Shown in pieces: positions 1 through 64,000 of a DNA stretch of 64,000 bases. The DNA comes from Candidatus Binatia bacterium (GTDB taxonomy: Bacteria > Desulfobacterota > Binatia > Bin18), in contig OY761159.2 in assembly GCA_963664395.2 (NCBI GenBank), forward strand, positions 2,912,001 through 2,976,000, given 5' to 3'. Each line of letters opens with the position of its first letter. Within the stretch, counting starts at the first letter, position 1. Below the pieces are notes generated by a model, which was given only the letters and a program-made list of their open reading frames with translations, did no database searches and had not been told where the DNA came from. The position numbers were made by a program, and so were the translations under genes.

Positions 1-249
1 GAATTAGATCGATTGTTTGACAAGGGTGAAGATATCACCCCCTACCTTGATCTGATGAAAGCTCGCAGACCAGGACATGAGCAGCGGCGGGTGAATGTCG
101 ATTTCCCGAACTGGATGATTGACTCACTGGACCGACAAGCGAGTCGTTTAGGCGTGACTCGACAATCTGTCATTAAGACGTGGATTGCTGAACGCCTGGA
201 GAAGGAAGGAAAGGGGTGGGTGAAAAAACGGTCGTCCCAAGCGAAGTGA
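1..249 (+). CDS. CopG/ribbon-helix-helix (BrnA-like) antitoxin, 5' end outside the window
   Basis: Frame is open from base 1 (ELDRLFDKGEDITPYLDL). RVNVDFP...LDRQASRLGVTRQSVIKTWIAERL is an RHH pattern. Confidence 0.75.
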   Translation, partial: ELDRLFDKGEDITPYLDLMKARRPGHEQRRVNVDFPNWMIDSLDRQASRLGVTRQSVIKTWIAERLEKEGKGWVKKRSSQAK

Positions 250-331
250 AGGAGGCATATTTTTCAGCTCCACCGCCCCTCGAAAAGACTGCGCGTTCAG
301 GCTCTTGTAAAAAAGGGCGGTAGAGACAGGG

Positions 332-1540
332 CTAAAACGCCTGCTTCAACGCCTCCAGTAATTCCTTGAGATTCTTGCATCCCAATACGGCATCGCACAT
401 CGGCGTATAGCGACTCATAACGCTATCGCCGGTATCCCAGCGCTCATCTGGTTCCGGATTGAGCCAGATGAGTTTCTTTGTACTGTCGCGGAGTTGAGTC
501 AATAGATCAGGCCGGGGAGGGCGACGGTTGTTGCGGGCGTCACCCAGGATGAGGACGATAGTGTTTCGGGTGAGGGCGCGTTCGCCTTCAGTCTGCCAAA
601 AGTTTTGGAGCACCTGGCCAAAGTCCGAGCGCGCATAGAGATCAAGATCGTCATGCGGGACGACATAGCCCTGTTCAAAAGAGACTTCACACAGGCGATC
701 GACATAGGCGAAGGTGCGGACATGCCGAAAGTAGGCACGTGCCGGAGCGAGCAGAGCGAGCAGAAAGTCGCTTGCAGTTGAGACTGATCCCGACAGATCA
801 CACAAGGCCAGCAGGTCGGGCTTGCCGGGCCGCCGGCCCTTCAGCAGCAAATTGATGGGAGCGCCGCCGTGTGAAATTGACGCTCGAATTGTTCGACGGA
901 AGTCGAGCCGCCCGCGTTTTGTCCTTCGATACCGGCGGCTGAGATGGCCCTGGAAGCGTCGCGCTAAGTCTTCTAGCACTTCTTTGGTTTCTTCAACATC
1001 CCGCGAGTCGAATAGACTCAGAGATTTATGTACAAGTGCCTTTCGTTTGGCGAGTCGGGCTTTCTCTTGTTTGTGCGTTTCGTCTTCTTCCGGGTTCTGG
1101 CCTGTTTCTGTTGCAGGCCGGAGGGACTGGGCTTTCTGTTTTTTCTTGTCTTTCTTCTCTTCTGACTCAGGTTCTTGCGCTTGTAGCCCCTGCGATGAGA
1201 CAGACTTCTTCTCAGACTTATTGGACGGGTGTTCACGTGGTCGAGCGGACTCACTCTGCGCTGTTTGTGTCGTTCGCCGGCCTACTCCCTCGCCGGAGTG
1301 CGGGTGCGGCTTTTTCTTGGCTCGGCGGTGAGACCCGGCAAAGAATCGGTTAAAGACTTCATCAAAGGCGAAACGGTCTTCTTCGTCTTTCACGACACAG
1401 GCTGCTAACGCTTCGCGCAGGACCTCTCGCTCAACCCCCGCCGCCGCAACCGCTTGTACGGCATCCATGCTCTCGCTCAATGAGATTCGTAGCCCGGCAG
1501 TCCGGAGTTCATTAATAAAGTTGAGCGTGACAGAACGCAT
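332..1540 (-). CDS. VWA domain protein, CoxE-like
   Basis: N-terminal FINELRTAGLRIS, LDFRRTIRAS, MIDAS-like DLSGS, GDARNN, WLNPEP. Confidence 0.85.
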   Translation of the reverse strand: MRSVTLNFINELRTAGLRISLSESMDAVQAVAAAGVEREVLREALAACVVKDEEDRFAFDEVFNRFFAGSHRRAKKKPHPHSGEGVGRRTTQTAQSESARPREHPSNKSEKKSVSSQGLQAQEPESEEKKDKKKQKAQSLRPATETGQNPEEDETHKQEKARLAKRKALVHKSLSLFDSRDVEETKEVLEDLARRFQGHLSRRYRRTKRGRLDFRRTIRASISHGGAPINLLLKGRRPGKPDLLALCDLSGSVSTASDFLLALLAPARAYFRHVRTFAYVDRLCEVSFEQGYVVPHDDLDLYARSDFGQVLQNFWQTEGERALTRNTIVLILGDARNNRRPPRPDLLTQLRDSTKKLIWLNPEPDERWDTGDSVMSRYTPMCDAVLGCKNLKELLEALKQAF

Positions 1541-1627
1541 GCAGAGGGGGGGTGGGTACTGGGGGTTGGGGCGTAGGAAGCGGACGGAGTGCTTTCTTAG
1601 AGCGAACCCCCAGCCCCTAATCCCTTC

Positions 1628-2404
1628 CTACACCTGCGGCCGGCGCTGTTCGCGGTAGATGCGCATGGCCTCGGCAAAGTCCTTTTCCTCAAGTGCGGCG
1701 GCGCGAGCCCGGGATATTTCTGCCGGCCAAGCGTCCTGGTCCATCGTCCAGGACTGATGCAGGAGATGCTTGGCGACCGCTGCGGCCCGACCCCCGACTT
1801 TCTGGCAGCGTTCGACAAGCCGCCCTGTTTCTTCTTTCAGATTTGCGGCTTCAACGACTTTGGTCAGCAGCCCCCACTGCTCGGCTTGTGAGGCGTCAAA
1901 GCGTTCACCCAAAATGAGAATTTCCTTGGCCTTGGCCAGGCCGACGAGTTGGGCGAGTTTATAGCTCTGGCTGGCATCGGGCGGCGCGCCGTAGAGGACC
2001 TGGGGTAAAGAGAAGAACGCCGTCTCCGCGGCAATGCGAAAATCGCACGCCAAGACCAACTCGCACCCGGCCCCAAGACACGCGCCCTGGATTGATGCAA
2101 TCGTCAGCGCATTGAGGTGTTCGAGCGTATCCAAGGCGCGTTGCCAGGGGGCCCAGGTGGCATCAATGGCCGCATTCGTTGAAGGTCGCATGGCCGCGGC
2201 CTTGAGGTCCATGCCGGAACAAAACGCCCGGCCCTCGCCTTGCAACACCACCACGTGGAGGTCTGCATCTGCGTCAAGTGTTTGACACGCCGCTTCGAGG
2301 TCGGTCGTGAGTTGGTCGTTTACCGCGTTTAAGGACGCTGAACGGTCAAGTGTCAGAAAAGCCACATCGTCCCTTTTTTCAATAGAGAGGGTATCCCATT
2401 CCAT
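1628..2404 (-). CDS. Enoyl-CoA hydratase/isomerase family protein
   Basis: GEGRAFCSGMDL and GACLGAGCELVLACDFR crotonase motifs. Start moved to ATG 2404, which has a GGAGGA RBS. Confidence 0.88.
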   Translation of the reverse strand: MEWDTLSIEKRDDVAFLTLDRSASLNAVNDQLTTDLEAACQTLDADADLHVVVLQGEGRAFCSGMDLKAAAMRPSTNAAIDATWAPWQRALDTLEHLNALTIASIQGACLGAGCELVLACDFRIAAETAFFSLPQVLYGAPPDASQSYKLAQLVGLAKAKEILILGERFDASQAEQWGLLTKVVEAANLKEETGRLVERCQKVGGRAAAVAKHLLHQSWTMDQDAWPAEISRARAAALEEKDFAEAMRIYREQRRPQV

Positions 2405-2526
2405 GCTTTCCTCCACGCTGCACGGTCTCCGCGCTTTTTCTTCTTTCTCCCGTAGCATACCAAGCTCCACTGACTTTGCCAGCATCTTCAGGTATATAGA
2501 CCGCTCAAGGAGAAAGAATCGCACCC

Positions 2527-3519
2527 ATGGGAAAACACACACTGGATCAACTGCTCGAAAAAATGTCATCCGGAGATACCCGCGCGCTGGCGCGCCTGAT
2601 GACGCTGGTGGAACGAGAAGGCGATGTGGTTGGACGGATTTTAGAGTCCATTGGGCCGAGGCAGGGCACTGCCTTCACGCTTGGTATTACCGGCCCTCCA
2701 GGAGCTGGAAAGTCGAGCCTGGTTGACGGCCTGACTACGCTGATGCGCCAGACTGGGAAAACAGTTGGTATTGTCGCAATTGACCCGTCGAGTCCCTTCA
2801 CTGGTGGGGCGCTCCTTGGCGATCGGATTCGGATGACCAAGCACTACCTCGATACCGGCGTCTTCATTCGGAGCATGGCCACGCGCGGCAGTCACGGCGG
2901 ACTGGCGCGGGCAACAAAAGATGTCATTAAACTCATGGATGCGGCGGGCCATGATTATATTCTTGTTGAGACGGTCGGCGTCGGGCAGACGGAATTGGAT
3001 GTCATGGGAACGACCGACACTGTGCTTGTGACCCTCGTTCCGGAAGCTGGCGATGGAGTCCAGGTCATGAAAGCCGGACTCATGGAGATTGCGGACCTCT
3101 TTGTCGTCAATAAGGCTGACCGAGACGGCGCGCAGCGGATGATGACCGAATTAAGCCTGATGCTGGAGCTGAAATACAGTAGTCGCCCGGCAGACGGGAC
3201 AACACAGTCGCACTGGCGCATTCCCGTGCTGGCGACGCAGGCGATTAATGGGACCGGTCTACCGGAGCTATTCCAAGCCATTCAGGAGCATCATCAGTCA
3301 TCAATTGCATCAGGAGAGATTGAGCGCCGCCGCTCAGAGCGTCGTCGGGAAGAACTCATTTCACGAGTTGAATATGAAGTGCGCAAACGCTTAACTGCCA
3401 GGGCCCGGACCGACCCCGAGTTGTCCCGCTATTTTGATGCAGTCGGCGCAGGTGAGCTCGACCCCCATTCTGCGTCAAATAAGATCCTGGAAAGTTCAGC
3501 CCTCAGAGAGAATATATAG
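2527..3519 (+). CDS. meaB: Methylmalonyl-CoA mutase-associated GTPase MeaB/ArgK
   Basis: GITGPPGAGKSS, DPSSPFTGGALLGDRIRM, ETVGVGQ, VNKAD. Confidence 0.93.
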   Translation: MGKHTLDQLLEKMSSGDTRALARLMTLVEREGDVVGRILESIGPRQGTAFTLGITGPPGAGKSSLVDGLTTLMRQTGKTVGIVAIDPSSPFTGGALLGDRIRMTKHYLDTGVFIRSMATRGSHGGLARATKDVIKLMDAAGHDYILVETVGVGQTELDVMGTTDTVLVTLVPEAGDGVQVMKAGLMEIADLFVVNKADRDGAQRMMTELSLMLELKYSSRPADGTTQSHWRIPVLATQAINGTGLPELFQAIQEHHQSSIASGEIERRRSERRREELISRVEYEVRKRLTARARTDPELSRYFDAVGAGELDPHSASNKILESSALRENI

Positions 3520-3545
3520 AACGACGACAGCACACAGGAGGCAGT

Positions 3546-4640
3546 ATGAAAGCCGCAGTACTATACGAACTCAAAAATCCACTCCAAGTCGAAGATGTTG
3601 ATCTCGACAATCCCAAATCAAAAGAAGTACGAGTCAAGATTGCTGCTAATGGCGTGTGTCATAGCGACTATTCCATTATCCATGGCGTGATCCGCTCCCC
3701 GCTGCCTGTTGTCCCAGGTCATGAAGGCGCCGGTATTGTTGAAGAAGTCGGGCCGGACGTGACTATGGTGAAGCCCGGTGACCATGTTGTCCTGTCTTTC
3801 GCTCCCTACTGTGGACACTGCTATTACTGCGCGCAGGGCAGCCCGGTATTATGCGTGAATATGCGGACGATCATGGGCAAAGGCACGCTCCTTGACGGCA
3901 CTTGTCGGCTGAGTAAAAACGGGCAGAAGATCCATCATGCCGCCGGCCTGTCGAGCTATGCGGAATACGCGGTTGTGTCTGAAATCGCCTGTGTCAAGAT
4001 TCCGGATACTGTGCCCCTCGATAAAGCCTGTCTGGTCGGCTGTGGGGTCATGACCGGGGTTGGGGCAGCCATCAACACCGCTGCGGTCAGACCCGGCACG
4101 AGTGCCGTGGTCATCGGCTGTGGGGGGGTAGGGTTGAACGTGATTCAGGGCTGTAGGCTGGCCGGGGCGAGCGTTATCATCGCGGTTGACCTGATGGACA
4201 ATAAGCTCGAATACGCCAAAGAGTTTGGCGCGACCCACACCGTGAATCCGTCCCGAGACAATCTCACCAAGATCGTGCGAGACCTGACTGATGGGCGTGG
4301 CTCGGATTACGCTTTTGAGGTGATCGGCCTAGGTAAAACCATTGAACAAGCCTATGCCTGCACCCGGCAGGGTGGCAGCACGATTGTTGTGGGCGCCCCG
4401 GCGCGTGAAGAGATGGTGACTATTCCCGCGTTCAGCCTGCTCAACGAGAAGAAGATTCAGGGCTCAGTCTACGGCTCCTCCCGCCCGCACGTCGACATGC
4501 CGCGCTTGATTGAGCTGTATATGAACAACAAGCTCAAACTCGATGAACTGGTGACGCGGACCTACTCTCTGGATGAAGTAAATGATGCCCTGACCGCACT
4601 GGAGAAAGGCGAAGTCGCCCGGAGTGTGGTCGTGATGTAA
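3546..4640 (+). CDS. Zn-dependent alcohol dehydrogenase (class III-like MDR family)
   Basis: GVCHSD, GHEGAG, structural Zn CGHCYYC..C, GCGGVG. Confidence 0.92.
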   Translation: MKAAVLYELKNPLQVEDVDLDNPKSKEVRVKIAANGVCHSDYSIIHGVIRSPLPVVPGHEGAGIVEEVGPDVTMVKPGDHVVLSFAPYCGHCYYCAQGSPVLCVNMRTIMGKGTLLDGTCRLSKNGQKIHHAAGLSSYAEYAVVSEIACVKIPDTVPLDKACLVGCGVMTGVGAAINTAAVRPGTSAVVIGCGGVGLNVIQGCRLAGASVIIAVDLMDNKLEYAKEFGATHTVNPSRDNLTKIVRDLTDGRGSDYAFEVIGLGKTIEQAYACTRQGGSTIVVGAPAREEMVTIPAFSLLNEKKIQGSVYGSSRPHVDMPRLIELYMNNKLKLDELVTRTYSLDEVNDALTALEKGEVARSVVVM

Positions 4641-4706
4641 AAGCGGCCTGAAGGAAGAGAATCGCTCTCCTTGAGCTTGCCGGTTCAGGGCCTGAGCACC
4701 GAGCCC

Positions 4707-5636
4707 TCAGCCGCGCGGATGATACTTCCGATGCACCTCGCGTAAGCGCGCGCTCGCCACGTGGGTATAGATTTGTGTCGTGGCAATATCAACGTGGCCC
4801 AGCATTTCCTGCACAGCGCGCAGATCCGCGCCACCCTCCAGCAGATGCGTCGCAAAGGCGTGTCGGAAGGAATGGGGATAGAGTGGACTCCCCTCAGGAC
4901 TTTGCTTGGCGTACCGTTTGGTAATACACCAGAATGCTTGACGGGTCATCGGCTTCCCGGAGCGAGTCAGGAAAATATAGTCGCTGCTGCGGTGCTTCAG
5001 CAGGACCGGGCGGACGGTGTCGAGATAGCGCTGGAGCTGCGAGAGTGCACGAGTCCCGAGTGGGACCAGGCGTTCTCTATTGCCCTTGCCCCGTACCCGG
5101 ACGAAGCCCGCTTCCCGATTGACCTGAGAGACTGTCAGCTGTACCAGTTCGGAGACGCGCAGGCCGGTCGCGTACAAAACTTCGAGCATAGTCTGGTTGC
5201 GCATGCCGAGCGGGGTAGCTGCGTCTGGCACCGAGAGCAGTGCGTTCACCTGTTCCTGGGAAGGGACGTGGGGCAGTGGACGACCAAACTTGGGCAGATG
5301 GAGCAGCGCGGTTGGATTTTTCCCCGACAGTTCGTTTTCCCGTTGGAGAAAACGGTACAACCCTCGAAGCGCGGTTAAGACGCGGGATTGGGTGCGGGTT
5401 GATATTCCCTGCTTGTGCAGGACGCTGAGAAAGCCGACGACATGGCGCGAACCGGCTTGTCTGATATCCGAGATATCCTGGGTCGATAGATATTGGTAGA
5501 ATCGATGCAGGTCGTGGCTGTAGACCTCTGCCGTGCGCGGCGTTAATCCCTTTTCCACTGTGAGATGCACCAGAAAGGTATCAAGAAGGGCGTCGCTCTG
5601 CGCACTCCTCTGGTCAGCAGTGGCGGGCTGAGTCAT
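4707..5636 (-). CDS. xerD: Tyrosine recombinase XerD
   Basis: LYATGLRVSEL, GKGNRERLVP, HSFRHAFATHLL, LGHVDIATTQIYTHV, C-terminal YHPRG. Confidence 0.92.
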   Translation of the reverse strand: MTQPATADQRSAQSDALLDTFLVHLTVEKGLTPRTAEVYSHDLHRFYQYLSTQDISDIRQAGSRHVVGFLSVLHKQGISTRTQSRVLTALRGLYRFLQRENELSGKNPTALLHLPKFGRPLPHVPSQEQVNALLSVPDAATPLGMRNQTMLEVLYATGLRVSELVQLTVSQVNREAGFVRVRGKGNRERLVPLGTRALSQLQRYLDTVRPVLLKHRSSDYIFLTRSGKPMTRQAFWCITKRYAKQSPEGSPLYPHSFRHAFATHLLEGGADLRAVQEMLGHVDIATTQIYTHVASARLREVHRKYHPRG

Positions 5637-8344
5637 GCAGCCTCCTCATGGCTATGCAGACGCCCTTGCAGCACTTCCATCACATGGTCGGGATTGCCAA
5701 CTTTTGCGCCTGTCATATCAGTAACGTAGAAGACATCCAGGACCTGATCGACATTCGTTGTGATCTTCGCCAGGTGGATTACGAGACCGAGTTGGAACAG
5801 GGTGTGTGTAATATCGAATAATAACCCTATCCGGTCCAGCGCCGTGATGTCGATCAAGGTGGACGTTGGTGAAGTGGTGTTATCAATAGTAATCTCTGTC
5901 CGGAGACGAGGACGGGCGCGTTGAAGAAACGCCGGCGGCTTGGCCGCTTGCAGCAGGTCCTCAACCGTTCGCTCACCTCGCAACACTGCGCTCAGCCGCG
6001 TATAAAATCGGGCCCAGGTCTCCTCTGAAAGCATCATTTCTTGACGGTCCAGGTGCGATAGACGAAAGACATCCAGTGCAATGCCCTGTTGGCTGGTGGC
6101 AATGCGTGCGCCGGAAGTACTGAGGCCACTTGCGGCGAGTACACCGGCGAGCATGGAAAAGAGCCCCGGTCGATCACGGGTGACCAGTGTCAGCTCACTA
6201 TACTCCTGCTCTGGAAAGTGGCTCAGGCTGACGCGGTAGGGGTTGTCTTCAGGCCCGGCCTGGACAAAACGGCTCATGAGTTGAAAATGCTCTGGGACCG
6301 CATCTTCCGGAGTTGTCAGGAAATACTTATCCGGCATTGTGGTGAGGAAATGGGAGAGCTGTTCGGCTGCGGCCTGTGCGGCCAGGGTTTGTCGAATGCG
6401 TTCTTTCCGACGCTGGAGGCGCGCGCCTTGATCCTCCTCAATAAGCGCTTCCGTTTCCAAGCGCTCCAGCGTGCGTAGATAGAGTTCATTCAGCAGACTC
6501 CCTTTCCAACTATTCCAGACCTTGGGACCAACGGCCTTCATATCGGCAAACGTCAGAAGATAGAGCCTCTTCAAGCAGCCAGGATTCTCTACCGCCCGGG
6601 CGAAATCAGCGATTTGGGCGTCGTCTGAAAGATCGCGGCGCTGGGCGATGTGAGACATAAAGAGATGCTGGCGGACGAGGACTTGCCACTCGTGCGCCTC
6701 ATCTGGAGGCAGGTGCCAACGTGTGACGGCTGCATCCACCATCTCGGCACTCCGGGCGGCGTGCTCGACGCTAAACCCCTTGCCCACATCATGGAAGAGC
6801 ATCGCCAGGAATAAGAGGTCCGCGCGATCAATCTCACGCATGACCTGAGTGAGGAGGGGCAGCTTTTCCTTATACTCGCCGTCGCGTAAGCGTTCGAGTT
6901 CTGCAACGCCATGCAGGGTATGCTCGTCGATGGCATAGATATGATACAGGTCGCGCTGCGTGCGCCAGCGTAAGTGACCGAACTCGGGTAACAGCCATTC
7001 GAGTATACCTACTTCGTGCATCGCTCGCACGGTTGAGGCAACGCGCTGCTTCCAGGATAAGATGGTGAAAAAGGCATCCCGCAGAGCAGGGCGGTTCGCC
7101 GTGCCTGGAGGGAGGGCGGCCACCGCCCTGCGAATCGCCTGCTTGGTCTCACGAGTACACGCGACTCCGTGACGTTGAGCGTCATGGAAGAGGGTGACGA
7201 GATTGAGCGGCTCTTGGGTGAGTATCTCAGGCTTGGTCACGTGGAGGGTCTGTTCAACAATACGGATACCTTTGCGGATGTCCCGGCCGCGCGGGCGGCC
7301 CAAGAAATTAAAAAATCGAGCCGATGTGACGCAGCGCTCAAACATGAATCGGGTAAAATCATGAATGGTCGTGACGTGTTGGTAATACATCCGCATGAAA
7401 TGGGTCGCGTCCGGAAATCCAAAGGCTGGGGCGAGCTGATCTTGATGGGCAAAGGTCAGCTGGTCCCGTTCTGTCCGGTCAAGAAGATGGAGCCCGTTCC
7501 GGACCCGCCACAAGAAATCCTGGGCCGCTTCTACTGTGGCAAGGGCTGATTCCGAGATGACGCCTTTGACGATGAGTTCGCGCCAGTTGGTGAGCTTGAA
7601 TGCGACTTTGGCCAACCACCAAGCGGTATGCAAATCGCGCAACCCGCCACAGCCTTCTTTCAGGTTCGGTTCGAGCAGATACAGAGAATTGCCGTGACGC
7701 TGGTGGCGGACGCGGCTCTCTTTGGTTTTTGCCTGAAAAAACTGCTCGGTCCGTTTCCCCACCAGGTCCCGGTTAATGGTGGCCTGAAACTCCTGGGCCA
7801 GGGACTCTTCGCCACACAGATAGCGACTATCGAGCAGGGACGTTTTAATTTCGAAATCCCGGTTGGCCTGACGAAGACATTCCCGGATATTACGGACAGC
7901 ATGGCCGACCGTCCAGCCGGCGTCCATAAGGCTGTAATAAATAGTTTCCCACACCGTCTCGGCATACGGGGTGATTTTCCAGTGGTAGAGAAAGAGTAAA
8001 TCAATGTCAGAATGCGGACTCAACTCGCCTCGGCCATAGCCACCGAGGGCAAAAACGCTACAGCGCTGGCTGAGGCTGGTATAGCGGCGAGTGTAGAGAC
8101 GAGTTGCGGCTGTAAAGACATACCGCACGAGCTGATCCATAAGCCTGGTGTGAAGCTCGACAACGAATCGTCCGCTCTGACTCTTCGCCTGATGCTGCAT
8201 GAGCAATTCGTAGACCTGGGCGCGATAGGTTTTGGCAATCCGGCCGAGGTCCCAATCGGGCTCAATGTCCACATCCGGGTCTGAGGATGGAAGTGGGGGA
8301 AGCTCAATGAGAAGTGGTGCAGACTGCTGGTGTGCACTGTCCAT
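5633..8344 (-). CDS. glnD: [Protein-PII] uridylyltransferase
   Basis: GGYGRGELSPHSDIDL, EPNLKEGCGGLRD, HD domain (HDVGKG), two C-terminal ACT domains. Start at ATG 8344 avoids overlap with the upstream gene. Confidence 0.95.
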   Translation of the reverse strand: MDSAHQQSAPLLIELPPLPSSDPDVDIEPDWDLGRIAKTYRAQVYELLMQHQAKSQSGRFVVELHTRLMDQLVRYVFTAATRLYTRRYTSLSQRCSVFALGGYGRGELSPHSDIDLLFLYHWKITPYAETVWETIYYSLMDAGWTVGHAVRNIRECLRQANRDFEIKTSLLDSRYLCGEESLAQEFQATINRDLVGKRTEQFFQAKTKESRVRHQRHGNSLYLLEPNLKEGCGGLRDLHTAWWLAKVAFKLTNWRELIVKGVISESALATVEAAQDFLWRVRNGLHLLDRTERDQLTFAHQDQLAPAFGFPDATHFMRMYYQHVTTIHDFTRFMFERCVTSARFFNFLGRPRGRDIRKGIRIVEQTLHVTKPEILTQEPLNLVTLFHDAQRHGVACTRETKQAIRRAVAALPPGTANRPALRDAFFTILSWKQRVASTVRAMHEVGILEWLLPEFGHLRWRTQRDLYHIYAIDEHTLHGVAELERLRDGEYKEKLPLLTQVMREIDRADLLFLAMLFHDVGKGFSVEHAARSAEMVDAAVTRWHLPPDEAHEWQVLVRQHLFMSHIAQRRDLSDDAQIADFARAVENPGCLKRLYLLTFADMKAVGPKVWNSWKGSLLNELYLRTLERLETEALIEEDQGARLQRRKERIRQTLAAQAAAEQLSHFLTTMPDKYFLTTPEDAVPEHFQLMSRFVQAGPEDNPYRVSLSHFPEQEYSELTLVTRDRPGLFSMLAGVLAASGLSTSGARIATSQQGIALDVFRLSHLDRQEMMLSEETWARFYTRLSAVLRGERTVEDLLQAAKPPAFLQRARPRLRTEITIDNTTSPTSTLIDITALDRIGLLFDITHTLFQLGLVIHLAKITTNVDQVLDVFYVTDMTGAKVGNPDHVMEVLQGRLHSHEEAA

Positions 8345-8373
8345 TTTGCGCTGTCTTTCTTGACGATGCGGGC

Positions 8374-9540
8374 TTAGAGACTCTCCATGCGTGGCAACTC
8401 TTCTTTGAGGAATCGGGCAATCCCGCGAAAAAGTCCTTCCGCTATCGCTTCCCGATAGGCTGAGGAACGCAATAGCCGACCTTGGACGCGGTGCGTCAGA
8501 AATGACACTTCGGCCAATACACACGGCATATTCGCTCCAACTAACACATGGAAAGGCCCTTTTTTTACTCCCAGGTTGCGGGCCTGGGCATGACGTTTGG
8601 CGACCTGAGTCATCATAGAGGCTTGGAGGGTCCGGGCAAGGGTCATCGACTCTTCTGCTTTCCCGGTATGGATGAGATCACTCAAAATAACGGATAATTC
8701 GCTGCCTGCCTGCGCCGTCCGCTTCACGTGCTGCAGACCATTTTCAAGGTTTGCCAGCCGAATAGTGGCCCGATCATTGGTATTGTTCAGATAATAGGTC
8801 TCCACTCCTTGGAGGCGAGGATTTTCACTTGCATTGGCATGGATCGAAATAAAAAGGTCGGCCTTCATCGCATTAGCCTGGGCGGTGCGTTCCGGCAGAG
8901 GAACAAAGACATCCTTCTCCCGCGTATAGAGCACCTGCACTGGGAGGCGGGACTCCAGCTTTTTGCCGAGCCTTTTGCTGATTGCAAGGACCACGGTTTT
9001 CTCCTGGAGACCGCTGGGGGCGATTGCGCCCGGATCACGCCCGCCGTGCCCAGGGTCAAGCATAATTCGATATTGAGGAGGCGCTCGTGATTGCCCGGGG
9101 CGCGCCACGGTTTTCTTCCCCTTGCCTTTGACATCAATAATGAGCCGATACGGAGAGGGGAGCGGGAAAGCGGTATAGCTCTCAATCTGTTCCAAATCGA
9201 GTACGACCCGGGCTGTTGTTGGTGAAAACTGGCCCGTCCGGATGCGTTTGAGCAGGCCGTCATCAACGGGAATCGGCGCACGCATCCGAGGGTCAAGTCG
9301 AGCTGGAGAGAAATCGATGACAATACGGGCCGGCCGATTATGGGCCGGATCAGCCGCAACCTGAAAGTGATGATGGTCTGCTCGGTCCGAGAGGGTAATA
9401 ATAACCCGGGTGTAATCCGGGACGGACGTATGCCGTATGGCTTCGAGAGCAGGTTGGGGCGGGGGGAGAGCAAGGGCTATTTGGGCCACACTCGCCAGAA
9501 GAAATGTAATCAGTCTCCAACACAACACCCCACCACCCAT
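8374..9540 (-). CDS. N-acetylmuramoyl-L-alanine amidase with AMIN domain (AmiC-like)
   Basis: Signal peptide, AMIN (IRTGQFSPTTARVVLDL), LDPGHGGRDPGA, FISIHANAS. Exact start uncertain. Confidence 0.9.
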   Translation of the reverse strand: MGGGVLCWRLITFLLASVAQIALALPPPQPALEAIRHTSVPDYTRVIITLSDRADHHHFQVAADPAHNRPARIVIDFSPARLDPRMRAPIPVDDGLLKRIRTGQFSPTTARVVLDLEQIESYTAFPLPSPYRLIIDVKGKGKKTVARPGQSRAPPQYRIMLDPGHGGRDPGAIAPSGLQEKTVVLAISKRLGKKLESRLPVQVLYTREKDVFVPLPERTAQANAMKADLFISIHANASENPRLQGVETYYLNNTNDRATIRLANLENGLQHVKRTAQAGSELSVILSDLIHTGKAEESMTLARTLQASMMTQVAKRHAQARNLGVKKGPFHVLVGANMPCVLAEVSFLTHRVQGRLLRSSAYREAIAEGLFRGIARFLKEELPRMESL

Positions 9541-9549
9541 AGATAGAGC

Positions 9550-10851
<1,302 letters not shown>

Positions 10852-10857
10852 TCATTG

Positions 10858-12036
10858 CTAGGCGGTTGCCGCCGCGCGTTTGAGTGCCTCTACACGGTCA
10901 ATCTTCTCCCAGGGGAAGAAGCCATTCTCGGCTGGACGCCCGAAATGGCCGTAGGCCGCGGTCTCTCGATAAATAGGACGTTTCAAATCGAGTGTTTGGA
11001 TAATGGCAGCGGGTCGAAGATCGAACTCCTGGCGCACGATCGCTGCCATGCGTTCCTCCGGTACGGCACCGGTGCCGAACGTATCAACATACACGCCGAC
11101 TGGCTCTGCCACTCCGATCGCATAGGCGAGTTGCACTTCGCAGCGTTTGGCTAAATCTGACGCCACCAGATTCTTGGCAATATAGCGCGCCATATATGCT
11201 GCCGAGCGGTCTACCTTGCTGGGGTCTTTGCCCGAAAAAGCGCCGCCGCCATGCCGGCCATAGCCGCCATAGGTGTCTACGATAATTTTCCGGCCGGTGA
11301 GTCCGCAGTCTGCGTACGGGCCGCCATTGACGAAACGCCCGGTAGGATTCACGAGAAACGCCGTCTTGCCATCCAAAAACTCGGGTGGAATGACGCGCTT
11401 CACGACTTCTTCAATAATGGCTTCTCTTATCGTGTCATACGCCGCGTCAGGATCATGTTGGGTTGAGATCAGGACCGTATCGGCCCGCACCGGTTTGCCA
11501 TCTCGGTATTCGACCGTCACCTGCGATTTACCATCCGGTCGCAGGAAGGGCAGTTCTCCTCTTTTCCGTATTGCGGCGAGTTCCTGGACAAGGCGGTGGG
11601 CAGTATAAATGGGAAAAGGCATATAGTCTTTGGTTTCATCGCAGGCAAAGCCAAACATCATGCCCTGGTCGCCAGCTCCTTGTTCTTTGAAGAGGCCTTC
11701 TCCAGCTGTCACCCCTTGCGAAATGTCTGGAGATTGTCGATCGAGCGCGGTCAGGACAGCGCAGGTATTGGCATCAAAACCTAGGGAAGAGTCGGTAAAT
11801 CCAATGTCGCGCACAACCTGTCGGGCGACTTCCATATAACTAATTTGTGCCCGTGTTGTGATTTCGCCGGCAATGACGATCATGCCAGTCTTGACGAGCG
11901 TTTCGCACGCCACACGACTATCCGGGTCTTGTTCGAGTAAGGCGTCAAGGATGCCGTCCGAGATCTGATCACACATTTTGTCCGGATGGCCCTCTGAGAC
12001 TGATTCGGACGTGAATAAATACTCTTTGCCTGTCAT
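10858..12036 (-). CDS. metK: S-adenosylmethionine synthetase
   Basis: [35 protein letters not shown]. Start ATG 12036 with purine-rich RBS. Confidence 0.97.
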
Positions 12037-12137
12037 AGTTCCTCTCCTTGGCGTGACGCTGCCTGTCCCCTCAACGGCTGGGCGCATATAATAGAATCCC
12101 CTTCTGAGCGTCAAGGGGCTTTTCACTGATACGACAA

Positions 12138-12413
12138 CTATTCTTCGTAAAAACGATTGGTTACCAGGAGGGTGAGCGCCGAGAGCGCTTCCTCTGCATC
12201 GACGCCCTGAATCTGCAGGTCGAGGACGCTGCCCTGCGGAGCGCCGAGGGTCAGCAGGTCGAGGACGCTACGTCCATTCACCGTTTGTCCTTCCCACATG
12301 ACTGTGACCTCAACCTTGAGATCTTTTACGGCCTTGACGAACGCTGCCGCCGCTCGGGCATGTAAGCCCATTGAGTTGAGGAGCGTGAGCTGCGCTTGGA
12401 GGTGTGGTGTCAT
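12138..12413 (-). CDS. ptsH: HPr phosphocarrier protein
   Basis: GLHARAA (active His) and [12 protein letters not shown] (regulatory Ser). Confidence 0.88.
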
Positions 12414-12441
12414 AGCGGCACTTGCTGCGTGCTGCTCCACA

Positions 12442-12903
12442 CTAAAGGTTGCTGTCTTCCTCACAGATCAGCTGGTGTAAATCTACTTGGCTACCGCCTT
12501 GGAGCAAGCGTTCTCGAAACGCCTTGTCTTTCAATAATCGAGAGACACGAGCCAGGGCCTTGAGGTGGACGCCAGCAGAGTCTTCCGGAGCAACAAGCAA
12601 AAAGAACAGCCTCGTCAGCCCCCCGTCAAGGGAGCTACAGTCCACCCCGTGTGGACTCAGGCCAAAAACGGCGACCACGTGTTTGAGTCCGGGCAGTTTC
12701 CCATGCGGTATGGCAATGCCTTCACCAATTGCCGTTGTGCCGAGACGTTCACGGTCCAGGAGCACGGCGACTAACTGCTCGGTATCGACACCCGGCGTAT
12801 GCTGGGCGAGGTGTTGGGCCAGCTCGCGTAAGACATCTGTCTTTGTGCTGCCTTGGAGCTGGGGGAGAATGAATTCTTGGCTGAGGATATCAACGACACG
12901 CAT
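12442..12903 (-). CDS. ptsN: PTS EIIA(Ntr)-like protein
   Basis: RERLGTTAIGEGIAIPHGK, HLKALARVSRLL; directly downstream of rpoN. Confidence 0.88.
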   Translation of the reverse strand: MRVVDILSQEFILPQLQGSTKTDVLRELAQHLAQHTPGVDTEQLVAVLLDRERLGTTAIGEGIAIPHGKLPGLKHVVAVFGLSPHGVDCSSLDGGLTRLFFLLVAPEDSAGVHLKALARVSRLLKDKAFRERLLQGGSQVDLHQLICEEDSNL

Positions 12904-12943
12904 TGGAGTAGTCCTTATTGAGGGGGAGCCGGCGGGCTTGCGC

Positions 12944-14404
12944 TTATGAGCGGGCGTACTTCCGCTTTGCCGAGGAGAGAATATTGAGGCCCTCTCTGTA
13001 CTTGGCGACGGTCCGGCGGGCAATCTTGATATGACTGCGGACCAACGCTTGCGCAATGTCTTCATCACTCAGGGGTTTGTGGGGGTCTTCCTGACTAATG
13101 AGGTCTCGAATTTGGGCCTTCACACTTTCTGCCGAAACGTCTTGTCCATATTGACTCTTGAGTCCCGTAGTGAAGAATTTTTTGAGCGGATACAGCCCGC
13201 GTGGCGTGGCAATATACTTCCCCGCAATCGCCCGACTGACCGTTGACTCATGGATGCCGATGTCATCAGCAACATCGCGCAACACAAGCGGGCGCATATG
13301 TGAAACGCCGTAATTCAGAAAATCCTGCTGAAACTTCACCAGACTCTCGGCAACCATGAGTAAGGTACGCTGACGTTGGTGAATGCTCTTAATGAGCCAG
13401 GCTGCGGCACGCAGTTTTTCCTGGACGTACTCTTTTGCCTCGCCGCCTTGTGTCAATAAATGGCGATACGAATTACTCACCTTGAGACGGGGCAGACCCT
13501 CTTCGTTGAGCGTCACAATATACTCATCGCCGATTTTATGGACATGCACATCCGGGGTGACATAGCGAATGTCTCCATCACCGTAATTGCGGCCGGGTTT
13601 GGGTTCAAGAGCAGTGATGAGTTTTATCGCATGCTGGATTTCTTCCTCAGGGACGTTGAGGGCTTTTGCCAGCCGGTCATACCGCCGTCCTTCGAGGGCC
13701 TGCAGATGCTGCCGGACGATCGTTGTGGTCAAACGGAGCAGTGACTCTTCAAGCGCCTCTCTCTCTTGCTGAGGGGCAGTGAGTTGTAACAGGAGACATT
13801 CCTGGAGGTCTCGTGCGCCGACTCCAATCGGATCGCACGACTGGATAATCCCTAAGACCCGTTCGGCCTCCTCGGGACTGACTCCTGCGATAGCTGCGAG
13901 TTCTTCGACACTTGCCTCCAGATAGCCATCAACGTCCAAATTCCCGATGATCAGCGAGGCGAGATGTTCTTCTGTTTCGGTCAAGGTGCGGAAACGCAAC
14001 TGCCAGATGAGATGTTCGGACAGCGACTCTGTGCGGGGCAAACGATCCTCTGGGGCATTTGGGCGTTCCCCATCAGCGTATTCGCTCCCAGTGGGCGGAA
14101 GGGCCGGCAGGTCATTGTGATTATTATAGGTGCTGAGATAGGTCTGCCAGTCAATCTTATCTTTTTCATTGTGGGTGTCTTTTGTGTCAGCCTGAGTTGG
14201 TTCTTCGCCATTGCCGCGGCCGTCGTCAAAAATAGCTTCGTCCTCGGTGACACGCTCAACGACCGGATTCTCAGCCAATTCTTCATCAATGAGGGTATCA
14301 AGCTCTCCCCGTGGCAGTTGCAGAATCTTGATAGCTTGACGCAACTGGGGCGTCATCACCAGTTTCTGGGTTAATTTCTGCGTCAGTCTGATGTCTAATC
14401 CCAT
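12944..14404 (-). CDS. rpoN: RNA polymerase sigma-54
   Basis: MTPQLRQAIKILQL, HESTVSRA, RpoN box ARRTVAKYRE. Confidence 0.97.
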   Translation of the reverse strand: MGLDIRLTQKLTQKLVMTPQLRQAIKILQLPRGELDTLIDEELAENPVVERVTEDEAIFDDGRGNGEEPTQADTKDTHNEKDKIDWQTYLSTYNNHNDLPALPPTGSEYADGERPNAPEDRLPRTESLSEHLIWQLRFRTLTETEEHLASLIIGNLDVDGYLEASVEELAAIAGVSPEEAERVLGIIQSCDPIGVGARDLQECLLLQLTAPQQEREALEESLLRLTTTIVRQHLQALEGRRYDRLAKALNVPEEEIQHAIKLITALEPKPGRNYGDGDIRYVTPDVHVHKIGDEYIVTLNEEGLPRLKVSNSYRHLLTQGGEAKEYVQEKLRAAAWLIKSIHQRQRTLLMVAESLVKFQQDFLNYGVSHMRPLVLRDVADDIGIHESTVSRAIAGKYIATPRGLYPLKKFFTTGLKSQYGQDVSAESVKAQIRDLISQEDPHKPLSDEDIAQALVRSHIKIARRTVAKYREGLNILSSAKRKYARS

Positions 14405-14429
14405 AAGACTGCAACCTTGTCTTCAGTGA

Positions 14430-15161
14430 CTAGAGGCGGAAACGCTCTCCCAGGTAGACTTCTCGGGCGCGACTGCTTGCCGTAATTTCCTGTGGCGTTC
14501 CTTCCTCAAACACCCTCCCCTCGCTCAAAATATAGGCGCGATCACAAATGCTCAGCGTCTCTCGAACGTTATGGTCGGTGACGAGAACGCCGATCCCTCG
14601 TTCGCGCAATTGCATAATGATTTCTTGGATATCAACAACCGAAAGCGGGTCGATTCCGGCAAAGGGCTCGTCCAGGAGCATAAAGGCCGGCGACAGAACA
14701 AGCGCACGGGAAATTTCGACGCGCCGGCGTTCTCCTCCGGAGAGCGTATCCGCTCGGTTGGCCGCCAAATGGCTGATCCCTAACTCTGCAAGCAGTTGAG
14801 CCAAGCGTTCCTCGCGTTGCGCTTTGGTCAGCGACGTGGTCTCCAAAATAGCCATCACATTTTCTGCTACAGTCAACTTTCGGAAAACTGACGATTCCTG
14901 GGGCAGATAGGTCACTCCCCGGCGTGCCCGCTTATGCATGGGCAAGGTAGTAATCTCTTCATCATTATAGCGTACTGCACCTTTATCCGGTCGAATAATG
15001 CCGACTATGATCGAGAAGGTCGTGGTTTTTCCCGCCCCGTTGGGACCAAGTAACCCCACCACTTCGCCGCCTTTGACGCACACGCTGACATCACGCAGAA
15101 CAGTGCGTTTCCCATATGTTTTCCACAAGCCTTCGGCTTGAAGGACTGAGGTATCACTCAC
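14430..15161 (-). CDS. lptB: LPS export ABC ATPase
   Basis: GPNGAGKTT, LSGGERRRVEI, LLDEPFAGIDP, YLGERFRL. Confidence 0.96.
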   Translation of the reverse strand: MSDTSVLQAEGLWKTYGKRTVLRDVSVCVKGGEVVGLLGPNGAGKTTTFSIIVGIIRPDKGAVRYNDEEITTLPMHKRARRGVTYLPQESSVFRKLTVAENVMAILETTSLTKAQREERLAQLLAELGISHLAANRADTLSGGERRRVEISRALVLSPAFMLLDEPFAGIDPLSVVDIQEIIMQLRERGIGVLVTDHNVRETLSICDRAYILSEGRVFEEGTPQEITASSRAREVYLGERFRL

Positions 15162-15217
15162 TCCGCTCTTCTTTCTTGATCGTCTTTCTCATCGGTATGG
15201 CCGGCAGCCTGGGCGGC

Positions 15218-15814
15218 CTAGTCGGGAATAAGCACCATCTGGGCCTGCCGCTTTCCCTTCCCGCCCTTCACAACACTGCGTTTCTCGTCCAGAAAGACCG
15301 TTACGATATCGCCTTTGACTTGGTTGGAGCCCTCTTGAAGAACCGCGTTCCCTCTGAGCGTGACCGTGCGTTTTTCCTCATTAAAAACCGCTTTGCGGCT
15401 CGTTATGCGCCGTTCGCCGGAAGTAATTTCAACATTCCCCTCGGCAACAATACGCTTGAGCCGTTGCCGACCTGTGGGATCCGAGGCTGCCGGGGACGGT
15501 ACGGGATCTTCATACAGCACCGTCAGTACATCGCTCTTTAATGTCATATCACCCTGGGTGACGACAACATTACCGCGATACTGGATGCGCTTTTCCTCAT
15601 AGAAGAACTCGAGGTCATGAGCGCGAATATGAATGGGGTCTTTTCGAGAGGTGAGGGACAGGGAATCCGCAAAAGTAGGGGCTGAATTCTGGGCTGTTGG
15701 GTTGGTCTTGTTTTGTTGGGCGTCTTCGGCTGCCAGCGTCGAGGTGTACAAGAAAAAGATTAGGGCAACAAGAGGAAAGACCACCCAGCCATGCCTCGCA
15801 CGTGTTGGGCGCAT
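15218..15814 (-). CDS. lptA: LPS transport periplasmic protein LptA
   Basis: Signal peptide; OstA-like motifs (GNVVVTQGD, AEGNV, GNAVLQEG); position upstream of lptB. Confidence 0.88.
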   Translation of the reverse strand: MRPTRARHGWVVFPLVALIFFLYTSTLAAEDAQQNKTNPTAQNSAPTFADSLSLTSRKDPIHIRAHDLEFFYEEKRIQYRGNVVVTQGDMTLKSDVLTVLYEDPVPSPAASDPTGRQRLKRIVAEGNVEITSGERRITSRKAVFNEEKRTVTLRGNAVLQEGSNQVKGDIVTVFLDEKRSVVKGGKGKRQAQMVLIPD

Positions 15815-16413
15815 TATCCGGCCTCCCGTGCAACCGTCATCTGGACCTCTGTATTCAGTGTCAGTTGTTTGGTATCAACGGCGACGGTATAGCCTTTGCC
15901 TTCAGCCGTAAATCCTTGACCGACAATATGAATCATCCCGTCTGAGGAGATGGTATTCTTCTGGCGGTCATAGGTTGCTTGATCGGTTTTGAGGGCAATA
16001 TCTCCAATCTGGATTTCAAGCTCACCTCGGAGTTCAACGTGGAGTAAGTCTGAGATACCGTCCAGATGAACCGTGCCTTCCTGACAGCGTAACGCGACAG
16101 CTTCGCCATCGCTGAAATAGAGCGACACTTCGGGTGAGTCGATGACAACTTCGTTTTTGTCTGCAAAATAGCGTGCCTGCTGGGCCACAATCTCCCATAC
16201 TTTTTTGCCGTCCTGCATCTTCACTCGTCGGAACTCCGTCATCCGCTGGACCATGTCCTCTTGAGCGCCCTGGGCGGAGAGTTCGTCAGAGAGTTCGTCA
16301 AGGAGTTGCACGGTTTCCGGATCTTTTCCGACCTGAGAGCTGAGATAGACCAGGATAACGATGAGCCCGAGTACCGTAGCACCCAGCATGAAGCGGATTT
16401 GATGACGACTCAT
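15814..16413 (-). CDS. lptC: LPS export periplasmic protein LptC
   Basis: Single N-terminal TM helix, GKKVWEIVAQQARY, synteny with lptAB. Confidence 0.82.
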   Translation of the reverse strand: MSRHQIRFMLGATVLGLIVILVYLSSQVGKDPETVQLLDELSDELSAQGAQEDMVQRMTEFRRVKMQDGKKVWEIVAQQARYFADKNEVVIDSPEVSLYFSDGEAVALRCQEGTVHLDGISDLLHVELRGELEIQIGDIALKTDQATYDRQKNTISSDGMIHIVGQGFTAEGKGYTVAVDTKQLTLNTEVQMTVAREAG

Positions 16414-16541
16414 GACAATTTTCCTGTGAACAGCCTATCATCTCTCCTGAACCTAATCAAAGAAGGGCAAGAATCGAGCGCTGAAACGAGCGCTGAAAGG
16501 CAAAATTTGACGAGTGAGGCAAGGCGTGGGCAGGCCAATCG

Positions 16542-19793
<3,252 letters not shown>

Positions 19794-19872
19794 GCTTGGC
19801 AGACCTCGGGACCCGCGGCGGCAAGGCCGCTGGGCCGTCGGGGGGTCACTATACGGGAGAACTCCAACAGCG

Positions 19873-20595
19873 TCAAACCGAACCCGTGGGGGCGGTTGTT
19901 TTTACCCTCCGACACACCGGCCGGAGCGGGCAGTCGGGGCAGCGCGGGACGCGCGCCACACAAATGGTTGCGCCCACATCCATAATGGCTTGATTAAAGA
20001 TATGCGCCTGGCCCTTGGGGGTCACCTGCCGGGCCACCGTCCACAGGAAGCGGGGCGTACGCTGCTGGGGGGTCAGGCCAAAAAACCGCCCCAGGACACG
20101 CGCCGCGTTGGTATCAAGAATGGCGGCATCCTTGTGGAAAGCGAAGCTTGAGACCGCCCCCGCGGTATACGGGCCAACGCCAGGCAATTTCGTCAGATCT
20201 TCCGGATCGCGAGGAAACTTGCCCCTATGCTGGGTGACAATCTGTTGCGTCGCTTTCTGCAGATTGCGGGCCCGAGCGTAGTACCCTAAACCGTCCCAGA
20301 CTTCACGCACTTGGGGCTCTTGCGCTTTCGCCAGGTCCTGAGCCGTCGGATATTTCTGCAAGAATTTCTCGTAATAGAGCAAGGCCCGTTGGACTTGGGT
20401 TTGTTGCAGCATGACCTCAGACACCAAAATCGCATAGGGATCACGTGTCCGTCGCCAGGGAAGATCACGTCCATGCTTTTTATACCAGGCAATAAGGCGG
20501 CGTTGGAACGCCCGGATTGTTGCCGGGTGCGCAATAGGCGTCCGCTGTTCACTCTGCTGCTTTTGGTAGGGCTTGGGTTTTGGCGCGCGCGACAC
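19873..20595 (-). CDS. mutY: A/G-specific adenine glycosylase, short form
   Basis: RDLPWR, VSEVMLQQTQV, GLGYYARARNL, HhH LPGVGPYTA, C-terminal 4Fe-4S Cys motif; no MutT-like tail. Confidence 0.85.
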   Translation of the reverse strand: MSRAPKPKPYQKQQSEQRTPIAHPATIRAFQRRLIAWYKKHGRDLPWRRTRDPYAILVSEVMLQQTQVQRALLYYEKFLQKYPTAQDLAKAQEPQVREVWDGLGYYARARNLQKATQQIVTQHRGKFPRDPEDLTKLPGVGPYTAGAVSSFAFHKDAAILDTNAARVLGRFFGLTPQQRTPRFLWTVARQVTPKGQAHIFNQAIMDVGATICVARVPRCPDCPLRPVCRRVKTTAPTGSV

Positions 20596-20784
20596 TGTGG
20601 GGCTCTTGTGACAGAAACCGGGCGCTTGGGAAAGGGGGGAAAAGAGTCAACGTGCCAACATCTGCTGCATAGCTGCATAGCTGCATAGCTGTTGGAGGGC
20701 AGGCTTACTCTTTTTTCATCTTGACTCTGACGGGGAGAGCCACTAAGGTAGCGCGGCGCGTTATACGGAGGAGGCAACGCAGTC

Positions 20785-21054
20785 ATGACGGGCCAGGAAA
20801 ACTTAGAAAAAATGATTGCAAAGATCCTTCATCGCCACTGTGAGTTCGGCTGGGCTCACTACTATATCCCAAGCGAGAAATTCCCCAATTTAGTAGGAGA
20901 GTTACTCAAGGTCTTACAGCCGGCTGACGAAGCGGGGGAAGACGAACTTGTCAAACTTTTCCTTGAGTTGCGGCGGCATACCTCTGAGCAGGACCGCGTC
21001 GGCCAGATTCTCGCCAACTACCGGATTCTGAGACGGGGCGGAGCCTCTTCATAG
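20785..21054 (+). CDS. Hypothetical protein (89 aa)
   Basis: GGAGG RBS; fills the intergenic gap; no recognisable motif. Confidence 0.6.
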   Translation: MTGQENLEKMIAKILHRHCEFGWAHYYIPSEKFPNLVGELLKVLQPADEAGEDELVKLFLELRRHTSEQDRVGQILANYRILRRGGASS

Positions 21055-21203
21055 CGCTGGTTTTCCACTGCGCCGCCGGCTGGCCTTTTCCATGTATTTC
21101 TTTGCTCTTTTCCGTGAGTCTCTTGGAGCAGGAAGCGGTGGCCGGAGGGATTTGACAGCCCACCATCAGACAGATAGTGCCTGTTCGATACCCGAGGTAG
21201 TGC

Positions 21204-23027
21204 ATGAATGAACCACAGCGGACCCGCCAGGTTGTTGTCGGGCTCCTCTTTCTTTGTTTCCTCCTCTATTTTTTAGATCTCGGACGTATCCCTTTTTACA
21301 ATTACGAAGAGTCAAAAGAAGCCCTGATCGTCTGGGAAATGGTGAACGGTGGGGGGTGGATTCTTCCCCTCCGGAACGGAGTCGAACAGCCGCTCAAACC
21401 GCCTCTGTTTCACTGGATTGGCGCCTTTTTCTCTCTGCTCAGCGGACACGTGAGTGAGTTTGCAGTCCGCTTCCCATCCGCCCTGTTTGCCACTGCAACG
21501 ATCCTGGGTACGTTTTTCTTTGGACGCGCTATCTGGAATTGGCGCAGCGGACTCCTGGCTGCCTTGATCTTGGCCACCTCGCCGGAATGGGTGCGTTGGT
21601 CAATCAACGCGCGCAGCGACATGGTGCTGCTTTTCTTCCTCACGGCTACGCAGTTTTTCTTTTTTTGCGCCTTCCAAGAGCGGGCCACGCAACGGCGCAC
21701 GCTGATCCTTTTCTACGGCAGCATCGGTTTTGCCGTCTTGGCCAAAGGACCGCTGGGGCTGCTGCTGCCCATTGTGGTTACAGGAACCTTTCTGTGGTGG
21801 ACCAAGGATCTCGCATTTCTTCGCCGCATGCGTATCGGCCAAGGGATACTGATAGCGGGCTGTATTGCGGCGTCGTGGTACCTGCCGGCCCTCGTACAAG
21901 GCGGCGGAGAGTTTTTCCACCGCCAGATTCTGGATGAGAATGTGTTTCGGTTTTTCGCCAGCGAGCAAGGCGGACCGAGCCGAGAGCACACTCTGCTGTA
22001 TTACTTTCCAACCCTCTTTGTCGGGATGCTGCCCTGGAGCCTTTTCTTTCCCGCGCTGGGGCTTGCACTCTACCGGACACGCGCCACCTGGCAGGAGAAG
22101 AAACGGCTCTATCTCCTGATCTGGGTGGGGGCTGAATTCCTCTTTCTTACCTTCGCTTCCGGGAAACGCAGTAATTACATTTTGCCTCTCTATCCTGCGC
22201 TGGCCTTGCTGCTGGGGACGTGGTGGCAAGAATTGATAGAAGGATCGCGAGCATTATCGCCCGTGATCAAACGAGTCGTCCGAGGCTGCGCGCTTGTTTT
22301 GTGCAGCGTGAGTGCACTCATGCTCATTGTGTTGGTCGCCCATGGGGTCGGCTTTGATCTGGATCATATGGTGTCCCCTTTCCTCCATCCTCGGGATCGT
22401 GCGAATTTGCCCATTATCGCGCAGAGTTTGCAAAGTCAGTTCCCTATCGTCTGTATTTGGATTGGACTGCTCGCCGGGGCAACCGGCTGGTACATCTGGG
22501 GGTTCAGTCAGGACCAATGGATCACGGTCTTTGCCGCGCTGACGGTTGCGATTTCGGCTTCGTTGTATTTTACGAATGCCCTTTTTCATCCCCTCCTGGC
22601 CCAAGAGCGAACGTATAAACCCTTTATGCTCGGCGTTCGTTCCATCGTGCAAGATGCACCGCTGTATTTTTACCAAGACGCCGCCGACTATGGTGCCATT
22701 TTCTACGCTGGACGCCGTATTCCTGATTACCCAGGCTTCAGACGGGGTGGAACGTCGAATGCTGACGCTGCGCAGTATCTGCTCGTCCGCGAGACGGACT
22801 GGCCGGAATTCTCAGAGAGACAGCCTCACTTTGAGCGCCTGGTAACGAGTGAAGGCAAGGGGCCGGACAAGAAACATCGCCTGGTGCTGGCCGCCCTGCT
22901 CTCCCGGCCTGAGCAAAATGAGGCAGCCGGGACAGCCGCGGTCCCGTCCGAATCCGAAGTGAATGGATTGCCTGAAACCTCAGTTGAAACCACGGACGAA
23001 CCCGTGGACGAGAACTCTGCATCGTGA
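21204..23027 (+). CDS. ArnT/PMT family (GT39/GT83-like) membrane glycosyltransferase
   Basis: KPPLFHW, EFAVRFPSA, LAKGP, KRSNYILPLYPA; multiple TM segments. Confidence 0.88.
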   Translation: MNEPQRTRQVVVGLLFLCFLLYFLDLGRIPFYNYEESKEALIVWEMVNGGGWILPLRNGVEQPLKPPLFHWIGAFFSLLSGHVSEFAVRFPSALFATATILGTFFFGRAIWNWRSGLLAALILATSPEWVRWSINARSDMVLLFFLTATQFFFFCAFQERATQRRTLILFYGSIGFAVLAKGPLGLLLPIVVTGTFLWWTKDLAFLRRMRIGQGILIAGCIAASWYLPALVQGGGEFFHRQILDENVFRFFASEQGGPSREHTLLYYFPTLFVGMLPWSLFFPALGLALYRTRATWQEKKRLYLLIWVGAEFLFLTFASGKRSNYILPLYPALALLLGTWWQELIEGSRALSPVIKRVVRGCALVLCSVSALMLIVLVAHGVGFDLDHMVSPFLHPRDRANLPIIAQSLQSQFPIVCIWIGLLAGATGWYIWGFSQDQWITVFAALTVAISASLYFTNALFHPLLAQERTYKPFMLGVRSIVQDAPLYFYQDAADYGAIFYAGRRIPDYPGFRRGGTSNADAAQYLLVRETDWPEFSERQPHFERLVTSEGKGPDKKHRLVLAALLSRPEQNEAAGTAAVPSESEVNGLPETSVETTDEPVDENSAS

Positions 23028-23071
23028 ACATCCGCCCTCTGCGTGTTGTTCGGACTGTCGAGTAGAATCTG

Positions 23072-24817
23072 TTGCAACCCCGTATCCGCTTTGCCGGCTT
23101 TCTTCTCAGTCTTTTGTGTACGCTGGTCTTTGTCTGGGGCCTGGGCGACATCCCTTTTTACACCAAGGGGCAACCGCGTGAGGCGACCGTTATCTGGGAA
23201 ATCTATCACCATGGCGACTGGATTCTGCCCTTGCGCAATGGCCATATCATTCCGTCCAAACCGCCGCTCTTTCATTGGCTTGGAACGCTGGTTGCGCTCG
23301 CCTTGGGTCAGGTGAGCGAATTCTCGATTCGCTTTCCTTCTGCTCTGTTAGCCCTCTTCGGTGTCCTCCTGACCTATCGGGTCGGCGCCGTCCTGTGGGG
23401 TGTTGAGGCTGGGCTGATTGCCGGTCTGACCCTGGCCACAAGCTTTGAGTGGGTCCGGGCCGCGACAACGGCCCGGGTGGATATGACGCTGACCTTTTTT
23501 ATGGTCGCGGCCTTTTTCTCCTTTTGGTCCATGTACCGAAAGCAACGGGTAGATTGGACCGAAGCGCTCGGCTTCTTCTGCCTACTCGGGCTTGCGACCT
23601 TAGCCAAAGGACCCATAGGAGCCTTGCTGCCGGGCCTGGTAATCGGAGTATTCCTGGTCAGCAGACGCGACATTCTCTTTGTCCGCAACTTGCATCTCAT
23701 CACTGGCGGACTCCTGTTCCTCATCGTCGCCGGATCATGGTACGCCCTGGCGCTGTGGCAGGGTGGCGAGGAGTTTTTTGAGAAGCAGATTATGAAAGAA
23801 AATGTGTTCCGGTTTGTTTCCAGCGGGTCGGCTGGGGCCGGACATGTGCATCCTTTCTATTATTTTATTCCGAACCTTTTTCTGGGTATGGCTCCGTGGA
23901 GCTTTTTCTTTCCGCCGTTGCTCTATTTTTTATACCAATGTCGCCAGCGCTGGGCAGAGAAGAACTTGACCTACCTGGTTGTCTGGATTGTCACGATTTT
24001 TCTGTTCTACTCGGCTTCGAGTAGTAAGCGTACTGTGTACATCCTGCCAATCTATCCGGCTATTGCTTTGCTGCTGGGTGCCTGGTGGCAAGAGCTCCGT
24101 CGAGGAGAGATCGACCTGCCGCAGGGCTTTCTTACTCTGATAAAGGCCGCCAGCTATGGATGCTGTGGTGCTGTCAGTCTGGCTGGTCTTGGAGTGATCG
24201 CTCACGCAAGCGGGCTTGATCCGCTCGGGCTGATTCGGCCATTTCTGCACCCGAAAGATCAGAGCAATCTACCCTTGTTCACGGGCATCGTTACTGACCA
24301 CCCTGTGGCGTTTGCTCTGTGGTTTTTAGGCGTTGGTGGTGCAATGGTCTTGTTAGTCCGGGGTCTGCGTCGCCAGTCATGGGAGCGCGTATTCGGAGGG
24401 CTGGTGGTATTCGCTACGAGTATCTTTCTGCTCATCAACCACGTTATTCAGCCGACCATTGCCGCAGCTCGGACCTTTCGGCCATTTATGGGTCGCGTTG
24501 TTGAGCGGGTGAGGGAACAGCCCCTCTTCTTTTTTCGGAGCTTTGATAGCGGAGCCCTGTATTATGCGGACCGGCGCATCCCTTTCTATTTCCCGCCCAC
24601 AACCCCGAAGCGCGGCTATTTCATCCTGCTCTGGGAAGAAGAGTGGGAACGCCTTCAGAATGGCGGTTTTGCGGACCGACTGCGCATCGTTGATACCAGC
24701 GAAGGCAGCGGACCCAAGGGCAATCACCGGCTCCATCTGGTTGAAATCCCGGCCCGCCTCGAACTCCCGTCCTGGGAAGACGACCTGAAGGGACTGATTC
24801 ACAAGGACACGATGTGA
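23072..24817 (+). CDS. ArnT/PMT family glycosyltransferase, tandem paralogue
   Basis: Same motifs as the upstream gene (KPPLFHW, LAKGP, KRTVYILPIYPA, PFLHPKD). Confidence 0.88.
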   Translation: MQPRIRFAGFLLSLLCTLVFVWGLGDIPFYTKGQPREATVIWEIYHHGDWILPLRNGHIIPSKPPLFHWLGTLVALALGQVSEFSIRFPSALLALFGVLLTYRVGAVLWGVEAGLIAGLTLATSFEWVRAATTARVDMTLTFFMVAAFFSFWSMYRKQRVDWTEALGFFCLLGLATLAKGPIGALLPGLVIGVFLVSRRDILFVRNLHLITGGLLFLIVAGSWYALALWQGGEEFFEKQIMKENVFRFVSSGSAGAGHVHPFYYFIPNLFLGMAPWSFFFPPLLYFLYQCRQRWAEKNLTYLVVWIVTIFLFYSASSSKRTVYILPIYPAIALLLGAWWQELRRGEIDLPQGFLTLIKAASYGCCGAVSLAGLGVIAHASGLDPLGLIRPFLHPKDQSNLPLFTGIVTDHPVAFALWFLGVGGAMVLLVRGLRRQSWERVFGGLVVFATSIFLLINHVIQPTIAAARTFRPFMGRVVERVREQPLFFFRSFDSGALYYADRRIPFYFPPTTPKRGYFILLWEEEWERLQNGGFADRLRIVDTSEGSGPKGNHRLHLVEIPARLELPSWEDDLKGLIHKDTM

Positions 24818-24871
24818 CCAGTGTCAGAAGCGGAGAATCTGACGCCGGTAGACGTTGGACCCTGAATCCGT

Positions 24872-25969
24872 TCAGGCTCCGTCCGTGGCCGTGAACAGAG
24901 CCAGCTGTCGCGCCTGGCCGGGCCGCCGAAAGGCTGCGGTTGACAGCTGGGGGAAGGGTCTATCCAGCCCAGCTTTGCGGCTCATCGCGGCAAACAGGTC
25001 ATGAATCGACTCGGCCAACACCCCCTCCCCCCGCATCCGTGTCTTCCAGCGTGCGTCGTTCAGCTTTCCCTGCCGCATTGAGCGAATCCGGTTCAAGACC
25101 TTGTTTTTTCGTTCGGGATAGTAATCTTCCAGCCACTGGCTGAAGAGTTCGGCCACGCCATACGGCAGTCGCACAATGGTATGCCCGGCAAATCGGGCGC
25201 CCGCCTGGGCGGCAGCCTTGAGCAGAGCCGGGATCTCGTGGTCGGTCAGGCCGGGGATGATGGGGGCGATCATCACGCCGACCGGAATGCCCGCCTCGGC
25301 CAGAGCGGCAATAGCGGCCAAGCGACGCGCTGGAGTTGAGGCGCGTGGTTCGAGATGGCGGGCCAGCTCGGCGTTAAGCGTGGTCAGCGACACAGCTACC
25401 CAGGCGGCCCGATCTTCGGCCAGTTGAGCCAGGAGGTCACAGTCGCGGGTCACCAGGGCACTCTTGGTCACAATGCAGACCGGGTTGTGATAGGCGGCCA
25501 GCACCCTGAGACAGCCCCGGGTCAGCTCAAGCTGGCGCTCAACCGGCTGGTAGGCGTCGGTGATGCCGCTGAAAAAGATCGGCTGGGGCTGCCAGGCAGG
25601 CGCGGCCAGGGCTTTGTCCAGCAGGTGGGGCGCGTCCTGTTTGACCATCAGCTTCGTTTCAAAGTCCAGGCCGGCAGAGAATCCGAGCCACTCGTGGGTC
25701 GGACGGGCGTAACAATAGACGCAGCCGTGCTCACAGCCGCGGTAGGGGTTGAGGCTGACCCGAAAGCCGACATCGGGGCTGGTGTTGTAGCTGAGGATGG
25801 TCCGCGAGGGGTCGCGTAGGAGACGGGTTTTCGGGCCGGGCTGGTCTGGGTCGGCATCCGGCATATCAGGGTCGGGTTGATAGGCGATGGTCTCGAAGCG
25901 ATTTGTCGGATTGTGGGGCGTGCCCCGCCCCTTGAGTCGGGTGGTAGGCTGTTGCATAGGACCGTCCAT
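24872..25969 (-). CDS. PA0069/Rv2578c family (SPL-like) radical SAM protein
   Basis: LNPYRGCEHGCVYCYARPTHE, TDAYQPVE, LEPRAS, APIIPGLTDHE. Confidence 0.9.
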   Translation of the reverse strand: MDGPMQQPTTRLKGRGTPHNPTNRFETIAYQPDPDMPDADPDQPGPKTRLLRDPSRTILSYNTSPDVGFRVSLNPYRGCEHGCVYCYARPTHEWLGFSAGLDFETKLMVKQDAPHLLDKALAAPAWQPQPIFFSGITDAYQPVERQLELTRGCLRVLAAYHNPVCIVTKSALVTRDCDLLAQLAEDRAAWVAVSLTTLNAELARHLEPRASTPARRLAAIAALAEAGIPVGVMIAPIIPGLTDHEIPALLKAAAQAGARFAGHTIVRLPYGVAELFSQWLEDYYPERKNKVLNRIRSMRQGKLNDARWKTRMRGEGVLAESIHDLFAAMSRKAGLDRPFPQLSTAAFRRPGQARQLALFTATDGA

Positions 25970-26171
25970 TCGACGAGAAGCTTAGCACTTTCGCTTTATT
26001 TTCGCTACCGAGGTGCTCGTATTCAGCATACGGTCAGATTAAGCAGAAGCCGCAGGCTGAGCCTAACACGCCGCCCCCTGTAACGGGCTTGGCCTGGTCC
26101 CGGAAGGCCAAAACTTGCGGAATAGATCGGCGTGATTTGGACTTGGTTCGTGTTGCTGAATCGAAGTTGTT

Positions 26172-26432
26172 TTATTCGTAGAACTCCTCGTGTTCCTCTT
26201 CAAGAATTTTATTTCCTTCCACAACGTTGGGATCGACCCCGTAGGTCCTGTAGCCTAACCGTTTGGCCTTCATCTTCACGGCGGCATAGCTCCGGCCCAC
26301 CAGGTATTCAGTCAACAAAATCAAGTTGCCGAAGGGTTTTCCGACCTCGCGTTCCGCGCCTCTCTCCTGGTTTTCTCTTACGGATTCTCGTAGTAGTTTT
26401 ATTTCTTTTTCCGTCCATCTTCTTCCGCCCAT
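26172..26432 (-). CDS. Small Myb/SANT-like helix-turn-helix protein, phage-like
   Basis: RRWTEKEIKLLRE and LVGRSYAAVKMKAKRLG pattern; ATG overlaps the upstream stop (TAATG) and has a GGAG RBS. Confidence 0.6.
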   Translation of the reverse strand: MGGRRWTEKEIKLLRESVRENQERGAEREVGKPFGNLILLTEYLVGRSYAAVKMKAKRLGYRTYGVDPNVVEGNKILEEEHEEFYE

Positions 26433-26809
26433 TAACACTCCACCGAGGAGAGATTAGCAAGAGAGAAACCACAGGAAGATCGTTTTTGATAATTGCCGCG
26501 TTCGTCAAAAGCCTTGCAGTTCAGGTCTCCCGCCTTCTCCAAGAAATCAAGACGCGCTTCGTGGCACCAATCATACCGATACTTCGTGGAGTACCAATCC
26601 CGTTCAAAAATATCCAACACATTTCTCTGCACCATCTGGCAAACTGGACTCTCACTGAGATACACCCCACGGCCAGAGGTTGCTTCACAACTGATGTCAT
26701 TTCCACAACACCAATCTGCAGGGACATCACGCTTCCAGTCTGCCTGGAGATCGAGTGCAAGAGCCAATGAAGGACAGAGCAAAAATACACCAATGATGAA
26801 AGAAAACAT
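26432..26809 (-). CDS. Small secreted Cys-rich hypothetical protein
   Basis: AAGGAG RBS, signal peptide ending ALA, 8 Cys. Confidence 0.6.
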   Translation of the reverse strand: MFSFIIGVFLLCPSLALALDLQADWKRDVPADWCCGNDISCEATSGRGVYLSESPVCQMVQRNVLDIFERDWYSTKYRYDWCHEARLDFLEKAGDLNCKAFDERGNYQKRSSCGFSLANLSSVEC

Positions 26810-26879
26810 TTCCGAGACTCCTTTCGGTTAGGGTTAAAACAACTTCGATGATGCTCATAGATGCTCATAGAAGCAGAAA

Positions 26880-26982
26880 TTAAGCCGTGGATGGAAGAAA
26901 GTAACTTTCCAATATAAGCCAAGAGGCCAGCCGCTACTAAGCGCAGAGCCCGTAAGGAATGTCCTCTTTACGGGCTTTTTTT
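26880..26982 (+). ncRNA. Putative structured small RNA resembling the tracrRNA 3' half
   Basis: Three short hairpins plus a terminator. Shares AGGC..CGCT-N4-AGCG..CAGAGCCC..GGGCTTTTTTT with the tracrRNA at 45865. 5' boundary is a guess. Confidence 0.4.
26945..26982 (+). terminator. Intrinsic terminator
   Basis: AGAGCCCGTAAG / TTTACGGGCTTT stem followed by a T-run. Confidence 0.75.
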
Positions 26983-27004
26983 GTTTTTGGGGTCTGTTGT
27001 CATC

Positions 27005-27544
27005 ATGCGAAACCTTTGGATCAGCCTGCATCTGTACGCGGCGGCGTTTTTTGCGCCGGCCCTGTTATTCGTCGCCGTTTCCGGGGGGCTCTATCTCGTT
27101 GGCATCAAGGGTACCGTGACCAGCACCCCGGTGGCCGTGCCCTCCGGTTTTGTCATTAATCCGGCTTCCGCTTCCCTTGAGGCCGACGTGCGAGCCCTGC
27201 TGCGCGATATCGGTATCACGCATGATTTTGAATACGTGAAGAAGAGCGGGAATACGCTGTACACCCGTCCGACCTCGCGTAATCACTATGAGATTTCGGT
27301 CACCGATGACTCTGTAACCGTGAAGCACAATGTCCCAGACCTGCAAAAACGTCTGATCGAACTCCACAAGGGGCACGGTCCGCTGTGGTTCAAGGATTTC
27401 CAGAAGATTCTGGCGGTTGGCGTATTGTTTATTGTCTTCAGCGGGTTATGGCTGGGGCTGTCTAGCGCGGGGCTGCGGGCCAGAACCATCGCCACCAGTG
27501 TCGTCGGTCTGGCCGTTTGTCTGATTCTGGCCTTTGTCGTGTAG
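27005..27544 (+). CDS. PepSY-associated TM domain protein
   Basis: LHLYAAAFF..VSGGL at the N-terminus; ELHKGH and FSGLWL at the C-terminus. Confidence 0.75.
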   Translation: MRNLWISLHLYAAAFFAPALLFVAVSGGLYLVGIKGTVTSTPVAVPSGFVINPASASLEADVRALLRDIGITHDFEYVKKSGNTLYTRPTSRNHYEISVTDDSVTVKHNVPDLQKRLIELHKGHGPLWFKDFQKILAVGVLFIVFSGLWLGLSSAGLRARTIATSVVGLAVCLILAFVV

Positions 27545-27624
27545 GTGAGTCGGGCTAGATTGGTTCGTGACGGACTGAGAAGGGTCGCCTATTTGAGGTG
27601 CGAAACCGGGTAAGGAGATGATAC

Positions 27625-27993
27625 GTGGCAGTTCAATGCCCAAGACTGATTGCCAAGGAAGCGGTAGCGCTCGTCGCCGGCTGCCTTCTATGGACAAGCG
27701 CTGGCCCTGTGGTGCATGCACAAGACGAGGAACCACCTACATTGCTGGATAAGATCACGATATCCTCTTACGCCACCCGCAGCCCGCAACCGACGTTTGA
27801 TGTCCCGGCGCTTATCTCTCAGGTAGAGACGGATGCTCCAGGCAACGCCCTGGCCGGTGATGTGGCGGATCTGCTGGAATTCACACCGGGCGTAGAAGTG
27901 GATAACGGCCCGCGGCGGAACGGACAGACGATCTCCATCCGTGGTTTTGACGATGAGGCGATCATTACGCTCATTGATGGTCGCCGCCAGAAC
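27625..27993 (+). pseudogene. 5' fragment of a TonB-dependent (heme-type) receptor, partial plug only
   Basis: Signal peptide, TonB-box-like DKITIS, TPGVEVDNGPRRNGQTISIRGF..LIDGRRQN, then an abrupt run into palindromic repeats. Confidence 0.8.
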
Positions 27994-28004
27994 TGCGAGA
28001 GGAT

Positions 28005-28243
28005 GATGCATGGGATGCACCCTACGGTTCTGGAGCGCCGCTCACCACATGAGCGCCGTGTGCAGATTGTAGCGGGCGGGGCGCCCAAGGACCGGAGCCC
28101 AGGGGCGCACGCCGCAGGCGGAAGTCCAGGAGGGCTGAGCGCCGGCCCTCCTCGGACGCTACACTACGGTGTAATTTGTTCTAGCCGCAGGCGTAACCCG
28201 ACAGCTCGTCCTTGTCGGATTACGCTCCGCTAATCCGACCTAC
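28005..28243. repeat. Cluster of GTAG-type REP-like palindromes
   Basis: GATGCATGGGATGCACCCTAC (28005-28025), a GTAGCG...CGCTAC-bounded unit, and GTCGGATTACGCTCCGCTAATCCGACCTAC (28214-28243). Confidence 0.7.
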
Positions 28244-28301
28244 TTACGCAATTGCTTTTCGAGCTTCGAGCGAGATGTTTCCGGTCCGTGTCGCCGGGCG
28301 A

Positions 28302-28628
28302 TTACGCGTCGAGTAAGCGCCGGCTCAAAAGGGTGCGCATATCCCTGCGGCCATCCACAATCAGATAGACATAGACCCTTTTGGCCTGAATGCGGTAAAT
28401 GATGCGGTAGGGTTTGAAGAATATCTCTCTATACTCCCGCATGCCGAGCTTGAGCAGCTCGCTTGGATACGAGCCGCGCTGCGGCATGGCGCACAGGCTG
28501 AGAAACGTCTCTTCTATCTTGCGCAGAACGTCCTCAGCCACCTGCGGTGAGTTGGCAGCCGTCAGGTAATCGTCGATTTTCTCAAGGTCGCGCAAGGCGT
28601 CATCGGTCAGAAAAACCGTGTATTTCAT
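28302..28628 (-). CDS. RelE/ParE family toxin
   Basis: ALRDLEKIDDYL, YREIFFKPYRIIYRI, DGRRDM; ATGA overlap with the antitoxin. Confidence 0.9.
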   Translation of the reverse strand: MKYTVFLTDDALRDLEKIDDYLTAANSPQVAEDVLRKIEETFLSLCAMPQRGSYPSELLKLGMREYREIFFKPYRIIYRIQAKRVYVYLIVDGRRDMRTLLSRRLLDA

Positions 28629-28903
28629 ACACGCTGTTTCCGTCGCCGACGAATATGACGGATGGACGATTCCAGGGAGGTCACCTTTTTCTGTTCGATC
28701 TGACTATTGCCGAGCGCCAGGATTTTGAGCAGAGCGAGCGTTTCCTCGGTCAGTTCGTAGCTTTCAATGTCCTGCACCACGAGCTTGGCTTCGCCATTCT
28801 GCGTGATGATCATGGGTTGCTTGTGCTCGTTCAGTTGGCGAACGATGTCGGCGGTATGAGCCTTGAGGTAGCTGATGGGCTTTATCTGCGAAGACAGATT
28901 CAT
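28625..28903 (-). CDS. Phd/YefM family antitoxin
   Basis: IKPISYLKAH, IITQNGEAKLVVQD. Confidence 0.9.
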   Translation of the reverse strand: MNLSSQIKPISYLKAHTADIVRQLNEHKQPMIITQNGEAKLVVQDIESYELTEETLALLKILALGNSQIEQKKVTSLESSIRHIRRRRKQRV

Positions 28904-28935
28904 GGTAGAGTCCTTGGCGGCCGGCGTTAGGAACG

Positions 28936-28969
28936 TCCGAATATGGTCTGAATTCAGTCTTTTTGTCAA
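28936..28969 (-). promoter_or_regulatory. Toxin-antitoxin promoter with palindromic operator
   Basis: TTGACA-18-CATATT with palindrome CTGAATTCAG in the spacer and an adjacent imperfect copy CCGAATATGG. Confidence 0.6.
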
Positions 28970-29001
28970 GACTTGTCCGCCACCCGCACGCTGTGAGCAA
29001 C

Positions 29002-29033
29002 AAAAAGGGCGGGTACTTGGTACCCGCCCTTAA
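29002..29033 (-). terminator. Intrinsic terminator of hppA
   Basis: AAGGGCGGGTAC / GTACCCGCCCTT stem with T-run on the minus strand. Confidence 0.8.
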
Positions 29034-29056
29034 ATGCGTACCAGTACAAACGCCGG

Positions 29057-31111
29057 CTAGACCAGCAGCGGGGCGATCACCAGCGCCACGACCGACATCA
29101 GCTTGATCAGAATGTTCAGCGACGGGCCGGAGGTGTCTTTGAGCGGGTCGCCGACCGTGTCGCCGACCACCGCGGCTTTGTGGGCTTCCGAGCCTTTGCC
29201 CTCACCCTCGATACCGCCCTGTTCAATCGCTTTCTTCGCATTGTCCCAGACGCCGCCGGCATTGGCCATGAAAAGAGCAAGCAGAACGCCTGTTACCGTT
29301 GCGCCGGCCAGCATGCCGCCCAGGGTCGCCGCGCCGAGAGCCAGACCCACCACGACCGGAGCGATAACCGCGGTCAGACCGGGGAGAATCATTTCCTTGA
29401 GCGCCGCCGCGGTTGAAATGTCCACACAGCGGGCCGCGTCCGGTCTGACGCCTTCCTTGCCTTCAAGCAGGCCGGGGATTTCGCGGAACTGGCGCCGGAT
29501 TTCATCCACCATCCGTCCGGCTGCACGTCCGACAGCCGTCATGGTCAGGGCGCCAATGAGGAACGGCAGAATGCCGCCAAGGAGGAGGCCAATCATCACC
29601 AGGGGATCAGTCACAAGGATTTGCAGAGGTTCCAGATTGGCCGCCAGTCGGCTTTGGTCAACGGTTTGGGTAAATGCTGCGAACAGGGCGAGTGCGGTGA
29701 GCGCAGCAGAACCAATGGCAAAACCCTTGCCGATAGCGGCAGTTGTATTGCCCAACGCATCTAATCCATCAGTGATCTTGCGGACTTCGGGACCGAGTTG
29801 GGCCATTTCGGAAATACCGCCGGCATTGTCTGCAATCGGGCCGTAGGCGTCCACAGTCATCGTCACGCCGACGGTGGCCAACATGCCGACTCCGGCAATC
29901 CCAATGCCATACAGGCCGGCAAAGTGGTTGGCAATAAAGATGGCGAGGCATATCGCCAGGACGGGCAGGGCACAGCTTTCCAAGCCGACTGCCAGACCAT
30001 GGATGATATTTGTGGCGGAGCCGGTCTTGCTGGCCTCAGCAACCCGGGTCACTGGTGCAGCCGAGGTATAATATTCCGTGATCAGACCAATCCCGATTCC
30101 TACGATGCAGCCAGCCGTAACGGCCCAGAAAATTCCAGTCGCGACAGGGAAGACGAGAACAAGAATGAGTGCTGCCACAATGAACACTCCGGCCGCAATA
30201 AAGGTTGAATACCGAAGCGCATTCTGTGGCCCTGAGTTTTTCAGGGCCTTCATTGAGAAGATGCCGAGAAAGGAGGCCAGGAGGCCAACGGCTGCCATAC
30301 TCAGGGGCAGGGCCATTAAAGCGCTCCGTAACGTGTCTTCTGCAACGCCTTCATTCCCCAGCGCTGTTAATGACATTCCGTGGGCTGTGGCGCCAATCGC
30401 GATGGTCGCGATAATCGACCCGACATAGGATTCGAAAATATCCGCACCCATGCCGGCCACGTCACCAACGTTGTCGCCCACGTTGTCAGCAATGACACCA
30501 GGGTTGCGCGGGTCGTCCTCGGGAATACCGGCCTCAATTTTTCCGACCAGGTCACTGCCGACATCAGCAGCTTTGGTGTAAATGCCACCGCCGACCCGAG
30601 CAAACAGCGCAATGGAGCTGGCACCCATGGCAAAACCACTGATATATCTTGAGGTTCCCGGGTCGGAGTACAAGCCAAGAAAAATACCCACACCAAGCAA
30701 ACCCAGGCTTGCGACTGCGAGGCCCATCACCGCGCCACCATTGAAAGCGACCAGCAGAGCGGCCCCTTCGCCTTCTGCCATGGCCGCCTGTGAAGTACGG
30801 ACATTCGCCTTTGTGGCCGACTGCATACCCAGATAGCCGGCCAGCACGGAACAACTCGCACCAGCAAGAAAGGCAACGCCTGTTTCAACAGCGACTTTCC
30901 AAACCAGCAGGCCAAAGACAACTAAGACAAAGATGCTCAAAATCTGGTATTCACGCTTGAGGAAGGCCATTGCGCCTTCATAGATAGAATCGGCAATCTC
31001 CTGCATGCGTTCATTACCGGCAGGTTGCCTGGAGACCGACCTAAAGATATTGAACGCCACGGCGAGCCCGACAAGGCCGAGAACCACCGCAATCGCGGAA
31101 TTGTATATCAT
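29057..31111 (-). CDS. hppA: Membrane-integral pyrophosphatase, K+-dependent type (probably Na+-translocating)
   Basis: [36 protein letters not shown] has Ala at the K+-dependence position. Confidence 0.95.
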
Positions 31112-31494
31112 TTTTCTCTTTTCCTCCTCGCACCTAGGAATACTGGATTGCTGCCCTCCACGGGGCATGGACGCACGAGGGCCACACCCGGAGCGACACG
31201 CGGGGAAGATAAACGCTTCTGCGAAAAGAGTAAAGGGCCGCACGTATGAAAAACGTGTGACAAAGAGATCAGAAATGCTGATGCAAACCAGAAAATATCT
31301 ATCAGGTGGCCTTCTTTACTCTCTCATCCGGCTGCCAGGTCAGGCGCGGTTTGCTCTGTAGATGCCTGCTTTCGAGCCGGATGAAACTCTCCCTTCGGAT
31401 AGCGTGAAGGAGACGGCGATGCGACCGGTGCGGGATGTTTCAAAAGAAGAGAATTACCGCGTCCAGGTGATTGGGCCGGGGATGACAGATCTGG

Positions 31495-32301
31495 CTACAT
31501 CTTCCGCAAACGTCCCTCGGGATCGACCCGGGTGCGCAGCACGTGCAGCTCTTCCTGGGTTGGCGTTGGGGTGGTTGGGGTCTGGCGTGGCATTTTGAGG
31601 GCAAAGCCGGTTTTGGATCGGACCTCTTCTTCCGTCACACCTGGATGTAATGAGTGCAGCCGCATATGCTTATCTTCTTCGTCAAAATCCATGACGCACA
31701 GCGGGGTGACACAATACTTGGGTCCTCCGCCGGGCAGCCCCAGTTTCTTGCGGGCATCCGCCCCGCCGTCGCCCCAGCCATAGGTGCTCATATAATCGCA
31801 GCGCTCAACCAGAATTCGCGGCGAGTGGGCATTAAGGACGATATAATAGCGGCCCACGTGGGTGCTGAGTGTCGGCGTCCCAACCGAACCTGGGCCACGA
31901 AAGCGGAGTGTGGCATAGTCCGGCCCCACGCCGATCAGGTTGGTATTGCCGTGCGGGTCAACCTGGACCCCGCCAATAAAAAAGACGCGCTTATGCCAGT
32001 GCTTGACATCCTCGAAACGATGGCCCGTATCGCTGAACGACTCAGCCCAGCGCACCACCCGGCTATCCCAGGCAAAGGCCGGCATGGGGAGCGTATGCCG
32101 GTCAGCCACATTCATGCGGGTCCCAAAGAAAATCAATTCCATATTGGGACCGTGCAGCAGATGGGCCAGGCGCACCGCGGCTTCAACAATGGGCATGGCC
32201 ACCCCGACCATTAAATGTTCTGTGTCTTTCAAGTCGCGGGCAAGAAAAACGGCCATAAGCTCTTGAGCGGAAACATCTTGGGCAGAAACATCGCTCGGCA
32301 T
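31495..32301 (-). CDS. CoA transferase beta subunit (glutaconate CoA-transferase-like)
   Basis: FIGGVQVDPHGNTNL, GPGSVG, LHSLHPGVT. Confidence 0.85.
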   Translation of the reverse strand: MPSDVSAQDVSAQELMAVFLARDLKDTEHLMVGVAMPIVEAAVRLAHLLHGPNMELIFFGTRMNVADRHTLPMPAFAWDSRVVRWAESFSDTGHRFEDVKHWHKRVFFIGGVQVDPHGNTNLIGVGPDYATLRFRGPGSVGTPTLSTHVGRYYIVLNAHSPRILVERCDYMSTYGWGDGGADARKKLGLPGGGPKYCVTPLCVMDFDEEDKHMRLHSLHPGVTEEEVRSKTGFALKMPRQTPTTPTPTQEELHVLRTRVDPEGRLRKM

Positions 32302-32323
32302 AGTTTTTTCCTTGGGGGTTTAA

Positions 32324-33199
32324 TTAGTACTCGTGCAGTTCCAGCAGCCGCCGGATACCGATCTGTTCCAGATAGTCGGCATGGGTTTCCGGCCCTTGGC
32401 AGTAGCGGGCGAAATACGCGTGCAGGGCTTCGGGGTCGCCTTTGGCCGCAGCCGTTGAGGCGTCCAGATAGCCTTTGAGATGGGCGTTGTCCTGGATGTA
32501 ATAGCCCCGGCTATAGAACGGATGGGCGCCGTAGGGGACGCGCACGATGGCATCGGCGCCGGCAATCGTTGTCGCCCACGGGTCCTTGCGGATTTCCTCG
32601 TTGGCCACGATTTTTTCCACCTGGACAATGGTGTGGTCCGCGGCGCGCTGCATAAACAGATCAATCCAGCCCGGTCCGCCAACGTGCTGGACATTGCCAT
32701 ACGCGTCAGAAACGGCCGCGTGTAAAATTGTCACGTCGGGCTTGATTGGCGGGACGGCCAGCAAGGTCTCGCCCTGAATCGGGTCGGTAAAGACCTTGAG
32801 GTCCGGGTTGACTTCGGGCAGGGAAGTCCCGACGCCGCCGCGCCACGGCAGGAAGGGCAGGCCCTGGGCCGCCGCCTGGAGGCCCGAGGTCAGGATGCCT
32901 TCTTCACATTCCCAGACTTCGATTTCGCCGCGCTCTGCCGCGCGGCGAAAGGCCGGTGCGACTGGCACCCCAAAACCTCCACCGGCGTAATAACTGACCA
33001 CTTTTTTGACGCAACCGGCGGCAATGAGCATGTCCAATGACAGGCCGACATCAACAACGGTCAGGTCCTTCAGGCCGCGCCGGATTATCTGATGCACAAG
33101 GGCCATCGGGGTAGGGGAGCCTACGGCAATCGTCATGCCGTCTTCGATCCGGCTGGCTGCTTCAACTTCATCAATAACGTGAGAGGTGCGTGATTCCAC
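32324..33199 (-). CDS. CoA transferase alpha subunit
   Basis: IEDGMTIAVG, AAAQGLPFLP, PDVTILHA..SDAYGN. GTG start at 33199 with AAGGA RBS. Confidence 0.85.
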   Translation of the reverse strand: MESRTSHVIDEVEAASRIEDGMTIAVGSPTPMALVHQIIRRGLKDLTVVDVGLSLDMLIAAGCVKKVVSYYAGGGFGVPVAPAFRRAAERGEIEVWECEEGILTSGLQAAAQGLPFLPWRGGVGTSLPEVNPDLKVFTDPIQGETLLAVPPIKPDVTILHAAVSDAYGNVQHVGGPGWIDLFMQRAADHTIVQVEKIVANEEIRKDPWATTIAGADAIVRVPYGAHPFYSRGYYIQDNAHLKGYLDASTAAAKGDPEALHAYFARYCQGPETHADYLEQIGIRRLLELHEY

Positions 33200-33211
33200 G
33201 AGTATTCCTTC

Positions 33212-33235
33212 CCTTCGACTAGGCTCAGGACAGGC
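33212..33235. repeat. Short dispersed palindromic repeat (CTTCGAC..GCTCAGGACAGG type)
   Basis: CCTTCGACTAGGCTCAGGACAGGC resembles a widespread REP/MITE-like unit, recognised from memory. Only one copy seen in the window. Confidence 0.55.
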
Positions 33236-33377
33236 CTGATGCTTGATATACGCCCGTGTGTACTCCCTTGGCAATGGTCTACGAAGGGTTGTGATTTACG
33301 GACAGACCCTGGTGGGTTACACTTAGTGACCAAGGTCAGGCCGCTTGCAGGCCGCGGGTGAATAGGAGGAATGCACT

Positions 33378-33785
33378 ATGGCAAAGACCGTACGGGACAT
33401 TATGAGCGCCGAGGTGACCACGCTGGGCCGGAACGACACGCTGCTGCTGGCAAAGGATATCATGAACCTGGGCCGCGTCCGGCACTTTCCGGTCGTCGAG
33501 GACGACGAACTGGTCGGGGTGGTCAGTCAGCGCGATCTGTACCGGGCCTCGCTCGGTACGGTCATGCAATATGGAGAAAAGGCCCAGCGCGCCTTTCTGG
33601 AAAGCGTCGCGGTCAAGGAGGTCATGGCCGATCCGATTTCCATCAGCCCGGACGCAACGGTCCGGGACGCCGCCCGGCTGATGATGGAGCACAAAATTGG
33701 CTGCCTGCCCGTGTTGGAGGACAGCCGGCTGGTCGGCATTGTGACCGAGACCGATATGCTGCAAGTCGTGGTGGATATGGCCTGA
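33378..33785 (+). CDS. CBS domain pair protein
   Basis: VRDIMS, HFPVV..LVGVVSQRD, IGCLPV..LVGIVTETD; GGAGG RBS. Confidence 0.92.
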   Translation: MAKTVRDIMSAEVTTLGRNDTLLLAKDIMNLGRVRHFPVVEDDELVGVVSQRDLYRASLGTVMQYGEKAQRAFLESVAVKEVMADPISISPDATVRDAARLMMEHKIGCLPVLEDSRLVGIVTETDMLQVVVDMA

Positions 33786-33861
33786 GGGCTACCGTGTTGC
33801 ACCCGGTGCGACAGAACGACACTACCGGAGGAAGCGATCACAACCGCAAGGAGGAGACCGC

Positions 33862-34209
33862 ATGGAAGACAAAGACCGTCTGGGAACCAAGCTGCAACAA
33901 AAGGAGCGGGCCGAGGAAAGCCACTACTTTGCAGAGCGCGACCGTGAGTTGATCGGCAAGCTGAAGGGGCAACGCGAGGCCGAGCACGAGGCCACGGTGC
34001 GTGAGCTGGCCCTGAACCGCTGCCCCAGGTGCGGGGTGCGGCTGACCACGCGGCTGATCGACGAGGTCGAGATCGACGAATGCGATCAGTGTCAGGGCAT
34101 GTGGCTCGACAAGGGCGAACTGGAAGCCATGTCCAAGCAGAAGGGCAGTCACTGGGTCAAGCAGTTCTTCGACGGCATGGGCCATATCCTGACCGGCCCC
34201 AAAAGCTAG
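33862..34209 (+). CDS. zf-TFIIB Zn-ribbon protein with charged N-terminal helix
   Basis: CPRC...IDECDQCQGMWLDKGELE. Confidence 0.85.
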   Translation: MEDKDRLGTKLQQKERAEESHYFAERDRELIGKLKGQREAEHEATVRELALNRCPRCGVRLTTRLIDEVEIDECDQCQGMWLDKGELEAMSKQKGSHWVKQFFDGMGHILTGPKS

Positions 34210-34213
34210 CCGA

Positions 34214-37181
34214 CTAGGAGAGTCCGACGCTCACCCCTACGAACCAATACCGGCCCAGGCCGTCATACAGGCCGGGGAAGGTGTTGCCGTTGCCGGCGAA
34301 AGAGGGCCCTGCCGCGTTGCCCGCCAGCGGCGGGGCCTTGTCGAACAGGTTGTTCACGCCGACGCGCAGGCTGGTGTATTCATTGTAATTCCAGATAGCG
34401 GCCAGGTCGAAGTAGTGCCGCGCCCCGAGATCGACCTGGGTGGAGTTGAGATCTTCGACGCCGCCGATGTAGCGCCACATGAGACTGGGCCGCAGCCCCC
34501 ACGGTGTCACCCAGGTGGCGCGCAGATTGTTCCGAATATCCGGGGTCGGAAAACCGCAGGTGGCCCCCCAGTTGCCGGCGCAGTCTACCTTGCGCGCCCC
34601 TTGCAACTCCTGCTGGTCCCAGGTGGAGGTGATCGACAGGATGTCGCTGAAGCGCAGCCGCCCCCAGCGGCCCATTCCTATGACACTAAGCGGGAGGTCA
34701 TAGCCGACGGTGAGGTCGTAGCCCTGCACTTCCTCGATGGCCAGGTTGTCCAGCAGGGACACGATGCGACCGCTGTTGTCGATGTCGGAGCCCAGCCACA
34801 GGTCGCCGCTCCGCCCGCGTCTGACCTTGGCGCACTGCGAGGCGTTGCCGTCCAGACATTCGTTGAGGATGAACTCCGGCGTCAGGGTGCTGATGCCTTT
34901 GCTGATCTCGATCGAATAATAGTCCAGGCTGAGGTTGAAGCCGGGGATAAAGCCGGGCGTCCACACCAGGCCGAAGGAGTAGGTATCCGATTCCTCCGGT
35001 GCCAGGTCAGGGTTGCCGCCTTGCAGAAAATTGTACTGGGCCGCCGGGGAATTTTCGATGTTACCGAACTGGCTCGCGGTCACGCCGCTGCGGGCGCAGT
35101 CCTCAAGGCTGCGGCCCTCGGCCGTCCTGCCGTTGGCGACAGGCCCGGCACACGGGTCGGCGTTCATCTCGAACAGATTGAAGCCCTGCGGCAGGAAGCG
35201 TTCCCGCATACTCGGTCCGCGAATCGCCCGCTGGAAACTGGCCCGCAGTCTGAGGTCGGCATTAATGGCCCAGCCCGCGCGGACCCCAAAGGTATTGGTC
35301 TGCTCGCCGTAATCGTAGTCGGAATAGCGATAGCCCCCATCCAGACCGAGTTCTTCCACAAAGCGTACGCCGTCGATCAGCGGGAGGCCGGCTTCGATGA
35401 AAAACTCCGTCACGTCGGACCCGCCGCTGACGGGTTGGCTGGCGCCGCCCTGGCCGGCTCCATCGCCGCTGCGGTAGGCTTGGTCGGGTTTGAATTTGAG
35501 ATTGTCGTCGCGGTATTCGCCGCCCAAGACCACGTCCACGCCCGTAGTGGCGAATGGCGACCGGATGCCATAATCGCCGAGATGACCGGCGATATAGCCC
35601 GACACGACCGTCTGGTCGGTCGCTCCGCGGGCGGACAGGGGCAGCGTCAGGTAGTCGGTCATCTCCTGGGTCACCGCGCCCTCCCGAAAGATGTTCCAGG
35701 GGACGCAGTTCGGGTCGGAACCATCCAGCACGGAACGGCAGACAACTCGACCGGTTGCCGGGTCGTGCACCGCGTCCAGCGCCCGCCCGATGCGGGTAAT
35801 CGACAGGTCGTTCAGATAGGTGTTCCGCATGCGGACCTCGGAGTATTGGTAGTGCAGGTCGTAGCGCCAGGTATCATTAGAGGTCGCCGCGCAGACCGAA
35901 CACGCCCCGATAGGAGGTGTGGTGCAGGTCGTTTTGCCGGTTGCCGCCCTCCACATTCCGGCGGCCGATAAAGACCTGCTGGCTGTCATCTCGCGTCAAT
36001 CCATACGCGCCGCACAAGGCTTCAAACTGTTGCTGGGACAGGAATGGATTGCCGCAGCCCAGCGTATCGGTCACAAAAAACGCGCCCGAGGGGGCGATCT
36101 GGGCTACCGAGCGATTGTCCATGAACATGAACTCGGTGTAGGCCTCGACCCGGTCGTGCAGGTCGTAGTGGGCAAACAGGCCGGCGGTCCAGCGCCGGTC
36201 GGGGCGCTGGAAATAGTTCGATGGAGCGTAGTTGAACAGGGTCCCGCGGCGGGGCACGAAGCGGTCGCCCTCCACCTTATAGTCAAAGCTCTCCAGACCC
36301 CGACCTCGCAGCACGCCGAAGTCGGAAAAGGTGCCCTGCGGCTGGGTGGCCGAGCCGGAGCACTCGGTCAGGTCGTTGCTCAGGGCACACGAGCTGTAAT
36401 CGCGGTCGGCCTGGAGCACCGGGTCGATATCGCGGTAGGTGCCGTAGACCGTGACGTTACCGCGCTCCAGGTTTTTGCCCATGATCAGCGAGACATTCGA
36501 GATATCGCCGTCGGATGTTGAGCCCTTGGCGACCTCATAGCCGGCATCTTGGACAATCCGCTGCCACCTGTCGTTGCCGTTGTCGTGCTGGTATTGGCTG
36601 AACTGGTAATCCAGCTTGATGCCCTCGAAATCGTCAACCATCAGAAAGTTGACCACACCGGCGACCGCGTCGGAGCCGTAGGTGGCCGAGGAGCCGCCGG
36701 TCAGCACCTCAACGCTCTTGATCAGCGCGCCCGGAATCTGGTTGATATCGGCGCCGACTCCTCCTTGCAGCGGCGAGCCGGCCGGCAGGCGGCGGCCGTT
36801 GACCAACACCAGGGTGCGTTCCGCGCCCAGGTTGCGCAGATTCAGGGTCGCGGTGCCGGTAGCGCCGTAGGCCTGACTGGCGTTCTGGGCGGAGTACACC
36901 TGCGGCAGGGTGCGCAGCATATCCTCCACCCGGGTGGTGCCCTGGAAGGACAGGTCTTCGGCCTCAATCTGGATGACCGGGCTGGAGCTGACCAGATTTG
37001 CCCTTTGGATACGTGAGCCGGTCACGACTATCGCTTCCAACTCTGACGGCTCTTGGCGCGCTTCAGCCTCCGGCAGTGCGGCGCTCGGCTGCTCGGCATC
37101 TGCGTCCTGGGCACGGGCCGGTGCGGCAGTCAGCAGCAATGCCACCACGACCCCTTTCCATAGCAAAGTTCTTTTTGCCAT
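34214..37181 (-). pseudogene. TonB-dependent receptor interrupted by a +1 frameshift at ~35879
   Basis: ORFs 35877..37181 and 34214..35989 join (GLRGDL / NDTWRY) if one base is removed; collinear with the upstream paralogue. Confidence 0.85.
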
Positions 37182-37214
37182 GAGAACTCCTTTGTTGCCG
37201 CCCGAAGCGCCGGG

Positions 37215-40200
37215 TCAGGAGAGGCCGACACTCATGCCGACGAACCAGTAGCGGCCCAGGGCATCGTACAGGCCGGGGAAGGTGTTGCCACCTCTGCCGG
37301 CTTCACCGACGAGCGGCGGTTCCTTGTCAAACAGGTTGCGGATGCCGATACGCAGGCTGGCGTACTGGTTGACCTCCCAGATCATCGACAGGTCGAAATA
37401 GTGCCGGTCATTCACCGGGATGGGGCGATCCGGGTCGGTCTCCGTGCTGGTACTGATGTAGCGCCACATCAGGCTGGGTTGCAGCCCCCAGGGGCTCAGC
37501 CAGGTGGTCCGCATAATATTGCGGATTCTCGGGGTCGGGGTGCCGCATGAATAGCCCCAACTGCCCGCGCAGGCGATCTTCGGAATATCATCCGTTGCCT
37601 TCAGCGTATATGTATCGAGAAATGAAAGCCGGTTCGTCAAGTTGACAGAGCCGTAGCGACCAAGACTGAGCATATAGTCCACGCTGAAGTCATAGCCGCG
37701 GACGTTGGCGATGGCCAGGTTTTCCAGCACAGCCTGAACATGGCCGGTCGTCTCGATTGTGTTGGAAGACAGCCACAGGTCGCCGCCCGGCCCACGATTG
37801 ACCTTGTCGCACTGCGAGGTTTTGCCGTCCAGGCAGCGGTTCAGGACAAACTCGGGTGACAGGGCGCCGACACCACCCTTGAGTTCGATGGCGTAGTAAT
37901 CCACGCCGAAGGTGAGACCCTCAAGAAAGCCGGGCGTCCAGGTCAGGCCAAACGAATAGGTATCCGCATCTTCGGGAAGCAGGTCAGGGTTGCCGCCGAT
38001 CAGAAAGTTGTACTGACCGGCTGGTGAGTCGGGGATATTGCCGAACTGCTGGGCGGTCACCCCGCTGCGGGCGCACTCCTCAAGGGTGCGGCCGGCAGCG
38101 GTTTTACCGTCAACCACCGCGCCGGCACACGGGTCGGACGACATATAGATCAAGCCCAGCCGCTGCGGCAGGAACTGTTCCCGGATGCTCGGGGCGCGCA
38201 CCGCCCGCTGATAGCTGCCGCGCAGGCTGAGGTCGTGGTTGATGGCCCAGCCGGCCCGCACGCCGTAGGTATCGGTCTGTACGCCGTACCAGGAAGAACG
38301 ATAGCCCCCATTCAGGATCAGTTGGCGCACGAACGGAACGTCTTCGATGAGAGGAATACCGACTTCAAAGAAAACCGCTGGCACGTCGAACCCACCCTTG
38401 AGGGGCTTGGGTGCGCCGCCCACGCCGGTCCCGTCTCCGCTCTGGGTCACCCGGTCGGGCTTGTAGTTCAGATTTTCCTCGCGCCATTCACTGCCCAGCG
38501 CGATATCGAGGCCGGTGGTGGCGAACGGCGACACCAGACCGTAGCGGCCGAGATTGGCCGCGATATGGCCGGACATCACATGCTGGTTCGTGCTGCCGCG
38601 GGTCGTGCGTGTTTGTGTCAGGTAATCGGTCATGTCTTTGGTGACCGCGCCGTCCTCGAAGATGTTCCAGGCCACACAGTTCGGGTCGGCACCGCTCAGC
38701 GCCGAGCGGCAGGCGATGTCTCCGGTCGCGGGGTCGTAGACCGCATCAAGGGCGCGGTTGACCCGGCTGGCCGACATGCCGTTCACGAATTTGCTCAGCG
38801 CGCGCACCTCGGCGTATTGGTAAGACAGATTGTAGCGCCAGACATCGGCAATCTCGCCCCGCAGCCCGAACACGCCGCGATACGAGGTGTGGTGCAGATA
38901 ATCCTTGCGATTACCGCTCTCGACGCTGCGCCGGCCGATATACACATTCTGGATATCCTCTTGCGTCAAGCCGTACTGGCCACACAGGGCCTGAAACTGC
39001 TGATCGGACAGAAACGCATTGCCGCAGTGCAGATCCCTCTGCCTGAAGAACGAGCCCGAGGGAGCAATCTGGGCGGTGGTGCGGTCGTCCATGAACATCA
39101 GTTCGGTATAGGCCTCGACGTATTTGTGCAGGTCGTAATGAGCAAAGGCGCCGGCGGTCCAGCGCGTATCGGGCCGTTGAAAGTGATTCGGGGGCGCGTA
39201 GTTGTAGGGGCGACCGTCCCAGTTCGTGAACTTGTCTCCCTCGACCTGATAGAAGAACGGCGGCCCCGGATTATATCCGGGCCTGACCTTGCGGGTGCCG
39301 AAGTCGGCAAACAGGCCCTTGGGTATCGTGCCCGAGCCGATACACTCGTCAAGACCGGGTGTCAAATCGCAACTGGAGTGATCCCGGTCGCCCAGGAAAA
39401 CCTCTCCGCCGTCACGCCAAGTCGCGTAGGCGGTGATGTTGCCGCGATTGCCCAGGTTTTTGCCCAGGATGAGCGAGACGTTGGACAGCTCGCCGTCCGC
39501 GGTGGAGTCGTCGGCAACGCTATAGCCCTGGCTGGAGATCAGTTTTTTCAGGGCGCGATTGTCATTATCGTGCTGATGCTGACTGAACTGATAATCCAGC
39601 TTGATACCCTCGAAATCGTCGATCAGGATGAAGTTGATCACCCCGGCGACCGCATCCGAACCATAGGTCACCGAGGAGCCGCCGGTCAGGACATCGACGC
39701 GCTTGAGCAGCGCGCCCGGAATCTGGTTGATATCCTCGTTGCCGGTCCCCCCCCAAGGCGAGCCGGCCGGCATGCGGCGGCCGTTGATCAGCACCAGGGT
39801 GCGCGATGAGCCCAGGTGGCGCAGATTCAGGGTTGAGATCCCGCTGGCGCCGTTGGCGTTGGAGGCATCCTGACCGCCGGTAAACACCGAGGGCAGGGAG
39901 CGCACCAGCTCTTCCACCCGGACGGTCCCCTGGTGCAGCAGCTCTTCGGCATCAATGCTGACGATCGGGCCGAGCTCGACCCGGTCGGCCGCCTGCTGGA
40001 GCCGCGAACCGGTGGTCACGATCATCTCTTCCAGGGCCTCCAGTTTCTGTGGCTCTTTGTCGGCTTCGGCCTCAGGCCGTGCGCTAGCTTCGGCTTGCGG
40101 CTGTTCAGTTCCCGGCGGATCGGCGTCGGCTGCGCCGGCCGGTACGGCGGCGAAGGTGATGAGTAATGCTGTTGCTATGGCTCCGGCGAGCTTCAGCCGT

Positions 40201-40226
40201 ACCTCGGTATAGGTGATTACATTCAT
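37215..40226 (-). CDS. TonB-dependent receptor
   Basis: Signal peptide, plug motifs (RTLVLINGRR, YGSDAVAGVINF), barrel motifs (GGNPDL.PE, NLFDKEPP, LGRYWF). Confidence 0.93.
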   Translation of the reverse strand: MNVITYTEVRLKLAGAIATALLITFAAVPAGAADADPPGTEQPQAEASARPEAEADKEPQKLEALEEMIVTTGSRLQQAADRVELGPIVSIDAEELLHQGTVRVEELVRSLPSVFTGGQDASNANGASGISTLNLRHLGSSRTLVLINGRRMPAGSPWGGTGNEDINQIPGALLKRVDVLTGGSSVTYGSDAVAGVINFILIDDFEGIKLDYQFSQHQHDNDNRALKKLISSQGYSVADDSTADGELSNVSLILGKNLGNRGNITAYATWRDGGEVFLGDRDHSSCDLTPGLDECIGSGTIPKGLFADFGTRKVRPGYNPGPPFFYQVEGDKFTNWDGRPYNYAPPNHFQRPDTRWTAGAFAHYDLHKYVEAYTELMFMDDRTTAQIAPSGSFFRQRDLHCGNAFLSDQQFQALCGQYGLTQEDIQNVYIGRRSVESGNRKDYLHHTSYRGVFGLRGEIADVWRYNLSYQYAEVRALSKFVNGMSASRVNRALDAVYDPATGDIACRSALSGADPNCVAWNIFEDGAVTKDMTDYLTQTRTTRGSTNQHVMSGHIAANLGRYGLVSPFATTGLDIALGSEWREENLNYKPDRVTQSGDGTGVGGAPKPLKGGFDVPAVFFEVGIPLIEDVPFVRQLILNGGYRSSWYGVQTDTYGVRAGWAINHDLSLRGSYQRAVRAPSIREQFLPQRLGLIYMSSDPCAGAVVDGKTAAGRTLEECARSGVTAQQFGNIPDSPAGQYNFLIGGNPDLLPEDADTYSFGLTWTPGFLEGLTFGVDYYAIELKGGVGALSPEFVLNRCLDGKTSQCDKVNRGPGGDLWLSSNTIETTGHVQAVLENLAIANVRGYDFSVDYMLSLGRYGSVNLTNRLSFLDTYTLKATDDIPKIACAGSWGYSCGTPTPRIRNIMRTTWLSPWGLQPSLMWRYISTSTETDPDRPIPVNDRHYFDLSMIWEVNQYASLRIGIRNLFDKEPPLVGEAGRGGNTFPGLYDALGRYWFVGMSVGLS

Positions 40227-40262
40227 TCACGCGCATGTAGGCCACCAATGGATATTTGTCAA

Positions 40263-41933
40263 TCACGGAGGAGGGTTCGATGAATTGAGCGCCTCCGACT
40301 TGGCAATCTTGGTGATTGCCGCATTGGAGAATTGCGCATGAAAACCCAATAATTCCCCGTCCTTACCGCACCGCGCCTCACGGCGCAGTTCGACCCAGGT
40401 CGTGAGGGCCATCCCGATGAGGACCAGGGTGAACGGGAAGCCCGCCGCGAGCGCTGCGGTCTGCAATGCCTGTAGACCGCCACCGAGCAGGAGGGCAATG
40501 GCGACCAGCCCTTCGAGCACGCACCAGAACAGGCAGCGCCCAACCGGAGCGTTGAAATTGCCGCCGGCGGTGATGGTCGCGACGACCAGCGAGCCGGAGT
40601 CCGATGAGGTGACGAAGAAGATGACGATCAGGACGAGAGCGACGACCGAAAGCGGACCTGTCAGCGGCAGGGGTTCGAGCATTTTGAACAGCGCCAACTC
40701 CGGTGTCCAGGCGGTCACGGTATCGATCACGCCGGTGTAGCCGTCGGTGAGATATTGGTGGACGGCGGTCCCGCCAAAAGCACTCATCCACAACAAACCG
40801 AACAGCGTCGGCAGGAGGAGGACGCACAATAGGAACTCGCGGACTGTCCGGCCCCTGGAAATGCGGGCGATGAAAATACCGACGAACGGTGCCCAGGCCA
40901 GCCACCAGGCCAGGTAGAAGGTGGTCCAGTCGTGCAGGAAGGCGGTGTCCTGTCGGCCGACCCAGTTGCTGAGCGGCACAATTTCGGTCAGGTAGGTGCC
41001 CAGCCCGCTGAAGAAACCGGCCCAGATATAGAGGGTCGGTCCGATCCCGATAATGCACACCAGCAGCCCCACCGCCAGAATCGCGTTCAACTCGCTGAGA
41101 CGCTTGATGCCGACATTGATCCCGGTCAGCACCGAGCCTGTCGCCACGGCGGTGATCAGCACAATGAGCACCACCCTGGTGAGGTCGGTGGCCGGAATCC
41201 CGAACAGATAATTGAGACCGCCCGTCACCTGATTGGCACCCAGGCCGAGCGAGGTAGCAAGCCCGAACACGGTCGTAAAGACGGCCAGCGTATCAATCAG
41301 GTGGCCGGCCCAGCCCCAGATGCGGTCACCGAGCAGGGGATAGAAGGCCGAGCGAATAGTGAGCGGCAGGCCCCGGTTATAGCTGAAGAAGGCCAGGGCG
41401 AGGCCCACAAGCGCGTAGATGGCCCAACCGTGCAGACCCCAGTGAAAAGTCGCCGCGGCGATGCCGAGGGCGCGAGCCGTCTCGGGGTCGGCGGCATTAA
41501 TACCGAGCGGGGGATGCAGAAAGTGTTGGACCGGCTCCAGCACCCCGAAGAACATCAGCCCAATGCCTATGCCGGCGGCAAAGAGCATCGCCAACCAACT
41601 GACAGAGGAGTACTCCGGGACGGCCTCTCGTCCGCCGAGCCGCACCTTGCCGAGCGGGGAGACAGCCAGACACAGGCAGAACAGCAGGACAAAGTTGGCG
41701 GTGAGCAGGAACAGCCAGTCGAACTGAGTGGTGAGCCAGATCCGAATACCCCCAAAGACCAGTGTCGCTCTTTCCGGGAACAGCAGCGTGCCGAGGACAA
41801 AGACGATGATGGTGAGTGCGGAAACCGGGAAGACCGCCTTGTCGATATCCGGACCCGATATCCGGGTATTGCTCCGCCCGCTCCCGTAGCCGGGTCCGTC
41901 GTCCTGCCGCGCGTGTTGGTCCACTTGGCTCAT
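40263..41933 (-). CDS. BCCT family (betaine/carnitine/choline) transporter
   Basis: SWLAMLFAAGIGIGL, FHWGLHGW, WAPFVGIFIARISRGRTVREF, FFVTSSDS. Confidence 0.94.
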   Translation of the reverse strand: MSQVDQHARQDDGPGYGSGRSNTRISGPDIDKAVFPVSALTIIVFVLGTLLFPERATLVFGGIRIWLTTQFDWLFLLTANFVLLFCLCLAVSPLGKVRLGGREAVPEYSSVSWLAMLFAAGIGIGLMFFGVLEPVQHFLHPPLGINAADPETARALGIAAATFHWGLHGWAIYALVGLALAFFSYNRGLPLTIRSAFYPLLGDRIWGWAGHLIDTLAVFTTVFGLATSLGLGANQVTGGLNYLFGIPATDLTRVVLIVLITAVATGSVLTGINVGIKRLSELNAILAVGLLVCIIGIGPTLYIWAGFFSGLGTYLTEIVPLSNWVGRQDTAFLHDWTTFYLAWWLAWAPFVGIFIARISRGRTVREFLLCVLLLPTLFGLLWMSAFGGTAVHQYLTDGYTGVIDTVTAWTPELALFKMLEPLPLTGPLSVVALVLIVIFFVTSSDSGSLVVATITAGGNFNAPVGRCLFWCVLEGLVAIALLLGGGLQALQTAALAAGFPFTLVLIGMALTTWVELRREARCGKDGELLGFHAQFSNAAITKIAKSEALNSSNPPP

Positions 41934-42013
41934 GCCTTCCTCCCCCCGCTACGGATTTGGCGCTCAGATTGTAACTCTTCAGACGGCGCATTGATATGCG
42001 CAGGGCGGAAGAG

Positions 42014-42078
42014 GCTTGTCACGGCAGGAGGCGCAGGCCGATATACACCAGGGTGAAGACCGTCAGAAAGACGATTCC
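42014..42078 (-). repeat. Imperfect direct repeat, left copy: orphan 3' end of the NRAMP-like transporter gene
   Basis: Minus strand of 42019-42078 reads GIVFLTVFTLVYIGLRLLP*; 51/60 identical to 46001-46060. Confidence 0.9.
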
Positions 42079-42086
42079 AGTGTCAG

Positions 42087-42517
42087 GTTGTGGATTGCGG
42101 ACAGACCTTGGTGAGTTACACTCGCCTGCTCTGCGTCCGATATCTCCCCGTCGTTGTGGATTGCGGACAGACCTTGGTGAGTTACACTGTTCAGCGCCCG
42201 CACCTTACACCGGCAGTTGTTGTGGATTGCGGACAGACCTTGGTGAGTTACACTACTCGTACAGGAGATAGCGACCAGCCACGGGTTGTGGATTGCGGAC
42301 AGACCTTGGTGAGTTACACTGCCTGACCGCGCACACCGGCACGTCTGAATGTTGTGGATTGCGGACAGACCTTGGTGAGTTACACTAGGAAACCATACGA
42401 GGCTGAGCGAATCCCGTTGTGGATTGCGGACAGACCTTGGTGAGTTACACTTATCGAAGAAACGATGAACGCACGCGCTGCGTTGTGGATTGCGGACAGT
42501 CCTTGGTGAGTTACACT
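42087..42517 (+). CRISPR. Type II-C CRISPR array, 7 repeats (36 bp) and 6 spacers (29-30 bp)
   Basis: Repeat GTTGTGGATTGCGGACAGACCTTGGTGAGTTACACT starts at 42087, 42153, 42219, 42285, 42351, 42416 and 42482 (last has one A>T). Orientation inferred from tracrRNA complementarity. Confidence 0.98.
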
Positions 42518-42567
42518 GTCCCCGACGCAACCTGCTGGAATCGTGGCGATTTCGCCCTCCAGATTGA

Positions 42568-42666
42568 TTACAAAAGTTCAATCCGGAGGGGCGCGGGCTC
42601 AGGAGGCTTGCGCTTTTTCCCATAGAAAACCTGGATTCTGCCAAACTGTTTGTCGGTAATCTTGAT
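42568..42666 (-). pseudogene. cas2: cas2 3' remnant
   Basis: Translates IKITDKQFGRIQVFYGKKRKPPEPAPLRIELL*, matching the type II Cas2 C-terminus (ITDKQF...ELF-like). Confidence 0.8.
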
Positions 42667-42703
42667 AAGCTGCCTCACTGATATCAACGCTTCGCTTAAT
42701 CAT
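42665..42703 (-). pseudogene. cas1: cas1 5' remnant
   Basis: ATG overlapping the cas9 3' end; MIKRSVDISEAAY resembles type II-C Cas1 N-termini. Confidence 0.75.
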
Positions 42704-45700
42704 TTCGCAACTTCCCGATGGCATTCACAAGATGTTTTTTCATCGCGTAATCGTGCATCAACGGCGATACGGCCTTCTCCAGTTGTTCTGCACTATTCTT
42801 CCCAGCCGCTACAGTGTGGTGTTGGAGCCCAACTCTACTATTGGTGTACTCAAGTTTTTGGACTCGGTAGAACTGCCTCTCACCGTCTACTTCAACGCTG
42901 ACCAAGTCGTTGATATGTAACGCCATCACGAATTCATACGCTTCGCCGTGGTCGGTCTGAATGACCGGACGTTTCGAGCCGTTGATCCCTCTGGCGCGGT
43001 GGGCGGCTTCCATCGCGGTGACAAATCTCCCTTCATACTTTCCGGTTGCTTGGTGACGGATAATTTCGGCATGATGTGTATTGCCATACGCCATCCACCT
43101 GAACACCTTCCCCTGACGGTCACGTACCCCGAACTTGGTTTTTTTCAGGGTGTCCAAATCGAGGACTTTTAACTGCCGGACCCGGACCCTCTTGATGGGA
43201 GTCGTACCATTCTTGTGAACGACCCTCTTGTCGTCTGCGAAAGCCTGTTTTGGATCATTATCATGGTTCTCCAGATGCGCTCGGACCTGCTGCCGGACCA
43301 CGGGATCGATAATTTTGTCAACCCACGTGACCTTGAAATCCGTATTCAGGACTTGGCGATAGACTGTTCCCGGTCCGTCAACACCGTTGCCCGCGATGAA
43401 CCCGACTCCCGTTTCTTCGTGTAATGCGCCGCTGATCTTCCGTTGCGGGACGTGAGAGACAATCAGCGCTTGGAGTTGGTTGTGCACATCCTGCCTGAAG
43501 GTTTGCCACGGAATATCTATGCGTATATCTCGCAGATTGAGTTCCGAGTGGGAACGTTCGAGTTGCTTGGCCCGCCTCGCCAAACGCTGATGAAAGCCAC
43601 GGTCAATGCAGGCGATGACAGCAGCATCAATGGCGTGGTGGCGATGGTCTGTCCGTTCCTTCTCAGCGCTCGTGCCTATCAGGCTGTTCAAGCCCCATTG
43701 ACGACGGAGCCAACCGGTGAATGCCGCCTTGGGAAACGTGACATCAACTCCCAGGGCGCTCAGATAACGGCCTGCTTCCCGACTGATATAGCGAGTGTCG
43801 GTAAGCTGACTGCCGATAAAGTCTCTGTTTTGTAGCTCGGCTTCTTTCTTGTAGAAACGCTCCCGCTTGGACTTGAGGCTCTTGCCCCAACGACTGATGG
43901 TCTGGGTAATCTGATTCCACTTGTCCCCATTGCTACCGAAGGCGTCCATAGGCGTGCGATTGCGTTTGTCGCGGTTTTCCTCCGTATAGCAAACGACCTT
44001 GTTCATATAGGAGTCGTCCAGCGTCAGGCTGTAAGGCAGGATGTGGTCAATCTCAACCGCTGGCCCGAACAGTTCGGATAAAATGATCTGCCTTCCGCTG
44101 TAGGCGCACTTCTCTTCCTGGTCTTTCCACAGGCGATATTTCAGCTTGTCGCTTCGACTCGGATTTTCGGACAAGCCGAGATGTGCGTTTTTCTGGCGCA
44201 TCTCGGCGTACTTCTGAGCGGCTTCCTCATTGGCCTTGGTGTTCGCATTTTGCTGTTTGCGGAAGGCGGCATATCGCTTGGTATTCATCTCCAGATCGCG
44301 GGCCATTTCAATGCGAACCGCGTCCGGCTTGCCGTACTCGGCAATAACGGCATTCACCACCCGGCGTAGTTCGTGCAATCCTTTTTGCACTATGGGATTG
44401 GCTATTGTTGGCGGCGGGCCAAGACGGTCTTGCGCTGTGATGGATTCTGGTTCGTACCCGTAGCCCACTTCAACACGGGCATCAGAGAGAATTTTTCCCT
44501 GTTCCAGGTAGGGCAGCAGCTTGCGAACAGCTTTGGTCGAAAAATTGCCGTGACCCGGCTCGAACTCCACCATGCAGAGACGTACCGCAGTTGTGGAATC
44601 AAACTGCCAGTGACCTATAAGTCGCTTTTTCAATACGGATTTTTTCTGGATAGTCAGTAGGTCTTCCGCGAGAGCATATTGTTTGTCCCCGGAAAATGCG
44701 TCCCATTCGGGCAGTACCTTACGTATCGCGCAGGCGGTCGTGTTGCCTTTGAGCTTTTTGACTTCGGATCTTTCCAGGTTGAACTCGGTCGTCCGAGCCA
44801 GCCCAAGAGCTTTACGCAATCTGGCAAAAGTGAGCACCGGCGTGTTCTCAAACAGTGTGGCCAAGAGAGCACGGTCTTCATCGCTGAGCGTGCTCCAGGT
44901 TTCTGTATACGAATCAAAGAATTGGAGATTGTTGATGTCCTGGAGGTAACGGAACTTCTGATATTCCAAACGGGCAATTCTCGCTCGTGTGCATCGTGGC
45001 TCTAAGGAACATTTCCCTACTCGGTCATCCTGAAGCTTGAGCGGACGCTGATGGAAAATAATCTGCTCTATTTGTTCCTTTACCGTATCCGTCAACACCG
45101 TGTGGTGCTTTTTCTGTTCCTCCCAAATGGCGTCCAACTCCTCCCGGTACATTTGCCGGTCGGTCCGCAGATGTCCTCCGTCTCGCTGCCGGTTACGCTT
45201 GCTTTGAAGAGGCTCCAGCGAAGAGAGATATTCACCCAGGGTGCGACAACCGGATTTTTTGATCTTTTCTCGCAGATCACTGGTGTCTTTTTTGAACGCA
45301 GTCTCTTCTTTTTCTTCGTCCGTAATGTCGGTCTTGCCATCGGCATTGTCCTCGTCCAACTCGGCCAGAACTGCCTGCACGTCCGGGTCGTCCAACATCT
45401 CCTGACCCAGCAGCGTTTTACGGTTGCTGAGAAACCCCCGTCGTTGCACGAGGTGGAGAAGAACGCGCCCGAGTTCGTGTACACTCAGGGGGGAATCCAG
45501 CGCTTTGGCGCGGAGGGAGTACGGCTCTCCAAGCTCATTCAGAACGCTCTCCGGTTTCGGATGGTCTTTGAGACTGGTCGGCAGCAGATTCAGACTGACC
45601 AAGTAGTTCAGCATCCGTTGGCGGCGTCTGGCGCGTCGCTGCACTACGCGTCTTGCTAATCGGCTGTTACGACGCTTTTGATTCTTAGGCGTTGGTGTCT

Positions 45701-45836
45701 TATCTTCGACGGCTTTATTGAATATGCGCGAGCCGAGATCAATTAACCCGGTTGGTTTCCCAGCGTCGGTTGTTTTGAGGAGCGCCCAGCCTATGGAATT
45801 TGATCCTAAATCCAGTCCCAGAATGTGCTTGCTCAC
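42696..45836 (-). CDS. cas9: Type II-C Cas9 endonuclease (1046 aa)
   Basis: RuvC-I LGLDLGSNSIGWA, Arg-rich bridge helix, RuvC-II IEMARD, HNH EIDHILP..NKV...N, RuvC-III HHAIDA; GTG start with GGGAG RBS. Confidence 0.97.
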   Translation of the reverse strand: MSKHILGLDLGSNSIGWALLKTTDAGKPTGLIDLGSRIFNKAVEDKTPTPKNQKRRNSRLARRVVQRRARRRQRMLNYLVSLNLLPTSLKDHPKPESVLNELGEPYSLRAKALDSPLSVHELGRVLLHLVQRRGFLSNRKTLLGQEMLDDPDVQAVLAELDEDNADGKTDITDEEKEETAFKKDTSDLREKIKKSGCRTLGEYLSSLEPLQSKRNRQRDGGHLRTDRQMYREELDAIWEEQKKHHTVLTDTVKEQIEQIIFHQRPLKLQDDRVGKCSLEPRCTRARIARLEYQKFRYLQDINNLQFFDSYTETWSTLSDEDRALLATLFENTPVLTFARLRKALGLARTTEFNLERSEVKKLKGNTTACAIRKVLPEWDAFSGDKQYALAEDLLTIQKKSVLKKRLIGHWQFDSTTAVRLCMVEFEPGHGNFSTKAVRKLLPYLEQGKILSDARVEVGYGYEPESITAQDRLGPPPTIANPIVQKGLHELRRVVNAVIAEYGKPDAVRIEMARDLEMNTKRYAAFRKQQNANTKANEEAAQKYAEMRQKNAHLGLSENPSRSDKLKYRLWKDQEEKCAYSGRQIILSELFGPAVEIDHILPYSLTLDDSYMNKVVCYTEENRDKRNRTPMDAFGSNGDKWNQITQTISRWGKSLKSKRERFYKKEAELQNRDFIGSQLTDTRYISREAGRYLSALGVDVTFPKAAFTGWLRRQWGLNSLIGTSAEKERTDHRHHAIDAAVIACIDRGFHQRLARRAKQLERSHSELNLRDIRIDIPWQTFRQDVHNQLQALIVSHVPQRKISGALHEETGVGFIAGNGVDGPGTVYRQVLNTDFKVTWVDKIIDPVVRQQVRAHLENHDNDPKQAFADDKRVVHKNGTTPIKRVRVRQLKVLDLDTLKKTKFGVRDRQGKVFRWMAYGNTHHAEIIRHQATGKYEGRFVTAMEAAHRARGINGSKRPVIQTDHGEAYEFVMALHINDLVSVEVDGERQFYRVQKLEYTNSRVGLQHHTVAAGKNSAEQLEKAVSPLMHDYAMKKHLVNAIGKLRND

Positions 45837-45864
45837 GTATCGTCTCCCGTGTATATTCCTCGGC

Positions 45865-45970
45865 AGTGTAACTCACCAAGGCCTGTCGTCAGCTCTTCAT
45901 ACCAAAGAAGTTGTTTCTTCGCAGGCAACGCTTTCAAGCGACCAGAGCCCTCCCAGTGGGGGCTTTTTTT
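45865..45970 (+). ncRNA. tracrRNA
   Basis: AGTGTAACTCACCAAGGCCTGTC is 22/23 identical to the reverse complement of the repeat 3' part; followed by hairpins and a GC stem with T7; TATATT -10-like element at 45852. Confidence 0.9.
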
Positions 45971-45995
45971 ATTCTCTATGGTTGTCGGCGGTGAC

Positions 45996-46060
45996 GCTTG
46001 TTACGGCACCAGCCGTATGCCGATATACACCAGGGTAAAGACCGTCAAAAAGACGATACC
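45996..46060 (-). repeat. Imperfect direct repeat, right copy (functional 3' end of the transporter gene)
   Basis: Encodes GIVFLTVFTLVYIGIRLVP*; partner of 42014-42078. Confidence 0.9.
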
Positions 46061-47311
46061 GGCCCAACTCAGCAGCCGCAGCCAGGGCGGAGGGTGGGCG
46101 GCGGCTGGCACATGGGGGCTGAGGACGAGCCGATGGTTGGCCAGGGCAATAATCGGCGCGACCAGAAATGAGATAACGGTGGCCAGGTCGATGAGCGTGG
46201 TAAAGCTGGTGAGAAACAGCGCAATAATCAGATAGCCGCCAACCGCGCCAATGACGAGCCAGACGTTATACACTGTGCGGCTGTCCTGTCCGTCCTGGCT
46301 CCGAGAAAACAATAATGCCCAGGTGCGGTCCATGGCCCTGGCATAGCCGTCAAAGATGACCAGGGCGGTGCCAAACATGACGGAAAAGGCCGAAGAGGCG
46401 ATGATGATATAGCTCCAGTCCCCGAGCGTTGCGGTGTAGAGCCGAATCACCTCATGCGTGAACTGTGTCCCGCTCTGGTTTGAGAATGACTGCCCGGAAC
46501 CGTACATGATGAACGCCCCCAGCGTCATGAAGCAGACGGCCAGAAACGCCGTCATCACATACGCGACATTAAAGTCGAGCAGCGTCTCGCGCAGGGTCGG
46601 CCGGTAGCCGGTCTGCTTGAAGCGTTCAAGCGTCCAGAGGCTGTTGAGGGCGGATAAATCCAAGGGAGCCGGCATCCAGCCCATGAGGGCAATCAGAAAG
46701 GCAAAGCCCGAGGCGGTCCAGACCTCGGACGAGTAGAAGGCCACCGGCGCGGTCGGACCGCGCAAGAGGGTCAGAACAAAAGCGGTCAGGGTGGAGAGAA
46801 ACAGTACTGTACAAATGACCTTGATGAGGCGGTCCAGGGTGCTGTATTTTCCGACCAGCAAAATGCTGACGCAGCCGACGATCAGGAACAGGGCGGTGTG
46901 GATAACCGGCAGGTCGAGGCCGAGCAGGTTGTTCAGCAGTCCGGCGGTGGTAAAACAGATGGCCGCGATAATAATGGACATCGGGCTGACCGTAATAAAC
47001 AAATAGAGATATAAGGCCCAGTTCCCGAAACGCTTATAGCCATCGATCAGGCTTTCGCCGGTCGCGTTCGCATAGCGCGAGCCGTACTCAAAGGACGGAT
47101 ATTTCAGGAGATTGGCAAGAATAACCGCCCACAGCAGCGCATAGCCATAGTCGGCCCCGGCGCGGGTTGACTGCACTAAATGTGAGACGCCAATGGCGGT
47201 GCTGGCAAAGAGCAGGCCCGGCCCCAGGGTTTTGAGCAGGCGGGAGCGCTGGCTGTCTTCTTCTTTCGGGGCGGTTGTCTCCATAGGAGCAGTCGCTTGT
47301 GTGTTTTCCAT
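46001..47311 (-). CDS. NRAMP-like/APC superfamily membrane transporter
   Basis: LGPGLLFASTAIGVSHLVQSTRAGA, ALMGWMPAP, about 11 TM segments. Start moved to ATG 47311. Confidence 0.82.
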   Translation of the reverse strand: MENTQATAPMETTAPKEEDSQRSRLLKTLGPGLLFASTAIGVSHLVQSTRAGADYGYALLWAVILANLLKYPSFEYGSRYANATGESLIDGYKRFGNWALYLYLFITVSPMSIIIAAICFTTAGLLNNLLGLDLPVIHTALFLIVGCVSILLVGKYSTLDRLIKVICTVLFLSTLTAFVLTLLRGPTAPVAFYSSEVWTASGFAFLIALMGWMPAPLDLSALNSLWTLERFKQTGYRPTLRETLLDFNVAYVMTAFLAVCFMTLGAFIMYGSGQSFSNQSGTQFTHEVIRLYTATLGDWSYIIIASSAFSVMFGTALVIFDGYARAMDRTWALLFSRSQDGQDSRTVYNVWLVIGAVGGYLIIALFLTSFTTLIDLATVISFLVAPIIALANHRLVLSPHVPAAAHPPPWLRLLSWAGIVFLTVFTLVYIGIRLVP

Positions 47312-47491
47312 ACAAAGCCTGGTATGACAATTGTGTGACTGAGGGTTGCAGCAGAGAAACATGACTCTTTCTTGTGTGTCAAGAAGAAGTGGTTGGACTG
47401 CGCTGCCCTTGAGAGGAGAGTTTCCTATGGAAGAGGGGGCTTCCTTTACGGGAACGCCTTTGCGCATAGCAACCCGATAATCGAGCGCCGC

Positions 47492-48877
47492 ATGGATCTT
47501 TCCGCTATCCTCCAAACGATTCCTCACTATCAGGAGTTCCTGACCCTGGAAGAACTGCGTCAAAGTTCCGTCCAACTCGTTGAAGAATTCCCGAACATTG
47601 CTCAACTCGAAAAAATTGGGATATCCACTGACGGACGTCCGATTGAGTTGTTAACCATCGGCTCTGGAACCCGGCACGCGCTTTTCCTTGGAGTGCCGCA
47701 TCCCAACGAACCTATTGGGACGCTGAGTCTGGAATTCCTGAGTCGTTTACTGTGCGAGCAGGACGACCTCAGAGCAGAGCTTGACTACACTTTCCTCATT
47801 GTCAAAGCCATTGATCCCGATGGCTTGGTCCTCAACGAAGGCTGGTTGAAGGGAGAGTTCTCTCCGCTTCAGTATGCCCTCAACTACTACCGCTGCACGG
47901 CCCGGGAACAAGTTGAGTGGGGCTTTCCGATTGACTATAAGACGCTGCATTTTTCCTCGCCATCTGCCGAAACCCAGGTGGTTATGCGGCTGATGCAGGC
48001 GTATCGGCCCCGTTTTTGTCACTCGCTGCATAACGCAAGTTTTTGTGGTGTCTATTTTTACGCCACCCGGAATTGCCCGGAACTGTTCACTCAGTTTCAC
48101 GAACTCGTCGCCGGCCAGGGCCTCCCGCTGCATCACGGTGAACCAGAGGTGCCGTATATCCAACCCTGGACACAGGCCGTGTATCCATTCTTCGGAGTAC
48201 GCGAAGGCTATGACTTCATGGCGCAGCATCTGGACGAAGACCCTGCGCTCTCCATCACGACGGGGACGAGTTCAGCCGATTATTTGAAACAGTACGTCCC
48301 GCAGGCATTGTCGCTCGTGTGCGAACTGCCGTACTTCACCGACCCGGCTATTGCAGATGTCTTGCCGGCAGGTATGTCGCGTCGTGCAGCGCTGCTTGAG
48401 GGACTCCGGCAGGTCGAAGAAATCGTCCAGCTTATTGAAACGCACGTGTCCGCTTTGCAGGCCGGGCTTCCTTCCTCGCGGCTCTCCCGGTCTGTTGCCG
48501 ACTACCTCGACCGAACCCCCAAACGCCTGGCGGCACAGCGGAGACAGCTCGAAGAGATCACGGCATATGCTGAAGAAGCAACCTGTGCGCAGGCCTTTGA
48601 CGCACTCGTCTGCAAGACCTTGCCGCCAACGCTCTATCTGGGCGAAGTATACCGTTTGGCGAAAGAGGGCGGCGAAGAGGGGAGAGCCGCAGAGATTCGT
48701 GGCCACATCGAACAGCAGATCGAACAACTCACGGCCAAGAGCACTCTTCAAGTCCTGCCATTAAAAAAGCTGGTTGCGGTACAAGTTGGAAGTGGGCTAC
48801 TGGCCATGCTACGGAGAGAGACAGAGGCGGACTCAACTGGGCGCATGTCCGAAAAGGGAGGGGAGCCATGGCAGTAG
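47492..48877 (+). CDS. M14 family zinc carboxypeptidase
   Basis: HPNE Zn motif, IDPDG, SLHN, ELPY. Confidence 0.82.
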   Translation: MDLSAILQTIPHYQEFLTLEELRQSSVQLVEEFPNIAQLEKIGISTDGRPIELLTIGSGTRHALFLGVPHPNEPIGTLSLEFLSRLLCEQDDLRAELDYTFLIVKAIDPDGLVLNEGWLKGEFSPLQYALNYYRCTAREQVEWGFPIDYKTLHFSSPSAETQVVMRLMQAYRPRFCHSLHNASFCGVYFYATRNCPELFTQFHELVAGQGLPLHHGEPEVPYIQPWTQAVYPFFGVREGYDFMAQHLDEDPALSITTGTSSADYLKQYVPQALSLVCELPYFTDPAIADVLPAGMSRRAALLEGLRQVEEIVQLIETHVSALQAGLPSSRLSRSVADYLDRTPKRLAAQRRQLEEITAYAEEATCAQAFDALVCKTLPPTLYLGEVYRLAKEGGEEGRAAEIRGHIEQQIEQLTAKSTLQVLPLKKLVAVQVGSGLLAMLRRETEADSTGRMSEKGGEPWQ

Positions 48878-50001
48878 AGAGCAGCCAATACGCAGACGGA
48901 ATGCGGCAGGCTGAGAAAAGACTCCTGGACTTCCTGCGTATAATGGAAGCCCACCTCGAAGGGCTCCATCTTAATCGACTGGCCGAACAGAATGCCCGGT
49001 TAAAAGAAAGACTCGGGGAGACGCTCGAAGCGCTACGGGCAGACCTGGCGCTCTCTTCTCCACCGGAACAGCTGCAAGAGTTCCATACGAAGTTTAGCAA
49101 AGCGGTGCAGCACTGTGCTGATGCCTATGCATTTCTGTTGCATTTTATCAGCCAGGAGTTTGCGATGGATTTCTTGAAAGGGCGGTATGAGTTCTGCCGG
49201 GGAAAATATCTCTTGTATGAACTGCGCGCCGGGTTGCCCATCCTCCAACAATACTGGGTTTTTCCGGATGTCTTGGCAGCTCTTCCAGCTTTGGAAATAC
49301 AGGAGCCCGACCTGGACGTCCCGGTGGGTATTATACGCAAAGAACGGCAGGAGCAGCGTTCAGCCTATTCTCTATATGTGCCTGAGCATTACACGCCGTA
49401 CAAAGAATGGCCGCTCATTGTCTGTCTCCACAGCGGCTATAGTCGGGAAGACGATTACCTGCTGACATGGCTGCGGGCCGCAAAGAGCAAGGGCTATATG
49501 CTGCTTGCCCCGAAGTCAGTTCGGGAAACCTGGTCGGCTATTCGTTTGCCCGGCATTCCTCCAGAGCCCATTCTGGACCGTCGTTCCATCCGCGCGATGC
49601 TGGAGGAGGTCTGGAATACCTATGCGGTGGACCGTCGGCGCATATATCTCACCGGGTTCTCTGACGGTGGGATTTTTACCTATGTTCTGGGGCTGGCGTA
49701 TGCGGATATTTTTGCCGGTATTGCCCCGGTGGCCGGGCGGATTCATCCTGCGATCAATCATCTACTGAATCGCGGTCAAGGCAAAGACCTGCCCATCTTC
49801 ATCGTGCATGGCGAACAAGACCCGATCTTTGCCGTTGATGTCACCCGACAGACACATACCGGGCTGACAAAGCTGGGCTATAACGTGACCTATACGGAGC
49901 TGCCGGATTGGGGCCACGCCTATCCGTACTCAATCAACGAGACGCTGGTGCTGCCGTGGTTCGAGGGCCTGGGGGCAAAGCAACTACTTGGTTCGGCGTG
50001 A
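48868..50001 (+). CDS. Alpha/beta hydrolase (phospholipase/carboxylesterase) with helical N-terminal extension
   Basis: PLIVCLH, GFSDG nucleophile elbow, HGEQD, WGH. Confidence 0.82.
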   Translation: MAVESSQYADGMRQAEKRLLDFLRIMEAHLEGLHLNRLAEQNARLKERLGETLEALRADLALSSPPEQLQEFHTKFSKAVQHCADAYAFLLHFISQEFAMDFLKGRYEFCRGKYLLYELRAGLPILQQYWVFPDVLAALPALEIQEPDLDVPVGIIRKERQEQRSAYSLYVPEHYTPYKEWPLIVCLHSGYSREDDYLLTWLRAAKSKGYMLLAPKSVRETWSAIRLPGIPPEPILDRRSIRAMLEEVWNTYAVDRRRIYLTGFSDGGIFTYVLGLAYADIFAGIAPVAGRIHPAINHLLNRGQGKDLPIFIVHGEQDPIFAVDVTRQTHTGLTKLGYNVTYTELPDWGHAYPYSINETLVLPWFEGLGAKQLLGSA

Positions 50002-50070
50002 GGCATCAAGGGCGTAATAGGCCAGGACGCCGGCAAACGCCAGGGAAACAATGGAGACAATAATATCCAT
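49984..50070 (-). CDS. Putative 28 aa single-TM small protein
   Basis: GGGAG RBS then MDIIVSIVSLAFAGVLAYYALDASRRTK. Confidence 0.45.
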   Translation of the reverse strand: MDIIVSIVSLAFAGVLAYYALDASRRTK

Positions 50071-50102
50071 GTTACAACTCCCGTAAGCTTTCGATCCGGG
50101 TA

Positions 50103-50693
50103 TCAATTTTGCCCGCCCCAGCGTGAAAAGATATGAAACAAGCGCTGGCCGACGATGCCGATAATTGGCGGCAATAAAATACTCGGAAGGGCGCGCGCGG
50201 CGGTAAACGGCCAGCCCAGAAACGGGATTTCCCAGGTAAACATCCGGGTTGGGGAGAGGAGGGTTTTTGCGGTAATAAAGGCCAAGAGGGGGCCGACGGC
50301 GACCCCTTGCTTCAGTAACGAAGCCGCGATTGGAAAAACCACATAGGGACCCCCTGGCATCACCAAGCCGATAAGCCACCCGAGTAAGATTCCCTTGATG
50401 CCGGACTGTTCTCCCATCCACTGGACCAGGGTTTCTCGCGGCAGGAGGACGTTAAAAAATCCGGCAAAGCAGCATCCCAAGAGTAACGGCAACCAGACTT
50501 CCTGGAGGAGGCTGAAAGCCGACTGCACACCCTTGAGGGAAAGATCCGGGCTTTTGGTAAAGGCGATAATAGCCAGTACCAGGGTGAGGCCGCCCATAAT
50601 GAGAACGCCGGCGTTCATACGCTTCTTTCCTTTTTGTCCCTGAGGCGGCCCTTTCCCGGCTGGGCCGGTCGTATGCGTTGGTGTGTCACTCAT
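50103..50693 (-). CDS. Predicted permease (DUF318/ArsP-like half)
   Basis: WMGEQSGIKG..PGGPYVVFPIAASL, WEIPFLG. Start is 50693 or 50618. Confidence 0.75.
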   Translation of the reverse strand: MSDTPTHTTGPAGKGPPQGQKGKKRMNAGVLIMGGLTLVLAIIAFTKSPDLSLKGVQSAFSLLQEVWLPLLLGCCFAGFFNVLLPRETLVQWMGEQSGIKGILLGWLIGLVMPGGPYVVFPIAASLLKQGVAVGPLLAFITAKTLLSPTRMFTWEIPFLGWPFTAARALPSILLPPIIGIVGQRLFHIFSRWGGQN

Positions 50694-50707
50694 GCATGTT
50701 GGAGACA

Positions 50708-51805
50708 TTAAGCCGAGAGTCGCCGGCTGGTATGCAGGTCGCGATACACGAGGGTGGTAGTTTCCTTGGGAGATTCTTGGGCCGCCTTGACGACGATGTC
50801 GTGCTGCGGTGAGAGGCCACACACCGGATCAGCCGCCGCTGCATCGCCAGTCAGCAGAAACGCCTGACACCGACAGCCGCCAAAATCAACGGCTCTTTGG
50901 GCGCAACTCCGACACGGCTCCTGCATCCAGTCTTCGCCCCGATAGGCATTGAGCGCTGGTGAGTCCTGCCAGATCTCAGTCAGCGACTTGTCTTTTACGC
51001 TCTCGAAGGTGAGGTGAGAAATCGCGTGTGCCGCATGGCAGGGTAAGACGACTCCAGTGGGAGTGATGACCATATAGCTGCGTGCCCACCCACCTGAGCA
51101 GGCCTTGGGCCGGTCGCCAAAATAGTCGATTTTGACAAAGACGATTTCCATCGTGCCCCGATAGCGCGTGCGGGCCTCACGGGCGAGCTGCTCTGCTTGG
51201 TCGTACTGCTCTCGGGTCGGCATGAGCGCGCTACGGTTCTCCAACGCCCAGGCGTAGTACTGCGTATTGGCCAGTTCGAGCCGCTGGGCTCCAAGCTCTG
51301 CGGCCTGCCTGATAATCTCTGACACGCGCTCAATATTGAGACGATGCAGGGTGATATTAATCGTGAGAGGAAAATCCAGTTTCCGAATCGATTCCGCACT
51401 GGCTAATTTCTTATCGTACGCGGGCATGCCGGCAATCAGGTCTGCGGTGCGCTGATCGGTGTCCTGTATGCTTAACTGGATATGTTCGAGTCCGGCAGTC
51501 TTCAGTTCCTTGAGCCGGTCTTCGTCCAGCAGGGTGCCGCCTGTTATCAAGTTCGTGTACAGGTCGCACGCCTGGGCATGCTGTACCAGGGGGAGAATAT
51601 CTTTACGAACCAGGGGTTCACCGCCAGAGAGGTGGAGTTGGACCACGCCGAGATCTGCAGCCTCCGTAAACGTCTGACACCACTGCTCGGTGCTGAGCTC
51701 ATCCAGCATGGCGTGGAAATCTACCGGATTAGAGCAATACACACATTTGAGAGGACAACGGTAGGAGAGTTCGGCAACGACAGTGTAGGGACGCGGCGTG
51801 TTCAT
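50708..51805 (-). CDS. pqqE: PQQ biosynthesis radical SAM protein
   Basis: ELSYRCPLKCVYCSNP, ANTQYYAWA, SPASM Cys motifs. Confidence 0.96.
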   Translation of the reverse strand: MNTPRPYTVVAELSYRCPLKCVYCSNPVDFHAMLDELSTEQWCQTFTEAADLGVVQLHLSGGEPLVRKDILPLVQHAQACDLYTNLITGGTLLDEDRLKELKTAGLEHIQLSIQDTDQRTADLIAGMPAYDKKLASAESIRKLDFPLTINITLHRLNIERVSEIIRQAAELGAQRLELANTQYYAWALENRSALMPTREQYDQAEQLAREARTRYRGTMEIVFVKIDYFGDRPKACSGGWARSYMVITPTGVVLPCHAAHAISHLTFESVKDKSLTEIWQDSPALNAYRGEDWMQEPCRSCAQRAVDFGGCRCQAFLLTGDAAAADPVCGLSPQHDIVVKAAQESPKETTTLVYRDLHTSRRLSA

Positions 51806-51817
51806 GCATGACTCCGA

Positions 51818-52141
51818 CTATTGCTCTGGCTTGCTTTCGAGGCCGGTTTCCAAGAGACCACGTTCATGAATGCGGGTGAGTAACTCACCGACATGTTCTT
51901 CAATCTGTTCCCCTTTTGCGTCGGCAAATTGCTCACCCAGCATATCGATAATATCGGAGACGCTTCGTTTGCCGTCACATAGTTTGAGCACTTCGGCCGC
52001 GGTTTGATTGAGCATCAGGGCTGCTTCCGGGAAGATCAGCATGTATTGCTTGTCCACTTTATCCCAGCGCAGCCGCGCTTTTGAGGCAAGACGCGGCTTC
52101 CAGTTTGCCAATGTGTCTAATGTGTCTCGTGCCGTCGCCAT
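51818..52141 (-). CDS. pqqD: PqqA peptide chaperone
   Basis: LIFPE...LNQTAAEVLKLCDG; operon position. Confidence 0.92.
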   Translation of the reverse strand: MATARDTLDTLANWKPRLASKARLRWDKVDKQYMLIFPEAALMLNQTAAEVLKLCDGKRSVSDIIDMLGEQFADAKGEQIEEHVGELLTRIHERGLLETGLESKPEQ

Positions 52142-52169
52142 GCCAACAGTTCCCTTTTATTCAACCTGC

Positions 52170-52928
52170 CTACTCTTCCCAGAACGGTGGTTTCAGGCCG
52201 GGGCTGACGTGCGCATAGTGCATCGCATCAAGCAGACTCCATAAAATATGGCACTTGGTCCGGAGTGCGGCCAGGGCCTGCTCTTGGTGCTCGCGGGTCG
52301 GACAGTTTGTCATCACATACTCGAGGCCGTACTCGACATCGCGCGGGGCTTGCTCGAGCCGGGCGCGAAAATATTCGAGTCCCCGTTTTTCAACCCAAGG
52401 ATAGTGCTCATCAAAGGCCGGCAGCCGTCGGGCCATGAGCGCTGGGGCAAACAGCTCAGTCAGCGAAGACGCGACCGCTTCCATTAAAGAATGATTCTGG
52501 ACGTAGGTGAGATAGGCATCAACCGCAAACCGAACCCCAGGCAACACATAGCGAAAACGAATCATGTCTTCCCGTGAGAGCCCGGCAGCCTCGCCGAGGA
52601 CGAGCCACTTCTCAATACCGCCCGGATCATCGCCCCGGCCGTCATGATCGAGTATACGTTGTATCCATGAACGCCGGACGGCCGGATCGTTGACGCGGGC
52701 CATAATGGCCGCGTCTTTTCTCGGGATCATGCACTGATAGTAAAAACGATTTTCAATCCAGGCTTGGAGCTGACGCGGGGTGAGCCTGCCGGCGTGCATC
52801 AGCCCATGAAAAGGATGTTTGTCATGATAGCCGGCTGCTCCGATTGCCCGCAGCCGTCGGGTGAATTCTTCGGCGCTGAAGACCGCATTATCTGCCCTAT
52901 CCACTTGCCGGTCCGTATTCAGACTCAT
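52170..52928 (-). CDS. pqqC: PQQ synthase
   Basis: YHDKHPFH, NRFYYQ..IPRKDA, RFAVDAY, SSLTELFAP. Confidence 0.96.
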   Translation of the reverse strand: MSLNTDRQVDRADNAVFSAEEFTRRLRAIGAAGYHDKHPFHGLMHAGRLTPRQLQAWIENRFYYQCMIPRKDAAIMARVNDPAVRRSWIQRILDHDGRGDDPGGIEKWLVLGEAAGLSREDMIRFRYVLPGVRFAVDAYLTYVQNHSLMEAVASSLTELFAPALMARRLPAFDEHYPWVEKRGLEYFRARLEQAPRDVEYGLEYVMTNCPTREHQEQALAALRTKCHILWSLLDAMHYAHVSPGLKPPFWEE

Positions 52929-52957
52929 ACCTTGACCCCACCTCGCTCGCCCGGCGT

Positions 52958-53878
52958 TTATACTTGAAAATCCATACCATCGAAGGCGATTTCCCAGCCT
53001 GCTTCTTCGGCTTGCCGTCGTTCGGGAGCATCCTCAATAACAAGCGGGTTGGTGTTATTCAAATGGGTGTAGACTTTCCGTACGCTGCTGAGATCGGCGA
53101 GTCTTTCCAGACTGCCCTCTGGCCCGGTAATTGGAACATGGCCCATTGAGAACGAGGTTTTCTGTGCCAGACCAACACCGATCATTTCATCGTCTGTCCA
53201 ACAGGTGCCATCAATGAAGAAGACGTCACACCCGCTGAGCCAATTTTTGACGCTATCGTCAACCTGCCGCACCCCAGGGAGATAGACGAGAGAACGTCCG
53301 GTTTGCGCGTCTGTGAATTTATAGCCGATGGACGCTTCACTCCAGTCATCGACTTTGCCCAAAAGGTAGGCTGGCGCGCGGCCCGGCACGCTGAAGGCTT
53401 CATAGCGAATGCCGCTGGGCTGCTCATCCACACCTATCAAATCCTGCTGGCCCGACAGTGCGACCGTTTTCCAGGTGCAGCGCGGGGGGCCGCAGACTGT
53501 TTGAAAGACCGAGTTGGTTTCCATAATCCAGCCGCGGACCTGCTGGGTCGAATACAGATACAGCGGTTGGGATTCTCTGAGGGTCAGCAGGCCGGCAATA
53601 TGGTCCACTTCGGCGTTGGTCAACAGGACTGCTTGAATGGGGGTATGGCGCGGAACGTCCTGGGGCGACAAGCCGTCAAACGCTGCGATTTGTTGGCGAA
53701 TATCCGGGCCGGCATTGACGAGATACCAGCGCCGATTGTCGGCGCTGATGGCAAGAGCTGACTGGGCGCGGGCTTTGGCGTTCAGGGTTCCGGCTCGCAG
53801 ACCTCGACAATGATCGCAGTTGCAGTTCCATTGCGGAAACCCACCGCCCGCGCCTGAGCCCAGTACCCGAATTCGCAC
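52958..53878 (-). CDS. pqqB: PQQ biosynthesis protein B
   Basis: LGSGAGGGFPQWNCNC, HLNNTNP; GTG start with AGGAGG RBS. Confidence 0.96.
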   Translation of the reverse strand: MRIRVLGSGAGGGFPQWNCNCDHCRGLRAGTLNAKARAQSALAISADNRRWYLVNAGPDIRQQIAAFDGLSPQDVPRHTPIQAVLLTNAEVDHIAGLLTLRESQPLYLYSTQQVRGWIMETNSVFQTVCGPPRCTWKTVALSGQQDLIGVDEQPSGIRYEAFSVPGRAPAYLLGKVDDWSEASIGYKFTDAQTGRSLVYLPGVRQVDDSVKNWLSGCDVFFIDGTCWTDDEMIGVGLAQKTSFSMGHVPITGPEGSLERLADLSSVRKVYTHLNNTNPLVIEDAPERRQAEEAGWEIAFDGMDFQV

Positions 53879-53961
53879 CCCGTCCTCCTGACTCTCTTGT
53901 CTGTAACCAGGTGGGATCTGCCACAATCGGCAAAGATACCCCTAAAGATGCCCTGCCTGAT

Positions 53962-53999
53962 AAGAAAACGGGCTTCTCCATTTTCGGGAGAAGCCCGTT
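53962..53999 (-). terminator. Hairpin/terminator between pqqA and pqqB
   Basis: AACGGGCTTCTCC / GGAGAAGCCCGTT 13 bp stem, then TTCTT on the minus strand. Confidence 0.75.
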
Positions 54000-54022
54000 C
54001 AGAGCAATCCTGTATAAGGAGA

Positions 54023-54100
54023 TTACTCGGAGACGAGAATGTACATGCTGACCTCGGCGTCCATTCTCACTTCGATAAATTCAGGTTTTTCCCACGTCAT
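54023..54100 (-). CDS. pqqA: PQQ precursor peptide (25 aa; not in the ORF track)
   Basis: MTWEKPEFIEVRMDAEVSMYILVSE* with WxKP and ExxxY; AAGGAGGT RBS. Confidence 0.95.
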   Translation of the reverse strand: MTWEKPEFIEVRMDAEVSMYILVSE

Positions 54101-54338
54101 GAGACTTACCTCCTTGTTTGCTTTGGGGCACCCTATCGCACCACAGTGAGCTTGTCCAGGTGCGATTTGCTCACGAGAGCAAGCTCGGTCGATAGGATAG
54201 TCCTGCTTCAGTTCCTAAGAATATGCAGAGATTTTACATTTTTGCAAGAAGCACAGGAAATTTCCTACCGATTCGGATATGGAGTGGCTTTTAAGGGCCC
54301 TTCTTGCTAACGGGGGTAAATCGAGAGTTGCATAGAAG

Positions 54339-54680
54339 ATGAATATTCAAATTTTTGGCCTGAAAAAATGTTCTGAGACCCGCAAGGCCCAACGCTTTTT
54401 CAAAGAGCGCCGGATTCCTGTTCATTTTATTGATCTCAGCCAAAAGGAAATGGCAAAGGGCGAATTACGCTCGGTGGCGGCGCGGGTCCCGTTGAAGGAC
54501 TTAATCGACACGACCGGTAAGCGCTTTATTGAAAAGGGACTGACGCATGCCTCGCTGAACGCCGCCCGGATCGAAAGCCTGCTCCTTGAAGATTCGCTCC
54601 TCATTCGGACACCCATTGTCCGCAACGGTAAAGCAGCAACGGTCGGGCATTGTCCCGAGGTCTGGAAAACGTGGTCCTAG
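54339..54680 (+). CDS. ArsC/Spx family protein
   Basis: QIFGLKKCSETRKAQRFF, LIRTPIVRNG. Confidence 0.85.
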   Translation: MNIQIFGLKKCSETRKAQRFFKERRIPVHFIDLSQKEMAKGELRSVAARVPLKDLIDTTGKRFIEKGLTHASLNAARIESLLLEDSLLIRTPIVRNGKAATVGHCPEVWKTWS

Positions 54681-54708
54681 CCGGACCGAGCGGAGCAGGG
54701 CAAAAACT

Positions 54709-54728
54709 GGGGCTCGGGCCCGAGCCCC
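54709..54728. terminator. GC hairpin between convergent genes
   Basis: GGGGCTCGGGCCCGAGCCCC perfect palindrome. Confidence 0.5.
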
Positions 54729-54746
54729 TCTCAATAGGCCAGTCTC

Positions 54747-55517
54747 TTACGCTAACGGCTCCGGCGCGTGTTTGATCTGCTGCCACTGGGTCAGGTCGTG
54801 GCCGTAGATAATCGTGGAGCCCTGCTTGTCGCGAAGATCGCGTAGTGTGTCAAGAGATCGGTGCATTTCATCCGTATCATAGGCAATCGACGGCAACATG
54901 TTCTCATCCATATTGCGTTTGGTGTAGCAGGCATCCCCTGTCACCACGATGTCCGTGCCTTTTGTGATCCGAAGGCGCATGGACTGATGACCTGGGGTAT
55001 GGCCATGGGTTGGGAAAAGGACCAGCGTCCCATCGCCGAAGATATCCATCTCGCCGTCTACGGGCTGGTAGTTGAGTTTGTGATCGTAGTCCTGGGGGTC
55101 AAAAAAGGCTTTTTCTCTGAGTGCAGGATCTTTTGACGCCTCAAGCTCGTTTTTCTGGACGAGAAATGTTGATTGAGGAAAAAACTCATTCCCGCCCGCA
55201 TGATCAAAGTGGAAGTGCGAGTTGACCACATACGTAATGTCAGCCGGGGTGAGCTTGAATTGAGCCAACTGGCTGACAATTTCTTCGCCTGGCTTGGCTC
55301 GGGGAACAAACGTATCAGCAATGTCGCCAAGACGGCCTTTCGCATCGTCTATGCATGAGCAGTGGACGCCGGTATCAAAGACCACGTTCCCTTTGGGGTG
55401 CGTAATCAAATAGCTCGGCACCGGAATAGTGATCTGCTCTCCCTGTTTGTCTTGCGGAAAAAACAGTCGGCTATCGAATTCAAGAAATCCGACCGGCATG
55501 GAAAAAATTTGCAACAT
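54747..55517 (-). CDS. N-acyl homoserine lactonase family MBL-fold hydrolase
   Basis: SHFHFDHAGG (HxHxDH), GHTPGHQS, GDACY, GHD; GAGGAGG RBS. Confidence 0.85.
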   Translation of the reverse strand: MLQIFSMPVGFLEFDSRLFFPQDKQGEQITIPVPSYLITHPKGNVVFDTGVHCSCIDDAKGRLGDIADTFVPRAKPGEEIVSQLAQFKLTPADITYVVNSHFHFDHAGGNEFFPQSTFLVQKNELEASKDPALREKAFFDPQDYDHKLNYQPVDGEMDIFGDGTLVLFPTHGHTPGHQSMRLRITKGTDIVVTGDACYTKRNMDENMLPSIAYDTDEMHRSLDTLRDLRDKQGSTIIYGHDLTQWQQIKHAPEPLA

Positions 55518-55713
55518 ACAACCCTCCTCTTTCGCTTTTACGAGCGAGATATAGCGTAGATATGCGGACCACAATGTCAGGTATTGGATAAGAGGTCCAG
55601 CCTGATTTGTCTGCTGCTCGAAGTGCATTAGTCAGGCCCGCAGGCAAGCAACTCAAGCCCAGTCACTCAAGAGCGTCTGATCACAGGAACCAAGGCCACC
55701 AAGAGTAGGGCGC

Positions 55714-55745
55714 AAAAACGGCGGGCATAGCGGCCCGCCGTTTTT
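55714..55745. terminator. Bidirectional intrinsic terminator
   Basis: AAAAACGGCGGGC-loop-GCCCGCCGTTTTT. Confidence 0.8.
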
Positions 55746-55770
55746 AACTTTTTAGCTGGAAAAACGAAGC

Positions 55771-56151
55771 CTATAAACTGCGCTTCCCCCGACGAAGATT
55801 TCGCCGACTGCCCTTTGGTTTTGCGCCGCCCTTTGGGCCCGCCCAAGGTCGTTCAAAAGAACGCTCGCCACCGCCACCCGGAGAGGGTGAGGCCCGTCGA
55901 GGAGGACGATCCTCTGCTTTGTTTACCCGGATACTTCTTCCTCCGAGTTCGTACCCGTCAAAGCGCTCTACCGCGGCAGGAATGGACGCAGGGTCGGTGA
56001 ATTCGACAAAGGCGAATCCGCGGGGCCGGCCGGTTTCCCTGTCAGACGGGAGAAAAACCTCGACGAGTTCGCCCACTTCAGAAAAAAGAGTGTTCAACTC
56101 GCCTTGGGTGGTGTCAAAGTTCAAATTCCCAACAAAAACCTTGTTTCCGAT
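55771..56151 (-). CDS. RRM RNA-binding protein, apparent ATC start
   Basis: RNP2 VFVGNL, RNP1 RGFAFVEF; AGGAGG RBS precedes ATC and no in-frame ATG/GTG/TTG lies upstream. Confidence 0.85.
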   Translation of the reverse strand: MGNKVFVGNLNFDTTQGELNTLFSEVGELVEVFLPSDRETGRPRGFAFVEFTDPASIPAAVERFDGYELGGRSIRVNKAEDRPPRRASPSPGGGGERSFERPWAGPKGGAKPKGSRRNLRRGKRSL

Positions 56152-56398
56152 GATGACCTCCTCTCGGGTCAGTCCACACCGGTTTGAGTCGATGTGGAAT
56201 ACCTACGGCCTGTTACGGCCAGGTTGGAATGCCATGATCCCTCAATGACAAACTGGTGCAATAAAGCTGGCAGTATGACGCGAAATGCGAAAATGTACAA
56301 CCCTATGGAAGCGTCCGGGAGGAGGGCACCGGCAATCAGCGCGCCTTGCCGGTGCGGGGCTTTCTTTCGACTTGAAAGATACGCATGGGAGGAAGGGG

Positions 56399-57658
56399 TT
56401 ACGATGATGGCAGACGTATGGGAAATGTCTCCACATAAGCCCGAAACGCCAGGGTGAACAGTGCGAAGAAACCAACCAGAACACCCAATTCAATCCACCC
56501 CAGTGGAAGCCAGTGTTCATGCCAGATGGAGGGGACGACGAGGATGTAGCGCTCGAGCCACATGCCGACGAGGATAATGGTACTGATGCAGGCCAGAGCA
56601 GCCGGGTCACGCTTGACCCATTGCAGGAGAAGAATGGGGAAAGGGAGGAGAAAGTTGAAGAGCAGGACAATAAAGCTTACCTGTGTCCACGGCTCATCAA
56701 ACAATCGGACGACGAGAAAACCGGTCTCCTCCGGGAGATTGCCATACCAAATCGGTAAGTACTGACACCAGAACAGATACGTCCATAGGACACAAAAGCC
56801 AAAGAGAAGCTTGCCGAGGTCGTGGGCGCGTTCAGGAGAAAAAAGAGCTGAATTCGATGAATTCGATGAACTTGATGAACTTGATGAACTTATGGATGAG
56901 CGCATCAGCGCGGCAAGAATGGCTAGCAGGCTGAGTCCCGCGTACATATTCCCGATACAAAAATAGGCTCCGAATAATGTACTGAGCCAGTACGGCTCAA
57001 GCGACATCACCAGATCAAAGGCAAAAAGGCTGAATACAATCGCATAGAGCAAAATAAAAATGGGCGAGAGGACCGTCAGCTGCCGCTTCCCGCCTTCCGT
57101 ATCCGCTGCTTTCTCTTGGGAAACAAACAAGGCAAAAACGCCGGGCAGAGCGCCGGCTGCATACCGTGCCGCCAGGCTTCCGCTTGCCTGGAGTGAAGCC
57201 CGCAGCAGAGCGAACCCGCAGCCGTAGAGGACAACGAGACCAAAGAGGTTGCGGAGAATCAGGAAGGGCTTGTTCAGCCAGGCTTGTTTAGCCGGAACTG
57301 GGTCAAGTATCCACGAGAAGAGTTGCTCGCTGCCAAGAAAGAGAACAATAAAAAGAAAAAAGGAAAACGGCAGAAAAGCGGCAAGCGCCTCAGCAAGCTG
57401 CCGTACCGGCCCGGCCCACTGCGCTTTTGTGACCTGAAGAATGGCTGAAAAAGTCAGTCCGCTGAGCGCCAGCCCTGACCAGAAAAGCCAGTTGACAAGA
57501 TATGCCTGCCACGCCCGCTGGGAGTTCTCTCCGGCAACGCCAATGAGAAAAGTGAGCATGCCAACCCCAGCCAGGACCCATAGGCCAAGGGTGAAGGGGC
57601 CGGCGCGCTCAGCTGGAGGTACGCTCCGGGAAACTACGGGTTGGGCCTCAGCACTCAT
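56399..57658 (-). CDS. actF: Alternative complex III membrane subunit F
   Basis: FDLVMSLEPYWLSTLFG, HDLGKL, QYLPIWYGNLPEE; TAATG coupling to actE. Confidence 0.88.
   Translation of the reverse strand: MSAEAQPVVSRSVPPAERAGPFTLGLWVLAGVGMLTFLIGVAGENSQRAWQAYLVNWLFWSGLALSGLTFSAILQVTKAQWAGPVRQLAEALAAFLPFSFFLFIVLFLGSEQLFSWILDPVPAKQAWLNKPFLILRNLFGLVVLYGCGFALLRASLQASGSLAARYAAGALPGVFALFVSQEKAADTEGGKRQLTVLSPIFILLYAIVFSLFAFDLVMSLEPYWLSTLFGAYFCIGNMYAGLSLLAILAALMRSSISSSSSSSSSNSSNSALFSPERAHDLGKLLFGFCVLWTYLFWCQYLPIWYGNLPEETGFLVVRLFDEPWTQVSFIVLLFNFLLPFPILLLQWVKRDPAALACISTIILVGMWLERYILVVPSIWHEHWLPLGWIELGVLVGFFALFTLAFRAYVETFPIRLPSS
56849..56893. repeat. In-frame 9 bp tandem repeat (5 units) within actF
   Basis: TGAATTCGA x2, TGAACTTGA x2, TGAACTTAT; encodes a Ser/Asn-rich tract. 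Confidence 0.85.
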
Positions 57659-58224
57659 TATGGCTGACTCTGCTGCAATTGCTGTTGGAGGTGGCGTACG
57701 TAATTCACAATGTCCCACCGCTCTGTGGTTGAAAGCGCGTGCTGATAGGCCGGCATCACCAATCCGCCGCTGCGGATGGTGGCATACAGATACCCGTCTT
57801 TTTGGTTTCTGATTCGCTCCGCATGAAGGTCCGAAGAGGGAACGACCTTGCCAACCATCTGGCCGTCGCCTCTGCCCTGCTCGCCATGACACAGCTCACA
57901 GTAAATCCGAAATAATACTTCCCCGTTCTGGATGGACTGAGGTGTGAATTCAACTGGATTACGGACGCGCAGGCCGGCCTTCATGCGCTCGGTAATGCGC
58001 GACGACATGGGCGGTTCAATGCCCGTTGTGGGAACGCTATTGGCCACGGGTGGCCGGGCGGCTGTTCCGGCCTTGAGTTCGGGCGGCCAATACATGTCGT
58101 CATTCCACGGCAGGGCATGGACAACGGCAACGCACAAGAGTCCCAGACCCAGAGAGAGACCGACGAGATGCCAGACCCGGCCACGGATGCCCGTGTTGGC
58201 GCGATGCCTACACACCTTGGCCAT
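57658..58224 (-). CDS. actE: Alternative complex III monoheme cytochrome c
   Basis: Single CELCH, DMY..P, MPAY, ERWDIVNYV. Confidence 0.82.
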   Translation of the reverse strand: MAKVCRHRANTGIRGRVWHLVGLSLGLGLLCVAVVHALPWNDDMYWPPELKAGTAARPPVANSVPTTGIEPPMSSRITERMKAGLRVRNPVEFTPQSIQNGEVLFRIYCELCHGEQGRGDGQMVGKVVPSSDLHAERIRNQKDGYLYATIRSGGLVMPAYQHALSTTERWDIVNYVRHLQQQLQQSQP

Positions 58225-60091
58225 AGACCTCCTCTGCGCCACCGGCGGTAATCGACCGCCGAATAGCCGTTGTCTGCTCGGCGGTACACGGGACGAGCAG
58301 TCCAAAGCGATCCTCTGAAAAACGCGGGTCGTGCGTGATGACAACCGAACGCGACGGCAGCCGGGCGTTGATGAGCAGCCCAATCACAGTGGCAATGGCC
58401 CCAAAGAGAATAGTCAGCTCAAAGGCGATAATGGCAAAGGCAGGTAAAGCCACAATGGGCTTGGCACTCGTTTGGAGCGGCCAGTCCAAGGCCGTATAGG
58501 TGGGTAAGGCGAAGCCGATAGCACAACCCAGCAGACCGCCAATCAACGTAAAATAGCGAATCGGACTTTTGCGTGTGCCGAGGGCCTCTTCAAGCGCCTG
58601 ACTGGGAAACGGGGAGACGACGCTGAGGTTTTTATAGCCCTCTCTCCGGAGAGAGCGGACTGTGGCGACGAGCTTGTCCGGATTCGTAAAGACGCCAACT
58701 ATGCCTGCTCCGCGGCCGGCACGAGCCGCTTCGCTGACGGGTAAGAGGGGCCGCTCGGATTCGTCTGCTTCAACTGCTGACGAACCGCTATCCGCAGACG
58801 GCAGGTGCTCTTTGACTTCGGCCAACGACACGAGCGGTAGAAACTTCACGAAGAGCAGGAAGAATAAAAAGAACCAGGCAAAACTGCCGAGCGTTATGCC
58901 CACTTCAACCCATGAAGGCTGATACAGACCCCAGGCAGCAGGATCAAACTCATGCGACAATGAACTCACAATAATGACAAAGCGCTCAAGCCACATGCCG
59001 ACATTGACTAGCAGTGCAATACCGAACAACCACAGCGTATTGGTGCGGATCGACTTCCACCACAGCAACATGGGGATGGCACAGTTGCAGGTGACCATCA
59101 GCCAAAACAGCGGGGCATAGTCGCCGGCCGCGCGATACCAGAAGACGCTCCGCTCGTACGGATTGGCACTATACCAGGCAATAAAAAATTCGCTGGCGTA
59201 GGAATAGGTCAGAATCAGCGAGGTGAGAATAATCATTTTGCCCAGATTGTCGAAGTGATAGGCGGTGATATAGGCTTCGAGGCCAAAAATCCTGCGGAGC
59301 GGAATGAGCAAGGTCAGGACCATAGCCAGGCCGGAGAAAATTGCGCCGGCGACAAAATAGGGCGCAAAGATGGTGCTATGCCAGCCTGGTACGATGGACA
59401 TGGCAAAATCCCATGACACCACGCTATGCACAGACACCACGAGCGGTGTCGCCAGCGCCGCAAGAAAACCATAGGCGCTCAGATAGTGATGCCACTGCCG
59501 GTCCGTGCCCTGCCAGCCAAGTGAGAAGAGGCCGTACAGCTTTTTACGCAGACCCGCGGTGCGGTCGCGGGCCGCCCCTAGGTCAGGGACCAGACCGATA
59601 TACCAGAACATAAAACTCACCACGAAATAGGTTGTGATCGCAAACGCATCCCAGACCAGGGGTGACTGGAAATTGACCCAGAGCTGACGTTGGTTGGGAT
59701 AGGGCAGCAGCCAATAAAAATTCCACGCCCGGCCAATATGGATAATGGGAAACAGGCCGGCAGTCATCACGGCAAAAATCGTCATGGCTTCAGCGCTGCG
59801 GGCAATGGGGGTACGCCAGCCGGCCCGAAATAAAAACAGCACCGCCGAGATCAGCGTGCCCGAGTGGGCAATACCGACCCAGAACACAAAATTGGTGATA
59901 TACACGCCCCAGCCGACCGGGTGAGCCAGCCCGGTCACGCCCAGTCCGGCGTGGATCTGATAGCCCCAGCAATACATACCAAAAGCCAGCACCACCAGGT
60001 CGCAGCCGAGCAGGGCATACCAGATACGCGTGGGCGAGCTGAGCAGGTTTTTGAGCAGGTCGCGATTGACCTGGAGATAGCTGGTCTGCAT
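58208..60091 (-). CDS. actC: NrfD-type ActC fused to ActD (DUF3341)
   Basis: WVGIAHSGTLISA, SVHSVVSWDFA, then a linker and SPFP..FELTILFG..DPRFSEDRF in one ORF. Confidence 0.88.
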   Translation of the reverse strand: MQTSYLQVNRDLLKNLLSSPTRIWYALLGCDLVVLAFGMYCWGYQIHAGLGVTGLAHPVGWGVYITNFVFWVGIAHSGTLISAVLFLFRAGWRTPIARSAEAMTIFAVMTAGLFPIIHIGRAWNFYWLLPYPNQRQLWVNFQSPLVWDAFAITTYFVVSFMFWYIGLVPDLGAARDRTAGLRKKLYGLFSLGWQGTDRQWHHYLSAYGFLAALATPLVVSVHSVVSWDFAMSIVPGWHSTIFAPYFVAGAIFSGLAMVLTLLIPLRRIFGLEAYITAYHFDNLGKMIILTSLILTYSYASEFFIAWYSANPYERSVFWYRAAGDYAPLFWLMVTCNCAIPMLLWWKSIRTNTLWLFGIALLVNVGMWLERFVIIVSSLSHEFDPAAWGLYQPSWVEVGITLGSFAWFFLFFLLFVKFLPLVSLAEVKEHLPSADSGSSAVEADESERPLLPVSEAARAGRGAGIVGVFTNPDKLVATVRSLRREGYKNLSVVSPFPSQALEEALGTRKSPIRYFTLIGGLLGCAIGFALPTYTALDWPLQTSAKPIVALPAFAIIAFELTILFGAIATVIGLLINARLPSRSVVITHDPRFSEDRFGLLVPCTAEQTTAIRRSITAGGAEEVYGQGV

Positions 60092-60106
60092 GGGATGTTA
60101 TTGAGG

Positions 60107-63061
60107 TTATTCAGGGACGCGGCGTACTTTTTTGAGATAGGTAATCGCGGGCTTGGTGTTCAATGAATCAAAGACTTTATACCCTCGTGAATCGTGCGAT
60201 TGCCGGGAAACGTGGCTGGCGGGGTCTTTCATATTGCCAAATGTAATTGCCTGTGTCGGGCAGGTCTGGGCACAGGCCGGCGTGACCTCGCCGTCGCCCA
60301 CCGGGCGGTCTTCGTCTTTCGCTCGGTCTTTACCCGCCTGAATGCGCTGGACACAAAAGGTACATTTTTCCATGACGCCCGGTTCACGTATAGTGACATC
60401 CGGATTGAGCTGAAGATTGAGCGGTTCCGGCCAGTCCGCCTCGCTCCAGTTAAAGCGCCGCACCTTATAGGAACAGTTGTTGGCGCAATACCGGGTACCG
60501 ATACAGCGGTTATATATCTGGGCGTTGAGGCCCTCCGGGTTGTGATAAGTGGCATACACCGGACAGACCGGCTCGCAGGGCGCATTGCCACAATGCTGAC
60601 ACAGCATCGGAGCAAAGCGTACTTCGGGAGCGTCCTCTCTTTCTTTTTGCTCCTCGAAATAACGCTCAATCCGCAGCCAGGACATTTCCCGGCCCTGCGC
60701 GACCATATCCTTACCTACGACCGGAATATTATTTTCCGCATAACAGGCCGTGACACAGGCTCCACAGCCGGTACAGGCGGACAGGTCGATACTCATACCC
60801 CAGCGGTACTCGGCATACTCCAGCTCTGGATACATATCGCGAGCCTGATGCTCCGCGTGGTCCGCTTGGTGCTGTTCGCCGTTCTGTCCTGCCGTTACCG
60901 CTTGGGCGATACCTCGGCCGAGCTGCTGGCGACTGCCGTCCGTTGTGACCAGTGGCGCCCGTTTCCCTGTTCGAGTGAGGTGGACTGTGGTCGAAAGCCA
61001 GGGGAAGCCGCCCGAGGCTGTTTCGGGTTGGGCGGAAAGCAGACGGACCGGGTTGGCGCCATGTCCCTGGGCGTAGCGACCATAACTGCTATGGCCCAGG
61101 CCAATCGGCATAGCCACCGCATCGCGCCGCAGACCGGGGTACAAATAGGCACTCGCCTCGATTGTCCCATGCGGTGAGGTAATCGTCAGCAGGTCTCCCT
61201 CAGCGATCCCCAGGCGTCCGGCGGTCTCAGGATGAATTTCAAGCCAGGAATCCCAGACCGCTTGCGTCATGGGGTCGGGCAGCTCTTGCAGCCAGGGCTT
61301 ATTGGCTCCGCGGCCGTCATAGTAGCGCGACGAAGGATAGGCAATGAATGTCAGCGTGTCTTCGTCCCCTCCGTTGGAGCTGTCAAAAGTCGGCTCGGAA
61401 AAAATTGTCTCAAATACCGTTGAGGAGAGTTGAACCGCTAGCTGCTCTTCCGCTTGCCATACCCCACCCTGTTGCAGCGCGTGTCGCCAGAAGGTGTCAA
61501 AGTCGCCCGGTTCACCAGTCTTGCTCTGCCGTTTTTGCCAGGACGTTTGCAAATACTCGAAAAAATTCTTCCACGGCAGTGATTCCGAGAGCGTCGCATC
61601 AACTTGCGTGGCGACCGACAGTAAGGTATCGCCCAGCGCTTGTGTCTCAAACACGGGCTGCATGACGGGCTGCATCAGGCCATACACGCCGGCTTCGGGA
61701 TGGGAGTCTCCCCAGCTCTCTAAGGGGGTATGATCCGGCAAAATAAGATGCGCCCGTTCTGTTGTTTCATCCAGGAAAGACGAAAAGCTCACCACGAAAG
61801 GCACGTGAGCGAGCGCCTCGGCCAAACCGGAAGACAGCGGCAGGCTAAAGGCCGGATTGGTGTTGGTCAGCAACAGGAGCGGGACTTCTCCACGCCGCAT
61901 CTCAGCCAGCATGGATAACAGGGCTGAATACGAACTGACTTGCTGCGTTGCTTGTGCTTCATAAAAATGGACCGTCTCGCCGATATTGCCGGCTACATAA
62001 TTCAGCAGATTGACCGCAATCAGTGTGGCCGTCTCTTGCCGGGAACTTGTGGCTATGCCACCCCCGATGGCAAGGCTTGGACTGTGGTTGACGAATTCCT
62101 GGGCCAGACGACGGACCGCCGCCACGGGCACTTCTGTCACCTGGGCAACCTGTTCCGGCGAATAGGGCGCGAGAAGTTGGGCGAGCCGTCTCTTTTCTTC
62201 AGAAGGAACTGCACTGCCCGCTAGAATCAGATGCGCCAGCCCCAGGGCAAAGAAGGCTTCCCGGCCAGGCTTAATCGCAATCCATTCGTCCGCATTCGCT
62301 CCGGTGAGCGACATGCGGGATTCGACCTGGACCAATCTCCCCGCCGGCGCGTTCGCCGCACTATGCATCTGGCTAAACGCCTTGGCATAGTGCGTAGGTG
62401 AGCGCCACGTCTCCAGAAAATCAGTACCCAAGCTGATGAGAAAGCGGGCCTTGGCTATAGCATAGGTTGGAATCGAAGACTGCTGAAAACAGACCTGGTT
62501 CGCCTGTCTCAGCGCTTCGAAACCAAACGGTTCATACGTCACCTGGCGGTTTGAACCGAGTGCCTCAAGCCACTTCGTGGCCAACTGATAGACGCTGTCC
62601 GGGAGCTGGCCGGCGAGAAACGTGATCTTGTCTGCCTGTCCCTCTGCCCGTATTTTTTGCAGGCGTTCGACCAGAATCGCTTCCGCCTCCTGCCACGCCA
62701 GGGGTGTGAGCTCTCCAGCCTCATTGCGATACAGCGGCTGGCGGATACGATCCGGGTTATACAGTCCTTGCAAAGACGCCTGTCCGCGTGCACACAAGCC
62801 ACCTTGATTGAGCGGGTGGGATGGATTTCCTTCGACTTTGACGGCCCGCCCTTCTCTGGTCCGAACGACCATGCCACAACCGGCCGGGCATTCCTGACAG
62901 ACGGTGGCATAATACGTGGCCACCCCTGGTGTGATTTCCTCGGGCTGGATAACATAAGGAATAAGGGTTTCAACCGGCTTTGAGGCACAACTGACGACCG
63001 GGGCGGCTGCACTGGCCCCAAGCAGTTTCAAAAAATCTCTTCTGTCGAGTCTACTTCTCAT
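60107..63061 (-). CDS. actB: ActB: molybdopterin oxidoreductase-like domain plus Fe-S domain
   Basis: Tat motif DRRDFLK, WLQELPDP, CTGCGAC, CQHC..APCEPVCP, CIGTRYC, MEKCTFC. Confidence 0.9.
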   Translation of the reverse strand: MRSRLDRRDFLKLLGASAAAPVVSCASKPVETLIPYVIQPEEITPGVATYYATVCQECPAGCGMVVRTREGRAVKVEGNPSHPLNQGGLCARGQASLQGLYNPDRIRQPLYRNEAGELTPLAWQEAEAILVERLQKIRAEGQADKITFLAGQLPDSVYQLATKWLEALGSNRQVTYEPFGFEALRQANQVCFQQSSIPTYAIAKARFLISLGTDFLETWRSPTHYAKAFSQMHSAANAPAGRLVQVESRMSLTGANADEWIAIKPGREAFFALGLAHLILAGSAVPSEEKRRLAQLLAPYSPEQVAQVTEVPVAAVRRLAQEFVNHSPSLAIGGGIATSSRQETATLIAVNLLNYVAGNIGETVHFYEAQATQQVSSYSALLSMLAEMRRGEVPLLLLTNTNPAFSLPLSSGLAEALAHVPFVVSFSSFLDETTERAHLILPDHTPLESWGDSHPEAGVYGLMQPVMQPVFETQALGDTLLSVATQVDATLSESLPWKNFFEYLQTSWQKRQSKTGEPGDFDTFWRHALQQGGVWQAEEQLAVQLSSTVFETIFSEPTFDSSNGGDEDTLTFIAYPSSRYYDGRGANKPWLQELPDPMTQAVWDSWLEIHPETAGRLGIAEGDLLTITSPHGTIEASAYLYPGLRRDAVAMPIGLGHSSYGRYAQGHGANPVRLLSAQPETASGGFPWLSTTVHLTRTGKRAPLVTTDGSRQQLGRGIAQAVTAGQNGEQHQADHAEHQARDMYPELEYAEYRWGMSIDLSACTGCGACVTACYAENNIPVVGKDMVAQGREMSWLRIERYFEEQKEREDAPEVRFAPMLCQHCGNAPCEPVCPVYATYHNPEGLNAQIYNRCIGTRYCANNCSYKVRRFNWSEADWPEPLNLQLNPDVTIREPGVMEKCTFCVQRIQAGKDRAKDEDRPVGDGEVTPACAQTCPTQAITFGNMKDPASHVSRQSHDSRGYKVFDSLNTKPAITYLKKVRRVPE

Positions 63062-63093
63062 AATTGCTTCTTCCGCTTATTGGTTCTGCCGCA

Positions 63094-63684
63094 TCAATAG
63101 TGACACACCAGGCAGTCCTTGCTCGCTTGATGGGCATCATGGCAGGTCACGCACCAGCCCATCTTGAGCGACGCCACCTGTTCAACGCGTTGCATGTGTT
63201 GGACCTCGCCGTGACAGGACTGGCAGGCGACCCCGGCCCGGACATGGCGCTTGTGATTAAAGCGGGTGAAAGCCGGCAGGGCGTGGACGCGAATCCACGG
63301 AATCGGCTCTTGGTTTTTCCAGTAGGTCTGAATTTTTTTGATTTCCGGATTCTCTGTGGGCCTGGTATGGCAGCCCATACACGTCTGGACTGGCGGCACA
63401 TGGGCCGCTGGTGAGACGCGCGCCGCACTGTGGCAGTACAGGCAGTCCAGACCATATTCGCCCGCGTGCAGCTTATGGCTGAAGGCAATAGGCTGTTTGG
63501 GTGCATTCCCCCAGCCTGTCAGTCCCCAGTCGAGTAATTGGTAATCCCACCACACGGCTTTCCCGGATTGCCAGACCCGACCGCTCACATCGGGTCGATA
63601 GCGTACTGCTGACAGCCCAGCGAGGAGTGCCACCACAAGCAGAGTGATCCGAAAAACAGACAGTGAATGTATAGGCAACCGCAT
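63094..63684 (-). CDS. actA: Pentaheme cytochrome c (ActA)
   Basis: QPIAFSHKLH and five CxxCH motifs; C-terminal CHY. Confidence 0.9.
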   Translation of the reverse strand: MRLPIHSLSVFRITLLVVALLAGLSAVRYRPDVSGRVWQSGKAVWWDYQLLDWGLTGWGNAPKQPIAFSHKLHAGEYGLDCLYCHSAARVSPAAHVPPVQTCMGCHTRPTENPEIKKIQTYWKNQEPIPWIRVHALPAFTRFNHKRHVRAGVACQSCHGEVQHMQRVEQVASLKMGWCVTCHDAHQASKDCLVCHY

Positions 63685-64000
63685 AGCGCCCTATCTCGCG
63701 ACACGCCCTCCCTCCGCGGCGCGAGGGTCTTCTCCATATCTCATCTGTCTCTTTTCAGCCAGCACGGGCGGGAGTGCCTTCCACACGGGTCTTTTGGTCT
63801 GCTGTGACCGTCAACGAACGAGAGTGCTCTCCGAGTTCCTCATCGTCCTCTTTACTCCTTCTATCTGGTCCTGTTGGGGGGTGTATAGCAGAGTTTTGGG
63901 ACAGACAAGACAGAGGCCGTTGCGGTGTGAGACTTTTCATGGCTCTTGGCGTTCGTATGAGAGAAGTACCGCGGCCTGCACCGCCGTGGTAGGGATCAAA

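Follow-up and report, generated by a model that had tools for sequence, protein, structure and literature searches.

A type II-C CRISPR-Cas9 locus of Candidatus Binatia bacterium that has lost cas1-cas2 and is probably bracketed by a scar of general recombination

The CRISPR-Cas9 locus in the window, a stretch of 64,000 nucleotides from Candidatus Binatia bacterium, is chromosomal, belongs to type II-C, and has lost cas1-cas2. It is probable that the two transporter gene ends that bracket it represent a general-recombination scar and that the locus is not a self-moving Cas9 element. The bracket most likely arose through ordinary recombination in a chromosome stretch that has been much reshuffled. 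The system is of an ordinary kind, with an instructive history.

The right member of the repeat pair (45993 to 46060, minus strand) is the functional tail of an Nramp-family transporter gene (46001 to 47311, minus strand; 436 amino acids; PF01566, NF037982). It comprises 19 codons and a TAA stop, which are the last 60 nt of the gene, plus 8 nt downstream. The left member (42011 to 42078, minus strand) is an orphan Nramp tail of 19 codons, a TGA stop, and 8 nt. The two copies are identical at 58 of 68 bases, and at 51 of 60 in the coding part (42019 to 42078 versus 46001 to 46060), whereas the best 68-nt matches in 10 mononucleotide shuffles of positions 40000 to 48000 reached only 36 to 39 of 68. 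Their spacing is 3982 nt, and they enclose only a tracrRNA-like region, cas9, and an array of seven repeats. These results bear out an earlier, sequence-only reading of this DNA, according to which two diverged copies of the gene's tail bracket nothing but the CRISPR module. The left copy stops 8 nt short of the first repeat at 42087, and this filler (42079 to 42086; AGTGTCAG on the plus strand) may be a spacer remnant. The right copy starts approximately 20 nt past the T-run of a plus-strand terminator (45944 to 45973), and homology to a relative with an empty site (L003) extends to position 45981.

Both copies encode the Nramp C-terminus (GIVFLTVFTLVYIGLRLLP and GIVFLTVFTLVYIGIRLVP, each followed by a stop). 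Eight codons differ, six of them synonymously (TGA/TAA included) and two conservatively (L/I and L/V), and the GCTTG 3' of the stop is identical. These differences agree with the earlier view that the copies are coding alleles and not a fresh target-site duplication. The right copy is the working Nramp end, and the left copy appears to be a recently orphaned tail.

The cas9 reading frame (42696 to 45836, minus strand) is intact and encodes 1046 amino acids with HNH_4, RuvC_III, and Cas9_a domains (PF13395, PF18541, and PF18470; TIGR01865, 667 bits versus a cut-off of 100). The motifs ILGLDLGSNSIGWA, EIDHILPYS, and HHAIDAAV were seen in the PDB alignment, and the best PDB matches were Cas9 chains of 1082 to 1095 amino acids, some of which we take to be the Nme and Geobacillus enzymes. 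The array (42087 to 42517, plus strand) consists of seven 36-nt repeats and six spacers of 29 to 30 nt, and the repeat nearest to cas9 has one mismatch. A tracrRNA is predicted at 45862 to 45973 (plus strand), with an anti-repeat (45865 to 45887), hairpins, and the intrinsic terminator noted above. Repeat/anti-repeat pairs were the only long inverted repeats in 40000 to 48000. The predicted anti-repeat, 23 to 26 nt, is 96% complementary to the CRISPR repeats. The predicted RNA had no Rfam match; it is about 95% identical to that of the relative L005, and the differing bases fall in predicted loops. Its pairing geometry with the repeat is unusual, in that pairing is contiguous only with repeat positions 14 to 36, and positions 1 to 11 are predicted to pair only when a 28-nt insertion is bridged. 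Type II-C arrays carry promoters within their repeats. Here the last bases of the repeat are a -10-like TACACT, and a strict sigma-70 scan of 41800 to 46300 returned no sites. The array is probably transcribed towards cas9, its strand being predicted from that of the putative tracrRNA.

These features resemble those of type II-C systems, which have a Cas9 of about 1050 amino acids with RuvC and HNH domains, a tracrRNA, 36-nt repeats with 30-nt spacers, and an array adjoining the cas genes and apparently read towards them, if the polarity rule in the available text of PMC12080349 applies. By the same rule, the 50 nt that follow the cas2 stop and lead up to the cas-proximal repeat (42518 to 42567), conserved with L005, would be the expected spacer-acquisition side. 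The interrupted anti-repeat pairing departs from the type II-C pattern, as do a far array flank that is not conserved among relatives and the loss of cas1-cas2.

The history of that loss can be read by comparison with L005, in which the gene order at the Nramp end is cas9-cas1-cas2-array. Its cas1, of the NMENI type as in type II-C systems, is split into two open reading frames, and no csn2 or cas4 open reading frame lies between cas9 and the array. In the window, the first 37 nt or so of cas1 are joined to the 3' end of cas2, and the rest of both genes is gone. What remains is a cas1 stub of about 13 initial codons (42664 to 42703, minus strand), aligned to the start of L005 cas1 and with its own start overlapping the cas9 stop, and a cas2 stub of about the last 33 codons (42568 to 42668, minus strand), aligned to the 3' end of L005 cas2 and out of frame relative to the cas1 stub. 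The breakpoint lies at a TATC/TTATC microhomology, and the deletion, about 1.1 kb, is internal to the locus. Because the stubs remain, the cassette is an eroded one and was never minimal by design, and the window locus is a degraded type II-C member. The description of the locus as a minimal cassette without a recombinase therefore stands as to the recombinase, none of which is encoded between the tail copies, but not as to minimal design. The suggestions that the module was mobilised by homology, or is an eroded core, both fit. With cas1-cas2 deleted, the locus is predicted to interfere by means of its six stored spacers and not to write new ones.

The chromosomal setting was evaluated in 80 loci fetched with Nramp, nine of them from Binatia (L001 to L009). 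All nine have an Nramp orthologue, and Nramp homologues of 436 amino acids occur at 95% identity. In the window, the gene downstream of the orphan tail is a BCCT transporter gene (40263 to 41933, minus strand; PF02028), the first of a BCCT-TBDR-TBDR block displaced by the insertion. BCCT lies directly downstream of Nramp in L002, L003, and L006, and in L003 and L006 the order Nramp-BCCT-TBDR1-TBDR2 represents an empty site, as was expected if the insertion split a transporter-BCCT-TBDR-TBDR run. A cas9 gene was found in 1 of the 80 loci, L005, at the same Nramp end and with the same left junction, so that the anticipated close homologue at this gene end exists (81% amino acid identity; dN/dS of 0.19). 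An array or solo repeat with the same CRISPR repeat was present in 4 of the 80 (L001, L002, L004, and L005); in L001, L004, and L005 the repeat is identical and no spacers are held in common.

Additional orphan Nramp tails were found in L002, L006, and L004. In L002 and L006 the orphan lies directly 3' of the BCCT stop and reflects one event common to both; in L004 it follows 1.4 kb of unrelated, non-CRISPR DNA. The 5' boundaries of the orphans differ (about 60 nt from the stop in the window, about 67 nt in L002/L006, and about 82 nt in L004), as do the lengths of the duplicated stretches (approximately 90 and 67 nt in the two events of the relatives and 68 nt in the window) and their end points. 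The joins show no more than 2 to 4 nt of possible microhomology, which is ambiguous.

The insertion pattern in the window, a 68-nt duplication with empty sites in L003 and L006, matches the homologous-recombination type. RecA-type recombination through about 70 nt of Nramp tail, together with one illegitimate join, would add DNA at this site. The donor could have been a circularised fragment that bore the tail and entered by a Campbell-type single crossover, or a linear fragment with its anchor in Nramp that entered by homology-facilitated illegitimate recombination (HFIR). Both routes would yield the same structure, and neither would need an element-encoded recombinase. It might have been the CRISPR unit that came in, or else the BCCT-TBDR block. 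Sliding identity along Nramp revealed no clear recombination breakpoint within the gene, and no segment had discordant similarity to any particular relative; for that reason we infer the homologous crossover rather than see it. We know of no DNA-transfer route in Binatia.

Precedents exist for both routes. In E. coli, as described in the available part of PMC3240628, 56 of 60 clones had a duplicated homologous end after a single crossover with partly degraded circular DNA, as against 4 HFIR events, and HFIR was very rare in that system (3.5e-10 per recipient). As in that study of general recombination, the homologous segment here is directly duplicated on the two sides of the insert; however, the duplications there were 109 to 950 bp, compared with 67 to 90 nt here, and the circular intermediate in the present case is a putative one. 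An HFIR model in which orphan genes arise downstream of a conserved anchor is given, in the portion seen, by PMC5361080 for T6SS effector-immunity and Rhs loci. Those loci likewise have an upstream anchor, new DNA downstream, an old 3' part displaced as an orphan, and no integrase. Unlike what is described there, orphans of the window type are transporter tails of 60 to 82 nt without known function, and the cargo is CRISPR-Cas or transporter genes instead of toxin-immunity pairs.

The duplication might instead be as old as the CRISPR locus, with a single ancestral entry into the Nramp tail, vertical inheritance, and empty sites (such as L001 and L003) produced by later tail-by-tail recombination. 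CRISPR traces do occur at the locus in five of six close relatives (L001, L002, L004, L005, and probably L006). Synonymous divergence between these genomes is 0.16 to 0.56, and that of cas9 versus L005 (0.55) lies at the top of the flanking-gene range of 0.22 to 0.46, comparable to the flanking Abhydrolase gene (0.46). The native tail of L001, like the orphan tail of the window, abuts the BCCT upstream region directly, and that junction in L001 is also the one expected from a tail-by-tail deletion. However, an aged orphan should decay as those of L002, L004, and L006 have, with 14 to 18 differences from the native-tail consensus, whereas the window orphan has 6, compared with 4 in the functional copy, with changes that are all either synonymous or conservative. 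The window orphan has 2 bases that occur in no native tail, the functional copy likewise 2, and the other orphans 6 to 14. Furthermore, the locus of L005 is not accompanied by a second Nramp tail, and the 42 extra bases between the Nramp stop and the BCCT upstream region in L003 are not expected after a simple tail-by-tail deletion. An old duplication is therefore considered unlikely. By sequence, the window orphan looks as native as the functional tails, and the event looks recent. Because cas9 divergence is at the top of the flanking range, the CRISPR unit itself may be old at the site, with only the duplication being recent.

In the Nramp tail, the three illegitimate joins are confined to a stretch of about 25 nt. 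In addition, four relatives have between them two types of array-flank junction exactly at the repeat border: one in the BCCT-TBDR1 spacer (L001 and L002) and one at the end of TBDR2 (L005, and 20 nt further on in L004). Clustered joins and repeat-border junctions are not patterns that random illegitimate recombination predicts. The clustering could, as a conjecture, reflect survivorship, in that enough homology would be retained for integration but too little for quick re-deletion. It is also conceivable, although quite unlikely, that the CRISPR machinery made the joins, through breaks or nicks by Cas1-Cas2 at the repeat border or cutting by Cas9 with a flank-derived RNA, after which the segment from tail to first repeat would be a translocatable unit. 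Flanks starting exactly at the repeat border, extra partial repeats at the TBDR2-end junction (15 nt in L004 and 11 nt in L005), and the occurrence of an Nramp tail-to-array unit in three contexts would be consistent with this. However, spacers in type II-C systems are reportedly added at the opposite, cas-proximal end of the array, according to the available text of PMC12080349; neither the window nor the 80 loci contained a match to any of 24 spacers; just two or three independent events are concerned; and most of these loci lack cas1-cas2 or have it in broken form.

A site-specific integrative element, with the tail copies as attL and attR and the gene for a tyrosine or serine recombinase at another place in the genome, is very unlikely. 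The insert does lie between direct repeats of a gene's 3' end and leaves that gene intact, an arrangement seen in many genomic islands, and a XerC/D-like gene, the only integrase-family member among the 46 window open reading frames scanned, lies 37 kb away (4707 to 5636). However, no recombinase gene is present in 42011 to 46060 or in the neighbouring genes. The differing orphan boundaries and duplicated lengths argue against a site-specific integrase, and the three boundaries go with three different cargos. Nor do the copies, with 10 differences in 68 positions, share an identical core longer than 18 nt, and the cas1 and cas2 stubs signify passive erosion. The idea that a Cas9 element moved in trans at an att site is not supported, given the same boundaries and the non-CRISPR nature of the DNA flanked elsewhere (BCCT in L002/L006 and the 1.4 kb in L004). 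Nor was a close cas9 relative found on plasmids or phages; all 63 plasmid records listed were below 60% identity, and the 8 best of them were at most 30.4%. The locus differs as well from IscB/IS200-605 elements, CRISPR-associated transposons, and casposons, since the open reading frames scanned include no transposase or casposase gene and 40000 to 48000 holds no long inverted repeats other than the repeat/anti-repeat pairs.

An assembly chimera, in which CRISPR-bearing and CRISPR-less strain haplotypes were fused, is highly improbable. The left part does look like L005 in its arrangement, and the right part like L001, and the source, like its relatives, is probably a metagenome-assembled genome. 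However, the join between array, 8-nt filler, and the tail at 60 nt from its stop is not at sequence shared by the two haplotypes, so an assembler would have had no overlap to use, and analogous orphan tails occur in independent assemblies. That Nramp once had a tandem paralogue, later deleted except for the orphan, is barely credible, with nothing beyond the fragment's existence in its favor, an allele-like rather than paralogue-like sequence, and two Nramp genes within 10 kb in none of the nine Binatia loci, so that the earlier reading survives this check.

A general-recombination scar also suits the slot between Nramp and the CoA-transferase gene, which is variable across Binatia, integrase-free, and occupied by other cargo in L007 and L008. 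It resembles integrase-free hotspots, in which variable cargo, including defence systems, lies between conserved genes without mobility genes (PMC5635113, and PMC10250203 for core defence hotspots, both as far as available). Many horizontal-transfer hotspots lack mobile-element genes, with recombination at flanking core genes, according to the accessible text of PMC5635113. Double homologous recombination at the two flanks leaves no duplication, whereas orphan tails are present here, which indicates that at least some of the events at this site were one-sided. The BCCT-TBDR block (62 to 64% GC) and cas9 (53% GC) are both compositionally atypical of the window, whose mean is 57%.

Comparison of the window with itself confirmed that a duplicated tail of the Nramp-family transporter gene brackets the CRISPR module, as the sequence-only reading had proposed. 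Positions 42011-42078 and 45993-46060, spaced 3982 nt apart, are identical at 58 of 68 bases (51 of 60 in the coding part), whereas the best match after ten rounds of shuffling 40000-48000 was at most 39 of 68. Each copy encodes the transporter C-terminus, and the eight codon differences between the two comprise six synonymous changes, TGA/TAA counted, and two conservative ones. The left copy, an orphan tail detached from its gene, departs from the native-tail consensus at 6 positions and the functional right copy at 4, each with 2 bases absent from every native copy. Orphan tails in the relatives L002, L004, and L006 are 14 to 18 positions off the consensus, with 6 to 14 bases absent from native copies. 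Because the window orphan scores like a native tail even though dS among the window and the compared Binatia genomes is 0.16 to 0.56, it must, judging from the sequence, either have left a working gene recently or be under constraint. A promoter kept by selection in the duplicated tail before BCCT was considered from a TTGACG/TATATC pair seen by eye 15 nt apart and was not supported, with no sites in a sigma-70 scan of 41800-46300.

The tails enclose a seven-repeat CRISPR array (42087-42517), cas9 on the minus strand (42696-45836; 1,046 amino acids; TIGR01865, 667 bits), and a tracrRNA-like region on the + strand, called from an anti-repeat (45865-45887) and a terminator (45944-45973). Neither cas1 nor cas2 was found among the 46 window open reading frames scanned against Pfam. 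However, the description of this cassette as minimal does not hold. Alignment with L005, the one relative with cas9 at this locus, indicates that the initial ~37 nt of cas1 survive in the window, with the cas1 start overlapping the cas9 stop, and that a TATC microhomology links this stub to the final ~100 nt of cas2. On this alignment the cassette is eroded, not minimal. In L005, two pieces of cas1 fit the type II model TIGR03639, and cas2 fits TIGR01573. Because such stubs betray erosion here, cassettes consisting of array, cas9, and tracrRNA need not be compact mobile modules, and caution in reading them that way is warranted.

Between the window and L005, cas9 has a dN/dS of 0.19 at a dS of 0.55, which indicates purifying selection (flanking genes, dS 0.22 to 0.46), and the tracrRNA region is ~95% identical, with the changes falling in predicted loops. 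The repeats are identical in four genomes, which have no spacers in common. The locus probably still interferes but cannot adapt. The database holds 3,368 relatives of this Cas9, the named ones at ~60% identity in methanotrophs and Nitrospiria, and about 20 closer homologues (P0001-P0021) at 69 to 94% identity; the protein belongs to a large, little-studied clade.

A protein search with the Nramp transporter returned 80 loci. Nine are from Candidatus Binatia, six close (92 to 95% amino acid identity) and three distant (70 to 80%), and these (L001-L009) were compared in detail; the other 71 (L010-L080, from other phyla, Nramp identity 48 to 57%) were screened solely for spacer matches, cas9, BCCT, the first TonB-dependent receptor (TBDR1), M14 carboxypeptidase, and the repeat. 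Of the 80 loci, one contains cas9 and 4 contain the CRISPR repeat. The empty site sought among relatives was present in L003, in which Nramp directly precedes BCCT, TBDR1, and the second receptor, TBDR2. In L006, BCCT is separated from the two receptors by another Nramp tail, which is decayed, and by what is probably a repeat remnant. In L002, BCCT is followed by a decayed Nramp tail, xanthine/uracil permease, DUF1330, and PQQ dehydrogenase genes, one degenerate repeat, and TBDR1. Right after that tail (13091-13105) is a 15-nt exact match to the cas9-stop/cas1-start of the window, and this match implies that cas genes were once there and were replaced by the permease, DUF1330, and dehydrogenase genes. 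L001 resembles L002 but has lost the stretch between BCCT codon ~72 and the interior of the permease gene, and it has a 7-repeat array. A close cas9 at the same gene end was also found elsewhere: downstream of Nramp, L005 carries the tracrRNA, a cas9 with 81% amino acid identity, a split cas1, cas2, an 11-repeat array, and the last 24 nt of TBDR2. L004 has 1.4 kb of unrelated DNA, a decayed Nramp tail, decayed and intact repeats, and the TBDR2 stop. The distant L007-L009 are without BCCT, TBDR, or CRISPR. Together, these arrangements illustrate how, in an uncultured phylum, a Cas9 locus lacking mobility genes can arrive, shift to new gene neighbors, erode, and disappear.

Some features of these relatives are recorded as separate observations. 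In L005 (14562-15478 and 15864-16559), cas1 occupies two overlapping reading frames matching positions 1-149 and 148-277 of the type II Cas1 model, and the array has duplicated spacers: one is repeated in tandem, and a block of two spacers is present twice. An M14 carboxypeptidase gene (window 47372-48877) lies between Nramp and a hydrolase gene in the window and in L007-L009 and is absent in all six close relatives.

The bracket structure matches that expected if general recombination had acted on an incoming molecule sharing just a short stretch with the chromosome. A study in E. coli (PMC3240628) describes 56 of 60 recombinants in which a single crossover of a circularized, partly degraded fragment had duplicated the homologous end, and 4 that were homology-facilitated illegitimate recombination (HFIR) events. 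HFIR has been proposed to explain orphan genes that lie downstream of a conserved anchor (PMC5361080), and many transfer hotspots are described as being without mobility genes, with recombination at flanking core genes (PMC5635113). Short orphan gene tails of about 70 to 90 nt offer a sequence-level signature of one-sided recombination in integrase-free hotspots. The window's two sides have counterparts in different relatives. Its left part (tail, 15 nt, tracrRNA) matches the junction in L005, and its right part, with the tail directly on the BCCT upstream region, matches the junction in L001. At the empty sites of L003 and L002 (11309-11355 in each), 42 additional bases, consisting of GTCAACGCCGGCAAC and a 9-bp hairpin, separate the Nramp stop from the BCCT upstream region. 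The first 15 nt of these recur after the tail in the window and L005 and after the L004 and L006 orphan tails, and they are cut short in the L002 orphan tail; the 42 bases are missing from L001 and from the window orphan.

The incoming DNA could have been either the CRISPR unit or the BCCT-TBDR block. Sliding identity against six and then nine relatives gave no clear recombination breakpoint in Nramp, and the L004 Nramp retains native sequence up to about 15 nt from its stop. Segment-wise similarity and dS identified no discordant block, with L003 the closest relative in every segment. The BCCT-TBDR-TBDR block (34000-42000) has the highest GC content in the window (62 to 64%; window mean, 57%), that of the cas9 module (42000-46000; 53%) is among the lowest, and both blocks look like accessory DNA. 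Among seven papers matching Binatota and CRISPR, none had a title pointing to this locus.

Beyond the cas-distal repeat, the flanking DNA differs among lineages and, in two junction types, begins precisely at the border of the repeat. In L001 (14604-14660) and L002 (17835-17880), this DNA is the BCCT-TBDR1 spacer, and in L005 (16524-16600) and L004 (13098-13165) it is the TBDR2 end, with the two junctions 20 nt apart. Extra partial copies of the repeat's end are found at the border in L005 (11 nt) and L004 (15 nt), and 8 filler bases (42079-42086) occupy that border in the window, between the array and the orphan tail. In addition, three joins in the Nramp tail lie inside a stretch of about 25 nt. 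These repeat-border junctions and clustered joins exceed the regularity predicted by random illegitimate recombination. Survivorship might account for this, if the homology were enough for integration and too little for quick re-deletion; alternatively, CRISPR proteins might be involved at the repeat border. A further reading is that the segment from Nramp tail to first repeat is a discrete recombinase-free mobile unit with ends set by CRISPR biology. A break or nick would fall exactly at the terminal repeat border, and the gene tail would serve at the other end as short portable homology for re-entry by host recombination. The unit is found in three contexts, after Nramp, after BCCT, and after unrelated DNA. 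If this reading were true, a CRISPR-Cas locus would be partly responsible for its own relocation and for the reshuffling of neighboring genes, but we regard it as very improbable.

Three observations count against an att site, despite the resemblance to attL/attR. A further orphan tail begins at about -67 nt relative to the Nramp stop in L002/L006 (one shared event) and another at about -82 nt in L004, compared with -60 in the window, and the duplicated stretches are about 90, 67, and 68 nt (L002/L006, L004, and window). Between its tail copies, L002/L006 has BCCT, L004 an unrelated 1.4-kb sequence, and the window the CRISPR unit. The two window copies have no long identical core in common. 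Because tail starts and bracketed DNA vary and such a core is lacking, a fixed crossover site is not supported. No recombinase lies between the tail copies; the sole integrase-family frame among the 46 scanned is a XerC/D-like gene (4707-5636), and the window has no tRNA genes. Carriage of this cas9 on plasmids or phages was rejected: all 63 matching plasmid records were below 60% identity (best 8 of 63, at most 30.4%), and of three matching phage records, one alone covered most of the query, at 27.5%. Self-targeting as the cause of a break was likewise rejected, as none of 24 spacers (window, L001, L004, and L005) matched the window or any of the 80 loci outside the arrays to which they belong.

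From its terminator and hairpins, the tracrRNA is assigned to the + strand in silico, and therefore the crRNAs would also be on the + strand, with the array read towards cas9. In type II-C systems, a promoter is described within each repeat, with new spacers added at the transcriptionally last repeat (PMC12080349). On that rule, the acquisition side would adjoin the cas2 stub and the orphan tail would abut the oldest end of the array. In region 45864-45930, set against the repeats at 42087-42517, predicted contiguous pairing of the anti-repeat is limited to repeat positions 14-36, and RNAduplex predicts that positions 1-11 pair with tracrRNA bases flanking a 28-nt insertion, which suggests a split anti-repeat. 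Rfam gave no matches to tracrRNA or repeats at E values up to 1. This unusual predicted guide-RNA pairing may interest tool developers.

Two neighboring genes differ from their counterparts in relatives. Compared with L002, L003, and L006, in which the gene ends in REAL, the window BCCT contains a 5-nt insertion (40263-40375), and its frame extends 36 more codons. The true BCCT stop is at ~40371. Apparent BCCT tail fragments after the L001 and L002 arrays were therefore rejected, the longer window frame being a product of that insertion. TBDR2 (34214-37181) is split into two overlapping frames in the window (35877-37181 and 34214-35989) and is one contiguous frame in L001, L003, and L006; the split is a frameshift or sequencing error. 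PQQ-dependent dehydrogenase genes are found within the variable cargo of L001 and L002, and positions 50708-53926 of the window contain a PQQ-biosynthesis-like run encoding radical SAM/SPASM, PqqD, PqqC-family, and metallo-beta-lactamase-fold proteins.

Follow-up and report, generated by a model that had tools for sequence, protein, structure and literature searches.

A type II-C CRISPR-Cas locus of a Candidatus Binatia bacterium has, in all likelihood, lost cas1 and cas2 by one microhomology deletion, leaving cas9, the tracrRNA and six crRNAs that should still be makeable. The locus lies in a stretch of 64,000 nucleotides analysed here as a whole (the window; genome G000), and positions refer to it unless another record is named. 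A sequence-only reading had proposed that a single deletion removed the adaptation module while cas9, the tracrRNA and near-identical repeats stayed intact. Alignment to an intact locus from the same genus agrees: a gap of 1,095 bp explains the whole difference, and the retained parts, the leader among them, are whole. With its adaptation genes reduced to their ends, the window locus is a degenerate derivative of type II-C and not a complete member.

The effector gene occupies 42696..45836 on the minus strand and encodes 1,046 amino acids from a GTG start, with no internal stops. Its product matches the NCBIfam Cas9 model TIGR01865 at 667 bits and contains the Pfam domains HNH_4, RuvC_III and Cas9_a. 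Among solved structures, its best matches are Cas9 chains of 1,082-1,095 amino acids, with which the GLDLG, DH...N and HHAIDA motifs align; we take these chains to be type II-C enzymes such as NmeCas9. Family model, domains and motifs together identify a Cas9 effector that has both nuclease domains, RuvC and HNH.

The protein is 78-82% identical to the Cas9 of three other genomes of the genus, G011, G022 and G027. There the start codon is ATG, a form also present at 45836 in the sequencing run X15. Among the four genomes the pairwise dN/dS is 0.17-0.22, and three-taxon arithmetic from these pairwise values puts the window's own cas9 branch at about 0.23. Along the gene, identity across G000, L022, L004 and L021 is a mosaic, mostly 75-95%, which suggests recombination between alleles within the locus. 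The last ~150 nt (42696-42850), presumed to be the PAM-reading part, form the most diverged block: 60-78% identical at the DNA level, and 60-64% between G000, G011 and the G022/G027 pair. In G022 and G027, Cas9 also has a C-terminal extension of nine codons because the stop codon has changed.

Divergent from cas9, on the plus strand, lies a candidate tracrRNA gene (45864..45975) that begins with an anti-repeat (45864-45887), continues through hairpins and ends in an intrinsic terminator, with a stem at 45944-45966 and then a T run; the fold was computed as well. The anti-repeat, of 23-26 nt, is 96% complementary to every repeat of the array, and the terminator is on the same strand, as judged from the letters of the DNA. 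This region is nearly invariant in the four same-genus genomes, with three point differences inside the RNA in the window copy. A T>C change in the window anti-repeat produces an A.C mismatch with the repeats.

On the other side of cas9, a presumed leader of 50 nt (42518..42567, minus strand) runs from the cas2 stop to the first repeat and is conserved in the four genomes. The 3' end of cas2, the leader and the first repeat are 89-100% identical in pairwise comparison, as measured over the last two 150-column alignment blocks. The adjoining CRISPR array (42087..42517, plus strand) comprises seven repeats of 36 nt (GTTGTGG...TTACACT) and six spacers of 29-30 nt. Six of the seven repeats share one sequence, from which the seventh, at the cas9 end, departs by a single base. 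Because the anti-repeat and terminator set the tracrRNA strand as plus, the crRNAs would be read on the plus strand as well, in the direction that leads from the cas9-distal end of the array to the gene. A sigma-70 consensus scan of the locus, repeats included, returned no promoters, and promoters embedded in the repeats were not confirmed.

The scar itself is a stretch of 136 nt (42703-42568, minus strand) that holds what is left of both adaptation genes. The cas9 reading frame ends in ...KLRND*, with its TAA stop at 42698-42696; an ATG at 42703-42701 overlaps this stop and opens the cas1 remnant (42664..42703, minus strand), a start codon plus 12 codons reading MIKRSVDISEAAY. It continues out of frame as QDYRQTVWQNPGFLWEKAQAS*, 34 codons in total, to a stop at 42599. 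The cas2 remnant (42568..42663, minus strand) consists of the last 31-32 codons and the stop, out of frame with respect to the cas1 start; it reads (I)KITDKQFGRIQVFYGKKRKPPEPAPLRIELL* and terminates with TAA at 42570-42568. At the joint stands TTATC (42664..42668, minus strand), a single copy in the window where G011 has one in cas1 and one in cas2.

Both peptides had been likened, from sequence alone, to the N-terminus of Cas1 and the C-terminus of Cas2, and BLASTP bears the likeness out. The cas1 remnant is identical at 11 of 13 positions to residues 1-13 of G011 Cas1 (E 5e-5), the cas2 remnant at 30 of 31 to residues 79-109 of G011 Cas2 (E 8e-21). These relatives are firmly placed: G011 Cas1 (298 aa) scores 272 bits against the NCBIfam type II Cas1 model TIGR03639 (cut-off 120), and G011 Cas2 (109 aa) 77.9 bits against TIGR01573 (cut-off 24.5). 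Pfam assigned no family to either remnant; as the peptides are too short for profiles, this blank is no evidence against homology. The family assignment of the remnants thus rests on identity to the full-length G011 proteins and on colinear DNA, and recognizing them depended on a close intact relative, Pfam alone being insufficient.

The DNA alignment gives the extent of the loss. Window positions 46600..42664 correspond to 5236..9146 of record L004, and 42668..42087 to 10237..10819. L004 is the closest public record, that of G022, with a Cas9 81% identical to that of the window. Positions 9147-10241 of L004, 1,095 bp, are without counterpart in the window, and the same 1,095-bp gap appears against G011. 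The out-of-frame join had been placed around TATC at ~42664-42667, which is exactly where the alignment puts it. Both edges carry TATC when L004 is the reference and TTATC when it is G011, a junction microhomology of 4-5 nt; by our own arithmetic, a random joint would share at least four letters with a chance of ~1.5%. We propose an ancestral II-C locus in the order tracrRNA, cas9, cas1, cas2, leader and array, in which a microhomology-mediated deletion of 1,095 bp would have joined the TTATC in cas1 codon 13-14 to the TTATC ~32 codons before the end of cas2.

With 13 codons of cas1 and 31 of cas2 left, and these gene ends fused out of frame, neither Cas1 nor Cas2 of the II-C system can be made, and the array is therefore without spacer uptake by its own machinery. 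We consider the II-C locus very probably adaptation-dead. There is neither a csn2, as in type II-A, nor a cas4, as in type II-B, in the gene layout; this was judged from the gene order of the intact relatives G011 and L008 (cas9-cas1-cas2, then the array) and from the lack of room in the window.

Logan assemblies of public sequencing runs cross the joint. A contig of 5,673 nt from run X12 spans 42416-46300 with no differences; X12 may be the source sample, and the contig comes from a separate assembly. A 224-nt contig of X15, a run of another study, spans 42481-42704 with three differences and leaves 183 and 37 letters on the two sides of the joint. The deletion allele is hence present in runs of two studies. 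Two further contigs stop there: that of X16 spans 42482-42666 and ends inside the joint, and that of X1 ends at 42660, 4 nt beyond it. Such stops may reflect other forms, relatives with a whole cas2, in those communities. The part of the array without contig cover (42102-42403) reflects repeat collapse in short-word assemblies and is uninformative. Public runs labelled as sponge or marine metagenome hold small shares of the stretch's words (0.05-0.19), and no RNA run containing it is on record among the public runs searched.

The genome (5.04 Mb in 14 contigs, 96% complete, 5.4% contamination, a metagenome-style assembly) was also searched for other cas1 and cas2 genes. G011 type II Cas1 found no match in it even at E 10, and the sole match of G011 Cas2 was the scar. 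These searches thus found no second type II copy, and the remaining adaptation genes belong to type I. The Pfam Cas1 model marked two other places, both outside the window. One is a complete-looking type I-F system (G000:C1:3496229-3505719, L023) with Cas1f, Cas2-3f, Csy1-4 and 28-nt repeats; the other is a type I-E system (G000:C1:3373135-3384257, L024) with Cas3, Cse1, Cse2, Cas7, Cas1e, 29-nt repeats and a Cas2e-like ORF of 80 aa. The Pfam Cas2 model PF09827 had no match in the whole genome, and it misses both the I-E Cas2-like ORF and the I-F Cas2-3 fusion. The I-F and I-E repeats are unrelated to the 36-nt II-C repeat, and the Cas1 and Cas2 of such systems are not known to serve II-C arrays.

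Targets were sought with the whole array as query. In the genome itself only chance hits of 16-20 nt were obtained, and neither 50,697 phage records nor 72,556 plasmid records contained a protospacer. Partial hits overlapping spacers in G002 (26 nt, E 0.003) and G049 (28 nt, E 0.0075), and one in G060 covering the end of a spacer with the repeat that follows (E 0.004), were dismissed as chance level; they came from 60 related genomes, and chance was judged for 61.

Within the genus, Cas9 of this lineage occurs in 3 of 27 other genomes (G011, G022 and G027), 80-82% identical to that of the window over the full length, and two further genomes have distant Cas9s only, at 33-34% identity. In all four genomes with the lineage, the window's included, cas9 is open. 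Of the adaptation genes, those of G011 are intact. Aligned to them, G022 has a 1-nt deletion in cas1 that yields ORFs of 177 and 152 aa, and G027 has a ~622-nt deletion in cas1 as well as a 1-nt deletion in cas2, the 1-nt lesions of both being possible assembly errors; the window has its 1,095-bp deletion. Because the lesions differ, they arose separately. All four lesions of the three damaged loci fall within the ~1.2 kb of cas1-cas2 and none within the 3.1 kb of cas9. By our own arithmetic, the chance of this placement by length is ~0.006 for four hits or 0.02 for three lineages, figures to be read with the kinship of the genomes and the possible assembly errors in mind. The placement hints that cas9 is protected; yet two lineages have lost it.

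Those two keep orphan arrays. G001 has one of six repeats (L052 6834-7196) and G007 one of three nearly perfect repeats (L053 8089-8255), and neither genome gave a tblastn hit to Cas9, Cas1 or Cas2. Four of the six G001 repeats are identical to the window consensus and the other two differ by one mismatch. Since G001 keeps them without cas genes, near-perfect repeats are no sign of maintenance or use. More widely, some match to the array query exists in 16 of the 27 other genomes, mostly as single repeats. The window array, with 6 spacers, is the shortest of the four that accompany cas9 (the others have 11, 13 and 24). The four arrays share no spacers with one another, and some spacers are duplicated within G022 and G011; it follows that every lineage filled or renewed its array after the split. 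On these comparisons, the locus appears to have decayed repeatedly across the genus, with the window caught at one stage of the process.

A degenerate lone II-C repeat, with mismatches at 5 of 36 positions, lies 8.8 kb from the array at 33288-33323, flanked by a CoA-transferase-like gene and a CBS-domain gene. It is the only II-C-type repeat elsewhere in the genome. The relic repeat occupies the corresponding position in L004 (12034-12069) and G007 (L053 7135), and in G022 only two small genes separate the array from it. The TonB-receptor and BCCT genes that lie between the relic repeat and the array of the window may therefore have been inserted or rearranged.

The locus forms an island of about 4 kb, with a G+C content of 52-54% against 59-64% in the flanks. 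On the tracrRNA side, the 3' end of a membrane-transporter gene (...GIVFLTVFTLVYIGIRLVP*, stop near 46001) contains the first copy of a 68-nt sequence (45993..46060, minus strand). A second copy, non-coding and 85% identical, marks the far edge of the island (42011..42078, minus strand) and adjoins a BCCT-type transporter gene (41933-40263, minus strand). From the tracrRNA side to the array end, the island measures 3,982 bp between these two direct copies, and no recombinase gene is found within it. An empty site, with one 68-nt copy and the transporter gene adjoining the BCCT gene, is present in many same-genus genomes, for example G006 and G012. Run X15 likewise has two empty-form contigs, joining 42008 to 45996 and 42012 to 45987. 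No second 68-nt copy was found at the array end of the G022, G027 and G011 loci, and the direct repeat is thus particular to the window arrangement. The G011 locus lies ~6.6 kb further on, adjoining a TonB-type receptor gene, and other genes follow that of G022. As a speculation, the island could have come by between-species transfer, through homologous recombination at one edge and illegitimate recombination at the other.

Several features of the surroundings may be recorded here. In G007, a sequence like the transporter 3' end lies directly beside the mini-array. The last ~200 nt of the BCCT gene (40263-40454) are unaligned in most same-genus genomes, where alignments start at 40454-40564, and several of these genomes have a weak extra 68-nt copy ~1.6-1.7 kb from the transporter gene, past the BCCT gene. 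At 34214-37181 the window has two adjacent minus-strand ORFs of 591 and 434 aa that overlap by ~110 nt (35877-35989). By translation, the 434-aa ORF looks like the N-terminal portion of a neighbouring 1,003-aa ORF (37215-40226), which we read as a probable TonB-dependent receptor.

If the absence of cas1 and cas2 were an assembly artefact, the genes would be present in the organism and collapsed out of the contig. The metagenome-style assembly with its 5.4% contamination, and the X16 and X1 contigs that break at the joint, speak for such an error; against it, independent contigs from X12 and X15 bridge the joint with 0 and 3 differences, the 5 nt in common make too short a repeat for collapse, and the 14 contigs hold no other type II cas1 or cas2. 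Assembly collapse, which the sequence-only reading had named as a way of being wrong, is in our view extremely improbable. A deleted adaptation module could also be compensated, and the spacers still renewed, by the I-E or I-F Cas1-Cas2 acting in trans or by swaps of array segments through recombination with relatives. The genome does encode Cas1e with a Cas2e-like ORF and Cas1f with Cas2-3f, and the mosaic identity of cas9 suggests recombination in the locus. VI-B systems are described as borrowing Cas1-2 from II-C (PMC8092290), and exchange of spacers by transformation has been proposed for Cas9-only Campylobacter coli (PMC4607530). The repeats, however, differ in length and sequence (36 nt versus 28-29 nt in I-F and I-E), our literature search turned up no type I integrase that fills a type II-C array, and none of the other three arrays is as short as that of the window. 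Type II acquisition moreover requires Cas9, Cas1 and Cas2 to make contact, a point also cited in PMC4607530. We hold continued renewal to be very unlikely.

What the surviving parts are for is a separate matter. The whole locus might be a dying relic in which the cas1-cas2 deletion was the first hit and cas9, though unused, has so far escaped being struck. The decay across the genus is in keeping with this, from the lone degenerate repeat at 33288-33323 and the mostly single repeats in 16 of 27 genomes to the G001 and G007 arrays that outlived cas9 and, without any cas genes, still have nearly perfect repeats; so are the GTG start of the window cas9 and its anti-repeat mismatch. Set against it are the concentration of all four lesions in cas1-cas2, the Cas9 dN/dS values both between genomes and on the window branch, and the occurrence of the deletion allele in runs of two studies. 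We regard the relic as a serious possibility, if not the one we favour. Alternatively, Cas9 may be kept for a non-defence job, such as regulation of own genes as in Francisella, for which cas1-cas2 would be dispensable. Three lineages without adaptation do keep Cas9, and non-immune roles of Cas9, with mention of Francisella, are in print (PMC5965381). But the six spacers match the own genome only at chance level, and the presumed PAM-reading end is the most diverged part of Cas9, which fits an arms race with invaders better; we think such a role improbable. The larger share of our belief goes to a remaining locus that would be able to interfere: as every part is whole, Cas9, the tracrRNA and six crRNAs would still be made, with crRNA transcription probably beginning within the repeats and running in the direction of cas9 by analogy with Neisseria meningitidis, and DNA matching the six fixed spacers would still be cut. 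Against a working locus count the lack of a public RNA run that contains the stretch, the empty protospacer searches, the GTG start, the A.C mismatch of the anti-repeat and the complete loss of cas9 in two genomes of the genus. It is in this sense that we infer the label "interference-only".

Comparison with the II-C system of N. meningitidis brings out what was kept and what was lost. The intact relatives of the window share its three-gene plan of cas9-cas1-cas2 and array, and G011 Cas1 matches the type II model named 'cas1_NMENI'. The window Cas9, at ~1,050 aa, is in the size class of its solved relatives, the repeats are 36 nt long and start with GTTGT, and the crRNA strand is predicted to be opposite to that of cas9. 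In contrast to N. meningitidis, cas1 and cas2 are deleted in the window, the tracrRNA lies upstream of cas9 and divergent from it, and the repeats have no sigma-70-like promoter (0 sites), which leaves self-promoting repeats putative; promoters inside the repeats are described for N. meningitidis in PMC5965381.

Two published cases are closer in kind. According to Pearson et al. 2015 (PMC4607530), Campylobacter coli clade 3 has a natural II-C locus of cas9 and array with no cas1 or cas2, to which the same reasoning on frozen spacers was applied. It is another organism with another Cas9 lineage, and the window differs from it in retaining a readable scar of the loss and in having sister genomes with independent lesions. 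In the host-associated 'Ca. Endomicrobium trichonymphae', II-C loci of close genomes are at different stages of pseudogenisation, according to PMC5174739; there cas9 is split and the array lost, whereas cas9 is spared in the window.

With Cas9-only II-C loci already in print, the window locus is a real but ordinary further example, a textbook erosion of CRISPR-Cas that involves no new mechanism. Its value is in its clarity: the joint, the microhomology and an intact sister locus can all be read, making it a clean, datable case, and one genus displays the locus at four or five stages of loss. The genus thereby serves as a modest natural experiment on two questions: do adaptation genes disappear ahead of effector genes, and does selection maintain a Cas9 whose guides are fixed? 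Three of the four genomes with this Cas9 lineage broke cas1/cas2 by different lesions and yet have cas9, tracrRNA and arrays whole. A further reading, which we think rather unlikely, is that loss of spacer acquisition is favoured in this genus, that a frozen Cas9 with fixed guides is a stable selected state, and that the ~4-kb island may move between species. If that were true, a frozen Cas9 could avoid the costs of self-targeting and yet block a few recurrent invaders.
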